DNA of 54,653 nucleotides. Origin: a virus. The DNA is taken from positions 1 to 54,653 of the IMG/VR virus record IMGVR_UViG_3300042698_000041; one strand, 5' to 3'. The position numbers and the translations under genes were made by a program. Shown here piece after piece: positions 1 to 54,653 of the stretch. The notes beneath the pieces are model-generated. The model was given only the letters and a program-made list of their open reading frames with translations, did no database searches and was not told the origin of the DNA. How positions within the stretch are numbered: the first letter of the stretch is position 1; each line of letters starts with the position of its first letter.

Positions 1-127
1 ACGCTGCGAAATGCATGTAGGAGAGGAGCCCATGTGAGCCATCCAGGCGAAGATGCACCCCCAGACTGGAGCCCCGAGGAGCAAAGTGCAGGGGTGGGGG
101 AGAAACTTGGACGGGCGGATCGGGTGG
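1..127. repeat. Left terminal inverted repeat (127 bp)
   Basis: Base-by-base comparison: 1..127 equals the reverse complement of 54527..54653. Identity breaks at 128 (a vs c). Contains RBS GGAGAGGAG and the first 31 codons of ORF 34..351. Confidence 0.95.
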
Positions 128-351
128 ACACCCAGAGCATGGTTCGAGAAGGAGTTGACCTTCTTGTGGGCTTGGCTCAGGAGTATCGGGTTCTTTCGGA
201 ACAGGGTGGCCCCGTCGATCAGATGGAGCACAACGCTGAACTGGCAGCCAAGCTGATCAGCAATCTTCCTGAGCCGCTCAAAAGCCTGATCGTCGTGGAG
301 CTTGCCCGGCAACTTGAGTGGTCCATGGCACGGAAAGGGAGTCACAACTGA
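34..351 (+). CDS. hypothetical protein (start lies inside the TIR)
   Basis: GTG start shortly after GGAGAGGAG. First 31 aa (MSHPGEDAPPDWSPEEQSAGVGEKLGRADRV) are identical to the right-end ORF. Confidence 0.6.
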   Translation: MSHPGEDAPPDWSPEEQSAGVGEKLGRADRVDTQSMVREGVDLLVGLAQEYRVLSEQGGPVDQMEHNAELAAKLISNLPEPLKSLIVVELARQLEWSMARKGSHN

Positions 352-371
352 GTGGCTATTAAGGGGCTGCA

Positions 372-992
372 ATGAGACGCCTGGCGCAACGACGCTGGAA
401 TCCGGGCAAGGGCTTCATCAAGGTCACGGAATGGGGAGACTCGGCCGTGTGGTGCAAACCCTTGGCTGACGGGTGCCTGGTGGCCATATACATGCCAGAT
501 TGGTGGGACAACCTGGACTCGGAGTCCATGCCCACGCTCTGGTACCACGTGATCATCTCGGTGCCAAGAGGTTCATGGTTGCCGGACAACATCATCGACA
601 AGATGTGGCGCTGGCGTTGGGCGGATAGGCACCAGGATCCGACCGAGCCTTCCTGGACGGCCTGGGGCGCGGTTTTCCTACTTAGGGAACTACGTCCACC
701 AAGTCACAAGATCTACCATCGCAAGATCAAGCCATTCAAGGGCTCGACCCGCAAATCCTGGGAACGCGGACACAAGATCTTGTTCTTCGACCGTGAGCGT
801 CGGTATGCACATAGGGCACGAGGAGGTAAGCCCTTCGGGCTGCCCCAATCCGTGCGGAGGGCCTTGGCCCCCAAGCGTAAGGAGATCAAGGAGCTGATCG
901 CCTATCAGCAACAGGAATGGGACAAATGGGAGGAGGGTAGCAAGGATGTTGCGGCCATCTCTGGAGACAGTGCTGTGTCCCTGGTGCGTTAA
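372..992 (+). CDS. hypothetical protein
   Basis: 206-aa ORF starting 20 nt after the previous stop. Non-repetitive composition. Confidence 0.5.
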   Translation: MRRLAQRRWNPGKGFIKVTEWGDSAVWCKPLADGCLVAIYMPDWWDNLDSESMPTLWYHVIISVPRGSWLPDNIIDKMWRWRWADRHQDPTEPSWTAWGAVFLLRELRPPSHKIYHRKIKPFKGSTRKSWERGHKILFFDRERRYAHRARGGKPFGLPQSVRRALAPKRKEIKELIAYQQQEWDKWEEGSKDVAAISGDSAVSLVR

Positions 993-1191
993 GCCGGGAG
1001 GCCTGAGCCTGGCCATCCAGTTCTACGTGGAGCCGGTCGGTTCCTTCAGCTTGGCAGGCGTGGGTATGAAGCTGTCCATGCGCGAAGTCCCCAAACTTGC
1101 TTGCTCCCTATGCCAGCGGTCCATGATAGGGCGCCTGGAGGGCTCTGAGGCCGTTTTCCCTGATCCCCACGTTGAGCCCGAAAGGGGGTGA
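946..1191 (+). CDS. hypothetical protein with two Cys pairs (zinc-ribbon-like)
   Basis: CPWC ... CSLC. Overlaps the upstream ORF by 47 nt. Confidence 0.4.
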   Translation: MLRPSLETVLCPWCVKPGGLSLAIQFYVEPVGSFSLAGVGMKLSMREVPKLACSLCQRSMIGRLEGSEAVFPDPHVEPERG

Positions 1192-1430
1192 ATCGGATGT
1201 TCTATTGCGATCCATGCGCCGATAACTTCGGTTGGGTCAAGACGATCGCGCGCAGCCTTGGCGCCTGCGAAATCTGCTGCGCAGGACCGGTTGACTGCAA
1301 TGACAAGCCCTCATCTGTGCTGCCTGATGTTCCTCTTGAGAAAGTTCAGGCTGTCATGAGGGCCAGGGACGAAAGGATGATTGATGAAGTTTCGCGCAAG
1401 ACGGCAGGCGATCCGGACATTGACTCCTGA
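1188..1430 (+). CDS. hypothetical Cys-rich protein
   Basis: CDPC...CEICC...C in the N-terminal half. Start is GTG 1188 or ATG 1197. Confidence 0.5.
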   Translation: MNRMFYCDPCADNFGWVKTIARSLGACEICCAGPVDCNDKPSSVLPDVPLEKVQAVMRARDERMIDEVSRKTAGDPDIDS

Positions 1431-1593
1431 ACAGGAGGGGCAGATCGTTCTGCGCCAACGCGACACGCTCATGGTTTACCTCAGGGAGCGGGCGAAATGG
1501 TGTCCGTTGGTTGAGATCAACGATATCTACCGCTTCTTTGACTACGACCCGGCCAAGGATCTTGAAGAAGTAGAAGATGATTGGCCTAGTTAA
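1381..1593 (+). CDS. hypothetical protein
   Basis: 70-aa ORF with an acidic C-terminus. Overlaps the previous ORF by 50 nt. Confidence 0.4.
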   Translation: MMKFRARRQAIRTLTPEQEGQIVLRQRDTLMVYLRERAKWCPLVEINDIYRFFDYDPAKDLEEVEDDWPS

Positions 1594-1670
1594 CTATTGA
1601 CACTAACCGGGGAACTGGGCAAGGTTCCCAAGAGCGTGATACCGTCTGAACCAGAGAGGAAAGGTAGCTA

Positions 1671-1973
1671 ATGAGCAGGATCGATGCTGAAGTGGCATCA
1701 AAGATCCGGCAGGTTATTGAGCTGGCGCGTCTACGAGGCGTCGATCCTGTCCATGCCTTGGACCTGGCCGGGATGCTGCGCTATCCCGACAAGATCTTCG
1801 ACGATCAAGTGGAGTTCCTTGGGCATCTCATCGAATTCACTCGTAAGCCCCCCGGAGAACTGGTTTCGGGGGAAAGAATGCCCAAGTCTCCATTGGATCT
1901 TAAAAACTTAGTGATCAAGTACCTGGAAGCAGTGAAGGAGAACTTTATCCGTGAGTACACAAAGAAGCTCTGA
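1671..1973 (+). CDS. hypothetical protein
   Basis: ATG preceded by GAGAGGAAAGG. Balanced composition. Confidence 0.6.
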   Translation: MSRIDAEVASKIRQVIELARLRGVDPVHALDLAGMLRYPDKIFDDQVEFLGHLIEFTRKPPGELVSGERMPKSPLDLKNLVIKYLEAVKENFIREYTKKL

Positions 1974-2133
1974 CGCTCCGCAGAATCTTGCGGAGTTCGA
2001 GCGCTGGCGAACCGAGAAGAATGCCTATATCTGCGACGATCACTATCTTCGCGAGGTTGATCGCAGGTGGCGCATGATCGGCAGGCTTGCCAGGCAACCC
2101 GCCTCATTGACCGAGGTGCAGCGCAACACCTGA
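1951..2133 (+). CDS. hypothetical protein
   Basis: 60-aa ORF that fills the gap to the next gene. Weak support. Confidence 0.3.
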   Translation: MSTQRSSDAPQNLAEFERWRTEKNAYICDDHYLREVDRRWRMIGRLARQPASLTEVQRNT

Positions 2134-2150
2134 AGTAGAGCGAGGAGAGA

Positions 2151-2630
2151 ATGGAACAAGAAATTCGTGAATGCGGCTGTCCGGTAGAGAAAAATTTTAA
2201 CCGCACCAACATGATCCTTTGGATCAAGGGGCTCCAGTCTGGTCGGTATCCACAGGGACGCCTGCGACTTGCCACCAAGGAACGGGAGGATTGGCATTAC
2301 TGTTGTCTCGGTGTTTCGTGCGAAGTTGCTATTGCCAATGGGCTTGTAATCGATGTTGCAGTTGAAGCACGTGGCTTTTCTGGTACTCGCTTAAAGTCCT
2401 ACAACGGCAGCAGATCTGCTCTTCCTGAAGCTGTTACAAGATGGCTTGGCGTGCCAGAATCCGATATCACCATTCCCCTTATGAGCCTGATGGATGGGCA
2501 GTGGGTTTGCATTGGGACTTCAGACGTCGCATCCCACGCAAATGACGACCTGATGTACTCCTTCGATGGGATCGCTGCCGCGCTTATGCATCGATTCGAG
2601 ATCACCCAGGAGGAGATTGATGCTGCCTGA
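2151..2630 (+). CDS. hypothetical protein
   Basis: ATG preceded by GAGGAGAGA. 159-aa globular-looking ORF. Confidence 0.6.
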   Translation: MEQEIRECGCPVEKNFNRTNMILWIKGLQSGRYPQGRLRLATKEREDWHYCCLGVSCEVAIANGLVIDVAVEARGFSGTRLKSYNGSRSALPEAVTRWLGVPESDITIPLMSLMDGQWVCIGTSDVASHANDDLMYSFDGIAAALMHRFEITQEEIDAA

Positions 2631-2650
2631 GGTGGACAAGGAGCGGATGA

Positions 2651-2866
2651 ATGAAGTCCGGCCTGCAAGAACTGATTGAACGAGCCATTCCCCTTGTCCC
2701 GCAAGAGAAAGAACACGACTGGAAGTCAGTCAGGCTTACGGGATGTGGCGCTTGCGGGGAGCACGAAGGGTTCGAGTGCCTCAACTGCCACCGCTGCGTG
2801 GATGGGCAGACCGACTGGAACCTGTACATCTTGATCCTGGAGGAGATCCGTGGCCCATACTTTTGA
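2651..2866 (+). CDS. hypothetical Cys-rich protein
   Basis: ATG preceded by AAGGAGCGG. CGACGEHEGFECLNCHRC motif. Confidence 0.5.
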   Translation: MKSGLQELIERAIPLVPQEKEHDWKSVRLTGCGACGEHEGFECLNCHRCVDGQTDWNLYILILEEIRGPYF

Positions 2867-3164
2867 TCCACCTGTATACAGGGATTTAGTGCAGTACATG
2901 GAGTTTGATCCTGAAGGTGGGCCCAGCAACCATTGGGATCCCTGGATGCTTGAGGAACAATACCCGCCCAGCCTGGGCGAGCTGATGCTGTCCGTACGAC
3001 AATCTGAAGAGGTGAACGATGGAGGACGAGGACAAGCTGCTTCTTCCAGCGGAGGTGGCAGCCCTGTTCCGGGTGAACTCCAAGACGGTGACCCGCTGGG
3101 CGAAGGCCGGGAAAATGGGGTCGATCAGGACCCTGGGAGGACATCACCGATTCAGCAGGGATGA
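2850..3164 (+). CDS. hypothetical protein (3' extent doubtful)
   Basis: The first ~57 aa look coding. The rest overlaps 3019..3261 in another frame and is Gly/Ser/Pro-rich. Confidence 0.3.
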   Translation: MAHTFDPPVYRDLVQYMEFDPEGGPSNHWDPWMLEEQYPPSLGELMLSVRQSEEVNDGGRGQAASSSGGGSPVPGELQDGDPLGEGRENGVDQDPGRTSPIQQG

Positions 3165-3261
3165 GGTGACCAAGGTTCTGCGTGCCAACTACACCCAGGC
3201 GGTTTTGCATAAGCGTCTGGAGGAGTTGGACAAGATTGTGGCTGAAAGACAAGAGCCATGA
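3019..3261 (+). CDS. helix-turn-helix DNA-binding protein (MerR/excisionase-type)
   Basis: AEVAALFRVNSKTVTRWAKAGK...LGGHHRF is a typical excisionase-family HTH pattern. Confidence 0.7.
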   Translation: MEDEDKLLLPAEVAALFRVNSKTVTRWAKAGKMGSIRTLGGHHRFSRDEVTKVLRANYTQAVLHKRLEELDKIVAERQEP

Positions 3262-3521
3262 GCAAGGCAGAGGCGATGAACACCGTACTCGACACGAAGA
3301 TCGGGGACATGGAGTTCGGTAGCCCCTTTGTCAACGCCAGGATCCGCAACACCTTGCAGCGCAACGGGATTATGACCTTGGAACAGCTGGTTCAACTTGA
3401 GGCCTCAGATCTTTGGGACATGCAGGGTCTTGGCTCGATCAGCATCTCCTTCATCCTTGCCAAGCTCAACAACCTTGGGCTTAAGCTCAGGCGTCGTGAG
3501 CCAAACGAACCGAGATCCTGA
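3258..3521 (+). CDS. RNA polymerase alpha-subunit C-terminal-domain-like (HhH) protein
   Basis: FVNARIRNTLQRNGIMTLEQLVQLEASDLWDMQGLGSISISFILAKLNNLGLKL follows the alpha-CTD helix-hairpin-helix pattern. Confidence 0.55.
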   Translation: MSKAEAMNTVLDTKIGDMEFGSPFVNARIRNTLQRNGIMTLEQLVQLEASDLWDMQGLGSISISFILAKLNNLGLKLRRREPNEPRS

Positions 3522-3662
3522 CGTCGTCGCATTCGAACGAGCTGTTCGACATGATGCTGTCGTACACAGGATCCAAGCCATATATCGCATGAGCGCCCTG
3601 CGCGGTTCCCCACGAACCTGGTGGGCCGTCAGGGCGCTTTTGCGTGAAAGGAGAGAGAAGAA

Positions 3663-3809
3663 ATGAGAGCTATCACAGGGATGGCAATCGTTGCGGCCAT
3701 CATTGCCACCACGATGCCGCATGGAGAAGCCCTATGGCTTGTGACGTGCTTAATGGCGACCGGCTTGGCCGGAGTTGACATGGTCACCGAGAAGCGGAGG
3801 CAGAAATGA
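3663..3809 (+). CDS. small membrane protein
   Basis: Hand-translated 48-aa ORF after GAAAGGAGAGAGAAG. Hydrophobic segments. ATGA overlap with the next ORF. Confidence 0.5.
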   Translation: MRAITGMAIVAAIIATTMPHGEALWLVTCLMATGLAGVDMVTEKRRQK

Positions 3810-3949
3810 ATCCATTTATTGGTTTCGGGGTGATTTGTGCCCTGATTGCCATGTCAACTGAGAATGGCCACGGGGCGTTCATCGGCGTGGCTTTCGTGTC
3901 CGGCCTTTTGGGTATCATCGTTGATCTGGCGCTCAAGGGGAAGCAATGA
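3806..3949 (+). CDS. small membrane protein
   Basis: Hand-translated 47-aa ORF with two hydrophobic segments. ATGA overlaps on both sides. Confidence 0.5.
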   Translation: MNPFIGFGVICALIAMSTENGHGAFIGVAFVSGLLGIIVDLALKGKQ

Positions 3950-4533
3950 CGGCCGTGTTTCCTGTCCACCCAGACGATGTAGACCAGCTGCTCAAGATCC
4001 GCCGATACCTGATCGGTTACCGGATCACCAACGGATGGACCCAGCAGGAGCTGTCCCAGCGGATCAGTGGCATGACCGGCAAGGGCTGGGTCTACGATCT
4101 GGAGGGAAGCAAGACCTGGCAGTGGAGGTTCTCCCGGCTTCAGGACTGGACGGTTCCCTTCGGTCTGCGGCTCAAGGCGCGGTTGCGCTTCAGTGGAGCC
4201 TTGGTTGATGATCCCCCGGTCTACGGTGACCCTGATGAACAGCGTGACCTGACCTTCGCCATAGACTCCCATCCCGAGGTTGCCCCCATGCTTTCCCTGT
4301 CACTAAAGCAGGAGGCCTGGCGCACGTGGCAGCGGATGTATCTGACCTCTGCCCTTTCCGTAGCGCGCAGGGAGCTGGGCATATCCACGGCTGATATGGG
4401 GGTTCGCCTGGGCGTCGGAGCCAGCGCTGTGCGCAATTGGGAGAACGTTGCCAACGAGATCATGTTGCCCAAGGTCTTGGCCTATGCCCGCGCCCTTGGT
4501 GGCGCCATAGAGCTGGGACTACAAGAGGCATAA
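3946..4533 (+). CDS. tandem XRE-family HTH DNA-binding protein (repressor candidate)
   Basis: Two Cro/C1-type HTH units: GWTQQELSQRISG and LGISTADMGVRLGVGASAVRNWEN. Confidence 0.75.
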   Translation: MTAVFPVHPDDVDQLLKIRRYLIGYRITNGWTQQELSQRISGMTGKGWVYDLEGSKTWQWRFSRLQDWTVPFGLRLKARLRFSGALVDDPPVYGDPDEQRDLTFAIDSHPEVAPMLSLSLKQEAWRTWQRMYLTSALSVARRELGISTADMGVRLGVGASAVRNWENVANEIMLPKVLAYARALGGAIELGLQEA

Positions 4534-4537
4534 AAAA

Positions 4538-4568
4538 GCCCCGAGCCTGCTGCGAACAGGTTCGGGGC
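4538..4568 (+). terminator. stem-loop after the XRE gene (terminator candidate)
   Basis: gccccgagcctg / caggttcggggc, 12 bp with one G-U pair and a 7-nt loop. A-run before the stem but no clear T-run after it. Confidence 0.45.
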
Positions 4569-4672
4569 TCATCCATCCCAGTAGCACCGTCTCCCAAGGC
4601 CCTTGGCTCCACAGCCGGGGGCGGACCACTACCACCAGGGTTTTTCCTTTTATCTGTCCATCGTCGCACGGA

Positions 4673-5077
4673 TTGGATGTCATCGCAAGGAATCGAAGGT
4701 ACCATTTGCTACATGACGGCATCAGCGCTACTCTTTGGTACATGAAGTATTGGACACCCCTCGAATACCTCACTTCACTGGTTGTGTTATCCCTGCTCGT
4801 AGCCTTTGTTGCAGTGATGAACTGGAACACGGCGGCAAGAGCATCCCTGGCCCCCAAGGTCAAGGTTGCTATGGGCTTGCCCATCCAGGCGGGCATGGTG
4901 ATCGCGGGGATGGCTCTACGGCCATGGGTCTACCTGGCATACGGGTTTTCCTGTATAGCCTGGAGCCTGGCGGACCTGTGGTACTTACCCCTGGCCAACG
5001 TTGTAGACAAAAAGATGGTTGAACCTCTGGGCCTATACATCAAGGCCTTGCATCATCGGCCGGAACACGCGAGGTAA
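4673..5077 (+). CDS. multi-pass membrane protein
   Basis: Several hydrophobic helices. An alternative start at ATG 4742 is possible. Confidence 0.55.
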   Translation: MDVIARNRRYHLLHDGISATLWYMKYWTPLEYLTSLVVLSLLVAFVAVMNWNTAARASLAPKVKVAMGLPIQAGMVIAGMALRPWVYLAYGFSCIAWSLADLWYLPLANVVDKKMVEPLGLYIKALHHRPEHAR

Positions 5078-5082
5078 ACGCA

Positions 5083-5370
5083 ATGGGATGGACAAGCCTG
5101 GGGGATGCCCAGTGTGACAGCTGCCCCCAGGAACGCATTGGAAGTATGGACCGCCAAGCGGCGATCCAGATGATCAGGGCTGGCGGCTGGCATCACATGA
5201 TCGGAACCACCATTGGGGGAGTCCCATTCGAAGCAATCCTGTGCCCTGGGTGCGCCAAGGATGAGCGTAAGCGTCCAAGAACCACTGTCCAAATAGACCA
5301 AGATGCACTTCCGTTCGACTGGGAGGAGTACAGGAAAGTTGAGCGAGGGCAAGGCTTTCAGTCTCGATAG
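5083..5370 (+). CDS. hypothetical protein with CxxC pairs
   Basis: CDSC ... CPGC. 95-aa ORF. Confidence 0.5.
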   Translation: MGWTSLGDAQCDSCPQERIGSMDRQAAIQMIRAGGWHHMIGTTIGGVPFEAILCPGCAKDERKRPRTTVQIDQDALPFDWEEYRKVERGQGFQSR

Positions 5371-5395
5371 GGTCACCGGTCAGTGGCAAGAGTTC

Positions 5396-5701
5396 ATGCT
5401 CAAGCACGACCGTGTCGCTCTGGACAAGCAATGGATGGACAACTTCAAGCAGCTACTTCGGGAAGTGTCTGCGGGCGTCGACACCTTCACCCTCAAGGGA
5501 GCCAAGGTAGCCATGTTTGTCCCCGGCCAGTTGAACAAGGCCCTGTTGGCATCAGAACGTCCGGACATCATCGAACGCTTCACCGAGATGGTGGTGGAAC
5601 AGAAGTTCAACGCCATCAGGTTTGCCAAAGAGGAACCGGAGCTGTTCGCACGCTACCGTGCACAGCGCTTGGTTCTGGTGGAGGAGAAGAGAAACAAATA
5701 G
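5396..5701 (+). CDS. hypothetical protein
   Basis: Internal ATG of ORF 5303..5701, chosen to avoid a 68-nt overlap. The start is uncertain. Confidence 0.4.
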   Translation: MLKHDRVALDKQWMDNFKQLLREVSAGVDTFTLKGAKVAMFVPGQLNKALLASERPDIIERFTEMVVEQKFNAIRFAKEEPELFARYRAQRLVLVEEKRNK

Positions 5702-5718
5702 TTAACAAGGAGAGGAAA

Positions 5719-6660
5719 ATGACTGCACCATCTGGAATCATCACCCGCATATGGACTGTGGACAAGAAGACAGCAGAGAAGTTCCTCAGCTTCGAGAAGC
5801 AGCCCCAGAAAGGGGTTAGGGGCACCAACCGCAAGCCCAGTGAAGACGTGGTCAACAGGTACGCCTTCGAGATGCTGGCGGGACACTGGGGCTTCTCGCA
5901 CCAGGGATTTGCCTTCATCGGCAAGATGGTCGATGGGGATGCCGACTTCAAGGACGGTGGGCAGCGTTGCCGGGCCATCATCCAGGCAGCCACGGTAGGC
6001 GCCTCATTCGGCGACCACACCATCCCCGCCAATCCCGACATCTCCATCGACGTCATGGTGACCGAGGGCCTGGACGAGGCCGCTTGGCTTGTGATGGACA
6101 TCGGCAAGGGGCGCAAGCCTGGAGATTTTCTGGGGATGGAGGGGGAAGTGAACACCAACGTGTTGTCTTCTGCCATCCAGTTGTGCTACCAGTACGAGAA
6201 CGAGCCTTTCGGGGTGGCGTTCTCGCGCCACAAGTGGAGCAAGCACAAGATGACCCCTACCATGCGCTATCAGTACCTGGAGAACAACCCCACTATCCGG
6301 CACGCCGTGTATGAGGGTGCCCGTCTACATAAGCACATGACAGTCTCGGCTGCCTCGGCTGCCTACTTCTTGGCGATCAAGGCCGGGGTCAAGCAGGACA
6401 AGGTCGATGAGTTCTTCGACTCTATGTTCAGTGGCACTGGTGAGAACTGGGTGAAGGGCAACCCGATCCTTCAGTTGCGCGAGATGCTCAGCAACGCTCG
6501 TAAGAGCCGTCGCAAGATGACTCGCGAGGAGCAACTGGCCCTGTTCATCAAGGCGTTCAACGCTTGGACGAACGGATCCGAGATCAAGAACCTGGTCTTC
6601 CGAACCAAGACCTCAAGCACTGGTGCAGCGCCGGAAGCGTTCCCTCGCTTCCAGCTTTGA
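5719..6660 (+). CDS. ParB/Srx-fold-like protein
   Basis: ATG after AAGGAGAGGAAA (aa 113 of ORF 5383..6660). FKDGGQRCRAII resembles the ParB box II GERRxRA / DGQHR motif. Confidence 0.5.
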   Translation: MTAPSGIITRIWTVDKKTAEKFLSFEKQPQKGVRGTNRKPSEDVVNRYAFEMLAGHWGFSHQGFAFIGKMVDGDADFKDGGQRCRAIIQAATVGASFGDHTIPANPDISIDVMVTEGLDEAAWLVMDIGKGRKPGDFLGMEGEVNTNVLSSAIQLCYQYENEPFGVAFSRHKWSKHKMTPTMRYQYLENNPTIRHAVYEGARLHKHMTVSAASAAYFLAIKAGVKQDKVDEFFDSMFSGTGENWVKGNPILQLREMLSNARKSRRKMTREEQLALFIKAFNAWTNGSEIKNLVFRTKTSSTGAAPEAFPRFQL

Positions 6661-6683
6661 CCTTTCTATGACACAGTGTTGCC

Positions 6684-7154
6684 ATGGTTTCCTATGGCTT
6701 CCGTGTGTATGGCATTCCGAAACCCCAGGGGTCCAAGATCCCTGGGGTTTCGTCTAAGACGGGTAAAATGTTTGTTCGAGAACAAAGCGGAAAAGGGCTT
6801 ACAGACTGGCGCGAGGATGTCAAACAGGCTGCCCTGTCTGCCCGTGGAGTTCCCGGACACACCTCAGACATAGTTGATGTTCCTGTGGCTACCTTGCTCG
6901 GTCCGATCAACCTGAAGATTCAATTCTTCTTGCTCCGTCCGGCCAGCGTCAAAATGAGCAAGCGCCCGCTGCCCACCGTGGCTCCCGACCTTGACAAGCT
7001 GATCCGTGGAACCGGCGATGCCCTCAAGGTTGCCGGGGCTTACAACGATGACGCTCAGGTCGTTGCCATCCAGGCGACGAAGGTTTATGTCACCGATTCG
7101 CCGGGTGCCTGGATTGTGATCTCCGAGATTCCCACGGAGACCTTGAGCCTTTAG
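6684..7154 (+). CDS. rusA: RusA-family Holliday junction resolvase
   Basis: GIPKPQGS ... APDLDKLIRGTGDAL ... YNDDAQVV are the characteristic RusA motifs. Confidence 0.8.
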   Translation: MVSYGFRVYGIPKPQGSKIPGVSSKTGKMFVREQSGKGLTDWREDVKQAALSARGVPGHTSDIVDVPVATLLGPINLKIQFFLLRPASVKMSKRPLPTVAPDLDKLIRGTGDALKVAGAYNDDAQVVAIQATKVYVTDSPGAWIVISEIPTETLSL

Positions 7155-7201
7155 AATGAACTCCAGAGAGGGGAACGCATGGCATAGAATAGGCGGAGAA
7201 G

Positions 7202-7402
7202 ATGTCAAACCTTAGTACAGCGCAGGCGGCCAAACTGGTCGGCAAGCATCCCCGCACGATCGTCTCGTGGATTCACAAGGGCATGCTGCCAGCAGTGAAA
7301 TACCCAGGGGGAAGGGGGGCGTATGTGATTCGCAGTGACGATCTGGAGAAGCTGGTCGCCCATCTCTACACCCCGCAGCCCTACAAACCCAAGGGGGAGT
7401 AG
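7202..7402 (+). CDS. helix-turn-helix DNA-binding protein (excisionase-like)
   Basis: LSTAQAAKLVGKHPRTIVSWIHKGMLPA HTH pattern. 66 aa. Confidence 0.65.
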   Translation: MSNLSTAQAAKLVGKHPRTIVSWIHKGMLPAVKYPGGRGAYVIRSDDLEKLVAHLYTPQPYKPKGE

Positions 7403-7425
7403 GTGGACAAGGAGAGAGGAGTTCA

Positions 7426-7665
7426 ATGAACTCTAAAGCCGATGACAAATTGCAGACAACCATCGATCGCCCATACGCATCGAAGGTAGAGCATGCTCTG
7501 ACCTATGCTCACCTTCGACGCCGCCACGCCGAAGGTGAGCTGCCACCGATCCACGACTGGACCGGAGATTTGGTGGCTGGATATGCCAGCATCCTGGGAG
7601 TTGACGAGAAACTCAAGGCCTCGGGGATGAGGCGGGTCGAGAAGATCATGGAGGCCAATCGGTGA
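7426..7665 (+). CDS. hypothetical protein
   Basis: 79-aa ORF after GGAGAGAGGAG. Confidence 0.5.
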   Translation: MNSKADDKLQTTIDRPYASKVEHALTYAHLRRRHAEGELPPIHDWTGDLVAGYASILGVDEKLKASGMRRVEKIMEANR

Positions 7666-8027
7666 CTGCTTATCTGTACCCCGGTGACAGGATCCATATC
7701 ACGGTTCCCAAGGACTGGGGGGCGAACAAGGCAAGCTCCGACACCAGGATGAACGAGGCCATCGCTGCCTATGGTGAAATGGGTATCGAGGTTTTCATGG
7801 TCACCGAGGTCTTCTATGCCACCGGACCTGAGGTGGTGTGTGTCATCCGCCCCAAGCCCATCATCCCAGACAGAATGATCTCTAAGAGGTATCGGGGTCA
7901 GACTCAGGATCCTGTTGCATCCATGGAGGAGAATTTTGAGGTCCTCCTGGGCCCCAAAGAATCATCCGAGGATCTACCTCCGGGGCAGCTTCCTCCGTGG
8001 GTGTATGCCCCGGACGATCTTCCTTAG
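7662..8027 (+). CDS. hypothetical protein
   Basis: GTGA-coupled to the previous ORF. The 3' end overlaps the convergent ORF 7882..8406. Confidence 0.5.
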   Translation: MTAYLYPGDRIHITVPKDWGANKASSDTRMNEAIAAYGEMGIEVFMVTEVFYATGPEVVCVIRPKPIIPDRMISKRYRGQTQDPVASMEENFEVLLGPKESSEDLPPGQLPPWVYAPDDLP

Positions 8028-8406
8028 GCAGCTCATCGCCCCACCACTCATAGTCGTCCCAAGGCGTCCCATCGGCTTTCTGAGCTGCTCTGGGGCGCCT
8101 GCCCATGGGAGTCCTGCCCTCCCCAAGGTACAGCTCGCGTCCGTTGCGCTCAGTGGTCACCAGTTCCAGTTCCAAATTGCTGGGGGCGACGAACACTCGG
8201 CGCAGAAACAGGATGATCAGCTTTCGGGCGTCCCGCTGAATCTCCCAACGGGTGTGCCCGGCCACCCTGATACGGACATGCATCTTGTCCGAGTCAAGCA
8301 TCTCCAGCTTCATGCCCCGCAGGGTCGGACGTACCCGAACCAGCCGTGCCGCCAGCGTCCTCATGCCGTCCATGACAGCCTGAGGATCCTTGTCCCGCAA
8401 GGACAA
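7882..8406 (-). CDS. hypothetical protein (last gene of the late operon)
   Basis: 174-aa ORF downstream of the holin. The C-terminal 146 nt overlap the convergent + strand ORF. Confidence 0.5.
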   Translation of the reverse strand: MSLRDKDPQAVMDGMRTLAARLVRVRPTLRGMKLEMLDSDKMHVRIRVAGHTRWEIQRDARKLIILFLRRVFVAPSNLELELVTTERNGRELYLGEGRTPMGRRPRAAQKADGTPWDDYEWWGDELPKEDRPGHTPTEEAAPEVDPRMILWGPGGPQNSPPWMQQDPESDPDTS

Positions 8407-8413
8407 GCGCCAG

Positions 8414-8788
8414 CTATAGGTTTGAAGGATAGAGACCGCCCCCTGACACTGGTGGATCTGCTGGAGGAGGGAACATCGTTGCCAGCCTGTCCGCCATCTC
8501 CTTCATGTCACGGCGATGCTGGTCGGCAGCATTGACCTGGTCACGACGCATCTGTTCGATCGTGTCACGCAGGTTGCCCATCTGGCCGTTGGTCTGCTCC
8601 TTGATCTGCGAGGTGGTCTGCTGGATCTCGGACTGCTTGTTGAAGATGTAGCCGAAACCAAGAGCCGCCAGGATGGCAAGCACCCCGGCCAAAACCTGCG
8701 AGCCATCCTTGCCGAACCAGGCGAGAGCACCCAGGACCATGACGATCAGGCCCACCAGGGCGACATGTTGCCATTTCAGTTCTTTCAT
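8414..8788 (-). CDS. holin-like membrane protein
   Basis: Two N-terminal TM segments plus a charged coiled tail. Lies immediately downstream of the lysin. Confidence 0.6.
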   Translation of the reverse strand: MKELKWQHVALVGLIVMVLGALAWFGKDGSQVLAGVLAILAALGFGYIFNKQSEIQQTTSQIKEQTNGQMGNLRDTIEQMRRDQVNAADQHRRDMKEMADRLATMFPPPADPPVSGGGLYPSNL

Positions 8789-9549
8789 TACTTTGGTCCC
8801 AGTCCGGTGTTGTTCAGTTCTGTGCGAACGATCTGCGCAATGACCGGGGTCAACGCCGCGACCAGTGCTGGGATATCCACCGTGGCCGTGAGCCCCTCAA
8901 GTTCGGCGAGGATCCTCTTGGCGTTCTCGTTCGCCTTGAACGCGTTGTCGTTGGCGTACACCAAATAGCTCGACGCGATATCGGCGGTTCCCGGTGCGCC
9001 GGGGTTCTCGAAACTGGTGCCCCATACCTCGTCAGAGATTGATGCCACTTGTCCTCCTTCGAAGAATCTGCGAAATGGGGAAACTTTGTCCCTGAATTCG
9101 CTGTCACGGTAATACGACACATGAGTGTGGGTGCGATGGGACAAATCGTCATCGGGCATGGGCTGCGAGGATTGCCCGCGCTCCCGGTCCCATCGGTACA
9201 CATTCACCCCGTCTGGACTGAAAATGATCTCCCGAATGTCCAGGGTGTCTGAAACGCCCTGTCGGCACTGGTCCACCAGCCAGATGGACAAAGGGCGCAG
9301 TTCGTCCAGGTCGTCATCGATGTCCAGCGCCGAAGCCGCGTTGCTCAGTCCCGCCTTGTCCCGGGATGTGCGGGCACTGTAGGGGTTCTTGCTCATTTGC
9401 AAATCGTCTTTTCCCAGGTGATACGAGGTTCCCTGGGCGACATGCGATGGACCTCCGACGATGCCTAACTCTTCGTTGGTCAGGTCTGGATCTTGGCCCT
9501 TAAGGTAGGCTCGCGCCTGCTTCAGTGTCTCTGGTGCAAACGTCATCAT
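8788..9549 (-). CDS. endolysin (M15/VanY-like peptidase motifs)
   Basis: SYHLGKD ... ALDIDDD ... HTHVSY resembles the zinc-peptidase H..D / HxH pattern. Position is next to the holin. Confidence 0.55.
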   Translation of the reverse strand: MMTFAPETLKQARAYLKGQDPDLTNEELGIVGGPSHVAQGTSYHLGKDDLQMSKNPYSARTSRDKAGLSNAASALDIDDDLDELRPLSIWLVDQCRQGVSDTLDIREIIFSPDGVNVYRWDRERGQSSQPMPDDDLSHRTHTHVSYYRDSEFRDKVSPFRRFFEGGQVASISDEVWGTSFENPGAPGTADIASSYLVYANDNAFKANENAKRILAELEGLTATVDIPALVAALTPVIAQIVRTELNNTGLGPK

Positions 9550-9608
9550 TAATCACCTGCCTTTACAAGCAGGCTAGCAGACTACGTTGCCAAGGTGAAT
9601 TACGAAGC

Positions 9609-9857
9609 TTACGGGGCAGGGTTGATTGTGCCCATGCAGACCCACGAGGACCCAGAGGTCTTGGCTCCTTTGACTGCCTGTCCAAGAAGTAAGACATTGT
9701 CTCCCAATGAGGGAGTTGTGCCAACAATGCCCAGATTCGGGGCACCGATGATCGTTCCCTGAAGATTGATCCGCAACGGGGCAGTGGAAACCACTACCCC
9801 GATCCGGGCGGTCAGGGGCTGCCCCGCCGCCCTGGTGATTTGATCGACTAGGCTCAC
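9609..9857 (-). CDS. hypothetical tail-associated protein
   Basis: 82-aa ORF coupled to the minor tail gene block. Confidence 0.4.
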   Translation of the reverse strand: MSLVDQITRAAGQPLTARIGVVVSTAPLRINLQGTIIGAPNLGIVGTTPSLGDNVLLLGQAVKGAKTSGSSWVCMGTINPAP

Positions 9858-10558
9858 GAAACCCTCCAGACCATCATCCTGGAGTCCGAGCGGATGAACG
9901 AGTCACTAGGATCGGCGGTTGCCTGAGCATACTGGAGCTGCAAATTGCCTGCGGTGCCACCCATCAGGGTGGTTCCCTTGACGGTGGCCATCAGCACGTT
10001 CGCGGTACCGGTTCCGCTGCCACCGATGGTGATCGCGGTGCCCGAGGCCACGGCGGTACCCCATACTCCCGGACCTACGCCACCTGACACCGTAGTGGAG
10101 GCGGCATGGACTCCCCACCTGGTCAAGGCGGCTGCTGGCCAAGTAAAAGCGATCTTGAAGTCCGCCGTGGTCGATGCGTCGTAGAACAGGGTGAACTCGA
10201 ACTGGAACCGTCCGGTTGTGGGCAGCGGTGCAAACAAGACGCTGTCATTGACCAGGACTGTGCTGTTGTTGACCGCCGCAGAGTCCACCGTTCGGAACTT
10301 GTAGGTATGAAACACGCGAGGATACAAGGAGATCTGCGTGGTACCGGTGTAGATCTCAACACGGTCCTCTGCCGCCAGTCCCGAAAGCTCGTTCTCCGAG
10401 ACGGTGAGCATCCGGGCGGTACGGTCGGCCTCGCTGGTGTACAAACGGACCAAGCGCTGTTCCACCCCGGCCACGAAATTCGTGAAGGCCGTGGGGTTGT
10501 TTGCCGCGTCGGCCAGGACTGGCAGTGACAGTTGCTGGTCTGGTGTGTTGGTTGGCAC
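9854..10558 (-). CDS. minor tail protein
   Basis: Position in the tail block. Gly/Thr/Ala-rich beta-type composition. Confidence 0.5.
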   Translation of the reverse strand: MPTNTPDQQLSLPVLADAANNPTAFTNFVAGVEQRLVRLYTSEADRTARMLTVSENELSGLAAEDRVEIYTGTTQISLYPRVFHTYKFRTVDSAAVNNSTVLVNDSVLFAPLPTTGRFQFEFTLFYDASTTADFKIAFTWPAAALTRWGVHAASTTVSGGVGPGVWGTAVASGTAITIGGSGTGTANVLMATVKGTTLMGGTAGNLQLQYAQATADPSDSFIRSDSRMMVWRVS

Positions 10559-10567
10559 TGTTCCTCC

Positions 10568-11077
10568 TTAGGCCGTTCTTACCAACATTTTGGCGTCGAG
10601 GGTGGCGGATACATCTTCATTCCCGGTTCCGTTGAACAGCCATTGCAGGGACACGACATCGCCAGCGGCAGCATTAAAAGGTCCCACTGCGTCACAGGGC
10701 AAAGTATTGTTGGCTTCGGTGTTCTGAACCTGGCCGAAACGAACCACGCCGTTTTGGCGCACGTGGAGCCGATGACTGTTGACGGTCCCTGTGACATTGG
10801 TGGCGAAGGCATGCGCATGGATGATCCATACTCCGGCCATGGGGATCGTGTACGTGACCACCGGAGAGGTCAGCACCGTATCCACCCCCGCCGCTACCGT
10901 CTGAGCGGCCGAGGTGGAGGTGTCGATGCTTTTGCGGTTGAGCATCAGGACATAGTCGGCCTGGAGATCAGTCAACTTGGCATCGATCTGGTTGGCCAGG
11001 ATTTGGAAACTGCCAGCAGTGATCGTCTCATCCGGGCACGGGTAGATGAAGTTGTAGATCGGGGTTTGACCAGGCAT
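10568..11077 (-). CDS. minor tail protein
   Basis: Start moved to Met16 of ORF 10568..11122, giving a TGATG junction with the upstream stop. Confidence 0.5.
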   Translation of the reverse strand: MPGQTPIYNFIYPCPDETITAGSFQILANQIDAKLTDLQADYVLMLNRKSIDTSTSAAQTVAAGVDTVLTSPVVTYTIPMAGVWIIHAHAFATNVTGTVNSHRLHVRQNGVVRFGQVQNTEANNTLPCDAVGPFNAAAGDVVSLQWLFNGTGNEDVSATLDAKMLVRTA

Positions 11078-11712
11078 CAGATCACCTGCGTAAGGTTGGA
11101 GTCGGAGATCTTCGAAGCCCAAATGATCATCCCGGTGCTGATGTTCATCGTCGATCCGACATTGGCATGGGAGAATAGGAAGCTGAAAAAATCCCCTGGG
11201 CGCGCCCTGAAGTGGCCCACGAAAGAGGCCTCGGTTCCCACGCCCGTGTTTGACTCGAACAGCAGGATTCCCGTCGTCTGCACCTCCCGGGCGCCTGTGA
11301 CAGCGGTTGGATCAGGGCGGTTGTGCTGGATCAGAAACTGTCGGTAGCTGTTGTCAGTGACCACTCCCGAGGCAACAGCAGTGGCGCACAGTCCCACCTC
11401 GTAGAGGCCTTCACCCAGAAGCGTGGTGAAGCCACCGGAGTTCTGCGGACCGAAGGAGCCCGATCCTGAGCCGATGGCCCCGGTCGTGTTGTCGAAAGTT
11501 GTTGCCCAGCTTGTTAATCCCAAATCCTGGGTGGTGGCGGCTGAGATACCGGTCAGGGCACTGGTGGAGGTGAGCACCACCGTTGGGCGGTTGACCGCCG
11601 AGCGCATCAACTGCTCGGAGATGAAGATCTCCTGCTCGGCCTGCAACGCGGTGGCATGAAGCTGTTTGGCCACAGCGGCGATGTTTTCCGGGGACGGACA
11701 GGTAAGTGTCAT
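11077..11712 (-). CDS. minor tail protein
   Basis: Start moved to Met15 of ORF 11077..11754, giving an ATGA overlap with the upstream stop. Confidence 0.5.
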   Translation of the reverse strand: MTLTCPSPENIAAVAKQLHATALQAEQEIFISEQLMRSAVNRPTVVLTSTSALTGISAATTQDLGLTSWATTFDNTTGAIGSGSGSFGPQNSGGFTTLLGEGLYEVGLCATAVASGVVTDNSYRQFLIQHNRPDPTAVTGAREVQTTGILLFESNTGVGTEASFVGHFRARPGDFFSFLFSHANVGSTMNISTGMIIWASKISDSNLTQVI

Positions 11713-12305
11713 ACCGACACCTCCGAGTCTGAATGCCAGAAGGCGCAAAGCCATGCCACATCAACGGTTTGGGTACCCGCCACACCGGTGTTGAAGAATG
11801 CGCTCAGTCGCGTCCCGGCCTGGAATGAACAAACGCTCTGGTATGCCGGGATGGAGTAGGTAAGGCCTCCGGCACGGTCAAGGATCGACCAGGCGGCACC
11901 CAGGCTCTGGTTGCCAGGCGGGGGAGCCAGGTCGGCATTGAGGAACAGGGACAAGGCGCTATTGACAATGCCGACGCTGGGTTTTTCCAGGTAGGCGCCC
12001 ACGGTGTAGCGGCCAGGACGGGTGATCGTGATGTGGTACGGATCAGCGTCAAGGTCTGTCATCCCTGCGGTGTCCAGGGCTACCTCGTCAAAAGGTATGT
12101 TCTGCGTGTTCACCACGGTCTTGGCGAAGGTGGAGCGGACCAGTGCGGCCGGAACTACCGGGATGGCGCGGTCGATCCCGGCCTGGAAGGTGCCCATGAC
12201 GCCGTTGATCGCGGCAACGAAGTCGCACCACTGCTGCGCGAAGTCACAGGGGGCATCTGATCCGTTGGGATAGGGCAGCAGGAAATTGGCGGTCAAATCA
12301 GGCAT
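11709..12305 (-). CDS. minor tail protein
   Basis: ATG at 12305 is preferred over the TTG at 12320. Confidence 0.5.
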   Translation of the reverse strand: MPDLTANFLLPYPNGSDAPCDFAQQWCDFVAAINGVMGTFQAGIDRAIPVVPAALVRSTFAKTVVNTQNIPFDEVALDTAGMTDLDADPYHITITRPGRYTVGAYLEKPSVGIVNSALSLFLNADLAPPPGNQSLGAAWSILDRAGGLTYSIPAYQSVCSFQAGTRLSAFFNTGVAGTQTVDVAWLCAFWHSDSEVSV

Positions 12306-13461
12306 CGGGAGTACCGCCAATCACAAGAGACCTAGTAGATATGGTCATATCACCAGACAGACCGATGGGCAATGTGAATCCAGTGACAACTTGGGTATCC
12401 GTATGGTCATTGATCAGGATTGTTCCAGTGTCTCCCAGCTCAAGCGAAGCATCTGGGGCCACCTGGAGATTCCATTCCTCTACCGGCGAGACATAGGTTT
12501 TCAGGTAAGCCTCGGCAGCCCCCTGGGCGCCTCCCTGGGTTGAGGGGTTCTGCAATCTGGCGACCAGGCTTTTAACGCCGAAGTTTCCAAAGACATACGT
12601 GGGGCTCGTGGGATCCAGGTCAGATGCTGTAGCGAACACGGGGTCATCGCCGTTGAGGCGTTCGCCAGTGACTGTAACCGTGTTGTAGATAGCATCGCGG
12701 GAACGCCTTGCCGACCATCCGTTAACGTTTCCGTCCTCATGATCGACCCATTCAACCACGCTCGGCCTGCGCACAGTCCACGGATATCTACGGAGCACGA
12801 AGTCCCCGTTGGCCAGTGGATACCACAGCGCCCCGACCGAGGAGGCCATCTCGTCCAGGGCCGAAGAACGCTCGAACTCCCAGGTCAAAGGCTCCACGGT
12901 CTTGACGAAGGTGTCGCAGGCGCCGAAGGTGGCACCTGGAATCGCGTCCAGAATCAGGCGTTGCCATTCCTCATTGATTGTGTTCGTGGGCACGGAGTTC
13001 TGCGGAGACACGAAGTTGACATCCTGCACCTCTGCCGCCCGGTCGGCACATTCCACGTTGCAAGTGCCGTCGCTGGACACCGAGACATCGCGGATCATGC
13101 CACGGAATACCTGCCATACATACTTGAGGCTTCCGTCCCCGAGCTGAACCCCATAGTAGGCCCGGATCTCGTTGCCGAACGGGGCCAGAAGGTCTGTGTT
13201 CAGCCGTGGGTACATATAGCTGGGCAGGGTCAGACTCAGAGTCCTTGACACCCTATTTGTCAGGGTTGCACTCAGGGAGCCGTCCAGAAACACCAGGCCA
13301 CTTGCGCTGTCCTGGCCCAGCCATGTGTTCTGCTTCAATGCGGGCAGCAAGGTGTCGAGTCGCTGCCCGTCATGGGACCAAACTTCCACCCGGGCATAGA
13401 GGCTATGACCAGAGCGCAGAATGCGCCGGTAGAACGGATCGGTGCCGCCAGCAAGCATCAC
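12298..13461 (-). CDS. minor tail protein
   Basis: 387-aa ORF two genes downstream of the tape measure (the 13458..15509 minor tail gene lies between them), in the position of distal tail/baseplate components. Confidence 0.6.
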   Translation of the reverse strand: MMLAGGTDPFYRRILRSGHSLYARVEVWSHDGQRLDTLLPALKQNTWLGQDSASGLVFLDGSLSATLTNRVSRTLSLTLPSYMYPRLNTDLLAPFGNEIRAYYGVQLGDGSLKYVWQVFRGMIRDVSVSSDGTCNVECADRAAEVQDVNFVSPQNSVPTNTINEEWQRLILDAIPGATFGACDTFVKTVEPLTWEFERSSALDEMASSVGALWYPLANGDFVLRRYPWTVRRPSVVEWVDHEDGNVNGWSARRSRDAIYNTVTVTGERLNGDDPVFATASDLDPTSPTYVFGNFGVKSLVARLQNPSTQGGAQGAAEAYLKTYVSPVEEWNLQVAPDASLELGDTGTILINDHTDTQVVTGFTLPIGLSGDMTISTRSLVIGGTPDA

Positions 13462-15509
13462 AGACCGTCCCGCAGTTCGCCCCAGTCACGGGTTCCACCA
13501 GCATTCACTGCGGTCCAATCGGCAAACTGCGTGTTCACGTCACCCCAGGTGCGAGCAGCCGCTGGTGGTGCCGGTTGCCCAGGACCATTAGGTGAAGCTT
13601 CACCAAGTAGCAGATCGGTCCAGGTCAAACCAGCAATTGCCAGGGCCCCCCAGGAGGTGTAGATGTCACACAGATCGATCATCCGGGTACCACAGGGCCC
13701 ATCGGCCGGGCCTTCAGGGCGGTCCACGGTCACATAGGGCAGGCCCATCACACGGAACTGGTTGCGCTGGTCAACGCTGAAACGATTCTCGGTCAGTGAA
13801 CCTACTGAGATGTAACGATCGGGGATGCAGTATTGCTCAGGGGCTTGGAAAAGCAGTGGTGTACCTGGCTCGTTGGTGTCCAAGATCGCGTCTTTGGCTT
13901 CACAGTCATGAGCGATCAAACGCAACGTGGCAGCCGCATCTCGGCGCACCCTACTGATCGGGATCGGACGCCTGCGGTTGACCGGACCCAGCAAAACCGT
14001 GTTGGGATCAAAAGAGTCATCGAAAGTCCCAGCGTATGAAACCCTGGTGTCATCGGTGCAATCACCCAATGCCGGGGTGCACAGCCCGATCTCGACATCC
14101 AGGCATGGTGAGAGCGGATTCTTGAGCCACACGCTTTCGGAGGCCACCGTGACAGTCTCGCAAGCGCTTGAGGCCACCTCGGTCAGCTGTGTCACCTTCA
14201 GGTCGTCCACAAAGAACAGGGTGGTGTTGGGCGGGATCCCGGCAGCTATGAAACTGAAGGTGGCGTTGGTTACCGGCAGCCGAGGAGAAAACGATGCAGA
14301 CAGGAAGCGCCATTCGTTGTCGTCCAGGGTCACCAGGGGGGTTTCCAGTGTTTCCGAAGTCAGATCACTGTAGGTGACCACCAGGCGCAGCAGGACACCG
14401 TTCCATCCCTGAGGGCTCATGGCCCAGGTGGAAATGGTGACAATGTCATTGGCCACCAAGGTAAAACTGGATTGGAAGATCGTTGGTCCCCCGGTGGTCC
14501 CATTGGGCGTGATGCGTCCCGACGCCGTTCCCACCTTCGCGGTTCCGGGCACCTGCGCAAGAGTGGCACCATTGGCCGCAGTCCAGGAACCGGTGTTGAC
14601 CTCGAAGTCCGGGTTGAGTGTTTTGAGCGCTCCCGCATCACAGGGGAACGTGCAGTACTCCAAGGGCACATTGAGTGGAGGCTCAGTGTCCCACCACAAC
14701 CCTTGTCCACATTCGAGCAGGAGAGCCCCGTCAGCATCATAAGAGATGTAAGGGCGCAGGTTTACCACTTCTCCGGTCACCGTGTTGGTACGCGTGACAA
14801 TGGCACAGTCGGACATGACCGCGTTGGGATTGACCACCACGATGTTGTCGACCAGGAACGTGATCGGAGTGGGGTTGGTGACGCCCGCATTGACCACGGT
14901 TCCCGTAACCAAGGAGCCAGCGGCCAGGTGCGTAACAGCAAAAGTCAAGTTCCAGGTGGTGGGCTCAGGGGTTCCCAGGAGCCACAGGCGCCCGTAGATG
15001 GTGCCCCCCTGCGCCACGAAGCGCCATTCGTAGGCGCCGCTGGTGGGAAGTCCTGCGATGACTGCTGTGGATGTAGTGGTCACGCCCCCCAGAATCTGGC
15101 GCAAGGTGATGCTGACCGTGCCTGCGGCAGCGAAGGTAAACCGGACATCCACCAGGTTGTTGATGTCCACGAAGCGACCCATGACCTGGTAGATGAAATC
15201 GTTTCCTGTAGGCACCACGCCGTTGTAGAACCACCCCGAGGCGTCGAAGTCTGAGATATTCAAGGCCACGATCATCCGCTTGGTCGTGGCAACCGCAGAA
15301 TGGTTGATCACGCCCTGAAGGCCATTGACCGGGAAGTCGGCTGAGGCGCCGGACTGTAGCGCCCATACCTGGCCCGTATCGGCCGCTGGCGCCCAGTCCT
15401 GGGTGGCGATACGGGTGAAGGTGTCCCGAAAGATCAGCCCGGACCAGTCAGTTTGTACCAGAACGTAGGCCTCGGCGGGGTAAACGGTGGCATTAAGACT
15501 TGGCATCAC
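13458..15509 (-). CDS. minor tail protein with carbohydrate-binding-like module
   Basis: 683 aa. Central segment NPDFEVNTGSWTAANGA...FFVDDLKV resembles CBM4/9-type modules. Confidence 0.6.
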   Translation of the reverse strand: MMPSLNATVYPAEAYVLVQTDWSGLIFRDTFTRIATQDWAPAADTGQVWALQSGASADFPVNGLQGVINHSAVATTKRMIVALNISDFDASGWFYNGVVPTGNDFIYQVMGRFVDINNLVDVRFTFAAAGTVSITLRQILGGVTTTSTAVIAGLPTSGAYEWRFVAQGGTIYGRLWLLGTPEPTTWNLTFAVTHLAAGSLVTGTVVNAGVTNPTPITFLVDNIVVVNPNAVMSDCAIVTRTNTVTGEVVNLRPYISYDADGALLLECGQGLWWDTEPPLNVPLEYCTFPCDAGALKTLNPDFEVNTGSWTAANGATLAQVPGTAKVGTASGRITPNGTTGGPTIFQSSFTLVANDIVTISTWAMSPQGWNGVLLRLVVTYSDLTSETLETPLVTLDDNEWRFLSASFSPRLPVTNATFSFIAAGIPPNTTLFFVDDLKVTQLTEVASSACETVTVASESVWLKNPLSPCLDVEIGLCTPALGDCTDDTRVSYAGTFDDSFDPNTVLLGPVNRRRPIPISRVRRDAAATLRLIAHDCEAKDAILDTNEPGTPLLFQAPEQYCIPDRYISVGSLTENRFSVDQRNQFRVMGLPYVTVDRPEGPADGPCGTRMIDLCDIYTSWGALAIAGLTWTDLLLGEASPNGPGQPAPPAAARTWGDVNTQFADWTAVNAGGTRDWGELRDGL

Positions 15510-17341
15510 AAAGTCCTTGTCCCGTAATTGAGGGATCGTGACTGGATGTCACTGTTGCCCTGAACGATGCGCACCACTCGCGAGTCGAGTTGCTCGTTAC
15601 CGATGAACACCAAGACCTGCGTGGTCCCACCGGAGAACAGCTTGTCCAATCCGGACTCTTGCATCAGCTGTGCGGCACGAGCCGGTTGGGTCAACGGGAT
15701 GATCACCTCAGGCCCTGCCTCACCGAAGACGCCCAAGGTCGGACGGTTGATGATGTCGCCATCGGCGTAACCCTTGACCTGGGCCCCACCGATCGCACCA
15801 CCGATGAAGGTGCGCTTGATCGTGTTCATGACCCCCAGCAGGTTCAAGGCGTTGACGGTTGCCTCATCCAGACCAGCAGCCAAAGCGTCCACCCCGATCT
15901 CGGTGGAGGAGATCCGCAGGGATGCCACGTCAACGATCTGACCGAACAGCTCATCGAACTTCTCGTCGGTGATCCCGGCCTGATGGGCAACGTTGCGAAG
16001 CTGGGCAATCTCCTGGTCGTAGAGGGCAGAAGCTTGCTGCGCCGTATATCCCTGTACCTGGATACGGTTGATGGCTCTGGCCTCCGCATCCTTGAGTCCC
16101 TTGATGAACGACTCGACATTGCGCCGACCCTTTTCTGTGTGGATATCAAGGGTCCTGCCGTTCTCCTGGAGGGACTCGGTGATGTTGTCCAGGCTCCGCT
16201 CGAAATCGATGTCCACCTGGATGTTCTCATAGGTCGCTTCGGACAGCGACTTGAGCCCTTTGGCCAGATCCTTGGCTGCCTTTTCCTCGCGCTTGGTGGC
16301 TGAGACAATTCCGTCAATCCCATTCTCAAGATCAAACCCTGTCTTGATCGCCTCTCGGTTGGCGTCTGGGATCTCCTTGCGCAGGATGCTGACGACGATG
16401 GCCAGAACGGGGCTCAGCTTGACCGCGAAATCCAGAAAATCGTGGAACAACCTGTTGATCTTGATAAGCAGGAAGATGACCCCGAACAGGGACATGGTCA
16501 AGAACTCAAGGATGTTGAACAGATCCCTTAGCGCCAGGGTCCCCTCCTGCCCCGAGTTCGCCAATCGCCGCAGGCCCTCAGAGACAGTGTTTAACAAGTC
16601 CCGCAAACCCACGGCGAGGATCTCGATGAACGGCTTGATGTCGAATACCGAATCATCAAGCATGTTGACAAAGGACTCCAGGCCTTCGGTCAAGGCTCCG
16701 GTCAGTGGGGCCACGTAAGTCGCGGCGACATCGAAGATGCGTTTGATGGTGGGAGCCAGCTGTGTGATCTTGGCTTCGATCAGATCCAGGGCCTGGATGA
16801 CGGCCGGAGCGAACTTGGAGGCAGCTTGCACCAAAGTGTTGCGTACGTTGGTAGCGAAGTCTCCAGCACGATCACGGACTTGTTCGAACTGGGCGGCCAG
16901 CAGGATGCCGAGCCCGGCGACCGCCAGGCCAAGAGCCGTGGTAACTGCCGCACCCAGGATCGCCCCAGCGGTCGGAGCGGCCAGCAGGATCCCACCGACG
17001 ATGGCTGCCTTGACCTCTGTGGGAAGTGCCGAGATGCCGTCGTCAAGAGCACTGGCCAATGATGAGGCGATGGAGATGAAGATGTTCTTGGGCCCGCCAC
17101 CACCGAACAGGAGGCTCTTCTTCAGTCCCCGGTTGGCACCCTCACCAGCACGTCTGCCCGCTTCCTCACCTGAGCGCCCTGCGCCCTGAGTCATACCGGT
17201 GTGGAAGGCTCTGGAGGTGGCCGCTTCCACTCGTTCCACGGCGACACGGACCTCGCGGTCCAGATCTCGGATGAATGGGCGCAAATCCGCCCGCACCTCG
17301 ATAAAGGCTTCACCCAAGCTCATAGCAGAATCATAGACCAA
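15506..17341 (-). CDS. tape measure protein
   Basis: 611 aa with Ala/Gly-rich TM segments, long helical regions and the C-terminal FGEAGPEVIIPL motif. Follows the chaperone pair. Confidence 0.85.
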   Translation of the reverse strand: MVYDSAMSLGEAFIEVRADLRPFIRDLDREVRVAVERVEAATSRAFHTGMTQGAGRSGEEAGRRAGEGANRGLKKSLLFGGGGPKNIFISIASSLASALDDGISALPTEVKAAIVGGILLAAPTAGAILGAAVTTALGLAVAGLGILLAAQFEQVRDRAGDFATNVRNTLVQAASKFAPAVIQALDLIEAKITQLAPTIKRIFDVAATYVAPLTGALTEGLESFVNMLDDSVFDIKPFIEILAVGLRDLLNTVSEGLRRLANSGQEGTLALRDLFNILEFLTMSLFGVIFLLIKINRLFHDFLDFAVKLSPVLAIVVSILRKEIPDANREAIKTGFDLENGIDGIVSATKREEKAAKDLAKGLKSLSEATYENIQVDIDFERSLDNITESLQENGRTLDIHTEKGRRNVESFIKGLKDAEARAINRIQVQGYTAQQASALYDQEIAQLRNVAHQAGITDEKFDELFGQIVDVASLRISSTEIGVDALAAGLDEATVNALNLLGVMNTIKRTFIGGAIGGAQVKGYADGDIINRPTLGVFGEAGPEVIIPLTQPARAAQLMQESGLDKLFSGGTTQVLVFIGNEQLDSRVVRIVQGNSDIQSRSLNYGTRTL

Positions 17342-17352
17342 GCTGACACAGT

Positions 17353-17913
17353 TTAGTCAGCGGCAAACTCCGCCAACATCCGCCTGGTCCTTGCGGCGCT
17401 CATCCCAATCCCCAGTGGTGGCGTGGAAAGCTCCAGGTCCAAGGCAACCTTGGCGTTCTCATCCTCGCGCTCCCACAGGAATGTGTAGCAGGCGTCAAGC
17501 CAGTCCGGCAAGCCTATGCTGTCGGCTCGGACGCCTTGGCGCACAAGGATTCCGTTGAAGTAGATCCAGCTTCCCACGGCCTTGCGGGTCAGGTTTACCG
17601 TCCACCACCAGTCCCGTCCGCCCGCTGCCTGGACGACGCTGCGAGCAACATCGACAATCCCGGCGTGATTGTCCACAATCTTGAGGGACTCAAGCATGGG
17701 GTCTATGTCTGAATCAGAGATTGTACCGGGAAATACGCCAGAGAGATCGTCGAAGTCAGCTGCTATGGCGCCCAGCCAATCTGCCGCCGTGCTGGCCTCC
17801 AGTGCCCACTGGCGCCCAGCATAATGAACCTTGATCTGTTGCGGTCGCAGCCACGCCAGGACATTAATGCTTAGGCCGGGCACGGTTGGATACCGTCTTG
17901 GCCGCAGTGGCAC
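17353..17913 (-). CDS. tail assembly chaperone, frameshift-extension (T-like) part
   Basis: Overlaps the 3' end of 17864..18238. Its frame is +1 relative to the upstream ORF. Sits between the G-like ORF and the tape measure. Confidence 0.55.
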   Translation of the reverse strand: MPLRPRRYPTVPGLSINVLAWLRPQQIKVHYAGRQWALEASTAADWLGAIAADFDDLSGVFPGTISDSDIDPMLESLKIVDNHAGIVDVARSVVQAAGGRDWWWTVNLTRKAVGSWIYFNGILVRQGVRADSIGLPDWLDACYTFLWEREDENAKVALDLELSTPPLGIGMSAARTRRMLAEFAAD

Positions 17914-18238
17914 GCTTGCGGGTGGCCTTGGGCGCCTCGGGCTTCTTCTCGGCCAAGACGTCCATCACCAAGACATGATCTACCTTGCCCGTCATCATGG
18001 CCTTCTCCAGGAAAGCGGCATCATCCGGGTTCACGATCAAGCTCTCCACCACGTCCAGGGTATAGGCGATCAGTTGGACCGACAGGTCAACCTGCTTATC
18101 CTCGTCGCTTCTGGTTGCTTCGTCCTGAAGGGCCAGAAGTTTGCGACGCAACACGATCAGCTGCGCCGGGATGGGGTGGCGGAAGACGATGTCCCGGCCA
18201 GCCAGATTCCTGGTAAACGTAGTAACTTCATCGGACAT
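17864..18238 (-). CDS. tail assembly chaperone (G-like)
   Basis: 124 aa, acidic, directly upstream of the overlapping T-like ORF and the tape measure. Confidence 0.6.
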   Translation of the reverse strand: MSDEVTTFTRNLAGRDIVFRHPIPAQLIVLRRKLLALQDEATRSDEDKQVDLSVQLIAYTLDVVESLIVNPDDAAFLEKAMMTGKVDHVLVMDVLAEKKPEAPKATRKRATAAKTVSNRARPKH

Positions 18239-18248
18239 GCGACATAGT

Positions 18249-18770
18249 CTACGGCAATCGGGTGCGCCCTCTTCCCACCCCGAACACTATGAATCCATTG
18301 CGTCTGGCAATCAAGGTCAAGGGCGTGGTCAGGTAGCGTACGGGACGCTTGTTGCCGGGATGGCGAACGCTGTGGAACAGGAAGAAGTGCCCTGCGCGCC
18401 GGTTGCCCCGGCGACGTCCGGACTGTGCCGCGAACAGGAAGTCCCCCCGATCCCAGCGGAACTTGAGCATCTTGCCCCGACCCCGGATCGTATGCGCCGA
18501 GGATCCCTGGTGAACGGTCTCGGCGTACTTCTTGCGGGCACCGACACGCCCCACGACTTCGGACGGATTGGACCGGATGCTGGAATACAGGGCGTCGGCG
18601 AGTCTTCTGCCCGCACGGCGTTTCCCTGAGCCGGACATGTGATCCCCACGAGGCGCCATGACGTGGGCGAAATGACTGATCTGGCTAGTCGTCCTGGCTA
18701 CCAGTGGAGTCGCGTAGGCGTGGGCCGTCTGGACCTTGCGGATCTGGTCGATCCGGACCCTGGCCATCAC
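18249..18770 (-). CDS. HK97 gp10-like head-tail/tail completion protein
   Basis: Strong RBS AGGAGG. The APRGDH.SGSGKRRAGRRLADALYSSI...KYAETVHQGS pattern matches the gp10 family layout. Confidence 0.6.
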   Translation of the reverse strand: MMARVRIDQIRKVQTAHAYATPLVARTTSQISHFAHVMAPRGDHMSGSGKRRAGRRLADALYSSIRSNPSEVVGRVGARKKYAETVHQGSSAHTIRGRGKMLKFRWDRGDFLFAAQSGRRRGNRRAGHFFLFHSVRHPGNKRPVRYLTTPLTLIARRNGFIVFGVGRGRTRLP

Positions 18771-19056
18771 CTACCTCCTGACCTTCTGGTTCTCCCGTTT
18801 TCTTCTTCTTCGGTCTCGTTCTTCGAGTCCCCACACCAGAGCCAGGAAACTCATCAACCCCAGCAAGATCCACAACATTGTCAGGCTCCTCGGTGATCCC
18901 ATGACAGACCACCTTGAAGTATCCCGCCGCGATCAATCCCCTGACTACAGCATCGTCAAGGTCAACCTGGTATGGCCTGCCCCGTAGGAACTGGCCATTG
19001 GGATGCAGGGGGTGCATGAAGCTTCTGGTGGCAATGACCTCGATCGGCTCAATCAT
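18685..19056 (-). CDS. hypothetical structural protein
   Basis: Met61 of ORF 18685..19236. The C-terminal 86 nt overlap 18249..18770. Confidence 0.4.
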   Translation of the reverse strand: MIEPIEVIATRSFMHPLHPNGQFLRGRPYQVDLDDAVVRGLIAAGYFKVVCHGITEEPDNVVDLAGVDEFPGSGVGTRRTRPKKKKTGEPEGQEVGDGQGPDRPDPQGPDGPRLRDSTGSQDD

Positions 19057-19294
19057 TGTCTTGATCCATCCGCATGTCGATGCCCGATCTGACCGCGCAG
19101 TCCTTAGCCTCCAGAAGCTTGCGCAAAGCAGTCGAGGTCTCAGCGCAATAGGGCAAAAGGCGTGCTGTTGCCCAGGCCAAGGACTTGAAGGGAGCCGAAA
19201 TTGAGGAAAGAAACTGGTCCAAATGGTCGTGCTCAAAAAATCTCAGGATCGGATACCTGGTGCCAAGCTCTTTGTCGGTTACCGGGGCGCTCAT
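19049..19294 (-). CDS. hypothetical protein
   Basis: 81-aa ORF in the connector block. Confidence 0.45.
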   Translation of the reverse strand: MSAPVTDKELGTRYPILRFFEHDHLDQFLSSISAPFKSLAWATARLLPYCAETSTALRKLLEAKDCAVRSGIDMRMDQDND

Positions 19295-19303
19295 GGATTC
19301 CTC

Positions 19304-19831
19304 TCAGCAGCATCTGGGGATTTCGACCAGCAGGTTCAGGAACCGCTCAATACAGTCCCCCTCCTGGGTCACATCCGATTCGACGATGCTATACCTTCTC
19401 CCCCTGATCCGTTTGAACTCTGTGGTTTGTACCCAGCAACACACAGAACTGAACAGTGCCTGGATGTCATTGGCGTCATGGACAGCGGTAGCCGTCCAAT
19501 CCTGGCAAGTGGGGCCCTCGGGAGTACCGAGTCCTGGAACACAGCGCACAATCCCTACGACCAGCTCAAGGGCCCTGGTGATCGACAGGCAGCTCTCTGA
19601 ACGCGTGTCCAGATCCGGAAACGTGGTGGAGGGATACACCCGTCCAATCCGCACATACCCAAGGCCAGGACAACATACCTTATCCATGCTGGCCTGGGCA
19701 TCCACATCATGGATGACCGTCTGACCGGCACGAAGGCAGAAGTCCGCCGGAGGGTCGGGGTTGCGCCCCGCCTCGGTCTCCAAGCATGTCAGCAGCTCAT
19801 TGGCCAGCGGCAGAATGATGGTGTCAGGCAT
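19304..19831 (-). CDS. head-tail connector (stopper-like) protein
   Basis: Assigned by position after the adaptor-like gene. Cys-rich, 175 aa. Confidence 0.4.
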   Translation of the reverse strand: MPDTIILPLANELLTCLETEAGRNPDPPADFCLRAGQTVIHDVDAQASMDKVCCPGLGYVRIGRVYPSTTFPDLDTRSESCLSITRALELVVGIVRCVPGLGTPEGPTCQDWTATAVHDANDIQALFSSVCCWVQTTEFKRIRGRRYSIVESDVTQEGDCIERFLNLLVEIPRCC

Positions 19832-20060
19832 GAGGTGTTTGCATCCGTTCCTGATGCAAAGCCGGTGGTTGTGACACCAGATTCCACTGCTGACTCAGCT
19901 CCTCGTTGATACTGTCCTGTGCACCCTGCTCCCAGCGATCCCAGTAATCGTCTACTGGCATGAGGCGACCGCCCCATCGCTGCTTGCTGTAGTTTTCCAG
20001 GGAGCCAAAGCGCTTGCGGATCTCTTCCGCCAGATAGTGAGGGATATATACCTTGATCAT
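19824..20060 (-). CDS. hypothetical protein
   Basis: 78-aa ORF coupled on both sides. Confidence 0.45.
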   Translation of the reverse strand: MIKVYIPHYLAEEIRKRFGSLENYSKQRWGGRLMPVDDYWDRWEQGAQDSINEELSQQWNLVSQPPALHQERMQTPHA

Positions 20061-20833
20061 GGCGAGGTCACCATCCTCGGGACATTCAGCTCCGGCGCCC
20101 AGATCCGGGCACGTTGCTTACGACGGAAAGGGTTCAGGGCCGTGATGACCGTGTCTACTTCCCATAACCCGGTCAGTCCGTCGTCCAGGAACATCTCCGG
20201 GGAGGCCATTTCGATGTTGATCCCCTGTCGGGCGATCGAAGTGACCCGATTGGACAAACGACAGTCACCACCGGTGCAGGCTTTGCCCCATTCACAGGCC
20301 AGGGTCGCTGCTGCGCCGAGCAGTGCTGCTGGAACAGGGGTTCCCCTTACATAGGTGACCTCGAAGACATCGGGACCAACATCCTCATCCATATCGGCAC
20401 AGATGGGCCAGCATTGCCCACCGGTACGGACCAGCCAATGCCTGTCGTCCACGCGGTATGTCGCGGGATCCACGGCGATCCCACCGATGGTGACCACCGT
20501 GATGGACTCCACCGGTCCCATGAGTCTTACCTGGCAGCGGGGATCACAGCAGCACATCCCGACGCAAGCGCAGTTGAACCAGGTTCCATTCCAGATGAAG
20601 GGAACCCAGGTGCCACCGGACCAGTCGTAGCCGTAGAAGTCCACCAAGCCGTCGTTGCAGGCACGCATGCCGCAGGGACGAACGGTGTTGGTACACAGAC
20701 CGAACTGCCGTCCCGTGGAAGCCCACAGAATCAGGGCGGCATACTCTTTGGCAGCAGCCTGGACAGCTGGATCCAGGGTGGCCCATTCGGGGCAGCACAA
20801 TGGATCCGGAATGTCCCATTCGCACGGACCCAT
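20057..20833 (-). CDS. head-to-tail adaptor-like protein
   Basis: Cys-rich 258-aa ORF in the position typical of adaptors. Confidence 0.45.
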   Translation of the reverse strand: MGPCEWDIPDPLCCPEWATLDPAVQAAAKEYAALILWASTGRQFGLCTNTVRPCGMRACNDGLVDFYGYDWSGGTWVPFIWNGTWFNCACVGMCCCDPRCQVRLMGPVESITVVTIGGIAVDPATYRVDDRHWLVRTGGQCWPICADMDEDVGPDVFEVTYVRGTPVPAALLGAAATLACEWGKACTGGDCRLSNRVTSIARQGINIEMASPEMFLDDGLTGLWEVDTVITALNPFRRKQRARIWAPELNVPRMVTSP

Positions 20834-20847
20834 GGTGCCCCCTCGAC

Positions 20848-21420
20848 TTAGTCTACTGCGTGGACCATAACGGTAGCTCCGGCCAGGGAATCTAGCCCCG
20901 TGTTCTCCACGGCCACAATCACCGTATCCATATCTACTACGGTTACTGAGTTTATAACAAGATCGGTCAGCGAGATCCCGGCAAACGTGGAGGCGTATGC
21001 GCTGTAACTGGCATCAGGCATGGCTGGTCGCAATTGCACGTTGATGTTCGCGGTTCCCGAGGCGGCCAGTGTGGGAACAGGGGCAATCCCGATCGCCCGG
21101 ACCGCGCCAAGCGCGCTTTGGGTCTGCACCTGTGAGAGTGTCTCGGCGATGGCGTCCATCTCCGAGCACAAGACCACACAGCCCCACTCGTTGAGATACT
21201 GATTGTTGGTCAGGTTTATGGTGTACACCGAGTTCTGGGCAATCCAGTCGGTCACTTTCAACACGATCGGGTTGCCGTTGAACTCAACCGTCAAGACATT
21301 GGAGACCTCGCTGACGAAGCTGACCCCGGGCAGTTGGGAAGTGATATCCCCGCTGTTGGAGCCTGTGTATTGAATGGCCTTGGCGACACTCTGAACGATG
21401 TTGAACTCTGGGGAGGGCAT
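20848..21420 (-). CDS. structural protein
   Basis: 190-aa ORF in the virion block. Beta-rich composition. Confidence 0.45.
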   Translation of the reverse strand: MPSPEFNIVQSVAKAIQYTGSNSGDITSQLPGVSFVSEVSNVLTVEFNGNPIVLKVTDWIAQNSVYTINLTNNQYLNEWGCVVLCSEMDAIAETLSQVQTQSALGAVRAIGIAPVPTLAASGTANINVQLRPAMPDASYSAYASTFAGISLTDLVINSVTVVDMDTVIVAVENTGLDSLAGATVMVHAVD

Positions 21421-21438
21421 GGCGGTGCCCCTTTCTCA

Positions 21439-22005
21439 TTAGACTCCAGGAACAAAGATCGTGGTCTCCACGAAATCGGTGCTCACCGTCGCGTCGGTCA
21501 CGCGGATCGTGAACACCCCCGCGTATGGATAGGTGTGGTTGGAGGCGCCGGACTCGGCTGCACCATTGGTAGCCGTTCCGTCCCCCCAGGTGATGTTCAC
21601 CGTTCCGGCACCCGCGAAGTTGGCATAGTTCAAAGTGATCTGAAGTGCGTTGCCACCCACGTTCATGGCAATGGTGGAGATAGTCGGAGACTGCGCCGGG
21701 TCAGCGGCACAGGTGTTCGGATTCTTGAACGCCGACGTGCCGTTGTTCGAGTTGAACGTGATGTTCGTCCCGGCCACGTAGCCCGACAGAATGTCCGCGC
21801 CCCCAGGTTCCAGCGTCAGAGCACCATGGGCCGCGAAAATCTCCTCGGGAACACGGATGGCGGCAGGCCCAGGAGTCACCGTGACAATCTGGACCTTTCG
21901 GGTGTCGGCGCCACCAACTCCACCAGCCCAACAGGTCACACGCTGTGCCACCTGTTGCAGCATCTGATAGTTCGGCACCGTAATGGTCAGTGATCCACCG
22001 GCCAT
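21439..22005 (-). CDS. structural protein with PKD/Ig-like domain
   Basis: ITWGDGTATNG...SNHTYPYAGVFTIRVTD matches the PKD signature pattern. Confidence 0.55.
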   Translation of the reverse strand: MAGGSLTITVPNYQMLQQVAQRVTCWAGGVGGADTRKVQIVTVTPGPAAIRVPEEIFAAHGALTLEPGGADILSGYVAGTNITFNSNNGTSAFKNPNTCAADPAQSPTISTIAMNVGGNALQITLNYANFAGAGTVNITWGDGTATNGAAESGASNHTYPYAGVFTIRVTDATVSTDFVETTIFVPGV

Positions 22006-22057
22006 GATGATCCTCCTTAGGATCTTCGGGCCCTGGCGTGCCCCAGGACCCGAAGGC

Positions 22058-22999
22058 TTACGTCACCGTGATGGTGGCTGAAGTGTAAGTAGGTCCGGAC
22101 TGCCCGGTTGCCCGATACGTTGCGGTGTAGGTTCCGGCCACATAGTTGTGATTGGCAGTCGTACCCGAGGTGACAACTTGCTCGGGCGTGGCGTCTCCCC
22201 AGTCGATGACACCCGGCAACAGCGGGGTCCCATCCAGCAGTGGGAAGGTTGCCACCCTGGGCACCGCTGCCAGGCCCGAGGTTGGCAACACCGAGAAAGC
22301 CGGGGTGACATCCTGGCAACCACACACGCCGTCCGGTGGTGGAAGCTTGGTCCAGAAGAAACACTTGTGGCTGTTGACGTTGATCGCGGTCAGCAATGGT
22401 CCAGGGAATCCCGCGTTCGGACCAGTCTCGTTGATGATGACGTTGTACGGACCGGTGCCCCACTGGTTGCCACCACGGGTGATCCCGCTGACGGTGAAGG
22501 TAACCACGCCGTTGGCGATCGTCACATCCCCGATCATTCCCTGGACCACGCGTGGCAGGATGCCATATCCGAAATCGGGATCCTCACCGGTGCACACATC
22601 CTCGGTGCCGGTCCAGAACTCCAGGGCAAAGTTGCTTGCCGCTGGAGAATCGGGCAGCGTGCACCAGCCGATGGCCTGCGGTGCGACCGCGTCATTAAGG
22701 ACCAGGGGTTCGGCCGACACGATGTTGAACAGCTCGGGATCCACGTTGCAGAAGGTGATGACCACCTCGTACCAGCGTAGAATCGGGGCCTTGGGAACAT
22801 CGACACAAATGTTGCCATTGGCGTTGAGCTGCAAGGCGTCCTGGCGGTCCTGCAACACCTTGGTCAAGGTGATGTCGACGAAAGACTCTGTGGTGGCCAT
22901 GTCGCAGCCGGTGTCAACCACCGCCCCACACTCGTCCAAACGGGTCACCCGGGCAGCCGGAGCCCTGACCACAGAGTGGCAAACGCTAGTCATTCTCAC
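22058..22999 (-). CDS. major tail protein or capsid decoration protein with C-terminal PKD/Ig-like domain
   Basis: IDWGDATPEQ...ANHNYVAGTYTATYRATG is a PKD pattern. No other major tail candidate lies upstream of the chaperones. The start could be an internal Met. Confidence 0.45.
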   Translation of the reverse strand: MRMTSVCHSVVRAPAARVTRLDECGAVVDTGCDMATTESFVDITLTKVLQDRQDALQLNANGNICVDVPKAPILRWYEVVITFCNVDPELFNIVSAEPLVLNDAVAPQAIGWCTLPDSPAASNFALEFWTGTEDVCTGEDPDFGYGILPRVVQGMIGDVTIANGVVTFTVSGITRGGNQWGTGPYNVIINETGPNAGFPGPLLTAINVNSHKCFFWTKLPPPDGVCGCQDVTPAFSVLPTSGLAAVPRVATFPLLDGTPLLPGVIDWGDATPEQVVTSGTTANHNYVAGTYTATYRATGQSGPTYTSATITVT

Positions 23000-23297
23000 C
23001 CTCCTGTGAGGTCGTTACGGGCTCAGCGGCTTTGCGGGGGCGGCCCCTGCGCTTCGGGGTCTCCTCTTTTTCGGGTTCCTCGGTTTCCTCGGATTCCTGC
23101 TCGGCGACAAACCGGTCGAAGACTTCCTGGGGAACCTCGAACCCTGCGCGTGGATGGCTGACCGAGCGCACCTGGTTGGGATGATCGGCAGCCGCGAGCA
23201 ATCCCCTGGCGATCCTTGGAGACTGGCCTTCCTCGGGGTACACGGTGACAAAAATTGTTACGTCCACAGGGTCACCGCCTTGGCGAAGCCGCCACAC
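22986..23297 (-). CDS. hypothetical protein with acidic/basic tail
   Basis: 103-aa ORF with an EETEEPEKEETPKRRGRPRK tail. Confidence 0.45.
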   Translation of the reverse strand: MWRLRQGGDPVDVTIFVTVYPEEGQSPRIARGLLAAADHPNQVRSVSHPRAGFEVPQEVFDRFVAEQESEETEEPEKEETPKRRGRPRKAAEPVTTSQEGEND

Positions 23298-24115
23298 TCG
23301 TAGGTCACGACATACTCCCGTTCGGCGAGCATCAGCATTTGGTTGGTGGTGCGATTCAGCGAACCCTCCACGGGAGCAACCTGGACCTCGGAATCCGGTG
23401 TCCGCCAGATCACCGTCTGGCCGGTCAGGTACATCCAGAACACACCGTCAGCGGGAGCGGCCCCAGCGGGATCGTTGTTGGCATAGCAGCCAGCGGAAAC
23501 CACGGTCCCCATAGGGGTGCGCCACCTGGTGCCATCCCATTCGATGAGGTGCTCTCGCTTGAGATAATTCAGGACCGGGATCGCCACATGCAGATATCCA
23601 GGCGGACCATAGCGCGTCGTGTTGCCGGTGAATCCGCAGTAACGTGCCCGTTCCAGCTCGGAAAGGACATCCACCACGTTGTCTCCGGCACCGGTAACCG
23701 TGGTGATCCCGTCACCAGTGATCAGGCCTGGTGCCTGGCCGAAGGTGGAGGTGGAGAAGATGTTCTCCAGGAGTCCCTGCTCCACCCCGCGCAGGCGCTC
23801 CATGACAAAAGCACGCTGCTCTTCGTAGGTGTATCCCACCGTCCCACAGGTGACCGTGGCGGCGATGATGAACGGGAGCCCGGTGACCGTGGTGGTTCCC
23901 AAGGAAAACTCGGTGGTCTTGCTCGCCGTGGCTCCGATACAGGCAATCTCGTAGCCGAAGCCGTCGTCACACAGGCTTGTGACATAGCGCAATCCGCCAT
24001 TGCGCGCATGGACGGGCAGATCCAAGGGCCCCACGGCAGCCTGAAGCAGTCCGTACCGCAGCGGCATGGACGGGGTCGGCTTCTCAATAAGGACCGGGGG
24101 GATTGTCGCTACCAT
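23258..24115 (-). CDS. virion structural protein (possible second HK97-fold or tail tube protein)
   Basis: 285-aa ORF just downstream of the capsid gene. Function not resolved from sequence. Confidence 0.45.
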   Translation of the reverse strand: MVATIPPVLIEKPTPSMPLRYGLLQAAVGPLDLPVHARNGGLRYVTSLCDDGFGYEIACIGATASKTTEFSLGTTTVTGLPFIIAATVTCGTVGYTYEEQRAFVMERLRGVEQGLLENIFSTSTFGQAPGLITGDGITTVTGAGDNVVDVLSELERARYCGFTGNTTRYGPPGYLHVAIPVLNYLKREHLIEWDGTRWRTPMGTVVSAGCYANNDPAGAAPADGVFWMYLTGQTVIWRTPDSEVQVAPVEGSLNRTTNQMLMLAEREYVVTYECGGFAKAVTLWT

Positions 24116-24179
24116 GTCTCACCTCCTATAAGCGACCTGAAGTTGAGGGGCCCGGGGTTCCGGGCCCCCATCAATTCGC

Positions 24180-26000
24180 TTACGGGGTCACGTCCGTGCA
24201 GGTCACGGCGCGCTGGACACCGGTGGAGCCGTTGGCACAGATGTTGATGGTGTATGCGTAGCTGAACTGGCACATACGCATCGGCTTGAAGCCGTCCTCC
24301 ATGAACAACTGCGTGACGAGGTTCTGCTGGAGATTCGCCGCGTCGTAAACCGTATCGAGACGAATCACGTCCTGTCGTCCCAAAACCCACGTACCGGGCA
24401 GGAAGGCCAGGAAGGTCACCGAGGTCGGCATGTTGAACAGTGCCGCCGCGATCGGACCTGCCGGGTTGCCGAACTGGTGGTTGACGTCGATGGCACCGGC
24501 ACCGTTGGTCGGATCGAACGCGTCCTGCCAGTCGTAGATCCACTGGATCGAGACGTAACGACGTGCCAGAGCTGCATCGATCATCTGATCGGTCAGCTCC
24601 TCGGTGAAGGTGGCGTTGCGACGCAGCCAGTCGGCACGAAGGCCGGTCTTGACCCAGTACGGGAAGACCATCTGCACCTGCTGGGTCTGCGACGTGCGGT
24701 ACATGTAGCGGATGTTCATCGCCACCATGTCAATCGCGGACATCAGCTGCGACCACACCGAACCATCCGAGGCCCAAGGGTCCAGGGTGGAAAGGGTGAT
24801 GGCGGTCGAACCGGCCTCGATCTCGTTTACCACCTCGCGGTTGACCAGATGGGCCATGGCCGCAATCGCCCCACGTACGAACTCGGCCACGAACTCCGGA
24901 TAGCCACGGTTCTGAAGCAGAGAAGATGTCAGACACAGGGCAGCCACGTTGAGCCGGTCATCCACGAACGATGGACACGGGATCTCGATACAGGTCTTGG
25001 CGGTGTCGGCGATGACCTGTGCCTCGGTCAGGATGTTGTAACCCGTGATCGGGAGAGTGAAGTCACCCCCGAAGAAGTCGGCGAAGTCCAGGCCCTGGTT
25101 GTGCAGCAGACCACCACGGCGAAGCACCATCTCCGGCAGGTTGAGCAGACCGTCCGTGGTGATCGGTGAGCAGATGCTGTAGTCGGGCTCCGATGGGGCA
25201 CACCAGCCGTTTGCCGCCACCAGTGAAGCATCCCGGCTGAAGGTGTCCGAGGTGCCACGCAGCTTGTTGAAGGCGCCCTCGTGCGAGTCACCCTCGAAGA
25301 TCACCTGAGTGTCTGGGAAGTCCCTGCGAATACGGGCAAGCGAATGCTGCATACGCGTCTTGACGCCAGCACGAGCACCGCTGGGATAGGCGCGCACGCG
25401 CTCTTCGAAGGCACGCCCCACATCTTCCCAGGAAAGCTCGGATCCAGTGGGGAAGGAAGCGATGTCGGCAGCGGCCACGATGGTGAACCCGGGGCTGTCG
25501 TCAGTGACGATTTCCGCAGTCGGGGAGTTGGGAGCCACGTCGGAAATCTGAACCGAACGGCGTGGGGCGTTGTCCACCGCGCCAGCGGCGGTAACAGTTG
25601 CCTCAACCACGGTCGTCGGCTCGGAGACCACCGGGACAGCGGGGGTGCTGTCGGTAACGTCCTTGTTTCCGTTCTCGTCGAAACCACCATCAGCGGTAAC
25701 CGCCGAGGCCTCCTGCGGCTGGGTCTCGGCGACGTTGTTGCGTGGCTCGATCGGCTTTTGCGCAGCGGCACGATTGGCCAGGATCTGACGGGCATCAAGC
25801 TCGGCATCGGCAGCGGCAACGAAAGCGGCAAGCTCCTCAGCCTGGGTCAGTGCCGACTCGTCAGGACTGTCGGTGTTGATGGATGCCACCAGAGTGCCAT
25901 GGTCGGCAGCAGCCAGGTTGCGAAGATCGGTGAGCGTGGGGGTCCCATAGACCTCAAGCTCATACTTGCCCTCAGCATTGGGGCGAGGTGGGGTGAACAT
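24180..26000 (-). CDS. major capsid protein with N-terminal scaffold-like extension
   Basis: 606 aa. The N-terminal ~270 aa are Ala/Glu-rich and coil-like. The C-terminal ~330 aa are globular. Position is downstream of the protease. Confidence 0.55.
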   Translation of the reverse strand: MFTPPRPNAEGKYELEVYGTPTLTDLRNLAAADHGTLVASINTDSPDESALTQAEELAAFVAAADAELDARQILANRAAAQKPIEPRNNVAETQPQEASAVTADGGFDENGNKDVTDSTPAVPVVSEPTTVVEATVTAAGAVDNAPRRSVQISDVAPNSPTAEIVTDDSPGFTIVAAADIASFPTGSELSWEDVGRAFEERVRAYPSGARAGVKTRMQHSLARIRRDFPDTQVIFEGDSHEGAFNKLRGTSDTFSRDASLVAANGWCAPSEPDYSICSPITTDGLLNLPEMVLRRGGLLHNQGLDFADFFGGDFTLPITGYNILTEAQVIADTAKTCIEIPCPSFVDDRLNVAALCLTSSLLQNRGYPEFVAEFVRGAIAAMAHLVNREVVNEIEAGSTAITLSTLDPWASDGSVWSQLMSAIDMVAMNIRYMYRTSQTQQVQMVFPYWVKTGLRADWLRRNATFTEELTDQMIDAALARRYVSIQWIYDWQDAFDPTNGAGAIDVNHQFGNPAGPIAAALFNMPTSVTFLAFLPGTWVLGRQDVIRLDTVYDAANLQQNLVTQLFMEDGFKPMRMCQFSYAYTINICANGSTGVQRAVTCTDVTP

Positions 26001-26153
26001 TGATCAGCTCCACATAATGAACTAAGTCCTGGGCAGGCTCTTAGCTCATCGCCCCTGGAGGGCAGGCAGGCTCGTGGCGCATCACCTGCGTTGCAGGTTA
26101 GCACGCTTGATCAGCTTCGTCTACTAACCCGCCAAAGGAATGAATGGTAAGCT

Positions 26154-26375
26154 ATGGAAATGCTGAAGAAGATTTTGGTTTGGGGGTTCATAGCCTTCCT
26201 TGTTTTCTTTGTGACCTTCAAGCCAAGGGCAGCCATAGGCGTAGTTACAGTTCTGGGCAACGTGGCTGTCGAGATCTTTAAGGGGATCGATGACTTCTTT
26301 CGAGGGACTGGCCGATGCCTAAGCACAGAAAAAGAGGCGTCTGGGCGATCCTGCGTGACGCCGGGGTTGTCTTGA
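26154..26375 (+). CDS. membrane protein (opposite-strand cassette)
   Basis: N-terminal TM helix ILVWGFIAFLVFFVTF. The 3' end overlaps the next ORF. Confidence 0.4.
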   Translation: MEMLKKILVWGFIAFLVFFVTFKPRAAIGVVTVLGNVAVEIFKGIDDFFRGTGRCLSTEKEASGRSCVTPGLS

Positions 26376-26449
26376 TTGTGTTCATGCTGATGGCCTTAGC
26401 CGCCCTAGCGCTCGGGGTGGGGATCGGGACCAGGATGGTGACGTTTTGA
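26315..26449 (+). CDS. small membrane protein
   Basis: Hand-translated 44-aa ORF with a basic N-terminus and a TM helix. Confidence 0.4.
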   Translation: MPKHRKRGVWAILRDAGVVLIVFMLMALAALALGVGIGTRMVTF

Positions 26450-26637
26450 GCGAGCCCAACCGATACTGGGTCTGCTGGGATGGGGTCACCTGGCGTGAGA
26501 TCACTTTGCACGAGTGGATCGAATGGGAAAAGGCTCTGGGATTCCATGGCCATGGTCCATTTGGGAATACGGCTGCCACTGAAGGCTTCAACACGGGAAC
26601 CATCAAAGGACAGACATGGAGTCCGTTCGAAGAGTAG
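26446..26637 (+). CDS. hypothetical Trp-rich protein
   Basis: TTG start overlapping the previous stop (TTGA). 63 aa. Confidence 0.4.
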   Translation: MSEPNRYWVCWDGVTWREITLHEWIEWEKALGFHGHGPFGNTAATEGFNTGTIKGQTWSPFEE

Positions 26638-26828
26638 GACCCAATATCACCTGGTCAGTGGCCTCTGGCCTCTGGATGCGTTATGGGGAATGTCCCATGT
26701 GCGGAGCATGGCCCACTGAACCCTGTTTCGACAAGCGCAAAAGATTCAAAGATGGGATGGGCGGCTCGGATCTGTATATCCAGCGGCCCCACAAGGGCAG
26801 GTCCAAGTCTGATACGAAGAAAAGATGA
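26616..26828 (+). CDS. hypothetical protein with CPMC...C motif
   Basis: 70-aa ORF with a basic tail. An alternative start at ATG 26676 is possible. Confidence 0.4.
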   Translation: MESVRRVGPNITWSVASGLWMRYGECPMCGAWPTEPCFDKRKRFKDGMGGSDLYIQRPHKGRSKSDTKKR

Positions 26829-26836
26829 AAACACCA

Positions 26837-26870
26837 AGGGGCCACACGTGTCCAAGAACGTATGGCCCCT
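26837..26870. terminator. hairpin between convergent transcription units
   Basis: aggggcca / tggcccct, 8-bp stem with an 18-nt loop, between the + cassette and the - strand ORF 26889..27071. Confidence 0.3.
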
Positions 26871-26888
26871 ACACCCCTCGCAGTATCC

Positions 26889-27071
26889 CTACCGCGAAAC
26901 AGTGTAACCCTTTGTCTGTGCCGCTTGGCGTTCCGCCTGACGAAATTTTTCCCGCTGTACACGCTCATCTGCCGCCGAGGTGACGTTGACCTTGCTCCCA
27001 TCGGGCATGGTCACCTCGCGTGGATACTGAGCGGCGGCAGCGGCACGTCCAGCGCATGTTTGGCAACCCAT
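26889..27071 (-). CDS. hypothetical small protein
   Basis: 60-aa ORF whose start abuts the protease gene stop. Confidence 0.45.
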   Translation of the reverse strand: MGCQTCAGRAAAAAQYPREVTMPDGSKVNVTSAADERVQREKFRQAERQAAQTKGYTVSR

Positions 27072-28636
27072 TACTCTCCTCCGCCCATGTCACTGCCTCT
27101 ACCTTGACTGACTAGGTTATTGTACCTACGGAGTAATCTACTGCGAGTCGCGGCAGCAACATAGCTTTGCTGCTCCTTGAGCCTGTTGAGCAGGGTGCGC
27201 TCAGATTCGGTCAAAGCCTCAGAGTCCAATCCGATGATCGTTCCATCCTCTGCGACGACACCAGCCGCACACAGCGCATCGGGTTCCCCGGAGGCGTTCA
27301 AGGAGACGATCGGGAACCCGGGAGTATTGACCGCCAAAGCCGCCACCAGCTCCAAGTTGCCGTTGATCCGCCTCCAGTCCCCGGACAGAGGAGACCTTCG
27401 CAGCATCGCCGCATCGTTATCATCAGCCTCGGGAACCAGCGCCCCCGCCACCCAGATACCCCACCTGTCCTCACCCGAGGCCACGATGGCAACTTGCTTA
27501 CCAGTGTTGTCATAGTGGTCGGATGCGGGAACCCAACCGAGACGAGTGTCAGCATGACCAGTCCCAGCCGTAATCTTCCCTACGCGCACAGTGCTTCCGT
27601 CTGCGGTTATCACGGATCCGTTACGGAAGTACCGATACCCCGTTGCAGTCTTTGGGGCCATCACGCACTGGTTGCCGATGCCCGCATGACATGTTCCCCA
27701 GGCTGCGAGATGACCCATGACACGCCCGTCAGCGGTCACAGCGATGGGTGTTGGGCCATCCAGACGTGGGTCCTCAAACCAGCTCAAGGGTGGCTTGACT
27801 GGAGCCAATGCGGACGCGGTAACGACATCACCTGCATCATGCTGGAGTTGTGTGATGCTGTCATTTCCGTCGAGGATGTTCTTGATCACCTTCACGGTAC
27901 TTTCAACTGCATCCATGTCGTCGTCCGGGATGTCCACGACTCCACGTGCGGAGGCGAGTATCTGTGCCATAGCAGTTACTGCACGGGGTACCAGGACAAG
28001 GCCACCGTTCGCTACCGTAGCAATTGGTAGCCGATAAGAGTTCTTCTGCTCCGGCGCACCTCGGTCCCACCACAGAAAGCCCTTGCGGTACTCACGGATG
28101 TCACCGTCGGCATGCTCCCACAAAGCTTTCTGGGCCTTCTGGACACTCCAGTCAACCTCGTCATCGACGGCCACAGGCATGGTGTCCCAGCCGCTGGCAT
28201 TGATATTGTCCATGGCCGCAGTCACCTGCTCCTCCTCGTTGCCCCCACGAAGCCACGGAGGCTTGACGCGGGGATCGCCATAGTCAGCTTGAAGCTGTGC
28301 GTAGATGTCGGTGATGACACCTTTGAGCTTGAGTTTCTCCTGCTCATCTACCACGCCTTCAAGCTCTCCGTGCGCTCCCGACAGGATCGCGGCAGCCGAG
28401 AACACGGCATGGGGAACCAGGGTCAGGCGTCCGTTGTACACGTCGGCGATGGGCAGCCGGTAAGAGTTCTTGTTGTTGGCCGGTCCGTTGGGATCGCGCC
28501 AAAGGAATGCCGAGGCGAACCGGTCCACCGAGCCTGAGGCCCAGTCGGCAATCCTGGCGACAGCATCCTGGAACGCATATGAGGTGTTACGGGGGGCAAT
28601 CGGCATCTTCTTCCAGGACGTGGAGTTGATCGTCAT
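27071..28636 (-). CDS. capsid maturation protease (with duplicated N-terminal domain)
   Basis: C-terminal GHLAAWGTCHAG...AGTGHAD pattern. Position between MuF and capsid. Two N-terminal repeats share FLW.D...KNSYRLPIA.V.NG.L.LVP.AV. Confidence 0.55.
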   Translation of the reverse strand: MTINSTSWKKMPIAPRNTSYAFQDAVARIADWASGSVDRFASAFLWRDPNGPANNKNSYRLPIADVYNGRLTLVPHAVFSAAAILSGAHGELEGVVDEQEKLKLKGVITDIYAQLQADYGDPRVKPPWLRGGNEEEQVTAAMDNINASGWDTMPVAVDDEVDWSVQKAQKALWEHADGDIREYRKGFLWWDRGAPEQKNSYRLPIATVANGGLVLVPRAVTAMAQILASARGVVDIPDDDMDAVESTVKVIKNILDGNDSITQLQHDAGDVVTASALAPVKPPLSWFEDPRLDGPTPIAVTADGRVMGHLAAWGTCHAGIGNQCVMAPKTATGYRYFRNGSVITADGSTVRVGKITAGTGHADTRLGWVPASDHYDNTGKQVAIVASGEDRWGIWVAGALVPEADDNDAAMLRRSPLSGDWRRINGNLELVAALAVNTPGFPIVSLNASGEPDALCAAGVVAEDGTIIGLDSEALTESERTLLNRLKEQQSYVAAATRSRLLRRYNNLVSQGRGSDMGGGE

Positions 28637-29451
28637 GGAGTCCTCCGGAACACAGGCTTGCAGCGGCAGTTGATAACGTTCGATGGCTTCCCGGCTGGAT
28701 CCCCGGGCATCATCAACGCCTCCATGCTAACTATGAAAGGTTGGTTGACGGGGACAGTTTGACCATCGGCGCGAGCATGGCCAGGACGGGTGGCACTATC
28801 CTCCTTGGCATCCCAGCGTTTGAACAGCGGGGAAATGCGATCCTGTTGGATCCGAAGGGCCGCAGCGTAGGCCCCGAAGTTCCAGGCACGATGAACCTCA
28901 GTAACCGCCACCGTCTTGGCACGGGCAGGCCAGTTCTCAGAGCCGGTAACGTCGAGGACATGACGGACCGACCTGATCTGATCTTCTACTGTCCCACCTG
29001 CGGCAACCGTGCGCCCGAGCACATCCAGAATCTGGCGATACACCTCATCGGGGGTACGCACCATCAAATTCCTGGCGCGCTGGAGGACATCGGCGAGAAT
29101 GGGGTCATCGGGATTCCACGGCAACTTGACGTCAAGCTGTTTAGCAGCGTGGATCCAACCGACACGTGCCAGTGCTCGCAGCCGGTCCATAAGCTCATCG
29201 ACCTGCCGCTCCCACAGGGGAACCGTGGACCAGATGGCGCCCGGATCTGGTCCGATGCCGAATCTCTTGAAGCCTCCCAGGACGGCATCGATGGCCCGAT
29301 CAAGCCATTTGGTGTAAGCGTCCAGCATGAAGGCGGAGATGGCAGCCTCTGCGGCAGCCAGAACAACGGCCACCGCACCAACGCTGACCCCAGCTTCTGT
29401 AGTTTCTGCTGGGACACCGAGTGCGTTGGAGGGTGCTACGGGTGAGGTCAT
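28633..29451 (-). CDS. MuF-like minor capsid (head morphogenesis) protein
   Basis: C-terminal ...TRPGHARADGQ...NCRCKPVF is typical of SPP1 gp7/MuF proteins. Follows the portal. Confidence 0.8.
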   Translation of the reverse strand: MTSPVAPSNALGVPAETTEAGVSVGAVAVVLAAAEAAISAFMLDAYTKWLDRAIDAVLGGFKRFGIGPDPGAIWSTVPLWERQVDELMDRLRALARVGWIHAAKQLDVKLPWNPDDPILADVLQRARNLMVRTPDEVYRQILDVLGRTVAAGGTVEDQIRSVRHVLDVTGSENWPARAKTVAVTEVHRAWNFGAYAAALRIQQDRISPLFKRWDAKEDSATRPGHARADGQTVPVNQPFIVSMEALMMPGDPAGKPSNVINCRCKPVFRRTP

Positions 29452-31295
29452 ACGATCCCGGCTTCCCGCAGGCGTGCCGACATCAGCGACGGGTTGTGTT
29501 CGATACGGTGGATAAGCAGGCCCTTCACATAAGAATCGAGCACCGCAGCAACAAGGGAATTATCAGCTCCCAAACCATAGAGATGATGTCCACTATGGTC
29601 CCAGGCACCAGCAAGAAGCGCAGCAACCTGAGCCTCACCCACCGCGAGCCTGGTGTGAAGAGTAAGGATGTCACTATTGGGGAAGGCCTTACGCACGTTA
29701 GGGGTCAACAACTTCTTGTTGGCAAGTTCCAGCGCCCGGATGGCCATGCTGTTGGCTGCTGCATGAACGGCTGAAGGACCAACCGCGACAGAAGCTATCA
29801 GCTCAGATTCGGGTTGATTCGTGGTAGCCGTTGGCCTGGTATTCGGAGCGCCCTGGCCTGGACGCGGACCCTCAATCCCCTGCTTGGGCGTCGGAGGAGG
29901 CGGAGGTGGAGTAGTCAGCTCGGGCAAGGCTGTCTCGATCCCGGTGACCCCCACATACTCACGCACAGGCTCCACTGTGAACAGGGTCGGGTCACGCTCG
30001 ATGATCGTCTTGGTGAAGCGGACACCCGACTCTTCCTCGCTGGGGGCATCCACCTCACGGAAGTTGAATGTTCTACGAACTGCCTCACCTGAGAGCAGGC
30101 CTTCCTTGTAAAGGTTCAAGGTGTCAACGGCCTGATTGGCACTGGAGGCCAAGGGTGCCACGTCATACCAGTAGGTGTACCGGTTTGGGTCGCGCCCCAA
30201 AGTCTTCAAGGCTGGCTGGAGATACGCTGTGGTAAGAGCATCTACGATGCGTCCCATGAGCGGCATGACGCTCTTGACGATGAACTCCTCGCCCGCGAAC
30301 CACACCCCCCAGTGGTTCATTTCCTGGCTTCCGAGCTGGATCTCGATAGGCACGTTGATGCCGATGGCCAGGTTCTGCATTTCCTGGCGCTCCATGTCCG
30401 ACAGAGCATTGGACAGGACCGACTCGAACTTGATCGGCTGGATGCCTTTCATCGCCTCCAGCTCGGCCAGTGGCATGGGCCAGATGATCGGGGCGATCTG
30501 TGCAGCGGTTCCCTTGCCCTCCAGGTTGGAGGTCATCACCTCGAACAGCTGCTGGTAAACATCATCTACAGAGGTAGATTCTTCGTCGCCCTTGGGCACG
30601 GACAGGGACTCGGGGACTGGTAGTACAACAGCGTTGGCGATTCGGCTGTTGAACTGGCTTTTCTTGTAGAGCTGGATTTCACGCATCCGAGAAAGACAGT
30701 CCAGCAGCGCCCGGACGGGGGAGTCCGCAAGCAGCGGGCGTCGGGGGTGTGGAGTGTGAACACGGACGATGATGTCCCGAGAAGGGTTAAGCGTTTCACG
30801 GACGGCATGGCCAATGGTAACGATGACCTGCTTGCCTTGTCGGCGAACTTCGGAGGGGGCAACCACCATCCACTTGTCGGTGTAGGCGGGACGGGCGGAT
30901 AGCCCGATCAGGTAGCACTCACCGGCGACTGTCAGGGATTCAGCCAGTGCCCGCAGGATCTCGGCCTTGGCCGCTGGTCCTCCGAACAGGTTGTCGGCCA
31001 GCGCGGCGATCTCCTCATCGTTGTCCACCTCATCCTGGCGTACGCCGTTGTCATCGACGTTGGCAACAAAGATCCGGACCAGGGAACACGCATTACCAAC
31101 ATAGTCAACTGCATTGTGCAATTGCGAGTTGGTGTCGTAGAACTCCCAGGCGATTTTCTGCCAACCCTCATCGGTGAAGCGGTACCCCCGCCATGCCTCA
31201 TCGGAGAGCGTCATCCGGACCGCTGAAGCAATCATGCTCAAGGGGACTGGCTTACGCTCCAAGGTCTCAGGAGTCTTGCCGAACAACGCCATCAC
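29448..31295 (-). CDS. portal protein
   Basis: 615 aa, downstream of TerL and upstream of MuF. Typical size and order. Confidence 0.85.
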   Translation of the reverse strand: MMALFGKTPETLERKPVPLSMIASAVRMTLSDEAWRGYRFTDEGWQKIAWEFYDTNSQLHNAVDYVGNACSLVRIFVANVDDNGVRQDEVDNDEEIAALADNLFGGPAAKAEILRALAESLTVAGECYLIGLSARPAYTDKWMVVAPSEVRRQGKQVIVTIGHAVRETLNPSRDIIVRVHTPHPRRPLLADSPVRALLDCLSRMREIQLYKKSQFNSRIANAVVLPVPESLSVPKGDEESTSVDDVYQQLFEVMTSNLEGKGTAAQIAPIIWPMPLAELEAMKGIQPIKFESVLSNALSDMERQEMQNLAIGINVPIEIQLGSQEMNHWGVWFAGEEFIVKSVMPLMGRIVDALTTAYLQPALKTLGRDPNRYTYWYDVAPLASSANQAVDTLNLYKEGLLSGEAVRRTFNFREVDAPSEEESGVRFTKTIIERDPTLFTVEPVREYVGVTGIETALPELTTPPPPPPTPKQGIEGPRPGQGAPNTRPTATTNQPESELIASVAVGPSAVHAAANSMAIRALELANKKLLTPNVRKAFPNSDILTLHTRLAVGEAQVAALLAGAWDHSGHHLYGLGADNSLVAAVLDSYVKGLLIHRIEHNPSLMSARLREAGIV

Positions 31296-31627
31296 TGCCC
31301 CTTGCTGGTCCTGGTGGTCTCAAAATCAACAAGCCATCCGGCTGGATAGGCAACGGCGGGGACCGCCAGGATGAAGGCACCAACAGCAACCGCTGGCTTC
31401 ACCCCCATCCATGCCCAGGCTCCGGCAAGCGCCACAGCACAGGTGAACATCGACCACCAGACGCTGGCGCACCATGGACACCAGATGACCTTGGAGATGA
31501 AAGAGTTCGGGCCAAAAGTGGAATCAATCCAGACACGCAGAGGGATCGTGATGTCGTCGAAGTATGTCAACCTAGTCAGCCTGGCCGTAGCCAGCACCAG
31601 GACAACAAAAGCAACGAGGTAGATCAC
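31292..31627 (-). CDS. DUF1360-like membrane protein
   Basis: ARLTRLTYFDDIT.PLR ... CPWCASVWW pattern with TM helices. Confidence 0.55.
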   Translation of the reverse strand: MIYLVAFVVLVLATARLTRLTYFDDITIPLRVWIDSTFGPNSFISKVIWCPWCASVWWSMFTCAVALAGAWAWMGVKPAVAVGAFILAVPAVAYPAGWLVDFETTRTSKGQ

Positions 31628-31669
31628 GTAGATAAAGTTACCATCTGTAAGGCGCGCATGTTATCACCA

Positions 31670-31683
31670 GTTTCACGTGAAAC
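31670..31683. promoter_or_regulatory. parS-like palindrome copy 1 (GTTTCACGTGAAAC)
   Basis: Perfect 14-bp palindrome read directly. Flanked by a...g. Confidence 0.75.
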
Positions 31684-31722
31684 GTAGGGCGCAAGATGGT
31701 TCGGCATTATGCCGATGACGAT

Positions 31723-31736
31723 GTTTCACGTGAAAC
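31723..31736. promoter_or_regulatory. parS-like palindrome copy 2 (GTTTCACGTGAAAC)
   Basis: Perfect 14-bp palindrome. Flanked by t...c. Confidence 0.75.
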
Positions 31737-31745
31737 CAAGTTCTA

Positions 31746-31761
31746 TGTTTCACGTGAAACA
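31746..31761. promoter_or_regulatory. parS-like palindrome copy 3 (TGTTTCACGTGAAACA, full 16-mer)
   Basis: Perfect 16-bp palindrome matching the bacterial parS consensus TGTTNCACGTGAAACA. Abuts the TerL stop codon. Confidence 0.8.
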
Positions 31762-33267
31762 TCACCCCCAGTGGTTCAACTCCCCGATGATCGGCATCTT
31801 GTCGGTGGGCACATATCCCAGCGATGGTGCCGAAAAGTTCAGCGGCGAAATGACCCGAGACCTACGCCGCTCGCCTTCCATCAGGTGCCGAACGGCATGG
31901 ACAAGGGCATCAAGCCGGTCCGGCGAAGCCTTTGATGAGAGCGGATCGAAGGTCAGCATCTGGGTTTCCAGCTTGTCGAAAACGCCCAGGTGATGCACCC
32001 TGCCTTGCGAATACCTCATCGCCACCGGCTCGGCACGAAGCTTCTTTCCCTGGTTGGAGAACACCGGCACCAGCGGCGGATTGATGACTTCGGACGGGAA
32101 CACTCCGGCGCGCTGAAGCTCCCGGAAGGCATCGGTGAAAACTTGATGCATCCAGGCTTTGCCGAGGTTGGATTCGTATACGAGAGTGTCGCAGTGGTAG
32201 CGCTCGAAGACTCTCCAGGCATGCATAGCGGCATCCCGCCCTGCCAGTTTCGTCGTCTCATCGGCAATGACATAGGCATGGTCCTTGTAATCCCGGCTGA
32301 CCACGACGACACCCATTTCGTCGCCATCCTCATCGCCGGTCAGGCCCGGATCAACACCTACGGTCCGGTGGGCTACCCGATCGGGTCCGATCTCCAATCT
32401 GTTGGCATGGATGACTGAGTAGCTGAACAGAGCCCCTGTGACATCGTCCAGGAGTTCTCCATACAACTCCTGACGGCCAAGTGCCGTGCCCTCGTAAGTC
32501 TGCCGAAGCTCCTCAACGGCATCCTCAGACAGATTGATCATGTTGTCGAAGGTGCTTCCCCGGACAATGCAGACCTTCCATTTGTCCGGGTCGGACACCC
32601 AGTTCTTGAGCAACATAATTGGCTTAGGCGTCGTAGTAACCAATGCCCTGGGCTTGTCCCCGGGAATGTCGGCACGAAGAGCCGGACGGATGCCCTCGCG
32701 CCAGGTGTCCTCGGGTGCCGCCCATTTGATCGGCTCATCCAGCCACACATCGGCCAGGTTCTTGGACCGGGCGGCATCGATCGTGGCGCCGGTGAGGTGA
32801 ATGACCGCACCGGTTTCCAGCAGCCGGACATAGGGCTTGGGGCTCTTGGTGAAGGTGTATTTGTTCTCTACGCTATCGATCTTGCGGTTGCTGATGACCT
32901 CCTCGAACCCCATCCGTTGCAACACCCGGATCACCCCGGAGGGTCCTTCGGCACAAGAGGCCACAGCATCGGAGATGTTGTAAGCCATGATGAGACGCTC
33001 GGTGGGGAACCCGGAGGAGTCGTAGGGATACTCAAGGGTCCGGGAGACAATCCACTCGGCACCGGAACGGGTCTTGCCGAAACCACGTCCGGCCAGCATC
33101 AGGCAAATGGACCAGTCTCCTTTGGGAGGCATTTGCTCCGGGCGTGCCACCCAGAACCATTCCTCCCGTGCGATCATCTCCAAGACTTGGGGATCAAGCG
33201 AGTCAAGGAACTCGTGACGAAGATGCTTCGGCATCTGCATCACGCGCTGCTTGAGACTGAGCCCCAT
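31762..33267 (-). CDS. terL: terminase large subunit
   Basis: Walker A GRGFGKTRSG, VWLDEP Walker B-like motif, 501 aa. First gene of the late operon. Confidence 0.9.
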   Translation of the reverse strand: MGLSLKQRVMQMPKHLRHEFLDSLDPQVLEMIAREEWFWVARPEQMPPKGDWSICLMLAGRGFGKTRSGAEWIVSRTLEYPYDSSGFPTERLIMAYNISDAVASCAEGPSGVIRVLQRMGFEEVISNRKIDSVENKYTFTKSPKPYVRLLETGAVIHLTGATIDAARSKNLADVWLDEPIKWAAPEDTWREGIRPALRADIPGDKPRALVTTTPKPIMLLKNWVSDPDKWKVCIVRGSTFDNMINLSEDAVEELRQTYEGTALGRQELYGELLDDVTGALFSYSVIHANRLEIGPDRVAHRTVGVDPGLTGDEDGDEMGVVVVSRDYKDHAYVIADETTKLAGRDAAMHAWRVFERYHCDTLVYESNLGKAWMHQVFTDAFRELQRAGVFPSEVINPPLVPVFSNQGKKLRAEPVAMRYSQGRVHHLGVFDKLETQMLTFDPLSSKASPDRLDALVHAVRHLMEGERRRSRVISPLNFSAPSLGYVPTDKMPIIGELNHWG

Positions 33268-33316
33268 ATGATCAATGTATCATCATGGTCTACTGTGCTG
33301 ACGTAGTAAGAGAGGG

Positions 33317-33532
33317 ATGATCATGAACGACTTCAAATACCTGCACATCGTCGAGACCTTGCAGAACCGCATTGCTACCGGCGAGTACCCAGATGGGAAA
33401 CTACCCAGCACCAGACAACTGCGGGAAGAGTTCGACGCCAGCTACGGCTCGGTGCGCTCGGCCATTCTGATCCTGAAGGCCACGGGCGTGGTGGAGGGAA
33501 GGCAGGGGCAAGGGGTCTACGTGGTTGAGTGA
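33317..33532 (+). CDS. GntR-type winged-helix DNA-binding protein (DNA-binding domain only)
   Basis: LPSTRQLREEFDASYGSVRSAILILKATGVVEGRQGQGVYV is the classic GntR N-terminal domain pattern. Divergent from terL. Confidence 0.7.
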   Translation: MIMNDFKYLHIVETLQNRIATGEYPDGKLPSTRQLREEFDASYGSVRSAILILKATGVVEGRQGQGVYVVE

Positions 33533-33559
33533 TCTTTACCCCTGTGGTACATTGCCCAC

Positions 33560-33805
33560 ATGGATAAGGAAGCCAAGATCGCCCAGCTCCTGCGGGAGCT
33601 ACAGGGCGCAGCCGAAGATGATGACCTGCTGGAAGTGGATGCCCGCAACCGCCTGAGCCTGGGCAGCCACGCCACTCACAAACGTTATCTGATAACGGAT
33701 CTCGGGGATGGAATGATCCTGCTCACCCCGGTCATCGTGTTGCCCGCCAACAGCGCCATCGCCAAGCAGATCCAATCCGCACGAGCTTTCCATTCCAAGT
33801 CATGA
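33560..33805 (+). CDS. hypothetical protein (possible AbrB/SpoVT-like fold)
   Basis: RNRLSLG...YLITDLGDGMILLTPV loosely resembles the swapped-hairpin pattern. Confidence 0.3.
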   Translation: MDKEAKIAQLLRELQGAAEDDDLLEVDARNRLSLGSHATHKRYLITDLGDGMILLTPVIVLPANSAIAKQIQSARAFHSKS

Positions 33806-34020
33806 CCACCCGCAGATTCTGCGACATCTTCTGGGGCTCACACGGATGTGATCTGGCTCCTGGACACCTCGGGGACTGTGTGTGCCTGCTGATCGTCAGC
33901 TCCCACTCCACCGATGAGCCCTGGGTCTGGATCGACAATGGGGACTGGTGCAACTTCTGGGATGGCAAGCAACTCGCCTTCTTGCACCACGTGTGCTCCT
34001 ACCGGCATGACTGGGTATAA
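33802..34020 (+). CDS. hypothetical Cys/Trp-rich protein
   Basis: ATGA overlap with the previous stop. 72 aa. Confidence 0.4.
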   Translation: MTTRRFCDIFWGSHGCDLAPGHLGDCVCLLIVSSHSTDEPWVWIDNGDWCNFWDGKQLAFLHHVCSYRHDWV

Positions 34021-34058
34021 CTGCTCAGCGTAAAAAGCAAGGAGTAGCCTGGCTGCCC

Positions 34059-34388
34059 ATGGATACCTCAAAATTCCCTACCGTCGTATGTCTGTGTGGG
34101 TCCACGCGCTTCCTTGAGCAGTTCCGCGAAGCCGAGAAGCAGGAGACACTGGCAGGAAGGATCGTCCTGTCGATCGGCGTTGCCGTGCGCGACAGTGATC
34201 CCTTTTGGGCAGACAAAGACCAGGTTCAAGTAAAGGAAGAGTTGGACTGGCTGCATAAGCGCAAGATCGATATGAGCAACGAGATCCTGGTGATAAATGT
34301 AGATGGCTACTATGGGGACTCCACGCGCTCGGAGATCGAATACGCCCAGAAGACGGGCAAGCCGATCAGGTGGTGGGAACAGCGATGA
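34059..34388 (+). CDS. nucleoside 2-deoxyribosyltransferase-like protein
   Basis: VVCLCGSTRF...E ... small Rossmann-like pattern common in phage proteins of this family. Confidence 0.4.
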   Translation: MDTSKFPTVVCLCGSTRFLEQFREAEKQETLAGRIVLSIGVAVRDSDPFWADKDQVQVKEELDWLHKRKIDMSNEILVINVDGYYGDSTRSEIEYAQKTGKPIRWWEQR

Positions 34389-34627
34389 CCTTCATGTATC
34401 GCATCACCCTGGACTGTGCACACTTCTTCCTCCACGGACCTGCGAAGAACATCGCGAACTTCTACATCGGGGAGGCTGCCGTCTGTCTGATCTGTCCCCC
34501 TCTGAGGAACATCATCAAGGAGGCATCCGAAGACGGGGGCGACTGGGTTTATCCCACACGCACGATCGTCAACGTCGAGGAGATCGACAGCAATAAGGTG
34601 TTGCCGTTCATGGAACCAAAGTCATAA
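34385..34627 (+). CDS. hypothetical protein
   Basis: Met6 of ORF 34370..34627, giving an ATGA overlap with the previous stop. Confidence 0.4.
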   Translation: MTFMYRITLDCAHFFLHGPAKNIANFYIGEAAVCLICPPLRNIIKEASEDGGDWVYPTRTIVNVEEIDSNKVLPFMEPKS

Positions 34628-34668
34628 CATGGAATTTCCAGTCCGGTGTTTTCTCGGAGAGGAGAGAG

Positions 34669-36261
34669 ATGACTAGGTTTAACAAGCGTCCATCGGGGCT
34701 TATCGTCGCGAACCAGCCAATCGTGTCGACCGCAAATCCCACGGCACGCACTGGCAACAGCGCCCCTGGGTTCACCCGCGATGCCGAAGGTGAGCTTTTC
34801 CTTCTGGCCGTGAGCAACTTCGTGGGCCAGGACATGCACTATGAGAAGGGTGTCGCTCGTGACGCCAGGTTCAAGAGCCTGGTCGCACAGGTGGCGGTGT
34901 CCAATCCCGAGTGGATGAATCGCTTCCTGCCTTGGCTTCGCAACGAGGCCAACATGCGGACCGCCTCCCTGGTGGCCGCTGTTGAGACCGTCCGGGCACA
35001 GCTCAAGGCACCAGGCGGTCCTATCACAGGATTCGGTCGAGCCCTGATCAACTCGGTGCTGACTCGTGCCGATGAGCCAGGTGAGATGCTCGGTTACTGG
35101 AAGGCGACGTATCCAGGCGAGCAAATCCCCAAGCCGATCAAGCGTGGCATCGCCGATGCTGTGGCACGCCTGTACACGGAGCGCAACACGCTCAAGTACG
35201 ACACGGCATCGCACGGATTCAGGTTCGGTGACGTGCTGGAACTAACCCACGCGGCACCGGACAAGGGATACCAACGGGCGCTGTTCAAGCACCTCATCGA
35301 CCGGCGCCATGGACGTGGCGGCACGTCCGAGTCGTATGTCGGACTGCCCATGATCATCGAGAACATGCGGGTCCGTTCGCAAGTCGATACCTTCGGCAAC
35401 CACGAGATCCTGCTGCGTTCCGACGTGCTCAAGGCCGCTGGGATGACCTGGGAGGATGCTCTGTCCCTGGCCGGAAACAAGCTGCCCAAGAACCAGCTGT
35501 GGGAAGCCCTGATCCCGAACATGGGGTACATGGCGCTGCTTCGCAACCTGCGCAACTTCGATGAGGCGGGGGTGTCGGACAAGACTGCCACCTGGGCCGG
35601 GGTGGAACTGGCAAGCCCGGAGAAGGTTGCCCACTCCCGGCAGCTGCCGATGCGGTTCCTGTCGGCCTTCCGCTCGGTGTCCAATGTTCGGTGGCACGTG
35701 GCACTGGAGCACGCACTTCAGGCGTCGTTGAACAACATCCCGGAGTTCAAGGGTCGCACGTTGATCCTGATCGACACCTCGGGGTCAATGTCAAGTCAGT
35801 TCGGCAAGGACACGCAGTTGTGTCTGTGGGACGCGGCTGCGATCTTCGGTTGTGCCTTGGCCCAGCGATGCGAAAGTGCCAATGTGGTCAGCTTCTCCAA
35901 CTTGACCAAGCCCTTCCCGCTTCCCCGGGGAGAGTCTTTGATCCTGTCGGTGGACCGTTTCCGCAAGGGATACTTTCTCAACGGCGGCACCGACACTGAA
36001 GGTGCCGTGCGGACCCACTTCCACGGTCACGATCGGGTCGTCATCCTTACCGATGAGCAGGCCAATCACCACAGTGCACTACATGTGGCGTCCAGTGTTC
36101 CTATCCACATCCCGGTGATCACGTTCAACCTTGCCGGGTATCGGGTGGGTCACGCGCCTTCTGGCACCCCGACCAGGATCACCATTGGTGGCCTGTCGGA
36201 TCAGGCGTTCAAGCTGCTCCCTGTGCTTGAGAGCCGCGCCAAGGGTCAGTGGCCGTTCTGA
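34669..36261 (+). CDS. rsr: Ro60/Rsr ortholog (TROVE domain + vWA domain)
   Basis: 530 aa. N-terminal FTRDAEGELFLLAVSNFVGQDMHYEKG and HEAT-like repeats. C-terminal vWA with MIDAS LILIDTSGSMS. Confidence 0.8.
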   Translation: MTRFNKRPSGLIVANQPIVSTANPTARTGNSAPGFTRDAEGELFLLAVSNFVGQDMHYEKGVARDARFKSLVAQVAVSNPEWMNRFLPWLRNEANMRTASLVAAVETVRAQLKAPGGPITGFGRALINSVLTRADEPGEMLGYWKATYPGEQIPKPIKRGIADAVARLYTERNTLKYDTASHGFRFGDVLELTHAAPDKGYQRALFKHLIDRRHGRGGTSESYVGLPMIIENMRVRSQVDTFGNHEILLRSDVLKAAGMTWEDALSLAGNKLPKNQLWEALIPNMGYMALLRNLRNFDEAGVSDKTATWAGVELASPEKVAHSRQLPMRFLSAFRSVSNVRWHVALEHALQASLNNIPEFKGRTLILIDTSGSMSSQFGKDTQLCLWDAAAIFGCALAQRCESANVVSFSNLTKPFPLPRGESLILSVDRFRKGYFLNGGTDTEGAVRTHFHGHDRVVILTDEQANHHSALHVASSVPIHIPVITFNLAGYRVGHAPSGTPTRITIGGLSDQAFKLLPVLESRAKGQWPF

Positions 36262-36413
36262 TGAGCCTGCGCGACATCTCTTTTTTCTTCTTCGGGGGCA
36301 TGTTCTTCGCCGGGATGGTGGGGCTGTCCCCTGAGGGGGAGAACTACTGGATGATCGGCTTGGGCCTTCTAGGATGTGCCCTATCGTTCATCTTCATCCG
36401 AAAAGATTCGTAG
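36261..36413 (+). CDS. small membrane protein
   Basis: Hand-translated 50-aa ORF (MSLRDISFFFFGGMFFAGMVG...). Start overlaps the rsr stop (TGATG). Confidence 0.45.
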   Translation: MSLRDISFFFFGGMFFAGMVGLSPEGENYWMIGLGLLGCALSFIFIRKDS

Positions 36414-42292: not shown

Positions 42293-42365
42293 TGGTCACT
42301 AGCACAATAGGCAGTGCACTGGACTGTTAATCCGGTAGATCCCAGTTCGAGTCTGGGGTGGCCAG
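42293..42365 (+). tRNA. tRNA-Asn (anticodon GTT)
   Basis: Acceptor tggtcac/gtggcca. Anticodon arm ctgga-ctGTTaa-tccgg. T-arm cccag-TTCGAGT-ctggg. Confidence 0.85.
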
Positions 42366-42367
42366 CT

Positions 42368-42470
42368 GGGAACGTAGCTTAGAAAGGCGCAATGACGTCT
42401 GAGCGCCGAGGAATAGAGCGCTGGCCCCTTAAGCCAGTGTGCGCGGGTTCAAGTCCCGCCGTTCCCGCCA
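42368..42470 (+). tRNA. tRNA-Lys(CTT)-like gene with C33 and a hairpin insertion in the D-loop, CCA encoded
   Basis: Perfect acceptor gggaacg/cgttccc plus G plus CCA. Anticodon arm ctggc-ccCTTaa-gccag. D stem gctt/gagc encloses a 35-nt loop containing hairpin ggcgc/gcgcc. Confidence 0.55.
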
Positions 42471-42486
42471 AACAAAAAGAGGTGAC

Positions 42487-42609
42487 ATGACGCGGCTCAA
42501 GATATGGTTCAACCGCAGGTGGCCGTTGTACCGGCTGTGCATGCATCCCTGGTGTTTTCGGGCGCACAACTGGGACAACCAATGCTTACGGCATTACGGC
42601 GGTCCATGA
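42487..42609 (+). CDS. hypothetical small protein
   Basis: ATG after AAAAGAGGTGAC. 40 aa, Trp/Cys/Arg-rich. Confidence 0.4.
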   Translation: MTRLKIWFNRRWPLYRLCMHPWCFRAHNWDNQCLRHYGGP

Positions 42610-42618
42610 GGAATCCAG

Positions 42619-42795
42619 CATGATACCAAGTCCGAATGCCTGTCGTCACTGCGATGAAGATGAGCGTGGACATGCCCAGCTCTGGCATCCGGTGGTGGGA
42701 TTCCACCGATGGGAGGCACCCACTGACGAGGTGCGCCTGATGCGCATGAAGGCAAGAAGATTCTTTCGCCTCAAGAGGATGGGTCATGAAAACTG
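42619..42795 (+). CDS. hypothetical small protein (CxxC, His-rich)
   Basis: 58 aa, MIPSPNACRHCDEDERGHAQLWHP... Confidence 0.45.
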
Positions 42796-42950
42796 AGCCT
42801 TGTTGGATATGCGGGGAACCCATCTATTGGATCCCCTTGGACTGTGAAGACTGCAAAGGCGTATATGTACACGTGAATCAATCCGATAGTGTTCATGACG
42901 CCATTGGCCAGCAGAAAGGAGGGGAACATGACATGGACTTAGTCGATTGA
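42786..42950 (+). CDS. hypothetical small zinc-ribbon-like protein
   Basis: 54 aa with CWIC ... CEDC. Confidence 0.45.
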   Translation: MKTEPCWICGEPIYWIPLDCEDCKGVYVHVNQSDSVHDAIGQQKGGEHDMDLVD

Positions 42951-42963
42951 CTAAGGAGGTGCC

Positions 42964-43344
42964 GTGTCCCGCACGGACAAGACGCGACCATACTGGGTGC
43001 AGCTTCGCGACCCCCTGTTCCCTTGGCCTATCAGGGAACACCATTATCACCACGGCTGCTTCGCAACCACACCTGAATGCGACATTGACTTCCCAGTGCC
43101 AGGGCCAAGACGCTATGGGCCACTAAGATCTTGTGAATATTGGCCTCGATACAAGGACAACGACAAGATCTATGGGAGGCCGAGGCACAGACGCAGCCTT
43201 AAATCCTTTCAGGACGGCAGGGCGCGTGCCGACCTTCGGCGCCTGCGAGCCGAATGGCTCAAAGAGCCCGACCGCGAGCAGATTGACTCCACCGAGAACG
43301 CACCGACAAGCCGTTGGCGTTGGCGCCGATGGTACTGGGATTAA
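42964..43344 (+). CDS. hypothetical protein (TDKTRP family, paralog of 43698..43931)
   Basis: GTG after TAAGGAGGTG. The N-terminus MSRTDKTRPYWV is shared with 43698..43931. Confidence 0.55.
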   Translation: MSRTDKTRPYWVQLRDPLFPWPIREHHYHHGCFATTPECDIDFPVPGPRRYGPLRSCEYWPRYKDNDKIYGRPRHRRSLKSFQDGRARADLRRLRAEWLKEPDREQIDSTENAPTSRWRWRRWYWD

Positions 43345-43360
43345 CCGAAGGGAGGTGGCC

Positions 43361-43447
43361 ATGGAGGTTCTATTATGGATCGGCGTCATCGGGCTTATCG
43401 CCGGTTGCTGCATCTACGTGATCAAGAAAGCTAAGAGGCGCCCGTGA
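43361..43447 (+). CDS. small membrane peptide
   Basis: ATG after GGGAGGTGG. 28 aa, MEVLLWIGVIGLIAGCCIYVIKKAKRRP. Confidence 0.4.
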   Translation: MEVLLWIGVIGLIAGCCIYVIKKAKRRP

Positions 43448-43450
43448 ACC

Positions 43451-43819
43451 ATGGAGGAAATCAATAACTTCATATTGCAATTGCTGGCCACCATCACTTG
43501 TGGCCGAGAGAAATCTTGCCTTGCCAAGAGGAAATATCTTGACGAGGAAAAAGCTCACGAAAGGGCGCAGGCTCTGTCCCAGCGGCCCAACCAGCGTCAT
43601 AAGGTGGAGCCGTACGGATGTCCGTGGTGTTTCGGATGGCATGTGGGCAGACCCCTGAGCCGCCCAAGGACCCTGTACTTGTCGATGGGGGTAAGGGGTG
43701 TCAAAGACGGACAAGACCAGGCCTTGGAGGGTGAATCAGACCGATCCCCTCAACCAGAAGTTCCGCCGAGTGGTTGCCTGGGAGCTGGAATGGTTCTACA
43801 AGCGGATGGGTCAGGTTAA
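43451..43819 (+). CDS. hypothetical protein (3' extent doubtful)
   Basis: YGCPWCFGWHVGRP motif. The last 122 nt overlap 43698..43931. Confidence 0.4.
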   Translation: MEEINNFILQLLATITCGREKSCLAKRKYLDEEKAHERAQALSQRPNQRHKVEPYGCPWCFGWHVGRPLSRPRTLYLSMGVRGVKDGQDQALEGESDRSPQPEVPPSGCLGAGMVLQADGSG

Positions 43820-43931
43820 GGGCTGCTGGTGTTGCAGCCAGAAACATCATTATGCCCAGGAGCAGAAGAGCACCAGGGTTAAATGGAACAGGCAGCGCCG
43901 TGATCTGGAGAAAGGAGGATGGCGCGAATGA
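43698..43931 (+). CDS. hypothetical protein (TDKTRP family)
   Basis: GTG start. N-terminus MSKTDKTRPWRV. Confidence 0.5.
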   Translation: MSKTDKTRPWRVNQTDPLNQKFRRVVAWELEWFYKRMGQVKGCWCCSQKHHYAQEQKSTRVKWNRQRRDLEKGGWRE

Positions 43932-44038
43932 AGATCATAGTATGGACACTGGTGATGATGAGCCGCGTCATCCTCGTCGGCTTGATCTTCTGGGGGTTCA
44001 TGCTGTACACCCGAAATGAATGGGCTATGTGGTATTAG
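43928..44038 (+). CDS. small membrane peptide
   Basis: ATGA overlap. 36 aa, MKIIVWTLVMMSRVILVGLIFWGFMLY... Confidence 0.4.
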   Translation: MKIIVWTLVMMSRVILVGLIFWGFMLYTRNEWAMWY

Positions 44039-44047
44039 GGAGAAAGC

Positions 44048-44146
44048 ATGGAATGGAAACACTGGAAGATCTATTTCATCTCGGTGGGGATCATCGCCGC
44101 TCTAGGGATATTGATCATTTGCTCCCGGATGTTCGGCTCCCACTGA
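44048..44146 (+). CDS. small membrane peptide
   Basis: 32 aa, MEWKHWKIYFISVGIIAALGILIICSRMFGSH. Confidence 0.4.
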   Translation: MEWKHWKIYFISVGIIAALGILIICSRMFGSH

Positions 44147-44152
44147 CGAAAT

Positions 44153-44236
44153 ACCCCCGTAGCTCAGCGGGATGAGCGCGCCACCCCAACCGTCAAGGTC
44201 ACGGCGAGGACACAGGTTCGAATCCTGTCGGGGGTA
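44153..44236 (+). tRNA. tRNA-like gene with enlarged, non-canonical anticodon arm
   Basis: Perfect acceptor acccccg/cgggggt, D-arm gctc-agcgggat-gagc and T-arm acagg-TTCGAAT-cctgt. The central arm cgcc...ggcg is 28 nt with no standard 7-nt loop. Confidence 0.45.
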
Positions 44237-44425
44237 CGGAGATGTCAAACCTGAAAAAACGTCATCGAGTATAGGGTAAGGGCGGCCCCACAAGCCTCAG
44301 ATCCTTTACCTGGGGTGCCGTTTCTGCGTCTCCAACAACCCCATGGCATCGTTGAAAACTCTCGCTCCGGTCGAGACGCCCCGACGGCCCGATGCCATGG
44401 GGTTTGTACATGGAAAGGGTAATTT

Positions 44426-44716
44426 ATGGAGCAAGATCCAGATACTCCCAACTACCGGGAGATGGTTGACCTTGTTAATCTCAAAGGCATCTATGTCACC
44501 GAGCATCCCAACGGCGCCATGAGCGTGCGGCTTTGGTGTGGCAACTGCGCCAAGCCATTGCACTGGGATGACCGGCACTGGGGCAACACGCCCTTCCTGA
44601 CCTTGTTGGTCAAGATGGCCGATGCCCACAGAGAAACCGAGTGTCCCCATCCGAAGGGGCCGTTCCTGGACGAATGGCATCCCCGCATTGATGAGAGAGC
44701 CAGCTGGGAGAGGTGA
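44426..44716 (+). CDS. hypothetical protein
   Basis: 96-aa ORF with a CGNC...H...C...H pattern. Confidence 0.5.
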   Translation: MEQDPDTPNYREMVDLVNLKGIYVTEHPNGAMSVRLWCGNCAKPLHWDDRHWGNTPFLTLLVKMADAHRETECPHPKGPFLDEWHPRIDERASWER

Positions 44717-44720
44717 CTTA

Positions 44721-45164
44721 GTGATCATCGCAGTGACGGGGTGGAGACATCACACTGACGCAGCCTTCATCCGTAGCTGCCTAATGGCGAAACTGGTAAC
44801 AGCGCGGGACATCTGGGGAAAAGAGCTGCACATACGTGTCGGTGATGCCACGGGAGCTGACGAAATAACAGCCAACTGGTGCAAAAGGCGTCAGGAGATC
44901 GGTGAGGGCTTGACCTTCCATGTCTTCGCCGCCAGGCGCCATCCCAGCGGTGCATTGATGCCAGGGGCTGGGCCACAACGCAATCGAGAAATGCTGCAAG
45001 GCAAAGGTGATCCGTACAAGGGACCCACCGATTTGCTACTGGGCTTCCCGAATCCGAACGCACGCTCAACGGTTCCGGGCTCGGGAACATGGGGTTGCAT
45101 GATGGAGGCAACCCTGATGGGGATACGGGTGGAGATCCCACCGTATATACGATCTGGGGATTAA
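44721..45164 (+). CDS. SLOG/DUF2493-like protein
   Basis: GTG after GGGAGAGGTGA. VTGWRHHTD...VGDATGADEITANWC...GAGPQRNREM follows the DUF2493 layout. Confidence 0.55.
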   Translation: MIIAVTGWRHHTDAAFIRSCLMAKLVTARDIWGKELHIRVGDATGADEITANWCKRRQEIGEGLTFHVFAARRHPSGALMPGAGPQRNREMLQGKGDPYKGPTDLLLGFPNPNARSTVPGSGTWGCMMEATLMGIRVEIPPYIRSGD

Positions 45165-45562
45165 TGAAGTTACTCACCAAACTGAAAGTGTTTGCCGCCA
45201 CGGGAATCCTGCTGATTGCCGCAGGCTTCGCCTACGGGATCTTCGACAAGAACATGACCAGTCCTTTCAGCAACCGGTTTGACGACGTGGAGGTAGGACT
45301 CCATGTCGTCTATTCGCCACCGGATGCAAGACCCGTTTTGGCTGTTCAACTCTCTATGACTCTGCCGGTCATCCAGTCGGTCGAGTCGTCTCCCTGGGAT
45401 GCGACGATCAAGGTTCCCCATGCCACCAGAGTGATTCTTTCCGTGGTGCAGGGCAGACGTAACGAGACCGCGTGCACCATTCTGAGCAAGTCCGGCACGA
45501 TTCTGGACCACCAAGAGTTGTACGGCCCCGGGACAATCTCCTGCCAACATCTGGTGACCTGA
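45164..45562 (+). CDS. MmpS-like membrane-anchored protein (paralog 1)
   Basis: Met26 of ORF 45089..45562 (TAATG junction). N-terminal TM plus beta-rich domain with the ...CTILSKSG... / ...ISC pattern. Confidence 0.45.
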   Translation: MKLLTKLKVFAATGILLIAAGFAYGIFDKNMTSPFSNRFDDVEVGLHVVYSPPDARPVLAVQLSMTLPVIQSVESSPWDATIKVPHATRVILSVVQGRRNETACTILSKSGTILDHQELYGPGTISCQHLVT

Positions 45563-45563
45563 T

Positions 45564-45962
45564 ATGACACAGAAGCAGAAGACACGTTTGGTCCCCACGG
45601 CAGTGGTCCTGGCCTTCCTGTTCTTGATCCCTGTGATCTTCATCCCGGTGATCAGGTCCGGTCTGAACAAGGACCGCACCATCTGGGTGACAGTGGACTG
45701 GGAGCCCAACCGCAGGCACGGGCAGGGAAGTGGCGTCAGCATACTCCTGAACATCACAGGTAACCCTCCAAAGGCGGAATACCTGTACAACTCGGCATAT
45801 GTACGCTCATTTACCCTCAAACCCGGGACAGTTGTCGACGTGGTGGCCAAGCAGGAGACAGGGACCTACCTACGCTGCCTGATAAGCCAGGTGGGAGGCA
45901 TGGAGAACAAGGTGGATATCCCAGGCAAGGGGACGGTCCCATGCAGACTGACAGTGGTGTAG
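45564..45962 (+). CDS. MmpS-like membrane-anchored protein (paralog 2)
   Basis: N-terminal TM plus beta-rich domain with ...LRCLISQVGG... / ...PCRLTVV. Confidence 0.45.
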   Translation: MTQKQKTRLVPTAVVLAFLFLIPVIFIPVIRSGLNKDRTIWVTVDWEPNRRHGQGSGVSILLNITGNPPKAEYLYNSAYVRSFTLKPGTVVDVVAKQETGTYLRCLISQVGGMENKVDIPGKGTVPCRLTVV

Positions 45963-46381
45963 TAGGAAAGCGCCAAGCCGTCATCGTGGACATCGACGGC
46001 ACCTTGACACACATGGGTAACCGGCATCCCTGGGACATGGCCAAGGTCTTGGAGGACAGGCCCAACCTTCCTGTGATCCAAACTGTGCATGCCCTGGTGC
46101 GCTCGGGGCTTGTGGTGGTGTACATGACGGGACGCTGGGAACGCTCCAGACAGGACACGGTGCGGTGGTTGCAACTGCATACGGCTTACCCGTACGAGAA
46201 GCTGCTGATGCGCGACGAAGAAGATAATCGGCAGAACTGGGAGCTGAAATACGAGTTGTATCAGCATCATGTGGCACCGACCTATGATGTTCAGATCGTT
46301 CTTGACGACCAGGAGGAAGTGGTGTCGATGTGGCGCAACGATCTTGGCCTTCCCTGTTTCCAGGTGGCTCCAGGGATATGA
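45941..46381 (+). CDS. HAD-superfamily phosphatase (polynucleotide 3'-phosphatase-like)
   Basis: DxDxT motif VIVDIDGTLT. MTGRWERSR, then LLMRDEEDNRQNWELK and VLDDQ fit a small capless HAD phosphatase. Confidence 0.6.
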   Translation: MQTDSGVVGKRQAVIVDIDGTLTHMGNRHPWDMAKVLEDRPNLPVIQTVHALVRSGLVVVYMTGRWERSRQDTVRWLQLHTAYPYEKLLMRDEEDNRQNWELKYELYQHHVAPTYDVQIVLDDQEEVVSMWRNDLGLPCFQVAPGI

Positions 46382-46467
46382 AACTACATACCAAGGTTGT
46401 GCTGTGGCTGCTGGTGGCTGTTGTCGTGGTTTCCACGGTCGCCCATCAGGCATCTCAGATGCCATAA
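46378..46467 (+). CDS. small membrane/secreted peptide
   Basis: ATGA overlap with the HAD gene stop. 29 aa, MKLHTKVVLWLLVAVVVVSTVAHQASQMP. Confidence 0.35.
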   Translation: MKLHTKVVLWLLVAVVVVSTVAHQASQMP

Positions 46468-46470
46468 CAG

Positions 46471-46500
46471 AAGGCCCCCGGGATTGGAACCGGGGGCCTT
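46471..46500. terminator. bidirectional terminator hairpin
   Basis: aaggcccccgg / ccgggggcctt, 11-bp perfect stem with an 8-nt loop, between + strand genes and the - strand tRNA. Confidence 0.6.
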
Positions 46501-46520
46501 CGTGTGTCCGGGGAGGACAG

Positions 46521-46592
46521 TGGCGGGAACACGAATCGAACGTGCATCTCCAGGGTTATGAGCCCTGTGCTCTGCCCTTAAGCTATCCCGCA
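46521..46592 (-). tRNA. tRNA-Met (anticodon CAT), initiator-type
   Basis: Reverse complement reads tgcggga-ta-gctt-aagggca-gagc-a-caggg-ctCATaa-ccctg-gagat-gcacg-TTCGATT-cgtgt-tcccgcc-a. It has the GGG/CCC anticodon stem and a 1:72 mismatch. Confidence 0.75.
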
Positions 46593-46710
46593 CCGAGGCA
46601 ACAGGTTTGTTTCATGCCAGTGGCGTAAGCCTGATGCAAGCGCCTGTCTCCAGGATCTCCCTGGGCACCATGCCCTGTCGCCATTCCACCGTATCAGAAA
46701 GAAAAGGATC

Positions 46711-47118
46711 ATGGGAGTTATCAGCGATACCACCAGAAAGATCAAAGTCTTCGGTTTGGTCCTGATCATAGGAATCGGTGGCCTTTATGCCTATACAAAG
46801 TGGGACACCAGCAAGGACCGAACTGCCACGATCGTGGTTACCCTGAAGTCAGCCAAGGAGAAAAGGCAGGTGCTGGGCAACGTCAATTCCTATATCAACG
46901 GCGCTGAGCGTGCGTCACATCCACTCACCGATCAGGACAATAAGTATGAGGATTCCTTCTGGGTCCGTCCGGGCGAAAAGGTACGCTTATGGGCTTATCT
47001 GTACTTCGGGGAAGGTGCTCTCACTTGCACGATCTTGTTTGACGGGGTGGTTGCCGCAGGCCCGAAGATCAGCCCCACCGGCTTCGAATCTACCTGTGAA
47101 GTGTCTGCCACGGCATAG
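46711..47118 (+). CDS. MmpS-like membrane-anchored protein (paralog 3)
   Basis: N-terminal TM plus beta-rich domain with ...LTCTILFDG... / ...STCEVS. Confidence 0.45.
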   Translation: MGVISDTTRKIKVFGLVLIIGIGGLYAYTKWDTSKDRTATIVVTLKSAKEKRQVLGNVNSYINGAERASHPLTDQDNKYEDSFWVRPGEKVRLWAYLYFGEGALTCTILFDGVVAAGPKISPTGFESTCEVSATA

Positions 47119-47179
47119 GCGACATTGTCATACCCGCGCGCTATGCTCCTCCTACCAACAATGGAACAGAGGGGAAGGC

Positions 47180-47503
47180 ATGGGCGACAAGGAAGTTATC
47201 GATGGGATCAAGGCATTGGCTGAGATAGGCCAGTTGCTCCAGGGTGGACGGGACAGGGTCAACCACTACCTGGAGATGCTGGATCCATACGCCAAGGGTG
47301 AAGATCCGAACGGCCTGGTCACCTTCATTGATAAGGTAACCGACGAAGATGTGGACACGGTAGTGTCCATGCTCATCGTGGCCATTGGCTCATTGTCCAA
47401 GGTCCGCGTGACAGTGGCTGCCACGGACCTGGAGAAGGACTTGGCCACGTCACTGGGGCTGCCCGAAAAGCCAGAGCCCGAGCCGGTGACCGAGAAAAGC
47501 TGA
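47180..47503 (+). CDS. hypothetical acidic protein
   Basis: Met91 of ORF 46910..47503, after AGAGGGGAAGG. Confidence 0.5.
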   Translation: MGDKEVIDGIKALAEIGQLLQGGRDRVNHYLEMLDPYAKGEDPNGLVTFIDKVTDEDVDTVVSMLIVAIGSLSKVRVTVAATDLEKDLATSLGLPEKPEPEPVTEKS

Positions 47504-48336
47504 TGACAGCGCGCCTGTGTCGAGCATGCGGCCATGTCATCACTCCGGACTGGCCGGGGGAGTGGCACGTCGGGTGCTATCCGGACTTCGAGCGCATGCC
47601 CGGATTCGACATGACCACGTGGGATCTGGAGCTTCGCGAGGAGCTGATCGACGTTGTCCTGTGGGCAGAGCGCAATCGGGGACGCTCGACACAGGTGGCC
47701 CTGGGGGTCTCGGAGGTGGGCCAGGACTGCGAGCTGCGCATCGCCTATCGCATGGCCGGAATGCAGGCGGTTCAGAACGGCGACCCCTGGCCTGCGATCG
47801 TGGGCACCTCGATACACACGTGGATGGATCAGGCGTTCAATGACTATCAGAACGTTCACGGGATACGAGAGTGGCTCACGGAGCTGGAGGTGGCGCCTTC
47901 GCCGATCGTGCACGGTCACACGGATCTGTATCACATCCCGCGCCGGGCCGTCCTGGATTGGAAGTTTCCGGGTTCGGACAATCTGCGGAAAATGCGGCAA
48001 CAGGGACCATCGGCTCAGTATCGGACTCAGGTGCAACTCTACGGGCTGGGCCATGTCCGTGCGGGACGACCTGTGGAACGTGTGGGCATCGTGGCACTGG
48101 GGCGCCAGGGATGGCTCAAAGACATGTATGTCTGGACCGAGGCGTACGACGAGGATTTTGCCCGCAAGGCCCTGGACAGGATCTACCGGTTGGGCGATAA
48201 GATGATGGCTCTCGGGCTGCCTGATTCTGGTGCCTGGCAAGAGATTGAACGTTCACCAACATACCTGTGCCGCATGTGTCCATTTTGGAATTACAACGAG
48301 AAGATGCCGTCCAACAAAGGATGCCCGGGAAAGTAG
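47503..48336 (+). CDS. Cas4/RecB-family PD-(D/E)XK exonuclease
   Basis: GHTDLYH ... LDWKF ... QYRTQVQLY nuclease motifs, plus N-terminal CRAC and C-terminal CRMCPFW...GC cysteines. Confidence 0.75.
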   Translation: MTARLCRACGHVITPDWPGEWHVGCYPDFERMPGFDMTTWDLELREELIDVVLWAERNRGRSTQVALGVSEVGQDCELRIAYRMAGMQAVQNGDPWPAIVGTSIHTWMDQAFNDYQNVHGIREWLTELEVAPSPIVHGHTDLYHIPRRAVLDWKFPGSDNLRKMRQQGPSAQYRTQVQLYGLGHVRAGRPVERVGIVALGRQGWLKDMYVWTEAYDEDFARKALDRIYRLGDKMMALGLPDSGAWQEIERSPTYLCRMCPFWNYNEKMPSNKGCPGK

Positions 48337-48341
48337 GGGAT

Positions 48342-48635
48342 ATGGATTACAAGGCCATCGTTGGTAAGTGTTTCATAGAGGCCCGCTTCGGAGACAAACC
48401 GGAAAGATTCTCAGAGGCGCGCATTGGCAAGGTAAAAGCCTACCTGGGCGAAGTCAATCGAGGACATCTCGACCGTTATATATTTCTTATTGCCTACCGG
48501 CTGGAAACAGGCGATGACGTTCTAATGCCAGAGGAAATCGTTGAACTTGAGAGGCCCCATTGGACCCTCATGGATTCATGGGAAGACCTTGACTCTTTCG
48601 TGGAAGCAATGAAGGTGCGCCAGGAAAATTCATGA
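48342..48635 (+). CDS. hypothetical protein
   Basis: Met26 of ORF 48267..48635. Lies in a visibly more A+T-rich segment. Confidence 0.45.
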   Translation: MDYKAIVGKCFIEARFGDKPERFSEARIGKVKAYLGEVNRGHLDRYIFLIAYRLETGDDVLMPEEIVELERPHWTLMDSWEDLDSFVEAMKVRQENS

Positions 48636-48823
48636 TCACCAATCTTGGGGAGCTGATTCAGGGCCTGAACAACGTTTGGCTCTCAAAACCTCTTAAAAGT
48701 CGCGAAGATACTACGATCCGTGTTTACCTTAACGGAATGTACAAAGTGGAATCGATAGAGCTGTCACAGGAGGATGGGGCCATTGTCCTGTGGATTGATG
48801 AGAGAGGAGAAGAATACTCATGA
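48632..48823 (+). CDS. hypothetical protein
   Basis: 63-aa ORF with ATGA coupling. Confidence 0.45.
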   Translation: MITNLGELIQGLNNVWLSKPLKSREDTTIRVYLNGMYKVESIELSQEDGAIVLWIDERGEEYS

Positions 48824-49170
48824 CACTCCCTGATGAATGCTTAAAAAATCCGTCATATCTTTGGGTCCAAAGGAAAGATGGAACTTACGAGGGAGCTAAA
48901 GTAGAACAAACCATAAGGGACGAAATGGGTCTTCGGTATGCAGTCGAATTTCTAAATGAGAGAGGCGAGCAGACTGACAGGTTGGGTCTCGTATGGGCAC
49001 AGGAAAGAAACATCGCCATTGGTTATTTCTCCAACGTGGAAAACCTGATCGCTTTTGCCGAGGGATTCAAGAGCGAGTTTGATCAAATATTTCTAAATAC
49101 CGTAAAAGAACTCAAAGAGAAATCCAAGGAAATGCTAAACGAGCTTATAGCAGAGGAGGGAGAAAAATGA
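48820..49170 (+). CDS. hypothetical protein
   Basis: 116-aa ORF with ATGA coupling on both sides. Confidence 0.5.
   Translation: MTLPDECLKNPSYLWVQRKDGTYEGAKVEQTIRDEMGLRYAVEFLNERGEQTDRLGLVWAQERNIAIGYFSNVENLIAFAEGFKSEFDQIFLNTVKELKEKSKEMLNELIAEEGEK

Positions 49171-54653: not shown

What the first reader, a model, noticed from the sequence alone, without database searches (positions are those of the whole stretch)
1..127. Exact 127-bp terminal inverted repeat that duplicates an RBS and the first 31 codons of the two end-proximal genes
Seen in sequence: 1..127 is the perfect reverse complement of 54527..54653. Each copy contains only 33 nt of leader, an RBS (GGAGAGGAG), a GTG start and 31 identical codons. 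Two different proteins (105 aa and 262 aa) are therefore transcribed inward from both ends with the same N-terminus. Established knowledge: terminal inverted repeats are typical of protein-primed replicons (phi29, PRD1, Streptomyces linear plasmids) and of hairpin-telomere replicons (N15-like phages, Borrelia), where the two ends are halves of a palindromic resolution site. Most tailed actinophages have cos ends or direct repeats. I found no B-family protein-primed polymerase, terminal protein or protelomerase. Inference: this is either a new end-replication or telomere arrangement, a circular or concatemeric form carrying a 254-bp palindrome with divergent identical promoters and leaders, or an assembly artefact (fold-back chimera).
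Basis: partly seen in the sequence, partly recalled or inferred. Interest (0 to 1): 0.7.

Follow-up and report, generated by a model that had tools for sequence, protein, structure and literature searches.

The report
Contig cut at an inverted repeat
The perfect 127-base inverted repeat at the two ends of this phage contig is real sequence, but its length and its terminal position come from the assembler (127 is its word size), so the contig ends are not the ends of the virus genome and a piece of the genome is probably missing.

Summary
In detail: 1-127 is the exact reverse complement of 54527-54653, and identity falls to random at base 128. The interpretation as genome termini does not hold.

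The window is JGI contig Ga0502594_05598842. JGI assembles with metaSPAdes, largest k = 127. The length of the shared ends follows the assembler's k:
- A related NCBI contig (54,323 bp) has an exact 55-bp repeat at its ends.
- Logan (k = 31) contigs of the window's own phage, and of a fourth species, share exactly 30 bases (k-1).
- In one relative assembled many times, the left contig end lies 27, 120, 124 or 138 bases upstream of the same ATG, for k = 31, 123, 127 and 141.

So these roughly 54-kb contigs are the unique segment between two copies of a real, conserved inverted repeat of at least k bases. The repeat's inner edge sits at the start of the first gene on each side.

One read-through contig in a relative continues 2.4 kb further out. 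It carries a conserved gene of about 140 aa, an AT-rich intergenic region of about 800 bp and divergent genes, and no palindrome centre. That gene is absent from the window. A relative that assembles without a break is 65 kb. The window therefore probably lacks up to about 10 kb (inferred).

No protein-primed polymerase, terminal protein or protelomerase was found. TerL, portal and MuF proteins are present. The shared "31 codons" score poorly as coding sequence.

The parts
1..127 (+). Left copy of the inverted repeat as far as the contig shows it. It is exactly one metaSPAdes 127-mer, and the real repeat continues outward beyond base 1.
   Evidence: exact repeat; JGI contig; JGI k = 33..127; terminal overlap tracks k in other assemblies.
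54527..54653 (-). Right copy of the same repeat, also cut at exactly 127 bases.
   Evidence: The Logan contig DRR519670_4472158 stops at window 54556, 30 nt into the repeat.
127..128 (.). Inner boundary of the repeat (mirror position 54526/54527). This is the real branch point in the assembly graph.
   Evidence: The same boundary is found by a k = 31 assembly. In relatives the homologous boundary lies within about 5 nt of a start codon.
20..36 (+). Purine-rich RBS-like GGAGAGGAG plus the GTG at 34 (mirror 54618-54634). It may be a leader or upstream-ORF feature rather than the true gene start.
   Evidence: Sequence; codon-usage score of 34-126 is atypical for coding sequence; JGI calls ATG 139 instead.
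124..126 (+). Alternative GTG start, the last full codon inside the repeat (mirror 54528-54530). On the right side it gives MARADQL..., which aligns with the homologue start MAAADQL....
81..92 (+). 12-mer GCAAAGTGCAGG, also present in the 55-bp repeat of relative JADMIO011683295.1 at a similar distance from the boundary but in a different frame. This is conservation at the DNA or leader level.
   Evidence: chance expectation about 3e-4 (own arithmetic).
34..351 (+). First left-arm ORF: 105 aa from GTG 34, or 70 aa from ATG 139 as called by JGI. No homologues found.
53832..54620 (-). First right-arm gene. It belongs to a family with a conserved Cys/His-rich C-terminal domain: 262 aa from GTG 54620, or 232 aa from GTG 54530.
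   Evidence: The gene sits at the contig end in L006, L008 and L010 as well.
53623..53835 (-). Second inward-reading right-end gene (70 aa).
372..8027 (+). Left arm: small early-type genes including HTH regulators, DUF8296, a conserved 313-aa protein and RusA. All read inward from the left contig end, so their promoter must lie outside the contig.
31762..33267 (-). Large terminase (Terminase_6N/6C). With the portal (29448-31295), MuF (28633-29451) and major capsid protein (24180-26000) it forms a concatemer-cutting packaging set. This is context against protein-primed or hairpin ends.
50824..53469 (+). D5-type primase/helicase, the only replication enzyme seen near the right end. No DNA polymerase B, terminal protein or protelomerase was found.

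Best explanation
The window is the long unique segment of a tailed-phage genome, lying between the two copies of a real inverted repeat.

A de Bruijn-graph assembler cannot pass such a repeat. The unique edge starts at the k-mer that ends one repeat copy and stops at the reverse complement of that k-mer. The contig therefore carries an exact inverted repeat of exactly k bases (127 for JGI metaSPAdes) at its ends. The true repeat is at least 127 bp long and continues outward. The contig ends are not molecule ends.

Biologically, the repeat is a shared 5' leader with a purine-rich RBS. It sits directly in front of the first gene of two gene blocks that read away from a central region.

By analogy with relatives (inferred), that central region is absent from the window. 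It holds a conserved gene of about 140 aa, a long AT-rich intergenic control region and a block of small genes, perhaps about 10 kb in all. The full genome would then be about 65 kb, with a circular or concatemeric map packaged by a terminase.

Recombination between the two repeat copies could invert the central region. That would explain why the 140-aa gene is joined to one arm in some species and to the other arm in others. This last step is the least certain.
For: SHOWN
(1) The window is JGI contig Ga0502594_05598842. The JGI workflow uses metaSPAdes with k = 33, 55, 77, 99, 127. The terminal repeat is exactly 127 bp.
(2) The same phage in Logan (k = 31) gives contigs that stop at window 98 and 54556. 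They share exactly 30 nt (k-1) of the repeat.
(3) The relative JADMIO011683295.1 (54,323 bp) has an exact repeat of 55 bp at its ends.
(4) The relative SRR22277754_19993 (53,758 bp, Logan) has exactly 30 nt.
(5) One species was assembled seven times. The left contig end lies 27, 120, 124 or 138 nt before the same ATG, for k = 31, 123, 127 and 141. A right-end contig shares exactly 127 nt with the left-end contigs and then diverges.
(6) Read-through contig L049 continues 2,427 nt beyond the repeat with genes and no palindrome centre. L031 (65,005 bp) runs from the left arm into 11.5 kb of further sequence without a break.
(7) The 140-aa gene lies next to the arm starts in 7 loci. A profile search does not find it in the window.
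(8) No promoter-like site occurs in 1-1200, and only 33 nt precede the proposed start.
(9) TerL, portal and MuF are present. No polymerase B, terminal protein, protelomerase or recombinase was found.

INFERRED
The size and content of the missing piece rest on the 10,896-bp contig carrying an inter-arm gene and on L031. Inversion is inferred.
Against: - No contig of the window's own phage reads past base 1 or 54653, so the outward sequence and the true repeat length are unknown for this genome.
- The Logan DRR519670 contigs are 100.000% identical to the window over 42 kb. They are probably the same reads, so they are not an independent sample.
- The assembler and k of the NCBI contig are not documented here. 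That 55 is the SPAdes default maximum is my own knowledge.
- The k = 123 assignment for the older JGI contigs comes from arithmetic plus JGI's MEGAHIT k-list, not from the records themselves.
- The read-through evidence comes from other species with about 60% protein identity.
- A linear genome with long terminal inverted repeats would give the same contigs.
Confidence: 0.9

Rival explanations
1. The phage has a linear genome with long terminal inverted repeats (hundreds of bases to kilobases). The window is the core. Each real end carries a copy of the outward region: the leader, the 140-aa gene, the intergenic region and possibly more.
For: A de Bruijn graph gives exactly the same picture for this layout (own reasoning). 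The 140-aa gene is found upstream of the right-arm gene in L007, L009 and L011, and upstream of the left arm in L049 and L031. That is what a duplication on both ends would show. L031 could be read as 53.5 kb of core plus 11.5 kb.
Against: - TerL with a nuclease domain, portal and MuF indicate cutting of concatemers.
- No polymerase B, terminal protein or protelomerase was found in the window.
- L031 passes the boundary without a break in a k = 127 assembly, as expected for single-copy sequence.
- No tailed phage with such ends is known to me.
Confidence: 0.07
2. The two ends abut in a circular or concatemeric form as a perfect palindrome, of 254 bp or somewhat longer with a short loop. It would be comparable to a telRL site that a protelomerase resolves into hairpin telomeres.
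For: The graph signature is also compatible with a palindrome whose arms are at least 127 bp (own reasoning). The repeat carries divergent identical leaders.
Against: - No protelomerase or partition genes were found.
- In the relative with a read-through contig there is no palindrome centre within 2,427 nt.
- Known telomere-resolution sites are tens of base pairs (own knowledge), whereas arms here are at least 141 bp in a relative.
Confidence: 0.02
3. The 127 bp is the true and complete terminal inverted repeat of a linear virion DNA, and its equality with k is a coincidence.
For: The repeat is exact and terminal in the record.
Against: Ends in four related species and five assemblers equal k or k-1 every time: 127, 55, 30, 123 and 141. 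Two operons read inward with no room for a promoter.
Confidence: 0.005
4. The repeat results from a fold-back or chimeric library artefact with no real repeat in the genome.
For: The only second assembly of this phage probably uses the same reads.
Against: The same repeat-bounded layout, at the same gene, recurs in unrelated datasets from NCBI, ENA, JGI and Logan, in species that differ by about 40-60% at the protein level. A fold-back would duplicate one end, not join two different unique flanks.
Confidence: 0.005

Closest known systems
Assembly-graph behaviour of genomes with an inverted repeat pair (for example plastid LSC / IR / SSC contigs from SPAdes-type assemblers)
   Same: The unique segment is emitted as a contig whose two ends are reverse complements of each other over exactly k bases. 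The overlap changes with k. The repeat and the second unique segment end up on separate small contigs.
   Different: Here the genome is a phage. The repeat length and the second segment have not been recovered for this sample. Flip-flop isomers have not been shown.
Invertible segments of phages Mu (G segment) and P1 (C segment, flanked by about 0.6-kb inverted repeats) (own knowledge)
   Same: A phage segment of a few kilobases is bounded by inverted repeats. The gene parts next to the repeat differ between relatives. Both orientations of the 140-aa gene relative to the arms are seen across species.
   Different: - No serine invertase was found in the visible sequence.
- The repeat covers 5' leaders and gene starts, not the join between constant and variable parts of a tail-fibre gene.
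- Inversion within one population has not been shown.
Protein-primed replicons with terminal inverted repeats (phi29, PRD1 and other tectiviruses, Streptomyces linear plasmids)
   Same: Only the appearance of an inverted repeat at the ends of the record.
   Different: No B-family polymerase or terminal protein was found. A terminase-type packaging set is present. The repeat length is set by the assembler.
Hairpin-telomere phages (N15, PY54, phiKO2)
   Same: The joined ends would form a palindrome-like region with divergent transcription.
   Different: No protelomerase was found. The arms are at least 127-141 bp. A relative shows kilobases of unique sequence beyond the arm.
ITR-flagged 'complete' viral contigs in CheckV / IMG/VR-type pipelines
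   Same: A contig with a terminal inverted repeat of at least 20 bp would be called closed. CheckV itself found that only 33% of such contigs were more than 90% complete.
   Different: This case provides a concrete mechanism and a simple diagnostic: the repeat length equals the assembler's k.

Membership tests
Contig bounded by a genomic inverted repeat (de Bruijn graph break) | The terminal inverted overlap equals the assembler's largest k. | tested here: met
   127 bp. The contig is from JGI, and JGI metaSPAdes uses k up to 127.
Contig bounded by a genomic inverted repeat (de Bruijn graph break) | The overlap length changes with k while the inner boundary stays fixed. | tested here: met
   Window phage: 30 nt in Logan k = 31. 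P0016 species: 30, 123, 127 and 141 nt up to the same ATG. Other relatives: 55 nt and 30 nt.
Contig bounded by a genomic inverted repeat (de Bruijn graph break) | Sequence continues beyond the contig end in the real genome. | tested here: inconclusive
   Shown in relatives (L049, 2,427 nt; L031, 11.5 kb). Not recoverable for the window's own phage: 60-mer scans of IMG/VR and JGI metagenomes found nothing, and a 42-aa search found nothing.
Protein-primed TIR replicons (phi29 / PRD1 / linear plasmids) | B-family DNA polymerase and terminal protein. | tested here: not met
   Pfam and PHROGs scans of 20 proteins, plus precomputed Pfam for most genes, show a D5 primase-helicase, an exonuclease and RusA, but no polymerase. 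The unseen segment could not be examined.
Protein-primed TIR replicons (phi29 / PRD1 / linear plasmids) | The inverted repeats lie at the physical ends of the molecule. | not testable with these tools
   This needs reads or virion DNA. The match with k argues that the record's ends are not physical ends.
Hairpin-telomere phages (N15-like) | Protelomerase gene. | tested here: not met
   No hit in the Pfam or PHROGs scans, or in the precomputed Pfam annotations.
Hairpin-telomere phages (N15-like) | Short palindromic resolution site with abutting arms. | tested here: not met
   Arms are at least 127 bp (window) and at least 141 bp (relative). There is no palindrome centre within 2.4 kb beyond the arm in L049.
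Site-specific invertible segments (Mu G, P1 C, Gin/Cin type) | Serine invertase gene next to the segment. | tested here: inconclusive
   None was found in the window or in the visible parts of L049 and L031. Most of the inter-arm segment is unseen.
Site-specific invertible segments (Mu G, P1 C, Gin/Cin type) | Both orientations are present in one population. | not testable with these tools
   Only between-species differences were seen: the 140-aa gene is joined to the right arm in L007, L009 and L011, and to the left arm in L049 and L031.
Terminase-packaged tailed phages (concatemer cutting) | Large terminase with ATPase and nuclease domains, portal, and head-morphogenesis genes. | tested here: met
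   Terminase_6N and Terminase_6C, portal phrog_776, Mu_F, major capsid phrog_777.

The most novel reading that the evidence does not exclude
A family of uncultivated soil phages of about 65 kb (actinophage-like) carries a conserved pair of inverted repeats. The repeats are identical 5' leaders placed in front of the first genes of two outward-reading arms.

The repeats bracket a control segment of about 10 kb holding a divergent promoter region, a conserved 140-aa gene and small genes. Recombination between the repeats flips this segment and swaps which promoter-proximal operon feeds which arm. The repeat boundary also drifts into coding sequence, so N-terminal modules are copied from one arm's first gene to the other's. 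The window's 31 shared codons, and the zinc-ribbon module seen on either arm in different species, would be examples of this.
Probability: 0.25. Interest if true: 0.55.

Novelty: not a real feature. Interest (0 to 1): 0.2.

Why it matters
As a claim about genome ends it does not matter, because the "terminal inverted repeat" is produced by the assembler's word size. There is no case here for a new telomere or end-replication mechanism in a tailed phage.

It matters practically. A contig like this would be labelled a closed genome on the strength of its inverted terminal repeat, yet it probably lacks up to about 10 kb. The test used here is to ask whether the repeat length equals k and whether it moves with k in other assemblies. 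This is a cheap filter for such calls.

The real repeat is conserved in position across at least four related species. It brackets what looks like the control region of the genome. That is a modestly interesting lead for anyone who recovers these phages with long reads.

Tried and rejected
- Near-identity DNA search of both 3-kb ends against 50,697 phage records: no match.
- Exact 60-mer of the repeat in IMG/VR and in JGI metagenome contigs: no match, not even the window itself.
- Relatives of the primase and of the 262-aa protein in IMG/VR: none.
- The 206-aa left-end protein has no homologue other than itself, so it could not be used to reach the left ends of relatives.
- GTDB genomes hold only distant relatives, with no prophage or isolate copy.
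- HMMER search of the 42-aa frame-1 translation of the repeat against 1.84 billion proteins: only low-complexity noise, and no protein extends it outward.
- The 140-aa gene pattern and profile found nothing in IMG/VR.
- RNA folding of the leaders: z-scores 0.34, -1.08 and 1.71, so no structured element.
- Promoter and terminator scan of 1-1200: nothing.
- GC skew: no informative switch at the ends.
- PDB profile search with the 262-aa family: only designed coiled coils.
- TerL is only about 35% identical to any cultured phage, too distant to infer the packaging end type.
- I first treated DRR519670 as an independent sample. I withdrew this after finding 100.000% identity over 42 kb.

Full report
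OBSERVATION. Window 1-127 is the exact reverse complement of 54527-54653. From base 128 inward the two ends are unrelated, with 12 mismatches in the next 13 bases and then about 75% mismatch. Chance cannot produce this. The RBS-like GGAGAGGAG (20-28), a GTG at 34 and an open frame to the end of the repeat are present. The two end-proximal ORFs (34-351 +, 53832-54620 -) can therefore be written with 31 identical N-terminal codons.

WHAT THE SEQUENCE IS. The window is a tailed-phage contig. It encodes a large terminase (Terminase_6N/6C), a portal, MuF, a major capsid protein and tail genes on the minus strand (about 7.9-33.3 kb). It also encodes an early-type left arm, and a right arm with a TROVE/Ro-like gene, 10-11 tRNAs, an exonuclease, a polynucleotide kinase and a D5-type primase-helicase. 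It has no close cultured relative. The capsid and terminase proteins are about 35% identical to those of actinophages. An exact protein look-up identifies the window as JGI metagenome 3300048539, contig Ga0502594_05598842, 54,653 bp.

THE KEY RESULT: THE REPEAT LENGTH IS THE ASSEMBLER'S K.
- The JGI workflow assembles with metaSPAdes at k = 33, 55, 77, 99, 127, and the repeat is 127 bp.
- The same phage is present in the Logan assembly of run DRR519670 (k = 31). Its contigs stop at window 98 and 54556 and share exactly 30 nt (k-1) of the repeat. These contigs are 100.000% identical to the window over 42 kb. They are probably the same reads. They show that the branch at 127|128 is in the reads, but they are not an independent sample.

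Independent support comes from relatives.
- The 262-aa protein has homologues on contigs of 54,395, 54,263, 54,817, 53,758 and 54,323 bp. In the three contigs whose ends I fetched (54,395, 53,758 and 54,323 bp), the gene sits at the very end of the contig.
- For NCBI contig JADMIO011683295.1 I obtained both ends. They share exactly 55 bp in inverted orientation.
- For Logan contig SRR22277754_19993 the two ends share exactly 30 nt.
- One further species (protein P0016) was assembled in many datasets. Its left contig end lies 27 nt (Logan, k = 31), 120 nt (older JGI, consistent with the JGI MEGAHIT k-list ending at 123), 124 nt (JGI metaSPAdes, two contigs) or 138 nt (MEGAHIT contigs named k141_...) upstream of one and the same ATG.
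- In every one of these cases the contig holds exactly k (or k-1) bases up to a boundary immediately after that ATG.
- A right-end contig of the same species (IMGVR_UViG_3300050498_000512) shares exactly 127 nt with the left-end contigs and then diverges into a different gene.

This is the expected output of a de Bruijn-graph assembler for a unique segment flanked by two inverted copies of a repeat of at least k bases. The unique edge starts at a k-mer vertex and ends at the reverse complement of that vertex.

CONSEQUENCES. The repeat is real and conserved in position, in four species and in unrelated datasets and assemblers. It is not a fold-back chimera. Its length is unknown: at least 127 bp here, at least 141 bp in the P0016 species and at least 55 bp in the NCBI relative. 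The contig ends are not molecule ends. Two gene blocks read inward from the ends, with only 33 nt before the proposed start and no promoter-like site in the first 1.2 kb. Their promoters must therefore lie outside the contig.

WHAT LIES BEYOND. For the window's own phage nothing could be recovered. Relatives give the following.
- MEGAHIT contig L049 (P0016 species) reads 2,427 nt outward from the left arm. It contains the repeat, small ORFs, a conserved 137-aa gene, an AT-rich intergenic region of about 800 bp and then divergent genes. There is no palindrome centre.
- The 65,005-bp contig L031 has the same order and runs without a break from the left arm into 11.5 kb of further sequence.
- In L007, L009 and L011 the same 140-aa gene lies directly upstream of the right-arm (Cys-rich) gene instead.
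- A profile of this gene family finds nothing in the window. IMG/VR holds arm contigs of the family (L032, L033, L059) but no contig with this gene.
- An inter-arm gene of the P0016 species sits on a 10,896-bp contig.

I infer that the window lacks an inter-arm segment, possibly about 10 kb, and that the full genome is about 65 kb. The attachment of the 140-aa gene to one arm in some species and to the other arm in others is what inversion between the repeats would produce. Inversion within a population has not been shown.

THE '31 SHARED CODONS'. In relatives the repeat ends at or within about 5 nt of a start codon: ATG| in the P0016 species, ATGG| in L008, and RBS| followed 2-5 nt later by ATG in the NCBI contig. 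In the window the repeat ends GTGG|. On the right side this GTG (124-126) gives MARADQL..., which aligns with the start MAAADQL... of the closest homologue. Most family members lack the 31-residue extension. JGI called the left gene from ATG 139. The codon-usage score of 34-126 is 0.37. Only 1.3% of true 31-codon windows score lower, while the sequence just inside the boundary scores as normal coding. A 12-mer (81-92) is shared with the NCBI relative's repeat, at a similar distance from the boundary but in another frame. The repeat is therefore more likely a shared 5' leader than shared coding sequence.

N-terminal modules do move between the first genes of the two arms in this family: a zinc-ribbon module is on the left-arm gene in L030 and L049 and on the right-arm gene in L008. 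This is compatible with the repeat boundary drifting into coding sequence.

RIVALS.
- A linear genome with long terminal inverted repeats gives the same contigs. I cannot exclude it. The terminase-type packaging set, the lack of polymerase B, terminal protein or protelomerase, and the unbroken 65-kb relative make it unlikely.
- A telRL-like abutting palindrome is contradicted by the read-through contig and by the missing protelomerase.
- A true 127-bp terminus would need the match with k to be a coincidence repeated in every assembly examined.

COMPARISON WITH KNOWN THINGS. The closest match is technical: the LSC / IR / SSC contig pattern of plastid assemblies. CheckV treats terminal inverted repeats of at least 20 bp as a sign of a closed genome, but found only 33% of such contigs to be more than 90% complete. 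This window shows one reason for that. Biologically the nearest analogues are the repeat-flanked invertible segments of Mu and P1. No invertase was seen, however, and the repeat here covers gene starts rather than gene joins.

VERDICT. The telomere or end-replication reading is rejected. The feature as described (a terminal repeat of exactly 127 bp) is an assembly product of a real internal inverted repeat. Interest is low for the finding itself. There is a modest lead in the conserved repeat pair around the putative control region.

Noticed in passing
window 37531-46592: An array of 10 (ARAGORN) or 11 (Rfam) tRNA genes. Two have abnormal anticodon loops (40006-40078, 42162-42233). One (Met) is on the opposite strand at 46520-46592.
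   Followed up: partly
window 34669-36261, 40291-41403, 45941-46381: A TROVE/Ro60-like gene, a VWA-domain protein and a polynucleotide-kinase/HAD phosphatase lie among or beside the tRNAs. Relatives add RNA ligase and Thg1 (L030, L031). Together this looks like an RNA-repair or quality-control module. No Y RNA was found by Rfam at gathering thresholds.
   Followed up: partly
window 53832-54530; alignment A1: The right-end protein belongs to a family with a C-terminal domain of about 34 invariant positions, including about 10 Cys/His (WCVIHNP.PGPW ... WRGFER.C.CGVGH ... HGCCG.CPC). It has no Pfam, PHROG or PDB match, so the function is unknown.
   Followed up: partly
L030 60-170, L049 2428-2550, L008 27-155, L031 3900-4019, window 1197-1325: A zinc-ribbon module of about 40 aa (M-F/V-I/L-C-x2-C ... 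C-x2-C) heads the first left-arm gene in two species, the first right-arm gene in another, a Thg1 gene in a fourth, and a small gene in the window. N-terminal modules seem to be exchanged among the genes next to the repeat.
   Followed up: partly
L049 1340-1753; L007 936-1361; L009 220-639; L011 232-648; L031 2674-3087: A conserved gene of about 140 aa (50 invariant residues among 5 species) always lies next to a long AT-rich intergenic region, at the head of one arm or the other. It is absent from the window and from every IMG/VR contig of this phage family.
   Followed up: yes
L049 1754-1777, 2178-2202, 2402-2427: The unit GATGATCTTG(A/G)GGAGG..., an RBS-containing motif, occurs three times between the 137-aa gene and the first left-arm gene. 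Each copy is followed by an ATG, two of which open small ORFs. TTAGTTGAYYATGAT occurs both before the 137-aa gene and inside the repeat.
   Followed up: no
L004, L002, L005 versus the window: The Logan DRR519670 contigs tile window 98-54556 with 30-nt overlaps and are 100.000% identical to it. The JGI record and the DDBJ run are therefore probably the same read set. The Logan assembly breaks at about window 23421-23450 and 41710-41739 for reasons I did not examine.
   Followed up: partly
L015 (Ga0065707_10000448, 60,536 bp) 1409-1789 and 6886-9169: In this more distant relative the Cys-rich gene lies on the same strand as the left-arm genes and upstream of them, the opposite of the window's layout. 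This is further evidence that the region around the repeat has been rearranged repeatedly in the family.
   Followed up: no

Follow-up and report, generated by a model that had tools for sequence, protein, structure and literature searches.

A cluster of three chromosomal-type parS sites beside the terminase gene of a metagenomic phage

The spacer behind terL and its parS sites

The DNA analysed here, a window of 54,653 bp, represents a phage of about 55 kb with 58% GC. Its late operon runs leftward and is opened by the gene for a T4-type terminase large subunit (terL, 31762–33267, minus strand), which was identified by tblastn and by Pfam matches to Terminase_6N (2.9e-15) and Terminase_6C (1.4e-6). 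Upstream of terL, its strand carries no terS-like gene. The genes that follow terL encode a small membrane protein of 111 residues (31292–31627, minus strand, GTG start at 31627; phrog_781), the portal protein (29448–31295, minus strand; tblastn and a weak Pfam Phage_portal match), and a MuF-like protein, in this order. The preliminary description of this DNA had placed a DUF1360-like gene beside the spacer (31628–31761, minus strand) that separates terL from the membrane-protein gene. The spacer has the reported length of 134 bp, from the terL stop at 31762 to the ORF start at 31627, but the likeness of the 111-residue product to DUF1360 is weak and below threshold (E 0.0013, 19.1 bits, under the Pfam cut-off of 21).

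The spacer contains three exact copies of the 14-bp palindrome GTTTCACGTGAAAC, to which no strand is assigned. Copy 1, the one closest to terL, is a perfect 16-mer TGTTTCACGTGAAACA (31746–31761) with the 14-mer at 31747–31760. Copy 2 (31723–31736) and copy 3 (31670–31683) are exact as 14-mers, and match the chromosomal-type parS consensus TGTTNCACGTGAAACA at 15 of 16 positions (31722–31737) and 14 of 16 positions (31669–31684), respectively, as compared with 16 of 16 for copy 1. The centre-to-centre distance is 24 bp between copies 1 and 2 and 53 bp between copies 2 and 3, and the three sites together span 92 bp at a single locus. Copy 1 begins one base past the terL stop codon, so that the minus strand reads TGA followed directly by TGTTTCACGTGAAACA. 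Reading of the sequence and a pattern search thus bear out what had been noticed at first sight, namely the three occurrences, the full 16-mer at 31746–31761, and the identity with chromosomal parS; they also agree that the window holds no further copy, as no fourth GTTTCACGTGAAAC site was found on either strand of the 54,653 bp with up to two mismatches. Three occurrences compare with 0.18 expected, and three or more were obtained in none of 100 dinucleotide shuffles. Heptamer half-sites number nine in the window (simulated mean, 6.6) and six of the nine lie inside the cluster; a count of heptamers against simulation over the whole window gave no enrichment of half-sites outside it.

The window corresponds to JGI contig Ga0502594_05598842. 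Run DRR519670, assembled independently in Logan, contains an identical stretch of 5.5 kb that includes the cluster, which is therefore no assembly artefact. A single genotype, identical across the two datasets, is seen at the cluster, so that purifying selection cannot be demonstrated there. A search of IMG/VR for the same three-site geometry matched one unrelated contig, and the window itself is absent from that database.

Between copies 2 and 3 lies a small inverted repeat, CGGCA-TTA-TGCCG (31702–31714, no strand assigned), which has no U-tract. On the other side of copy 3, which ends 2 nt upstream in the sense of the minus strand, is the motif GTGATAACAT (31658–31667, minus strand). Its counterpart in relatives of the phage is TGATAACAT, TGATATCAT or TGATATGAT, and it is found about 30 nt 5' of the membrane-protein gene in all relatives that were aligned (L003, L005, L015, L152, L153, and L194). 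Lying just past terL within the late operon, the conserved motif resembles an extended −10 promoter and may serve as a promoter for the downstream head genes. A sigma-70 promoter scan of the spacer gave nothing above background and did not detect this putative −10 motif.

Phage type, relatives, and gain of the cluster

The terL product is at most 37% identical to the terL products of isolated phages (tblastn), and megablast of the window against INPHARED (50,697 phage records) gave no match. The portal protein has homologues, annotated as portal, in 877 phage records (tblastn). By organism name, nearly all of these phages have actinobacterial hosts, including Mycobacterium, Gordonia, Microbacterium, Arthrobacter, and Streptomyces. 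For this reason the host is probably an actinobacterium, and would therefore probably use exactly this parS. Other genes identified in the window encode RusA, an HTH_3 protein, a TROVE/Ro60 protein, a VWA protein, a D5-type primase-helicase, a Cas4-like exonuclease, and a GntR-type winged-helix protein. The phage does not resemble the protein-primed podoviruses of the Salasmaviridae: it has a T4-type terL, an HK97-type portal, a MuF protein, and the D5-type primase-helicase, and neither gp16 nor PolB was found.

The window contains ten tRNA-like genes, two of which have abnormal anticodon loops according to ARAGORN. The tRNA-like cluster (37531–46592) is flanked by the genes for the TROVE/Ro60-like protein (34669–36261, Pfam 6e-19) and the VWA protein (40291–41403), and the three elements could form a module akin to Rsr and Y RNA.

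No integrase was found among the larger ORFs scanned with Pfam and PHROG, and no close relatives were found in 185,579 species-representative genomes or among the plasmids of PLSDB. The phage therefore looks non-integrating; it is seen only in soil and rhizosphere-type metagenomes. Partition genes were searched for by tblastn with B. subtilis Spo0J and Soj sequences as probes, and no Spo0J-like or Soj-like match was found in the window.

Relatives were gathered from IMG/VR, metagenomes, and GTDB genomes through locus searches based on terL and on a head protein of 606 residues; queries with the ParB-like protein or the D5 primase found no relatives in IMG/VR. The set includes contigs whose terL is 80–85% identical and one whose head protein is 87% identical. 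The junction between terL and the membrane-protein gene is kept in about 16 distinct contigs. None of them has a parS site at the junction, and none was found across about 0.49 Mb of structural modules when one to two mismatches were allowed. Alignment shows that the spacer of the relatives is short and ends in the conserved motif described above. In the window, about 80–90 additional bases with the three sites separate this motif from the terL stop; the extra DNA, which also holds the small inverted repeat, covers approximately 31670–31761 and is missing from all relatives, whose homology resumes at 31670. As about 16 relatives share the junction and none has a site, the comparison indicates that the cluster is a recent, lineage-specific gain of about 80–90 bp. 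Because the sites are missing from every close relative examined, whatever function they have is dispensable for the lineage.

Lack of conservation in related phages had been named in the preliminary description as counting against a role for the sites, and the sites are indeed not conserved among the junction-sharing relatives. We read this as recent gain, not as evidence against function, because a distant relative has gained parS sites of its own. This contig (L072), which shares its sample with the relative L015, is syntenic with the window, with a terL of 34% and a portal of 28% identity. It carries three exact parS sites (L072 7888–7925 and 8506–8519), all of which lie in frame, encoding V-S-R-E-T, in linkers of a MuF-domain ORF. 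L072 gained its three sites independently, and their embedding in coding sequence points to selection on the DNA sequence.

The relatives also allow the phage-encoded candidates for a parS-binding protein to be judged. The preliminary description had proposed the ParB-like protein encoded at 5719–6660 (plus strand) as one possible binder. This product has at least 59 homologues, phage proteins that are all uncharacterised, in which a DG.QR.RA motif is invariant (DGGQRxRA in the window protein). Searches for Pfam or NCBIfam ParB, ParB-HTH or TIGR00180-type domains gave no match, nor did a PDB profile search; TIGR00180, or PF02195 together with PF17762, as in a canonical ParB, was thus not found. 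A canonical ParB combines an N-terminal CTPase domain with a parS-specific HTH and a domain for dimerisation. Its AF2 model is confident (pLDDT 89). Against PDB the model has weak matches, to Noc (E 0.097) and to Srx (sulfiredoxin, E 0.8), and against BFVD strong ones (E 1e-12 to 1e-8), to DUF262, GmrSD-N, and DndB-like proteins and to proteins of mycobacteriophages that bear the names 'ParB-like nuclease domain' or 'HTH DNA binding domain'. One homologue weakly matches the DGQHR model. We therefore assign the product to the ParB/Srx superfamily (DGQHR/DUF262/DndB-like) and do not regard it as a canonical ParB. Its gene is 25 kb away from the parS sites. The protein is 60% conserved in the contig JADMIO011683295.1 (L142), whose terL junction (L152) has no parS. 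The DUF262/DndB-like fold, the missing ParB and HTH matches, and the conservation in L142/L152 led us to reject it as a dedicated parS partner, and it is probably not part of the system. Genes of this family always adjoin RusA.

The GntR-type protein (33317–33532, plus strand; Pfam 4.9e-14) has 71 residues and consists of the winged-helix domain only. Its gene is the first of a rightward operon that diverges from terL. The protein is 54–84% identical in several relatives that have no sites, and was rejected as the binder for this reason. The HTH_3 protein of 195 residues (3946–4533) is 58% conserved in L142, the one relative in which the regions encoding it and the ParB/Srx-like protein were fetched. 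As all three candidates are conserved in relatives without sites, no phage protein appears to track the presence of the sites.

parS clusters in other phages and mobile elements

The 16-mer TGTTTCACGTGAAACA serves as parS in Mycobacterium and B. subtilis, and a single copy confers stability, dependent on Soj and Spo0J, on an otherwise unstable plasmid (PMC2346475). Mycobacterial chromosomes have two reported parS sites, and Streptomyces coelicolor has 24 parS sequences (PMC2346475). The cluster in the window resembles the origin-proximal clusters of chromosomes in sequence, which is identical, and in the grouping of its sites (PMC2346475), but it lies in a viral late operon, not on a chromosome, and neither near oriC nor near parAB. 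It also differs from the parABS systems of plasmid-prophages, whose centromere sites have been located on phage genomes (PMC7157519): its sites have the host consensus, ParA and ParB genes adjoining them were not found, and the window gave no tblastn match to Soj or Spo0J.

For comparison with other viruses, IMG/VR was scanned for two exact 14-mers 1–30 nt apart. Such pairs occur in at least 120 contigs, which represent at least 46 lineages at the DNA level, with GC contents of 0.26–0.73 among the matches listed. A control palindrome of the same composition, GTTTCAGCTGAAAC (CACGTG changed to CAGCTG), gave no pair match in IMG/VR. Among the matches listed (IMG/VR loci L022–L141), most loci carry two to six sites, and a Spo0J-like gene is nearby at one locus only. 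Pfam annotation of 97 ORFs that flank or contain these clusters, again among the matches listed, identified phi29-type gp16 packaging ATPases (nine), portal proteins (five), phi29 gp9 (four), prohead proteases (three), terminases (three), and several capsid proteins; neither ParA nor ParB was found among the 97. Head and packaging modules are thus the usual home of such clusters among the IMG/VR matches listed.

In several unrelated lineages the sites are read in frame as (D/N)VSRET repeats. They are located in the C-terminal tail of the portal protein (L066 1807–2099; L101 1765–1802), between the portal and protease domains (L130 6958–7019), or in the tail of a prohead protease (L135 8016–8056). 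Like the case of L072, this embedding suggests that the DNA motif is under selection within coding sequence. Megablast of three of the parS-bearing lineages (L131, L130, and L065) against INPHARED gave no match, and we found no report in the literature of host-type parS in phages other than phi29.

The phi29 genome carries parS sites, and Spo0J of the host has been implicated in segregating this genome into the prespore (PMC2731898, describing Meijer et al. 2005); Spo0A boxes suppress the lytic cycle (PMC2731898; PMC9437464). The phi29 record (L208, NC_011048) contains four consensus sites within two mismatches, against 0.07 expected, and the literature reports five. One of them (17243–17258) starts one base past the stop codon of the gene 16 packaging ATPase (17242), reading TAA followed by TGTTTCACGTGGAACA, and lies just before the terminator TD1. 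The window resembles phi29 in having several host-consensus parS copies in or next to late genes, in a genome where partition genes of its own were not detected. The resemblance extends to the position of a 16-mer directly after a packaging-ATPase stop codon (17242 and 17243–17258 in phi29; the terL stop at 31762 and 31761–31746 in the window). The preliminary description had called placement within a packaging and late operon unusual, and both the IMG/VR clusters and this phi29 site contradict that view. There are differences as well. phi29 is a protein-primed podovirus of 19 kb from a low-GC endospore former, with four to five sites spread over 8 kb that act together with Spo0A boxes, whereas the window belongs to a phage of about 55 kb and 58% GC that has head-gene homologues in actinobacterial phages and its three sites within 92 bp.

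Another precedent is SGI1, in which parS mimics hijack the ParABS system of the IncC plasmid (PMC10954446). Like the window, SGI1 is a mobile element that has no Par proteins of its own and carries the parS of another replicon, by whose ParAB it is partitioned. It differs in that it is an integrative mobilisable element, that the parS mimicked is that of a plasmid and not of a chromosome, and that its hijack additionally makes it incompatible with the helper plasmid. Plasmid-prophages such as P1, N15 (sopABC), and the mycobacteriophages with parABS encode both ParA and ParB of their own and use phage-specific centromere sequences. The centromere sites of N15 are dispersed, and some are in late regions. 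As for chromosomes, Lin and Grossman in 1998 and Livny in 2007 reportedly described parS clusters close to the origin.

Possible loading of host ParB and the alternatives

We propose that the three sites are a captured host-type centromere, on which the chromosomal ParB of the host, a CTP-dependent clamp, would nucleate and from which it would spread over the unintegrated phage DNA. Phage DNA covered in this way would be coupled to the ParABS machinery of the host and to its ParA-driven segregation, possibly with loading of SMC. We put the probability of this reading at about 0.6. Its likeliest payoff would be a carrier state or 'entrapment' like that of phi29, in which a non-replicating or stalled phage genome is retained and segregated into daughter cells or spores. 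Since the late operon is silent before late transcription, ParB complexes could persist on it without disturbing the early genes.

The preliminary description had suggested that the phage genome could load either host ParB or its own ParB-like protein. The phage protein was rejected as described above, and host ParB is the most economical and the best-supported candidate, because the sites are identical to parS, because phi29 provides a precedent, and because exact pairs recur in at least 46 unrelated viral lineages with none for the control palindrome. Host ParB may also be the one factor that all parS-bearing phages could share, as no ParA or ParB is encoded by the flanking ORFs and a Spo0J-like gene accompanies a single locus among the matches listed. 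Binding, spreading, and payoff are what we infer from these comparisons of sequence.

The same sequence evidence also applies to a ParB sink in the lytic cycle. Here the replicated cluster would titrate host ParB or recruit SMC, disturbing chromosome segregation and division of the host or compacting the phage DNA, and nothing would be inherited. Such a sink would suit a phage that looks lytic, given that neither an integrase nor close relatives in species-representative genomes and PLSDB were found, and the case of SGI1 shows that a replicon can be destabilised when mimics of the parS of its own Par system are amplified (PMC10954446). However, a lytic phage would gain little by disturbing segregation in a cell that it is soon to lyse, and phi29, the only phage case studied experimentally, points to segregation. 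We consider a sink unlikely.

The spacer could alternatively act through RNA or transcription, with the identity to parS being secondary. Copies 1 and 2 are predicted to pair into an RNA hairpin of 17 bp directly after terL, and the RNA of the spacer has a predicted fold of −54.6 kcal/mol (z = −5.4 against shuffles). A structure like this at the 3' end of terL could be a terminator, an attenuator, an RNA-stability element or an RNase III site. Another possibility is that the head-gene promoter is occluded by ParB or a different protein bound to copy 3; this copy is 2 nt away from the conserved motif, and in M. bovis BCG a parS that overlaps a promoter has been suggested to regulate gidB (PMC2346475). 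The strong predicted hairpin has no U-tract or T-run behind it, however, and a terminator scan of the spacer gave no match, which is not the picture of an intrinsic terminator, a GC-rich hairpin with a U-tract after it. An arbitrary hairpin need not be an exact parS three times, and the relatives manage with a short spacer that has no such hairpin. The exact pairs in at least 46 lineages, with none for the control palindrome, would also be left unexplained. A purely transcriptional or RNA-based role is thus quite unlikely.

Two explanations remain, a passenger or packaging signal and a set of operators for a phage protein, and how the sites are distributed among relatives weakens both. The cluster could be a neutral passenger, derived from origin-proximal DNA of the host through illegitimate recombination, or a pac or terminase recognition site, the latter having been raised in the preliminary description. 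It adjoins terL, is a recent insertion missing from relatives, and is seen as one genotype, all of which would suit such an origin. But three intact and perfect copies, together with the independent acquisition of sites by L072 and many other phages, argue against a neutral passenger. As to packaging, relatives whose terL is 64–85% identical have no sites, so that these cannot be their shared pac site, and the sites are missing likewise from all relatives with a terL of 44–85% identity. The ends of the contigs of the window phage and of one relative coincide about 31 kb away from terL. We regard a passenger or packaging signal as quite improbable. GntR operators are typically GT-Nx-AC palindromes. 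The notion that the sites are operators for the ParB/Srx-like, GntR-like or HTH_3 protein has in its favour this operator form and the DGGQRxRA motif and ParB/Srx-type fold of the first, but it is very improbable, as all three proteins are conserved in relatives without sites, the first has no ParB-type match, and unrelated phages with this motif have no such protein in common close to their sites.

Use of host parS by a phage has been known since phi29, and the element in the window is an ordinary canonical parS. New here is a tight, recently acquired triple cluster in a very different phage with a different probable host phylum. The more novel lead is that parS clusters, a number of which are embedded in coding sequence, occur widely and convergently in the head modules of phages. 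It is possible, although we hold this with considerable doubt, that capture of the host centromere is a general convergent strategy of non-integrating tailed phages beyond phi29 and the endospore formers. In the present phage, host ParAB and possibly SMC would then tether and segregate the genome as a heritable carrier state or through entrapment in exospores. Selection would favour placement in head and packaging genes, even in frame as VSRET within the tails of portal, protease, and MuF proteins, since a ParB clamp would last only on DNA that is not being transcribed. If host ParB does load on the sites, a seemingly lytic phage could, with no need to integrate, be passed on to descendants or lie hidden in dormant cells. 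This would bear on pseudolysogeny, on the persistence of soil phages, and on the practice of calling phages "virulent" from gene content alone, and the recurrence in at least 46 unrelated viral-contig lineages makes the question general and testable.

The ends of the window deserve a separate remark. Positions 1–127 are the exact reverse complement of 54527–54653, and the two ends diverge immediately inside the repeat. A length of 127 is a common k of metaSPAdes, and the inverted terminal overlap is therefore probably an overlap of the assembly graph with a longer inverted repeat or palindrome, which is missing from the contig. Exact-protein look-ups for the two terminal ORFs (34–351, plus strand; 53832–54620, minus strand) returned no record. 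These ORFs have the same GTG start inside the repeat, and share the ribosome-binding site and about 31 codons. JADMIO011683295.1 (54.3 kb) begins at approximately the same homologous place, and many contigs of relatives are 52–56 kb long. The ends could correspond to a linear genome with terminal inverted repeats, to a large palindrome, or to an invertible junction.

Follow-up and report, generated by a model that had tools for sequence, protein, structure and literature searches.

A phage tRNA-Lys(CUU)-like gene with C33 and a conserved hairpin in its D-loop

The element and its surroundings

The window analyzed here is the whole 54,653-nucleotide stretch of the IMG/VR virus record IMGVR_UViG_3300042698_000041, which belongs to a soil virus, a bacteriophage of the Caudoviricetes type whose terminase resembles those of actinophages. 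On the plus strand, positions 42368 to 42470 fold as a cloverleaf, and the anatomy given in the original prediction (stems, C33, a 35-nt D-loop with a hairpin, and G followed by CCA) proved correct base for base. The acceptor stem is formed by GGGAACG (42368 to 42374), which pairs perfectly with CGTTCCC (42460 to 42466), and the D stem by GCTT (42377 to 42380) and GAGC (42416 to 42419), with one U-G pair. The enlarged D-loop (42381 to 42415) consists of AGAAA, an insert with a predicted helix, GGCGC-AATGACGTCTGA-GCGCC (42386 to 42407), and GAGGAATA. The insert is an irregular hairpin of about 22 nt that sits near position 17, within the D-loop's 5' variable pocket, and is followed by GAGG (42408 to 42411), the GG of which likely corresponds to G18-G19 docking on the T-loop, judging from the canonical tRNA fold. 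The anticodon arm, CTGGC-CCCTTAA-GCCAG (42421 to 42437), has a 7-nt loop (42426 to 42432) with C33 at 42427, the anticodon CTT at 42428 to 42430, and A37 at 42431. It is followed by a 5-nt variable loop, TGTGC (42438 to 42442), a T arm, GCGGG-TTCAAGT-CCCGC (42443 to 42459), the loop of which fits the UUCRANY consensus, the discriminator G (42467), and an encoded CCA (42468 to 42470). The minimum free energy fold (-42 kcal/mol; z = -2.4) retains the acceptor, insert, anticodon, and T helices.

The element shares with canonical tRNA-Lys(CUU) (RF00005) the 7-bp acceptor stem, the 4-bp D stem, the 5-bp anticodon stem with its 7-nt loop, the 5-nt variable loop, the UUCRA T-loop, the CUU anticodon, U36-A37-A38, and the location in a tRNA array, but it differs in C33, in G73, and in a hairpin-bearing D-loop of 35 nt instead of 7 to 11 nt. 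ARAGORN, which also covers tmRNA, gave no tRNA call on the element and found no tmRNA either. Rfam RF00005 scored it at 28.2 bits, under the gathering cutoff of 29, and aligned 42409 to 42467 alone as a D-arm-less tRNA with an acceptor helix between AGGAAUA and the 3' acceptor strand. We rejected this fold because the full 7-bp acceptor stem and the D stem covary in the family described below; the alternative arises only because GAGG resembles the GGG with which the acceptor stem begins. Judged by the standard criteria for a tRNA, the element lacks a D-loop of normal length, U33, and an ARAGORN or Rfam call, whereas its cloverleaf (stems, 7-nt anticodon loop, UUCRANY T-loop, and covariation) is as expected. 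This means that a class of phage tRNA genes escapes standard tRNA finders.

Directly upstream of the element, at a spacing of 2 nt, lies a tRNA-Asn(GUU) gene on the same strand (42293 to 42365; called by ARAGORN; Rfam, 59.3 bits), and the two are probably cotranscribed. A scan for promoters and terminators around the element gave nothing above shuffled expectation. As originally predicted, a canonical tRNA-Lys(UUU) gene at 41690 to 41762, on which ARAGORN and Rfam (73.8 bits) agree, coexists with the CUU element. The latter is the sole gene with a CUU anticodon in the window, and AAG accounts for 203 of the 235 lysine codons (86%) in the window's confident genes. Besides, the array holds degenerate tRNA copies (40006 to 40078, 42162 to 42233, and 39327 to 39402) and tRNA-like genes with inserts at other sites, for example, in the anticodon region at 44153 to 44236. 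The phage also encodes Ro60/Rsr (TROVE) and a PNKP-type phosphatase domain (150 bits), and a YrlA-like RNA, separate from the element, lies at 37161 to 37271; together, these three constitute an RNA-damage and repair context.

Conservation and variation across related phages

Three homologues (L032, L001, and L178) were found in related metagenomic phages from independent samples. Related loci were recovered through a profile of VWA homologues; the window's VWA protein had no match in an exact-protein lookup, and a single-protein search for related viral loci was likewise negative. The co-located VWA protein is 44 to 67% identical across the member phages. The family is rare, with four distinct members (the window copy and the three homologues) across the window plus 184 loci that were either related or matched by pattern (2.7 Mb). 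Exact and degenerate pattern scans of IMG/VR yielded the L032 contig, two chance matches in coding sequence, a partial look-alike (L168), and nothing else, and blastn searches of 50,697 GenBank phage records with the region, the L032 copy, and the element of a second class (class 2) returned ordinary tRNA matches only. A DNA-pattern scan of one genome each of 185,579 species gave five matches, all by chance, inside coding sequence and without tRNA shape.

The members were compared in a curated alignment and in a model-guided alignment; MAFFT misaligned the insert and the acceptor stem of L001. All 84 stem-pair cells of the four members are paired, and 12 of the 21 cloverleaf pairs are kept by compensatory double changes (two of seven in the acceptor stem, two of four in the D stem, and four of five each in the anticodon and T stems). 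None of 500 shuffles matched this result, and slid-alignment controls were 38 to 55% paired. The covariance model scored the members at 118.8, 116.7, 85.5, and 66.5 bits, compared with at most 56 bits for ordinary tRNAs. These results bear on whether the element could be a decaying or neutral pseudogene, that is, a copy of tRNA-Lys(CUU) that gained an insertion and U33C and is now drifting. Such a copy would lose both its pairing and its insert sequence, whereas the insert and C33 are kept in phages with VWA identities down to 44% and the insert core is nearly invariant. Thus, the covariation largely refutes a pseudogene, which we regard as very improbable, even though degenerate copies are common in phage tRNA arrays, including several in the window, and the family is represented by one IMG/VR contig and by none of the GenBank phages.

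The three homologues have the same D-loop architecture as the window copy, with the common consensus AAGG..ARUGAYRUCYGA..RCC-GAGG. Eight of the 12 positions of the insert core (A-R-U-G-A-Y-R-U-C-Y-G-A; 42391 to 42402 in the window) are invariant in the four members, and so is GAGG. The core is identical in L032, L001, and L178 (AGTGATATCCGA) and differs in the window copy. L178 shares the C-G third pair of the insert stem with the window, and L032 and L001 have U-A there. C33, U36, and A37 are likewise invariant. Assembly error, which the original prediction had proposed to check in homologous phages, is excluded by the presence of C33 and the insert in all four members and by the identity of L178 with a further copy, L179, from a separate sequencing run. 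The element is a real, conserved, tRNA-shaped gene, and the insert and C33 are its conserved hallmarks.

Other parts of the molecule vary. The anticodon is CUU in the window, L032 (in which the whole anticodon arm is identical to that of the window copy), and L001, but L178 combines the same insert with GCU, and its loop, G-C-GCU-A-U with G32, together with a short variable loop, fits no standard bacterial tRNA. The discriminator is G73 in the window and L001 and A73 in L032 and L178; A73, the usual discriminator of tRNA-Lys, is also what the window and its relatives have in their canonical tRNA-Lys genes. Lysine identity is not what the family conserves, as L178 departs from the CUU anticodon, with its U35-U36 for LysRS identity, and the discriminator varies. 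None of the five variable-loop positions is invariant, and CCA is encoded in the window copy only, the positions after the acceptor stem reading ACGT in L032, GCTC in L001, and ACTA in L178. Across the four members, the sequence of the insert core is conserved more strongly than that of the anticodon arm, and this points to a dedicated binding site more than to simple steric shielding.

The surroundings are shared in part. An Asn-type tRNA adjoins the element also in L032 and, with a 1-nt spacer, in L178. In L001 and L032, a canonical tRNA-Lys(CUU) gene coexists with the element and adjoins it, so that the element is not needed there as a CUU decoder and is not generally a replacement for tRNA-Lys, as the original prediction had suggested it could be. 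The slot of this canonical gene is occupied in the window by a remodelled tRNA with a loop containing CUA.

The D-loop hairpin

On a tRNA body of normal L-shape, the insert hairpin would stick out at the outer corner (elbow). The insert of the window copy matches a K-loop signature, with the stem GGCGC, AAU, GA, CGUCU, GA, and the stem GCGCC. It resembles the kink-turn or K-loop of box C/D, C'/D', and the U4 snRNA 5' stem-loop in a 3-nt bulge ending in U, tandem G.A/A.G, and a short closing loop, whereas L032, L001, and L178, by sequence comparison, have G.A as the last C-stem pair and a bulge of 4 nt. The K-loop is typically a protein-binding motif. A phmmer search of 2528 ORF segments from the window and seven related loci with L7Ae, 15.5K, and YbxF queries found no L7Ae-family protein (best E = 0.2), and in the phage genomes the insert core had no antisense target beyond the element itself. 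We also considered and rejected kissing-loop dimers through 6-nt palindromes in the insert loop (GACGUC/GAUAUC), which in class 1 rest on one CG-to-UA change; the class 2 palindrome, GGUGCACC, is actually the tip of an intramolecular YGG-UGCA-CCR hairpin.

The insert might instead be removed after transcription, as an intron-like or processing hairpin, to leave a mature tRNA of ordinary size. Loss of about 22 to 24 nt would give a D-loop of 11 to 13 nt, and removal of CGCAATGACGTCTGAGCGCCGAGG in particular would give AGAAAGGAATA, a plausible 11-nt D-loop; besides, conserved AAGG and GAGG repeats flank the insert, the phage encodes an RNA-end-healing enzyme in its PNKP phosphatase domain, and other tRNA-like genes of the array carry inserts elsewhere (44153 to 44236). 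Bacteria are not known to have protein-dependent tRNA splicing or a splicing endonuclease, and their tRNA introns are group I ribozymes of more than 200 nt located in the anticodon loop. We consider excision improbable, as the insert is a simple hairpin with no bulge-helix-bulge motif in the sequence and predicted folds inspected, no endonuclease or ligase was identified, and conservation of the core across divergent tRNA bodies better suits a working part of the mature RNA than a spacer. Archaeal and eukaryal pre-tRNAs with D-loop introns spliced at bulge-helix-bulge motifs (PMC3241643 and PMC4090602) are similar in their extra D-loop sequence, but the element is without that motif and its virus is of the bacteriophage type.

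Two other classes have unrelated hairpins at the same D-loop site and also abnormal anticodon loops (A33 with CAA but no long variable arm, and U37 or an 8-nt loop). A review of natural noncanonical tRNAs lists long and short D stems, missing arms, and 8/4 or 9/3 acceptor branches and no D-loop hairpin insert (PMC7609411), and we met the architecture of the element, a hairpin inserted at the elbow together with C33, in none of the papers and databases searched. Among tRNA-derived RNAs, the closest setting is that of YrlA/Y RNAs (RF02553; Chen et al. 2014, PMC4201824), which are likewise modular, join a tRNA-like fold to an additional structured module, and occur in the same phages, near Ro60/Rsr. 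YrlA is, however, circularly permuted, with a closed acceptor hairpin and, in place of the anticodon stem, a Ro60-binding stem made of its 5' and 3' ends, whereas the element follows the ordinary tRNA plan, in which the 5' and 3' ends are free, the latter with CCA, and an anticodon arm is present. We therefore rejected the element as a YrlA/Y RNA, for which Rfam YrlA also gave no match on it at E values up to 10.

Possible roles in decoding, mimicry, and defense

The conserved hairpin and the changed anticodon loop may belong to a tRNA mimic that does not decode but uses the tRNA body for processing, stability, and recognition, its job being to bind something, and we rank this second, as a realistic possibility. 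Its role may be that of a decoy or competitive inhibitor of a host tRNA-targeting defense enzyme, with C33 making its loop a poor substrate, or that of a modular scaffold like Y RNAs, in which the D-loop hairpin is a protein handle and the body tethers the protein to tRNA-binding machinery. Such a mimic would account for an insert core that is the most conserved segment while the anticodon (CUU in three members and GCU in one), discriminator, and variable loop vary, and it is consistent with the abnormal anticodon loop in every insert-bearing class, the canonical tRNA-Lys(CUU) also present in L001 and L032, and the K-loop signature of the window insert; in addition, the same phages already use a tRNA-mimic scaffold, YrlA, next to Ro60 (PMC4201824). 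On the other hand, no candidate binding protein emerged, the eight phage sequences having no L7Ae-family match, the fit to a K-loop is imperfect in the three homologues (a G.A pair beside the bulge and one extra bulge base), and a complementary RNA target is absent from the genomes. The full acceptor stem with its discriminator, the CCA of the window copy, and the conserved U36-A37 are expected of a chargeable tRNA, and the window has no other CUU tRNA, although AAG is its main lysine codon.

C33 occurs in 37 of 647 normal-length tRNAs (about 6%), of many isotypes, in this phage group, so that it looks selected and, being found in otherwise normal tRNAs, also compatible with working tRNAs there. 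Compared with CUCUUAA, the loop of canonical tRNA-Lys(CUU) in the relatives, the loop of the element shows a single difference, at position 33. U33 matters for the anticodon U-turn, and ANN codons should be decoded less well once t6A37 is lost. With TsaBCDE of E. coli, U33C prevents the formation of t6A37 in vitro (PMC8887486), so C33 is able to alter recognition by enzymes.

tRNA-Lys is a classic target of anticodon nucleases. A nuclease-resistant variant or a decoy, as in the original prediction, is plausible; nothing, though, points to PrrC specifically as the nuclease concerned. The resistant-variant idea is reasonable in that phage tRNAs have been proposed to evade host anticodon nucleases through anticodon-loop changes (van den Berg et al. 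2023, PMC10264068); T5 tRNAs that act against PARIS (PMC11464382) or retron effectors (PMC11555353) are related cases. Like those nuclease-evading tRNAs, the element has an anticodon loop that departs from the norm beside known cleavage sites. Van den Berg et al. (PMC10264068), however, mention no C33 and describe no changes outside the anticodon loop, whereas the most conserved feature of the element is its D-loop insert, and this hairpin is left unexplained by the anti-nuclease or decoy idea. A literature search on elbow recognition by defense nucleases (Cas12a3 and Schlafen) found nothing relevant.

We tentatively favor, with less than even confidence, a functional, selected, and structurally augmented tRNA gene, namely, a decoder of AAG (Lys) altered toward host tRNA-directed enzymes. 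That such a decoder is expressed, processed, charged by LysRS, and used in decoding, and that it evades any host enzyme, is inferred. The element would be transcribed with the neighboring tRNA-Asn within the phage tRNA array, given its mature 5' end by RNase P, and folded into the normal L-shape, with all four cloverleaf stems, the T-loop, and the GG for the D/T-loop contact retained. In the window phage, it would still decode AAG, and C33 and the elbow hairpin would alter how it is seen by host tRNA-directed enzymes, which may be anticodon-loop nucleases, the t6A37 machinery, or anything reading the elbow, such that a usable tRNA stays available to the phage when host tRNAs are attacked. We favor the AAG decoder because the element is the only CUU gene in a window where AAG is the main lysine codon and because it lies inside a tRNA array with its folding features intact. 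The covariation and conservation among the four members, the C33 of otherwise normal tRNAs in the group, the published idea of nuclease evasion, the effect of U33C on t6A37, and the RNA-damage and repair context also speak for it. Against it stand the GCU anticodon of L178 and the varying discriminator (G, A, A, and G), the canonical tRNA-Lys(CUU) beside the element in L001 and L032, an insert core conserved beyond the anticodon arm, the aberrant and less decoder-like loops of the two analogous classes, the role of U33 in the U-turn with the weaker ANN decoding expected without t6A37, and the intolerance of an engineered D-loop insertion (PMC5397188; see below).

A broader and rather unlikely proposal is that soil phages with Ro60/YrlA evolved at least three classes of hairpin-tagged tRNAs, unrelated in sequence, as nondecoding RNP components. 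In a mirror image of Y RNAs, these would have a complete tRNA body, a conserved hairpin at the elbow (D-loop position about 17) that binds protein or RNA, and a deliberately nonstandard anticodon loop (C33, A33, or U37), and they would serve to capture, block, or divert tRNA-modifying enzymes or the tRNA-targeting immunity of the host. The architecture of tRNA is among the most constrained in biology, and unrelated D-loop hairpins that always accompany an abnormal anticodon loop suggest an undescribed use of the tRNA elbow by phages, possibly a novel way of evading or blocking tRNA-directed immunity or a novel kind of tRNA-based scaffold. They also raise the question of whether charging and decoding are still possible for a tRNA that combines C33 with a hairpin at the elbow and probably lacks t6A37.

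Engineered aptamer-tRNAs (Spinach-tRNA, PMC5397188; aptamer-tagged allo-tRNAs, PMC7590224) similarly carry a hairpin or aptamer on a tRNA body but are artificial, whereas the small D-loop hairpin of the element is natural and evolutionarily conserved. D-Spinach has its aptamer at the same site (between C16 and G18); with the aptamer in the D-loop, E. coli tRNA-Tyr could not be detected in vivo (PMC5397188), and V-loop or V-arm insertions alone worked among the engineered fusions (PMC5397188 and PMC7590224). The element offers a natural chassis for hairpin-tagged tRNAs.

Sequence, fold, and relatives of the tRNA-Lys(CUU)-like element

The element at 42368-42470 (+) reads GGGAACG TA GCTT AGAAA-GGCGC-AATGACGTCTGA-GCGCC-GAGGAATA GAGC G in its 5' half and CTGGC CCCTTAA GCCAG TGTGC GCGGG TTCAAGT CCCGC CGTTCCC G CCA in its 3' half. 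All features listed in the original prediction were recovered, namely, a fully paired acceptor stem of 7 bp, G as discriminator followed by a genomic CCA, a normal T arm, C at position 33 (loop C-C-CUU-A-A on a 5-bp anticodon stem), and 35 nt, including a 5-bp hairpin of their own, between the D-stem strands GCUU and GAGC. The canonical tRNA-Lys(UUU) at 41690-41762 was likewise confirmed (ARAGORN; Rfam, 73.8 bits). ARAGORN called ten tRNAs in the window, the element not being among them, and Rfam at a relaxed threshold matched only 42409-42467, as a D-arm-less tRNA with 28.2 bits, where the cut-off is 29. By its detector score, the size of its D-loop, and the lack of U33, which are three defining tests as applied here, the element falls outside the tRNA family. 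In the thermodynamic fold (-42 kcal/mol; z = -2.4), the acceptor, anticodon, and T helices form together with that of the insert. The element descends from a tRNA and would work like one. Identity as a YrlA/Y RNA was ruled out by the different topology and the lack of any Rfam match, and tmRNA and BHB-intron pre-tRNA were also rejected. The BHB motif is absent, and we know of no bacterial machinery for removing such an insert, which makes its excision quite unlikely. Targeted literature searches, together with a review of natural noncanonical tRNAs (PMC7609411), yielded neither a naturally occurring tRNA that has a hairpin in its D-loop nor C33 as a phage tRNA trait.

No close relative of the window was detected in 50,697 GenBank phage records. 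Using the VWA protein (370 amino acids; 40291-41403, inside the tRNA array) as a handle for relatives, we found homologues on many metagenomic contigs of 52 to 56 kb that keep the gene order terminase, GntR, TROVE, YrlA, tRNA array, VWA, and tRNAs, and a VWA-protein profile added another 160 loci, drawn from IMG/VR and JGI metagenomes. The window and 184 related or pattern-matched loci (L numbers; 2.7 Mb in all) were searched with a covariance model (R1) built from two copies, and a scanner written for this purpose, which accepts tRNA-shaped elements whatever the length of the D region, covered the set up to its last seven loci. Four distinct full-length members were found: the window (42368-42467; 118.8 bits on R1), L032 (= L165; IMG/VR UViG_3300050510_000109, 4907-5006; 116.7 bits), L178 (= L179; two independent SRA runs, 13210-13308; 85.5 bits), and L001 (Logan SRR16630595, 8888-8983; 66.5 bits). 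Ordinary tRNAs reached at most 56 bits on R1, and these alignments always left out the insert. Pattern scans of IMG/VR returned no further genuine copy (the L032 contig, two chance matches in coding sequences, and a partial look-alike), and the scan of one genome for each of 185,579 bacterial and archaeal species returned chance matches inside coding sequence only, these large-collection scans requiring near-exact motifs that divergent members would escape. The look-alike (L168, ~3472-3560) comes from an unrelated viral contig rich in tRNA genes, where it immediately follows a canonical tRNA-Lys(CUU). Its anticodon arm, CTGGC-CCCTTAA-GCCAG with C33, is exactly that of the window element; its D arm looks normal, whereas the variable and T region is irregular.

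Conservation within the element family

The element family is a selected, structured RNA. Standard pairs fill 84/84 stem cells in a model-guided alignment of the four members, and both sides have changed in 12 of 21 pairs (acceptor, 2; D, 2; anticodon, 4; T, 4), the covariation counts coming from four distinct members only and every control being clean. These pairing values were attained by 0 of 500 column shuffles, and sliding the 3' partners by 1 to 3 columns lowered pairing to 38 to 55%; pair counts were also made on a three-member version and on a curated alignment. A drifting pseudogene is contradicted by the covariation and is highly unlikely. Besides, C33 and the insert occur in all members, from independent samples, which removes the assembly error that the original prediction had listed among its possible refutations.

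Eight of the 12 positions of the insert core, A-R-U-G-A-Y-R-U-C-Y-G-A, are invariant across the four members, and the core is identical (AGUGAUAUCCGA) in L032, L001, and L178. AAGG and GAGG flanking the insert are invariant as well. The base of the insert helix, GGY/RCC, includes one pair with a compensatory change, which is C-G in the window and in L178 but U-A in L032 and L001. The pair after it is G-C in the window, and L032, L001, and L178 have G.A there. The window insert runs in the order Watson-Crick stem, 3-nt bulge AAU, GA, short loop, GA, and stem, and so matches the kink-turn/K-loop signature, as found in box C/D RNAs and in the 5' stem-loop of U4; the fit is looser in the other members. 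The insert sequence is under strong constraint, and the K-loop is a candidate structure for it. No L7Ae-family protein was found encoded in the window or seven related loci, and no complementary target of the insert was found elsewhere in the phage genomes. A kissing dimer through the 6-nt palindromes of the insert loop (GACGUC or GAUAUC), with one double substitution as its support, was considered and rejected.

Only C33, U36, and A37 are invariant in the anticodon loop. Three members have the anticodon CUU, and the L178 loop reads G-C-GCU-A-U on an element whose variable loop is short and which is therefore not a bacterial tRNA-Ser. With this GCU loop, the Lys identity assumed in the original prediction is not the conserved feature. 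Discriminators among the members are G, A, A, and G, the variable loop is unconserved, and CCA is encoded only in the window copy. Because anticodon, discriminator, and variable loop differ while the insert and C33 persist, the family hallmarks are the elbow hairpin and C33. The hairpin follows an A-rich stretch of 4 to 5 nt and precedes GG. Placed relative to G18-G19 of the canonical tRNA fold, the insert site would match the variable pocket around position 17, where the contact between G18-G19 and the T loop could be kept.

Unusual anticodon loops and D-loop inserts in the phage group

Every statement made here on the function of the element is inferential. In the loci searched, the scanner found C33 in 37 of 647 normal-length tRNAs, far more often than expected from a near-universal U33, with Glu, Asp, Ala, Val, Ile, Thr, and Met anticodons among them (e.g., L019 7883-7955, L011 9143-9213, L016 12698-12769, and L033 7194-7267). 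C33 is likewise present in CUA-anticodon paralogues of tRNA-Asn in relatives (loop U-C-CUA-G-G; L002 13344-13420, L003 11934-12007, L177 11727-11801, and L178 13134-13208), which ARAGORN labels Pyl and which are possible amber suppressors. Since it recurs in both sets, C33 looks like a selected trait of the tRNAs of this phage group. Among the stop codons of 15 confident window genes, TAG is the least frequent (TAG, 1; TAA, 4; TGA, 10). E. coli TsaBCDE has been reported to be unable to add t6A37 to a U33C tRNA in vitro (PMC8887486). In a bacterial host, t6A37 would probably be missing from a C33 tRNA that reads ANN codons.

The slot of the relatives' canonical tRNA-Lys(CUU) is occupied in the window by a tRNA with a related body (40006-40078, +), whose anticodon region, CCGGC-AUCUAG-GCCGG, has a 6-nt loop (8 nt with the last pair open) containing CUA; this may be an amber-suppressor-like, frameshift-type, or damaged tRNA. 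No other CUU tRNA is present in the window, and AAG makes up 86% of Lys codons. Furthermore, C33 is common among otherwise normal tRNAs of the group, and phage tRNAs with altered anticodon loops have been proposed to evade host nucleases (PMC10264068). These points favor, tentatively, the element being a working decoder with evasion features. Two further window genes are aberrant: 42162-42233 (+) has a 5-bp stem, UCCCU/AGGGA, around only a 4-nt loop, ACAC, and 39327-39402 (+), called tRNA-Phe(AAA), has the loop U-G-AAA-U-C with G33 and U37 and is homologous to L177 11109-11184 and L178 9829-9904.

Two other classes of genes carry D-loop hairpins. Class 2 (L164 9128-9228, L090 528-628, and L002 9741-9843) has the D stem GUUG/CAAC, a long hairpin in two tiers, whose lower stem covaries and whose tip, YGG-UGCA-CCR, is conserved, and the anticodon loop Y-A-CAA-A-R, so that position 33 is A; the CAA anticodon comes here without the extended variable arm that tRNA-Leu has. 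Class 3 (L004 7815-7917 and L174 1590-1694) has an acceptor stem starting CCCCCAA, the D stem GCUU/RAGC, the insert hairpin CCAG...CUGG, and an anticodon loop that is either C-U-GAU-U-A (U37) or 8 nt containing CAU; the L004 insert holds AGUA...GAA, resembling a loop E/sarcin-ricin motif. Common to all three classes are a hairpin at one D-loop site, followed by RGG, and a nonstandard anticodon loop, the insert sequences being unrelated between classes.

The competing reading, only slightly less likely than the decoder, is that the element may be a nondecoding tRNA mimic serving as a decoy or scaffold. The hairpin is constant while anticodon and discriminator vary among members, a canonical tRNA-Lys(CUU) is also kept in two genomes, and the loops are aberrant in every insert-bearing class. 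Besides, an artificial insertion at the same D-loop site destabilized a tRNA in E. coli (PMC5397188), and a tRNA mimic, YrlA, already serves these phages as a scaffold (PMC4201824). The earlier proposal of a cleavage-resistant tRNA-Lys or a decoy is partly supported: it is reasonable and fits the context but leaves the insert unexplained, and PrrC is not indicated.

Other tRNA-like genes were also seen. L021 20384-20484 and L163 12555-12649 have a D stem around a giant structured insert and no recognizable anticodon arm, and L041 6636-6756, whose phage is AT-rich, combines a D region of 67 nt with a normal UGU (Thr) anticodon loop. The window gene at 44153-44236 (+) (Rfam tRNA, 48.5 bits; no ARAGORN call) belongs to a conserved type of 83 to 89 nt (L001 13258-13346, L003 13870-13953, L183 13074-13161, L177 13180-13262, and L175 5911-5994), in which the acceptor, D, and T arms are normal and the insertion lies in the anticodon region, not the D-loop, an anticodon stem, CGCC/GGCG, enclosing a ~20-nt loop with its own small hairpin.

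Genome setting

The window is a tailed-phage genome of ~54.6 kb encoding terminase, portal, major head protein, tape measure, and primase. Its terminase shares only ~35% identity with the terminases of Arthrobacter, Gordonia, and Microbacterium phages, so that an actinobacterial host is a putative assignment. The element lies within a tRNA array (37.1-46.6 kb), with tRNA-Asn(GUU) 2 nt upstream. Beside the array is a Ro60/Rsr orthologue with a TROVE domain (34669-36261, +) and, downstream of it at the array, a YrlA-like permuted tRNA mimic (37161-37271, +); phage Ro60 with YrlA has been described previously (PMC4201824). One or two YrlA-like RNAs lie directly downstream of the phage Ro60/Rsr genes (in relatives, L001 6761-6868 and 6909-7017, L002 7650-7776, and L003 7623-7731), and despite scores of 31.9 to 41.2 bits, below the Rfam cut-off of 69, they have a clear T arm, a closed acceptor hairpin, and a D arm. 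A PNKP-type phosphatase (45941-46381, +; HAD_PNKP, 150 bits), a stand-alone domain protein and an RNA 3'-end-healing enzyme, is kept in six relatives (L002, L003, L004, L175, L183, and L184), and no kinase or ligase partner for it was identified.

In some relatives, an intein (Intein_splicing domain) interrupts the gene for the terminase large subunit (L176 2183-4498 and L183 97-2445), or an HNH endonuclease gene splits it or lies next to it (L003 2254-2745 and L177 3617-4168). The window terminase (31762-33267) is uninterrupted.
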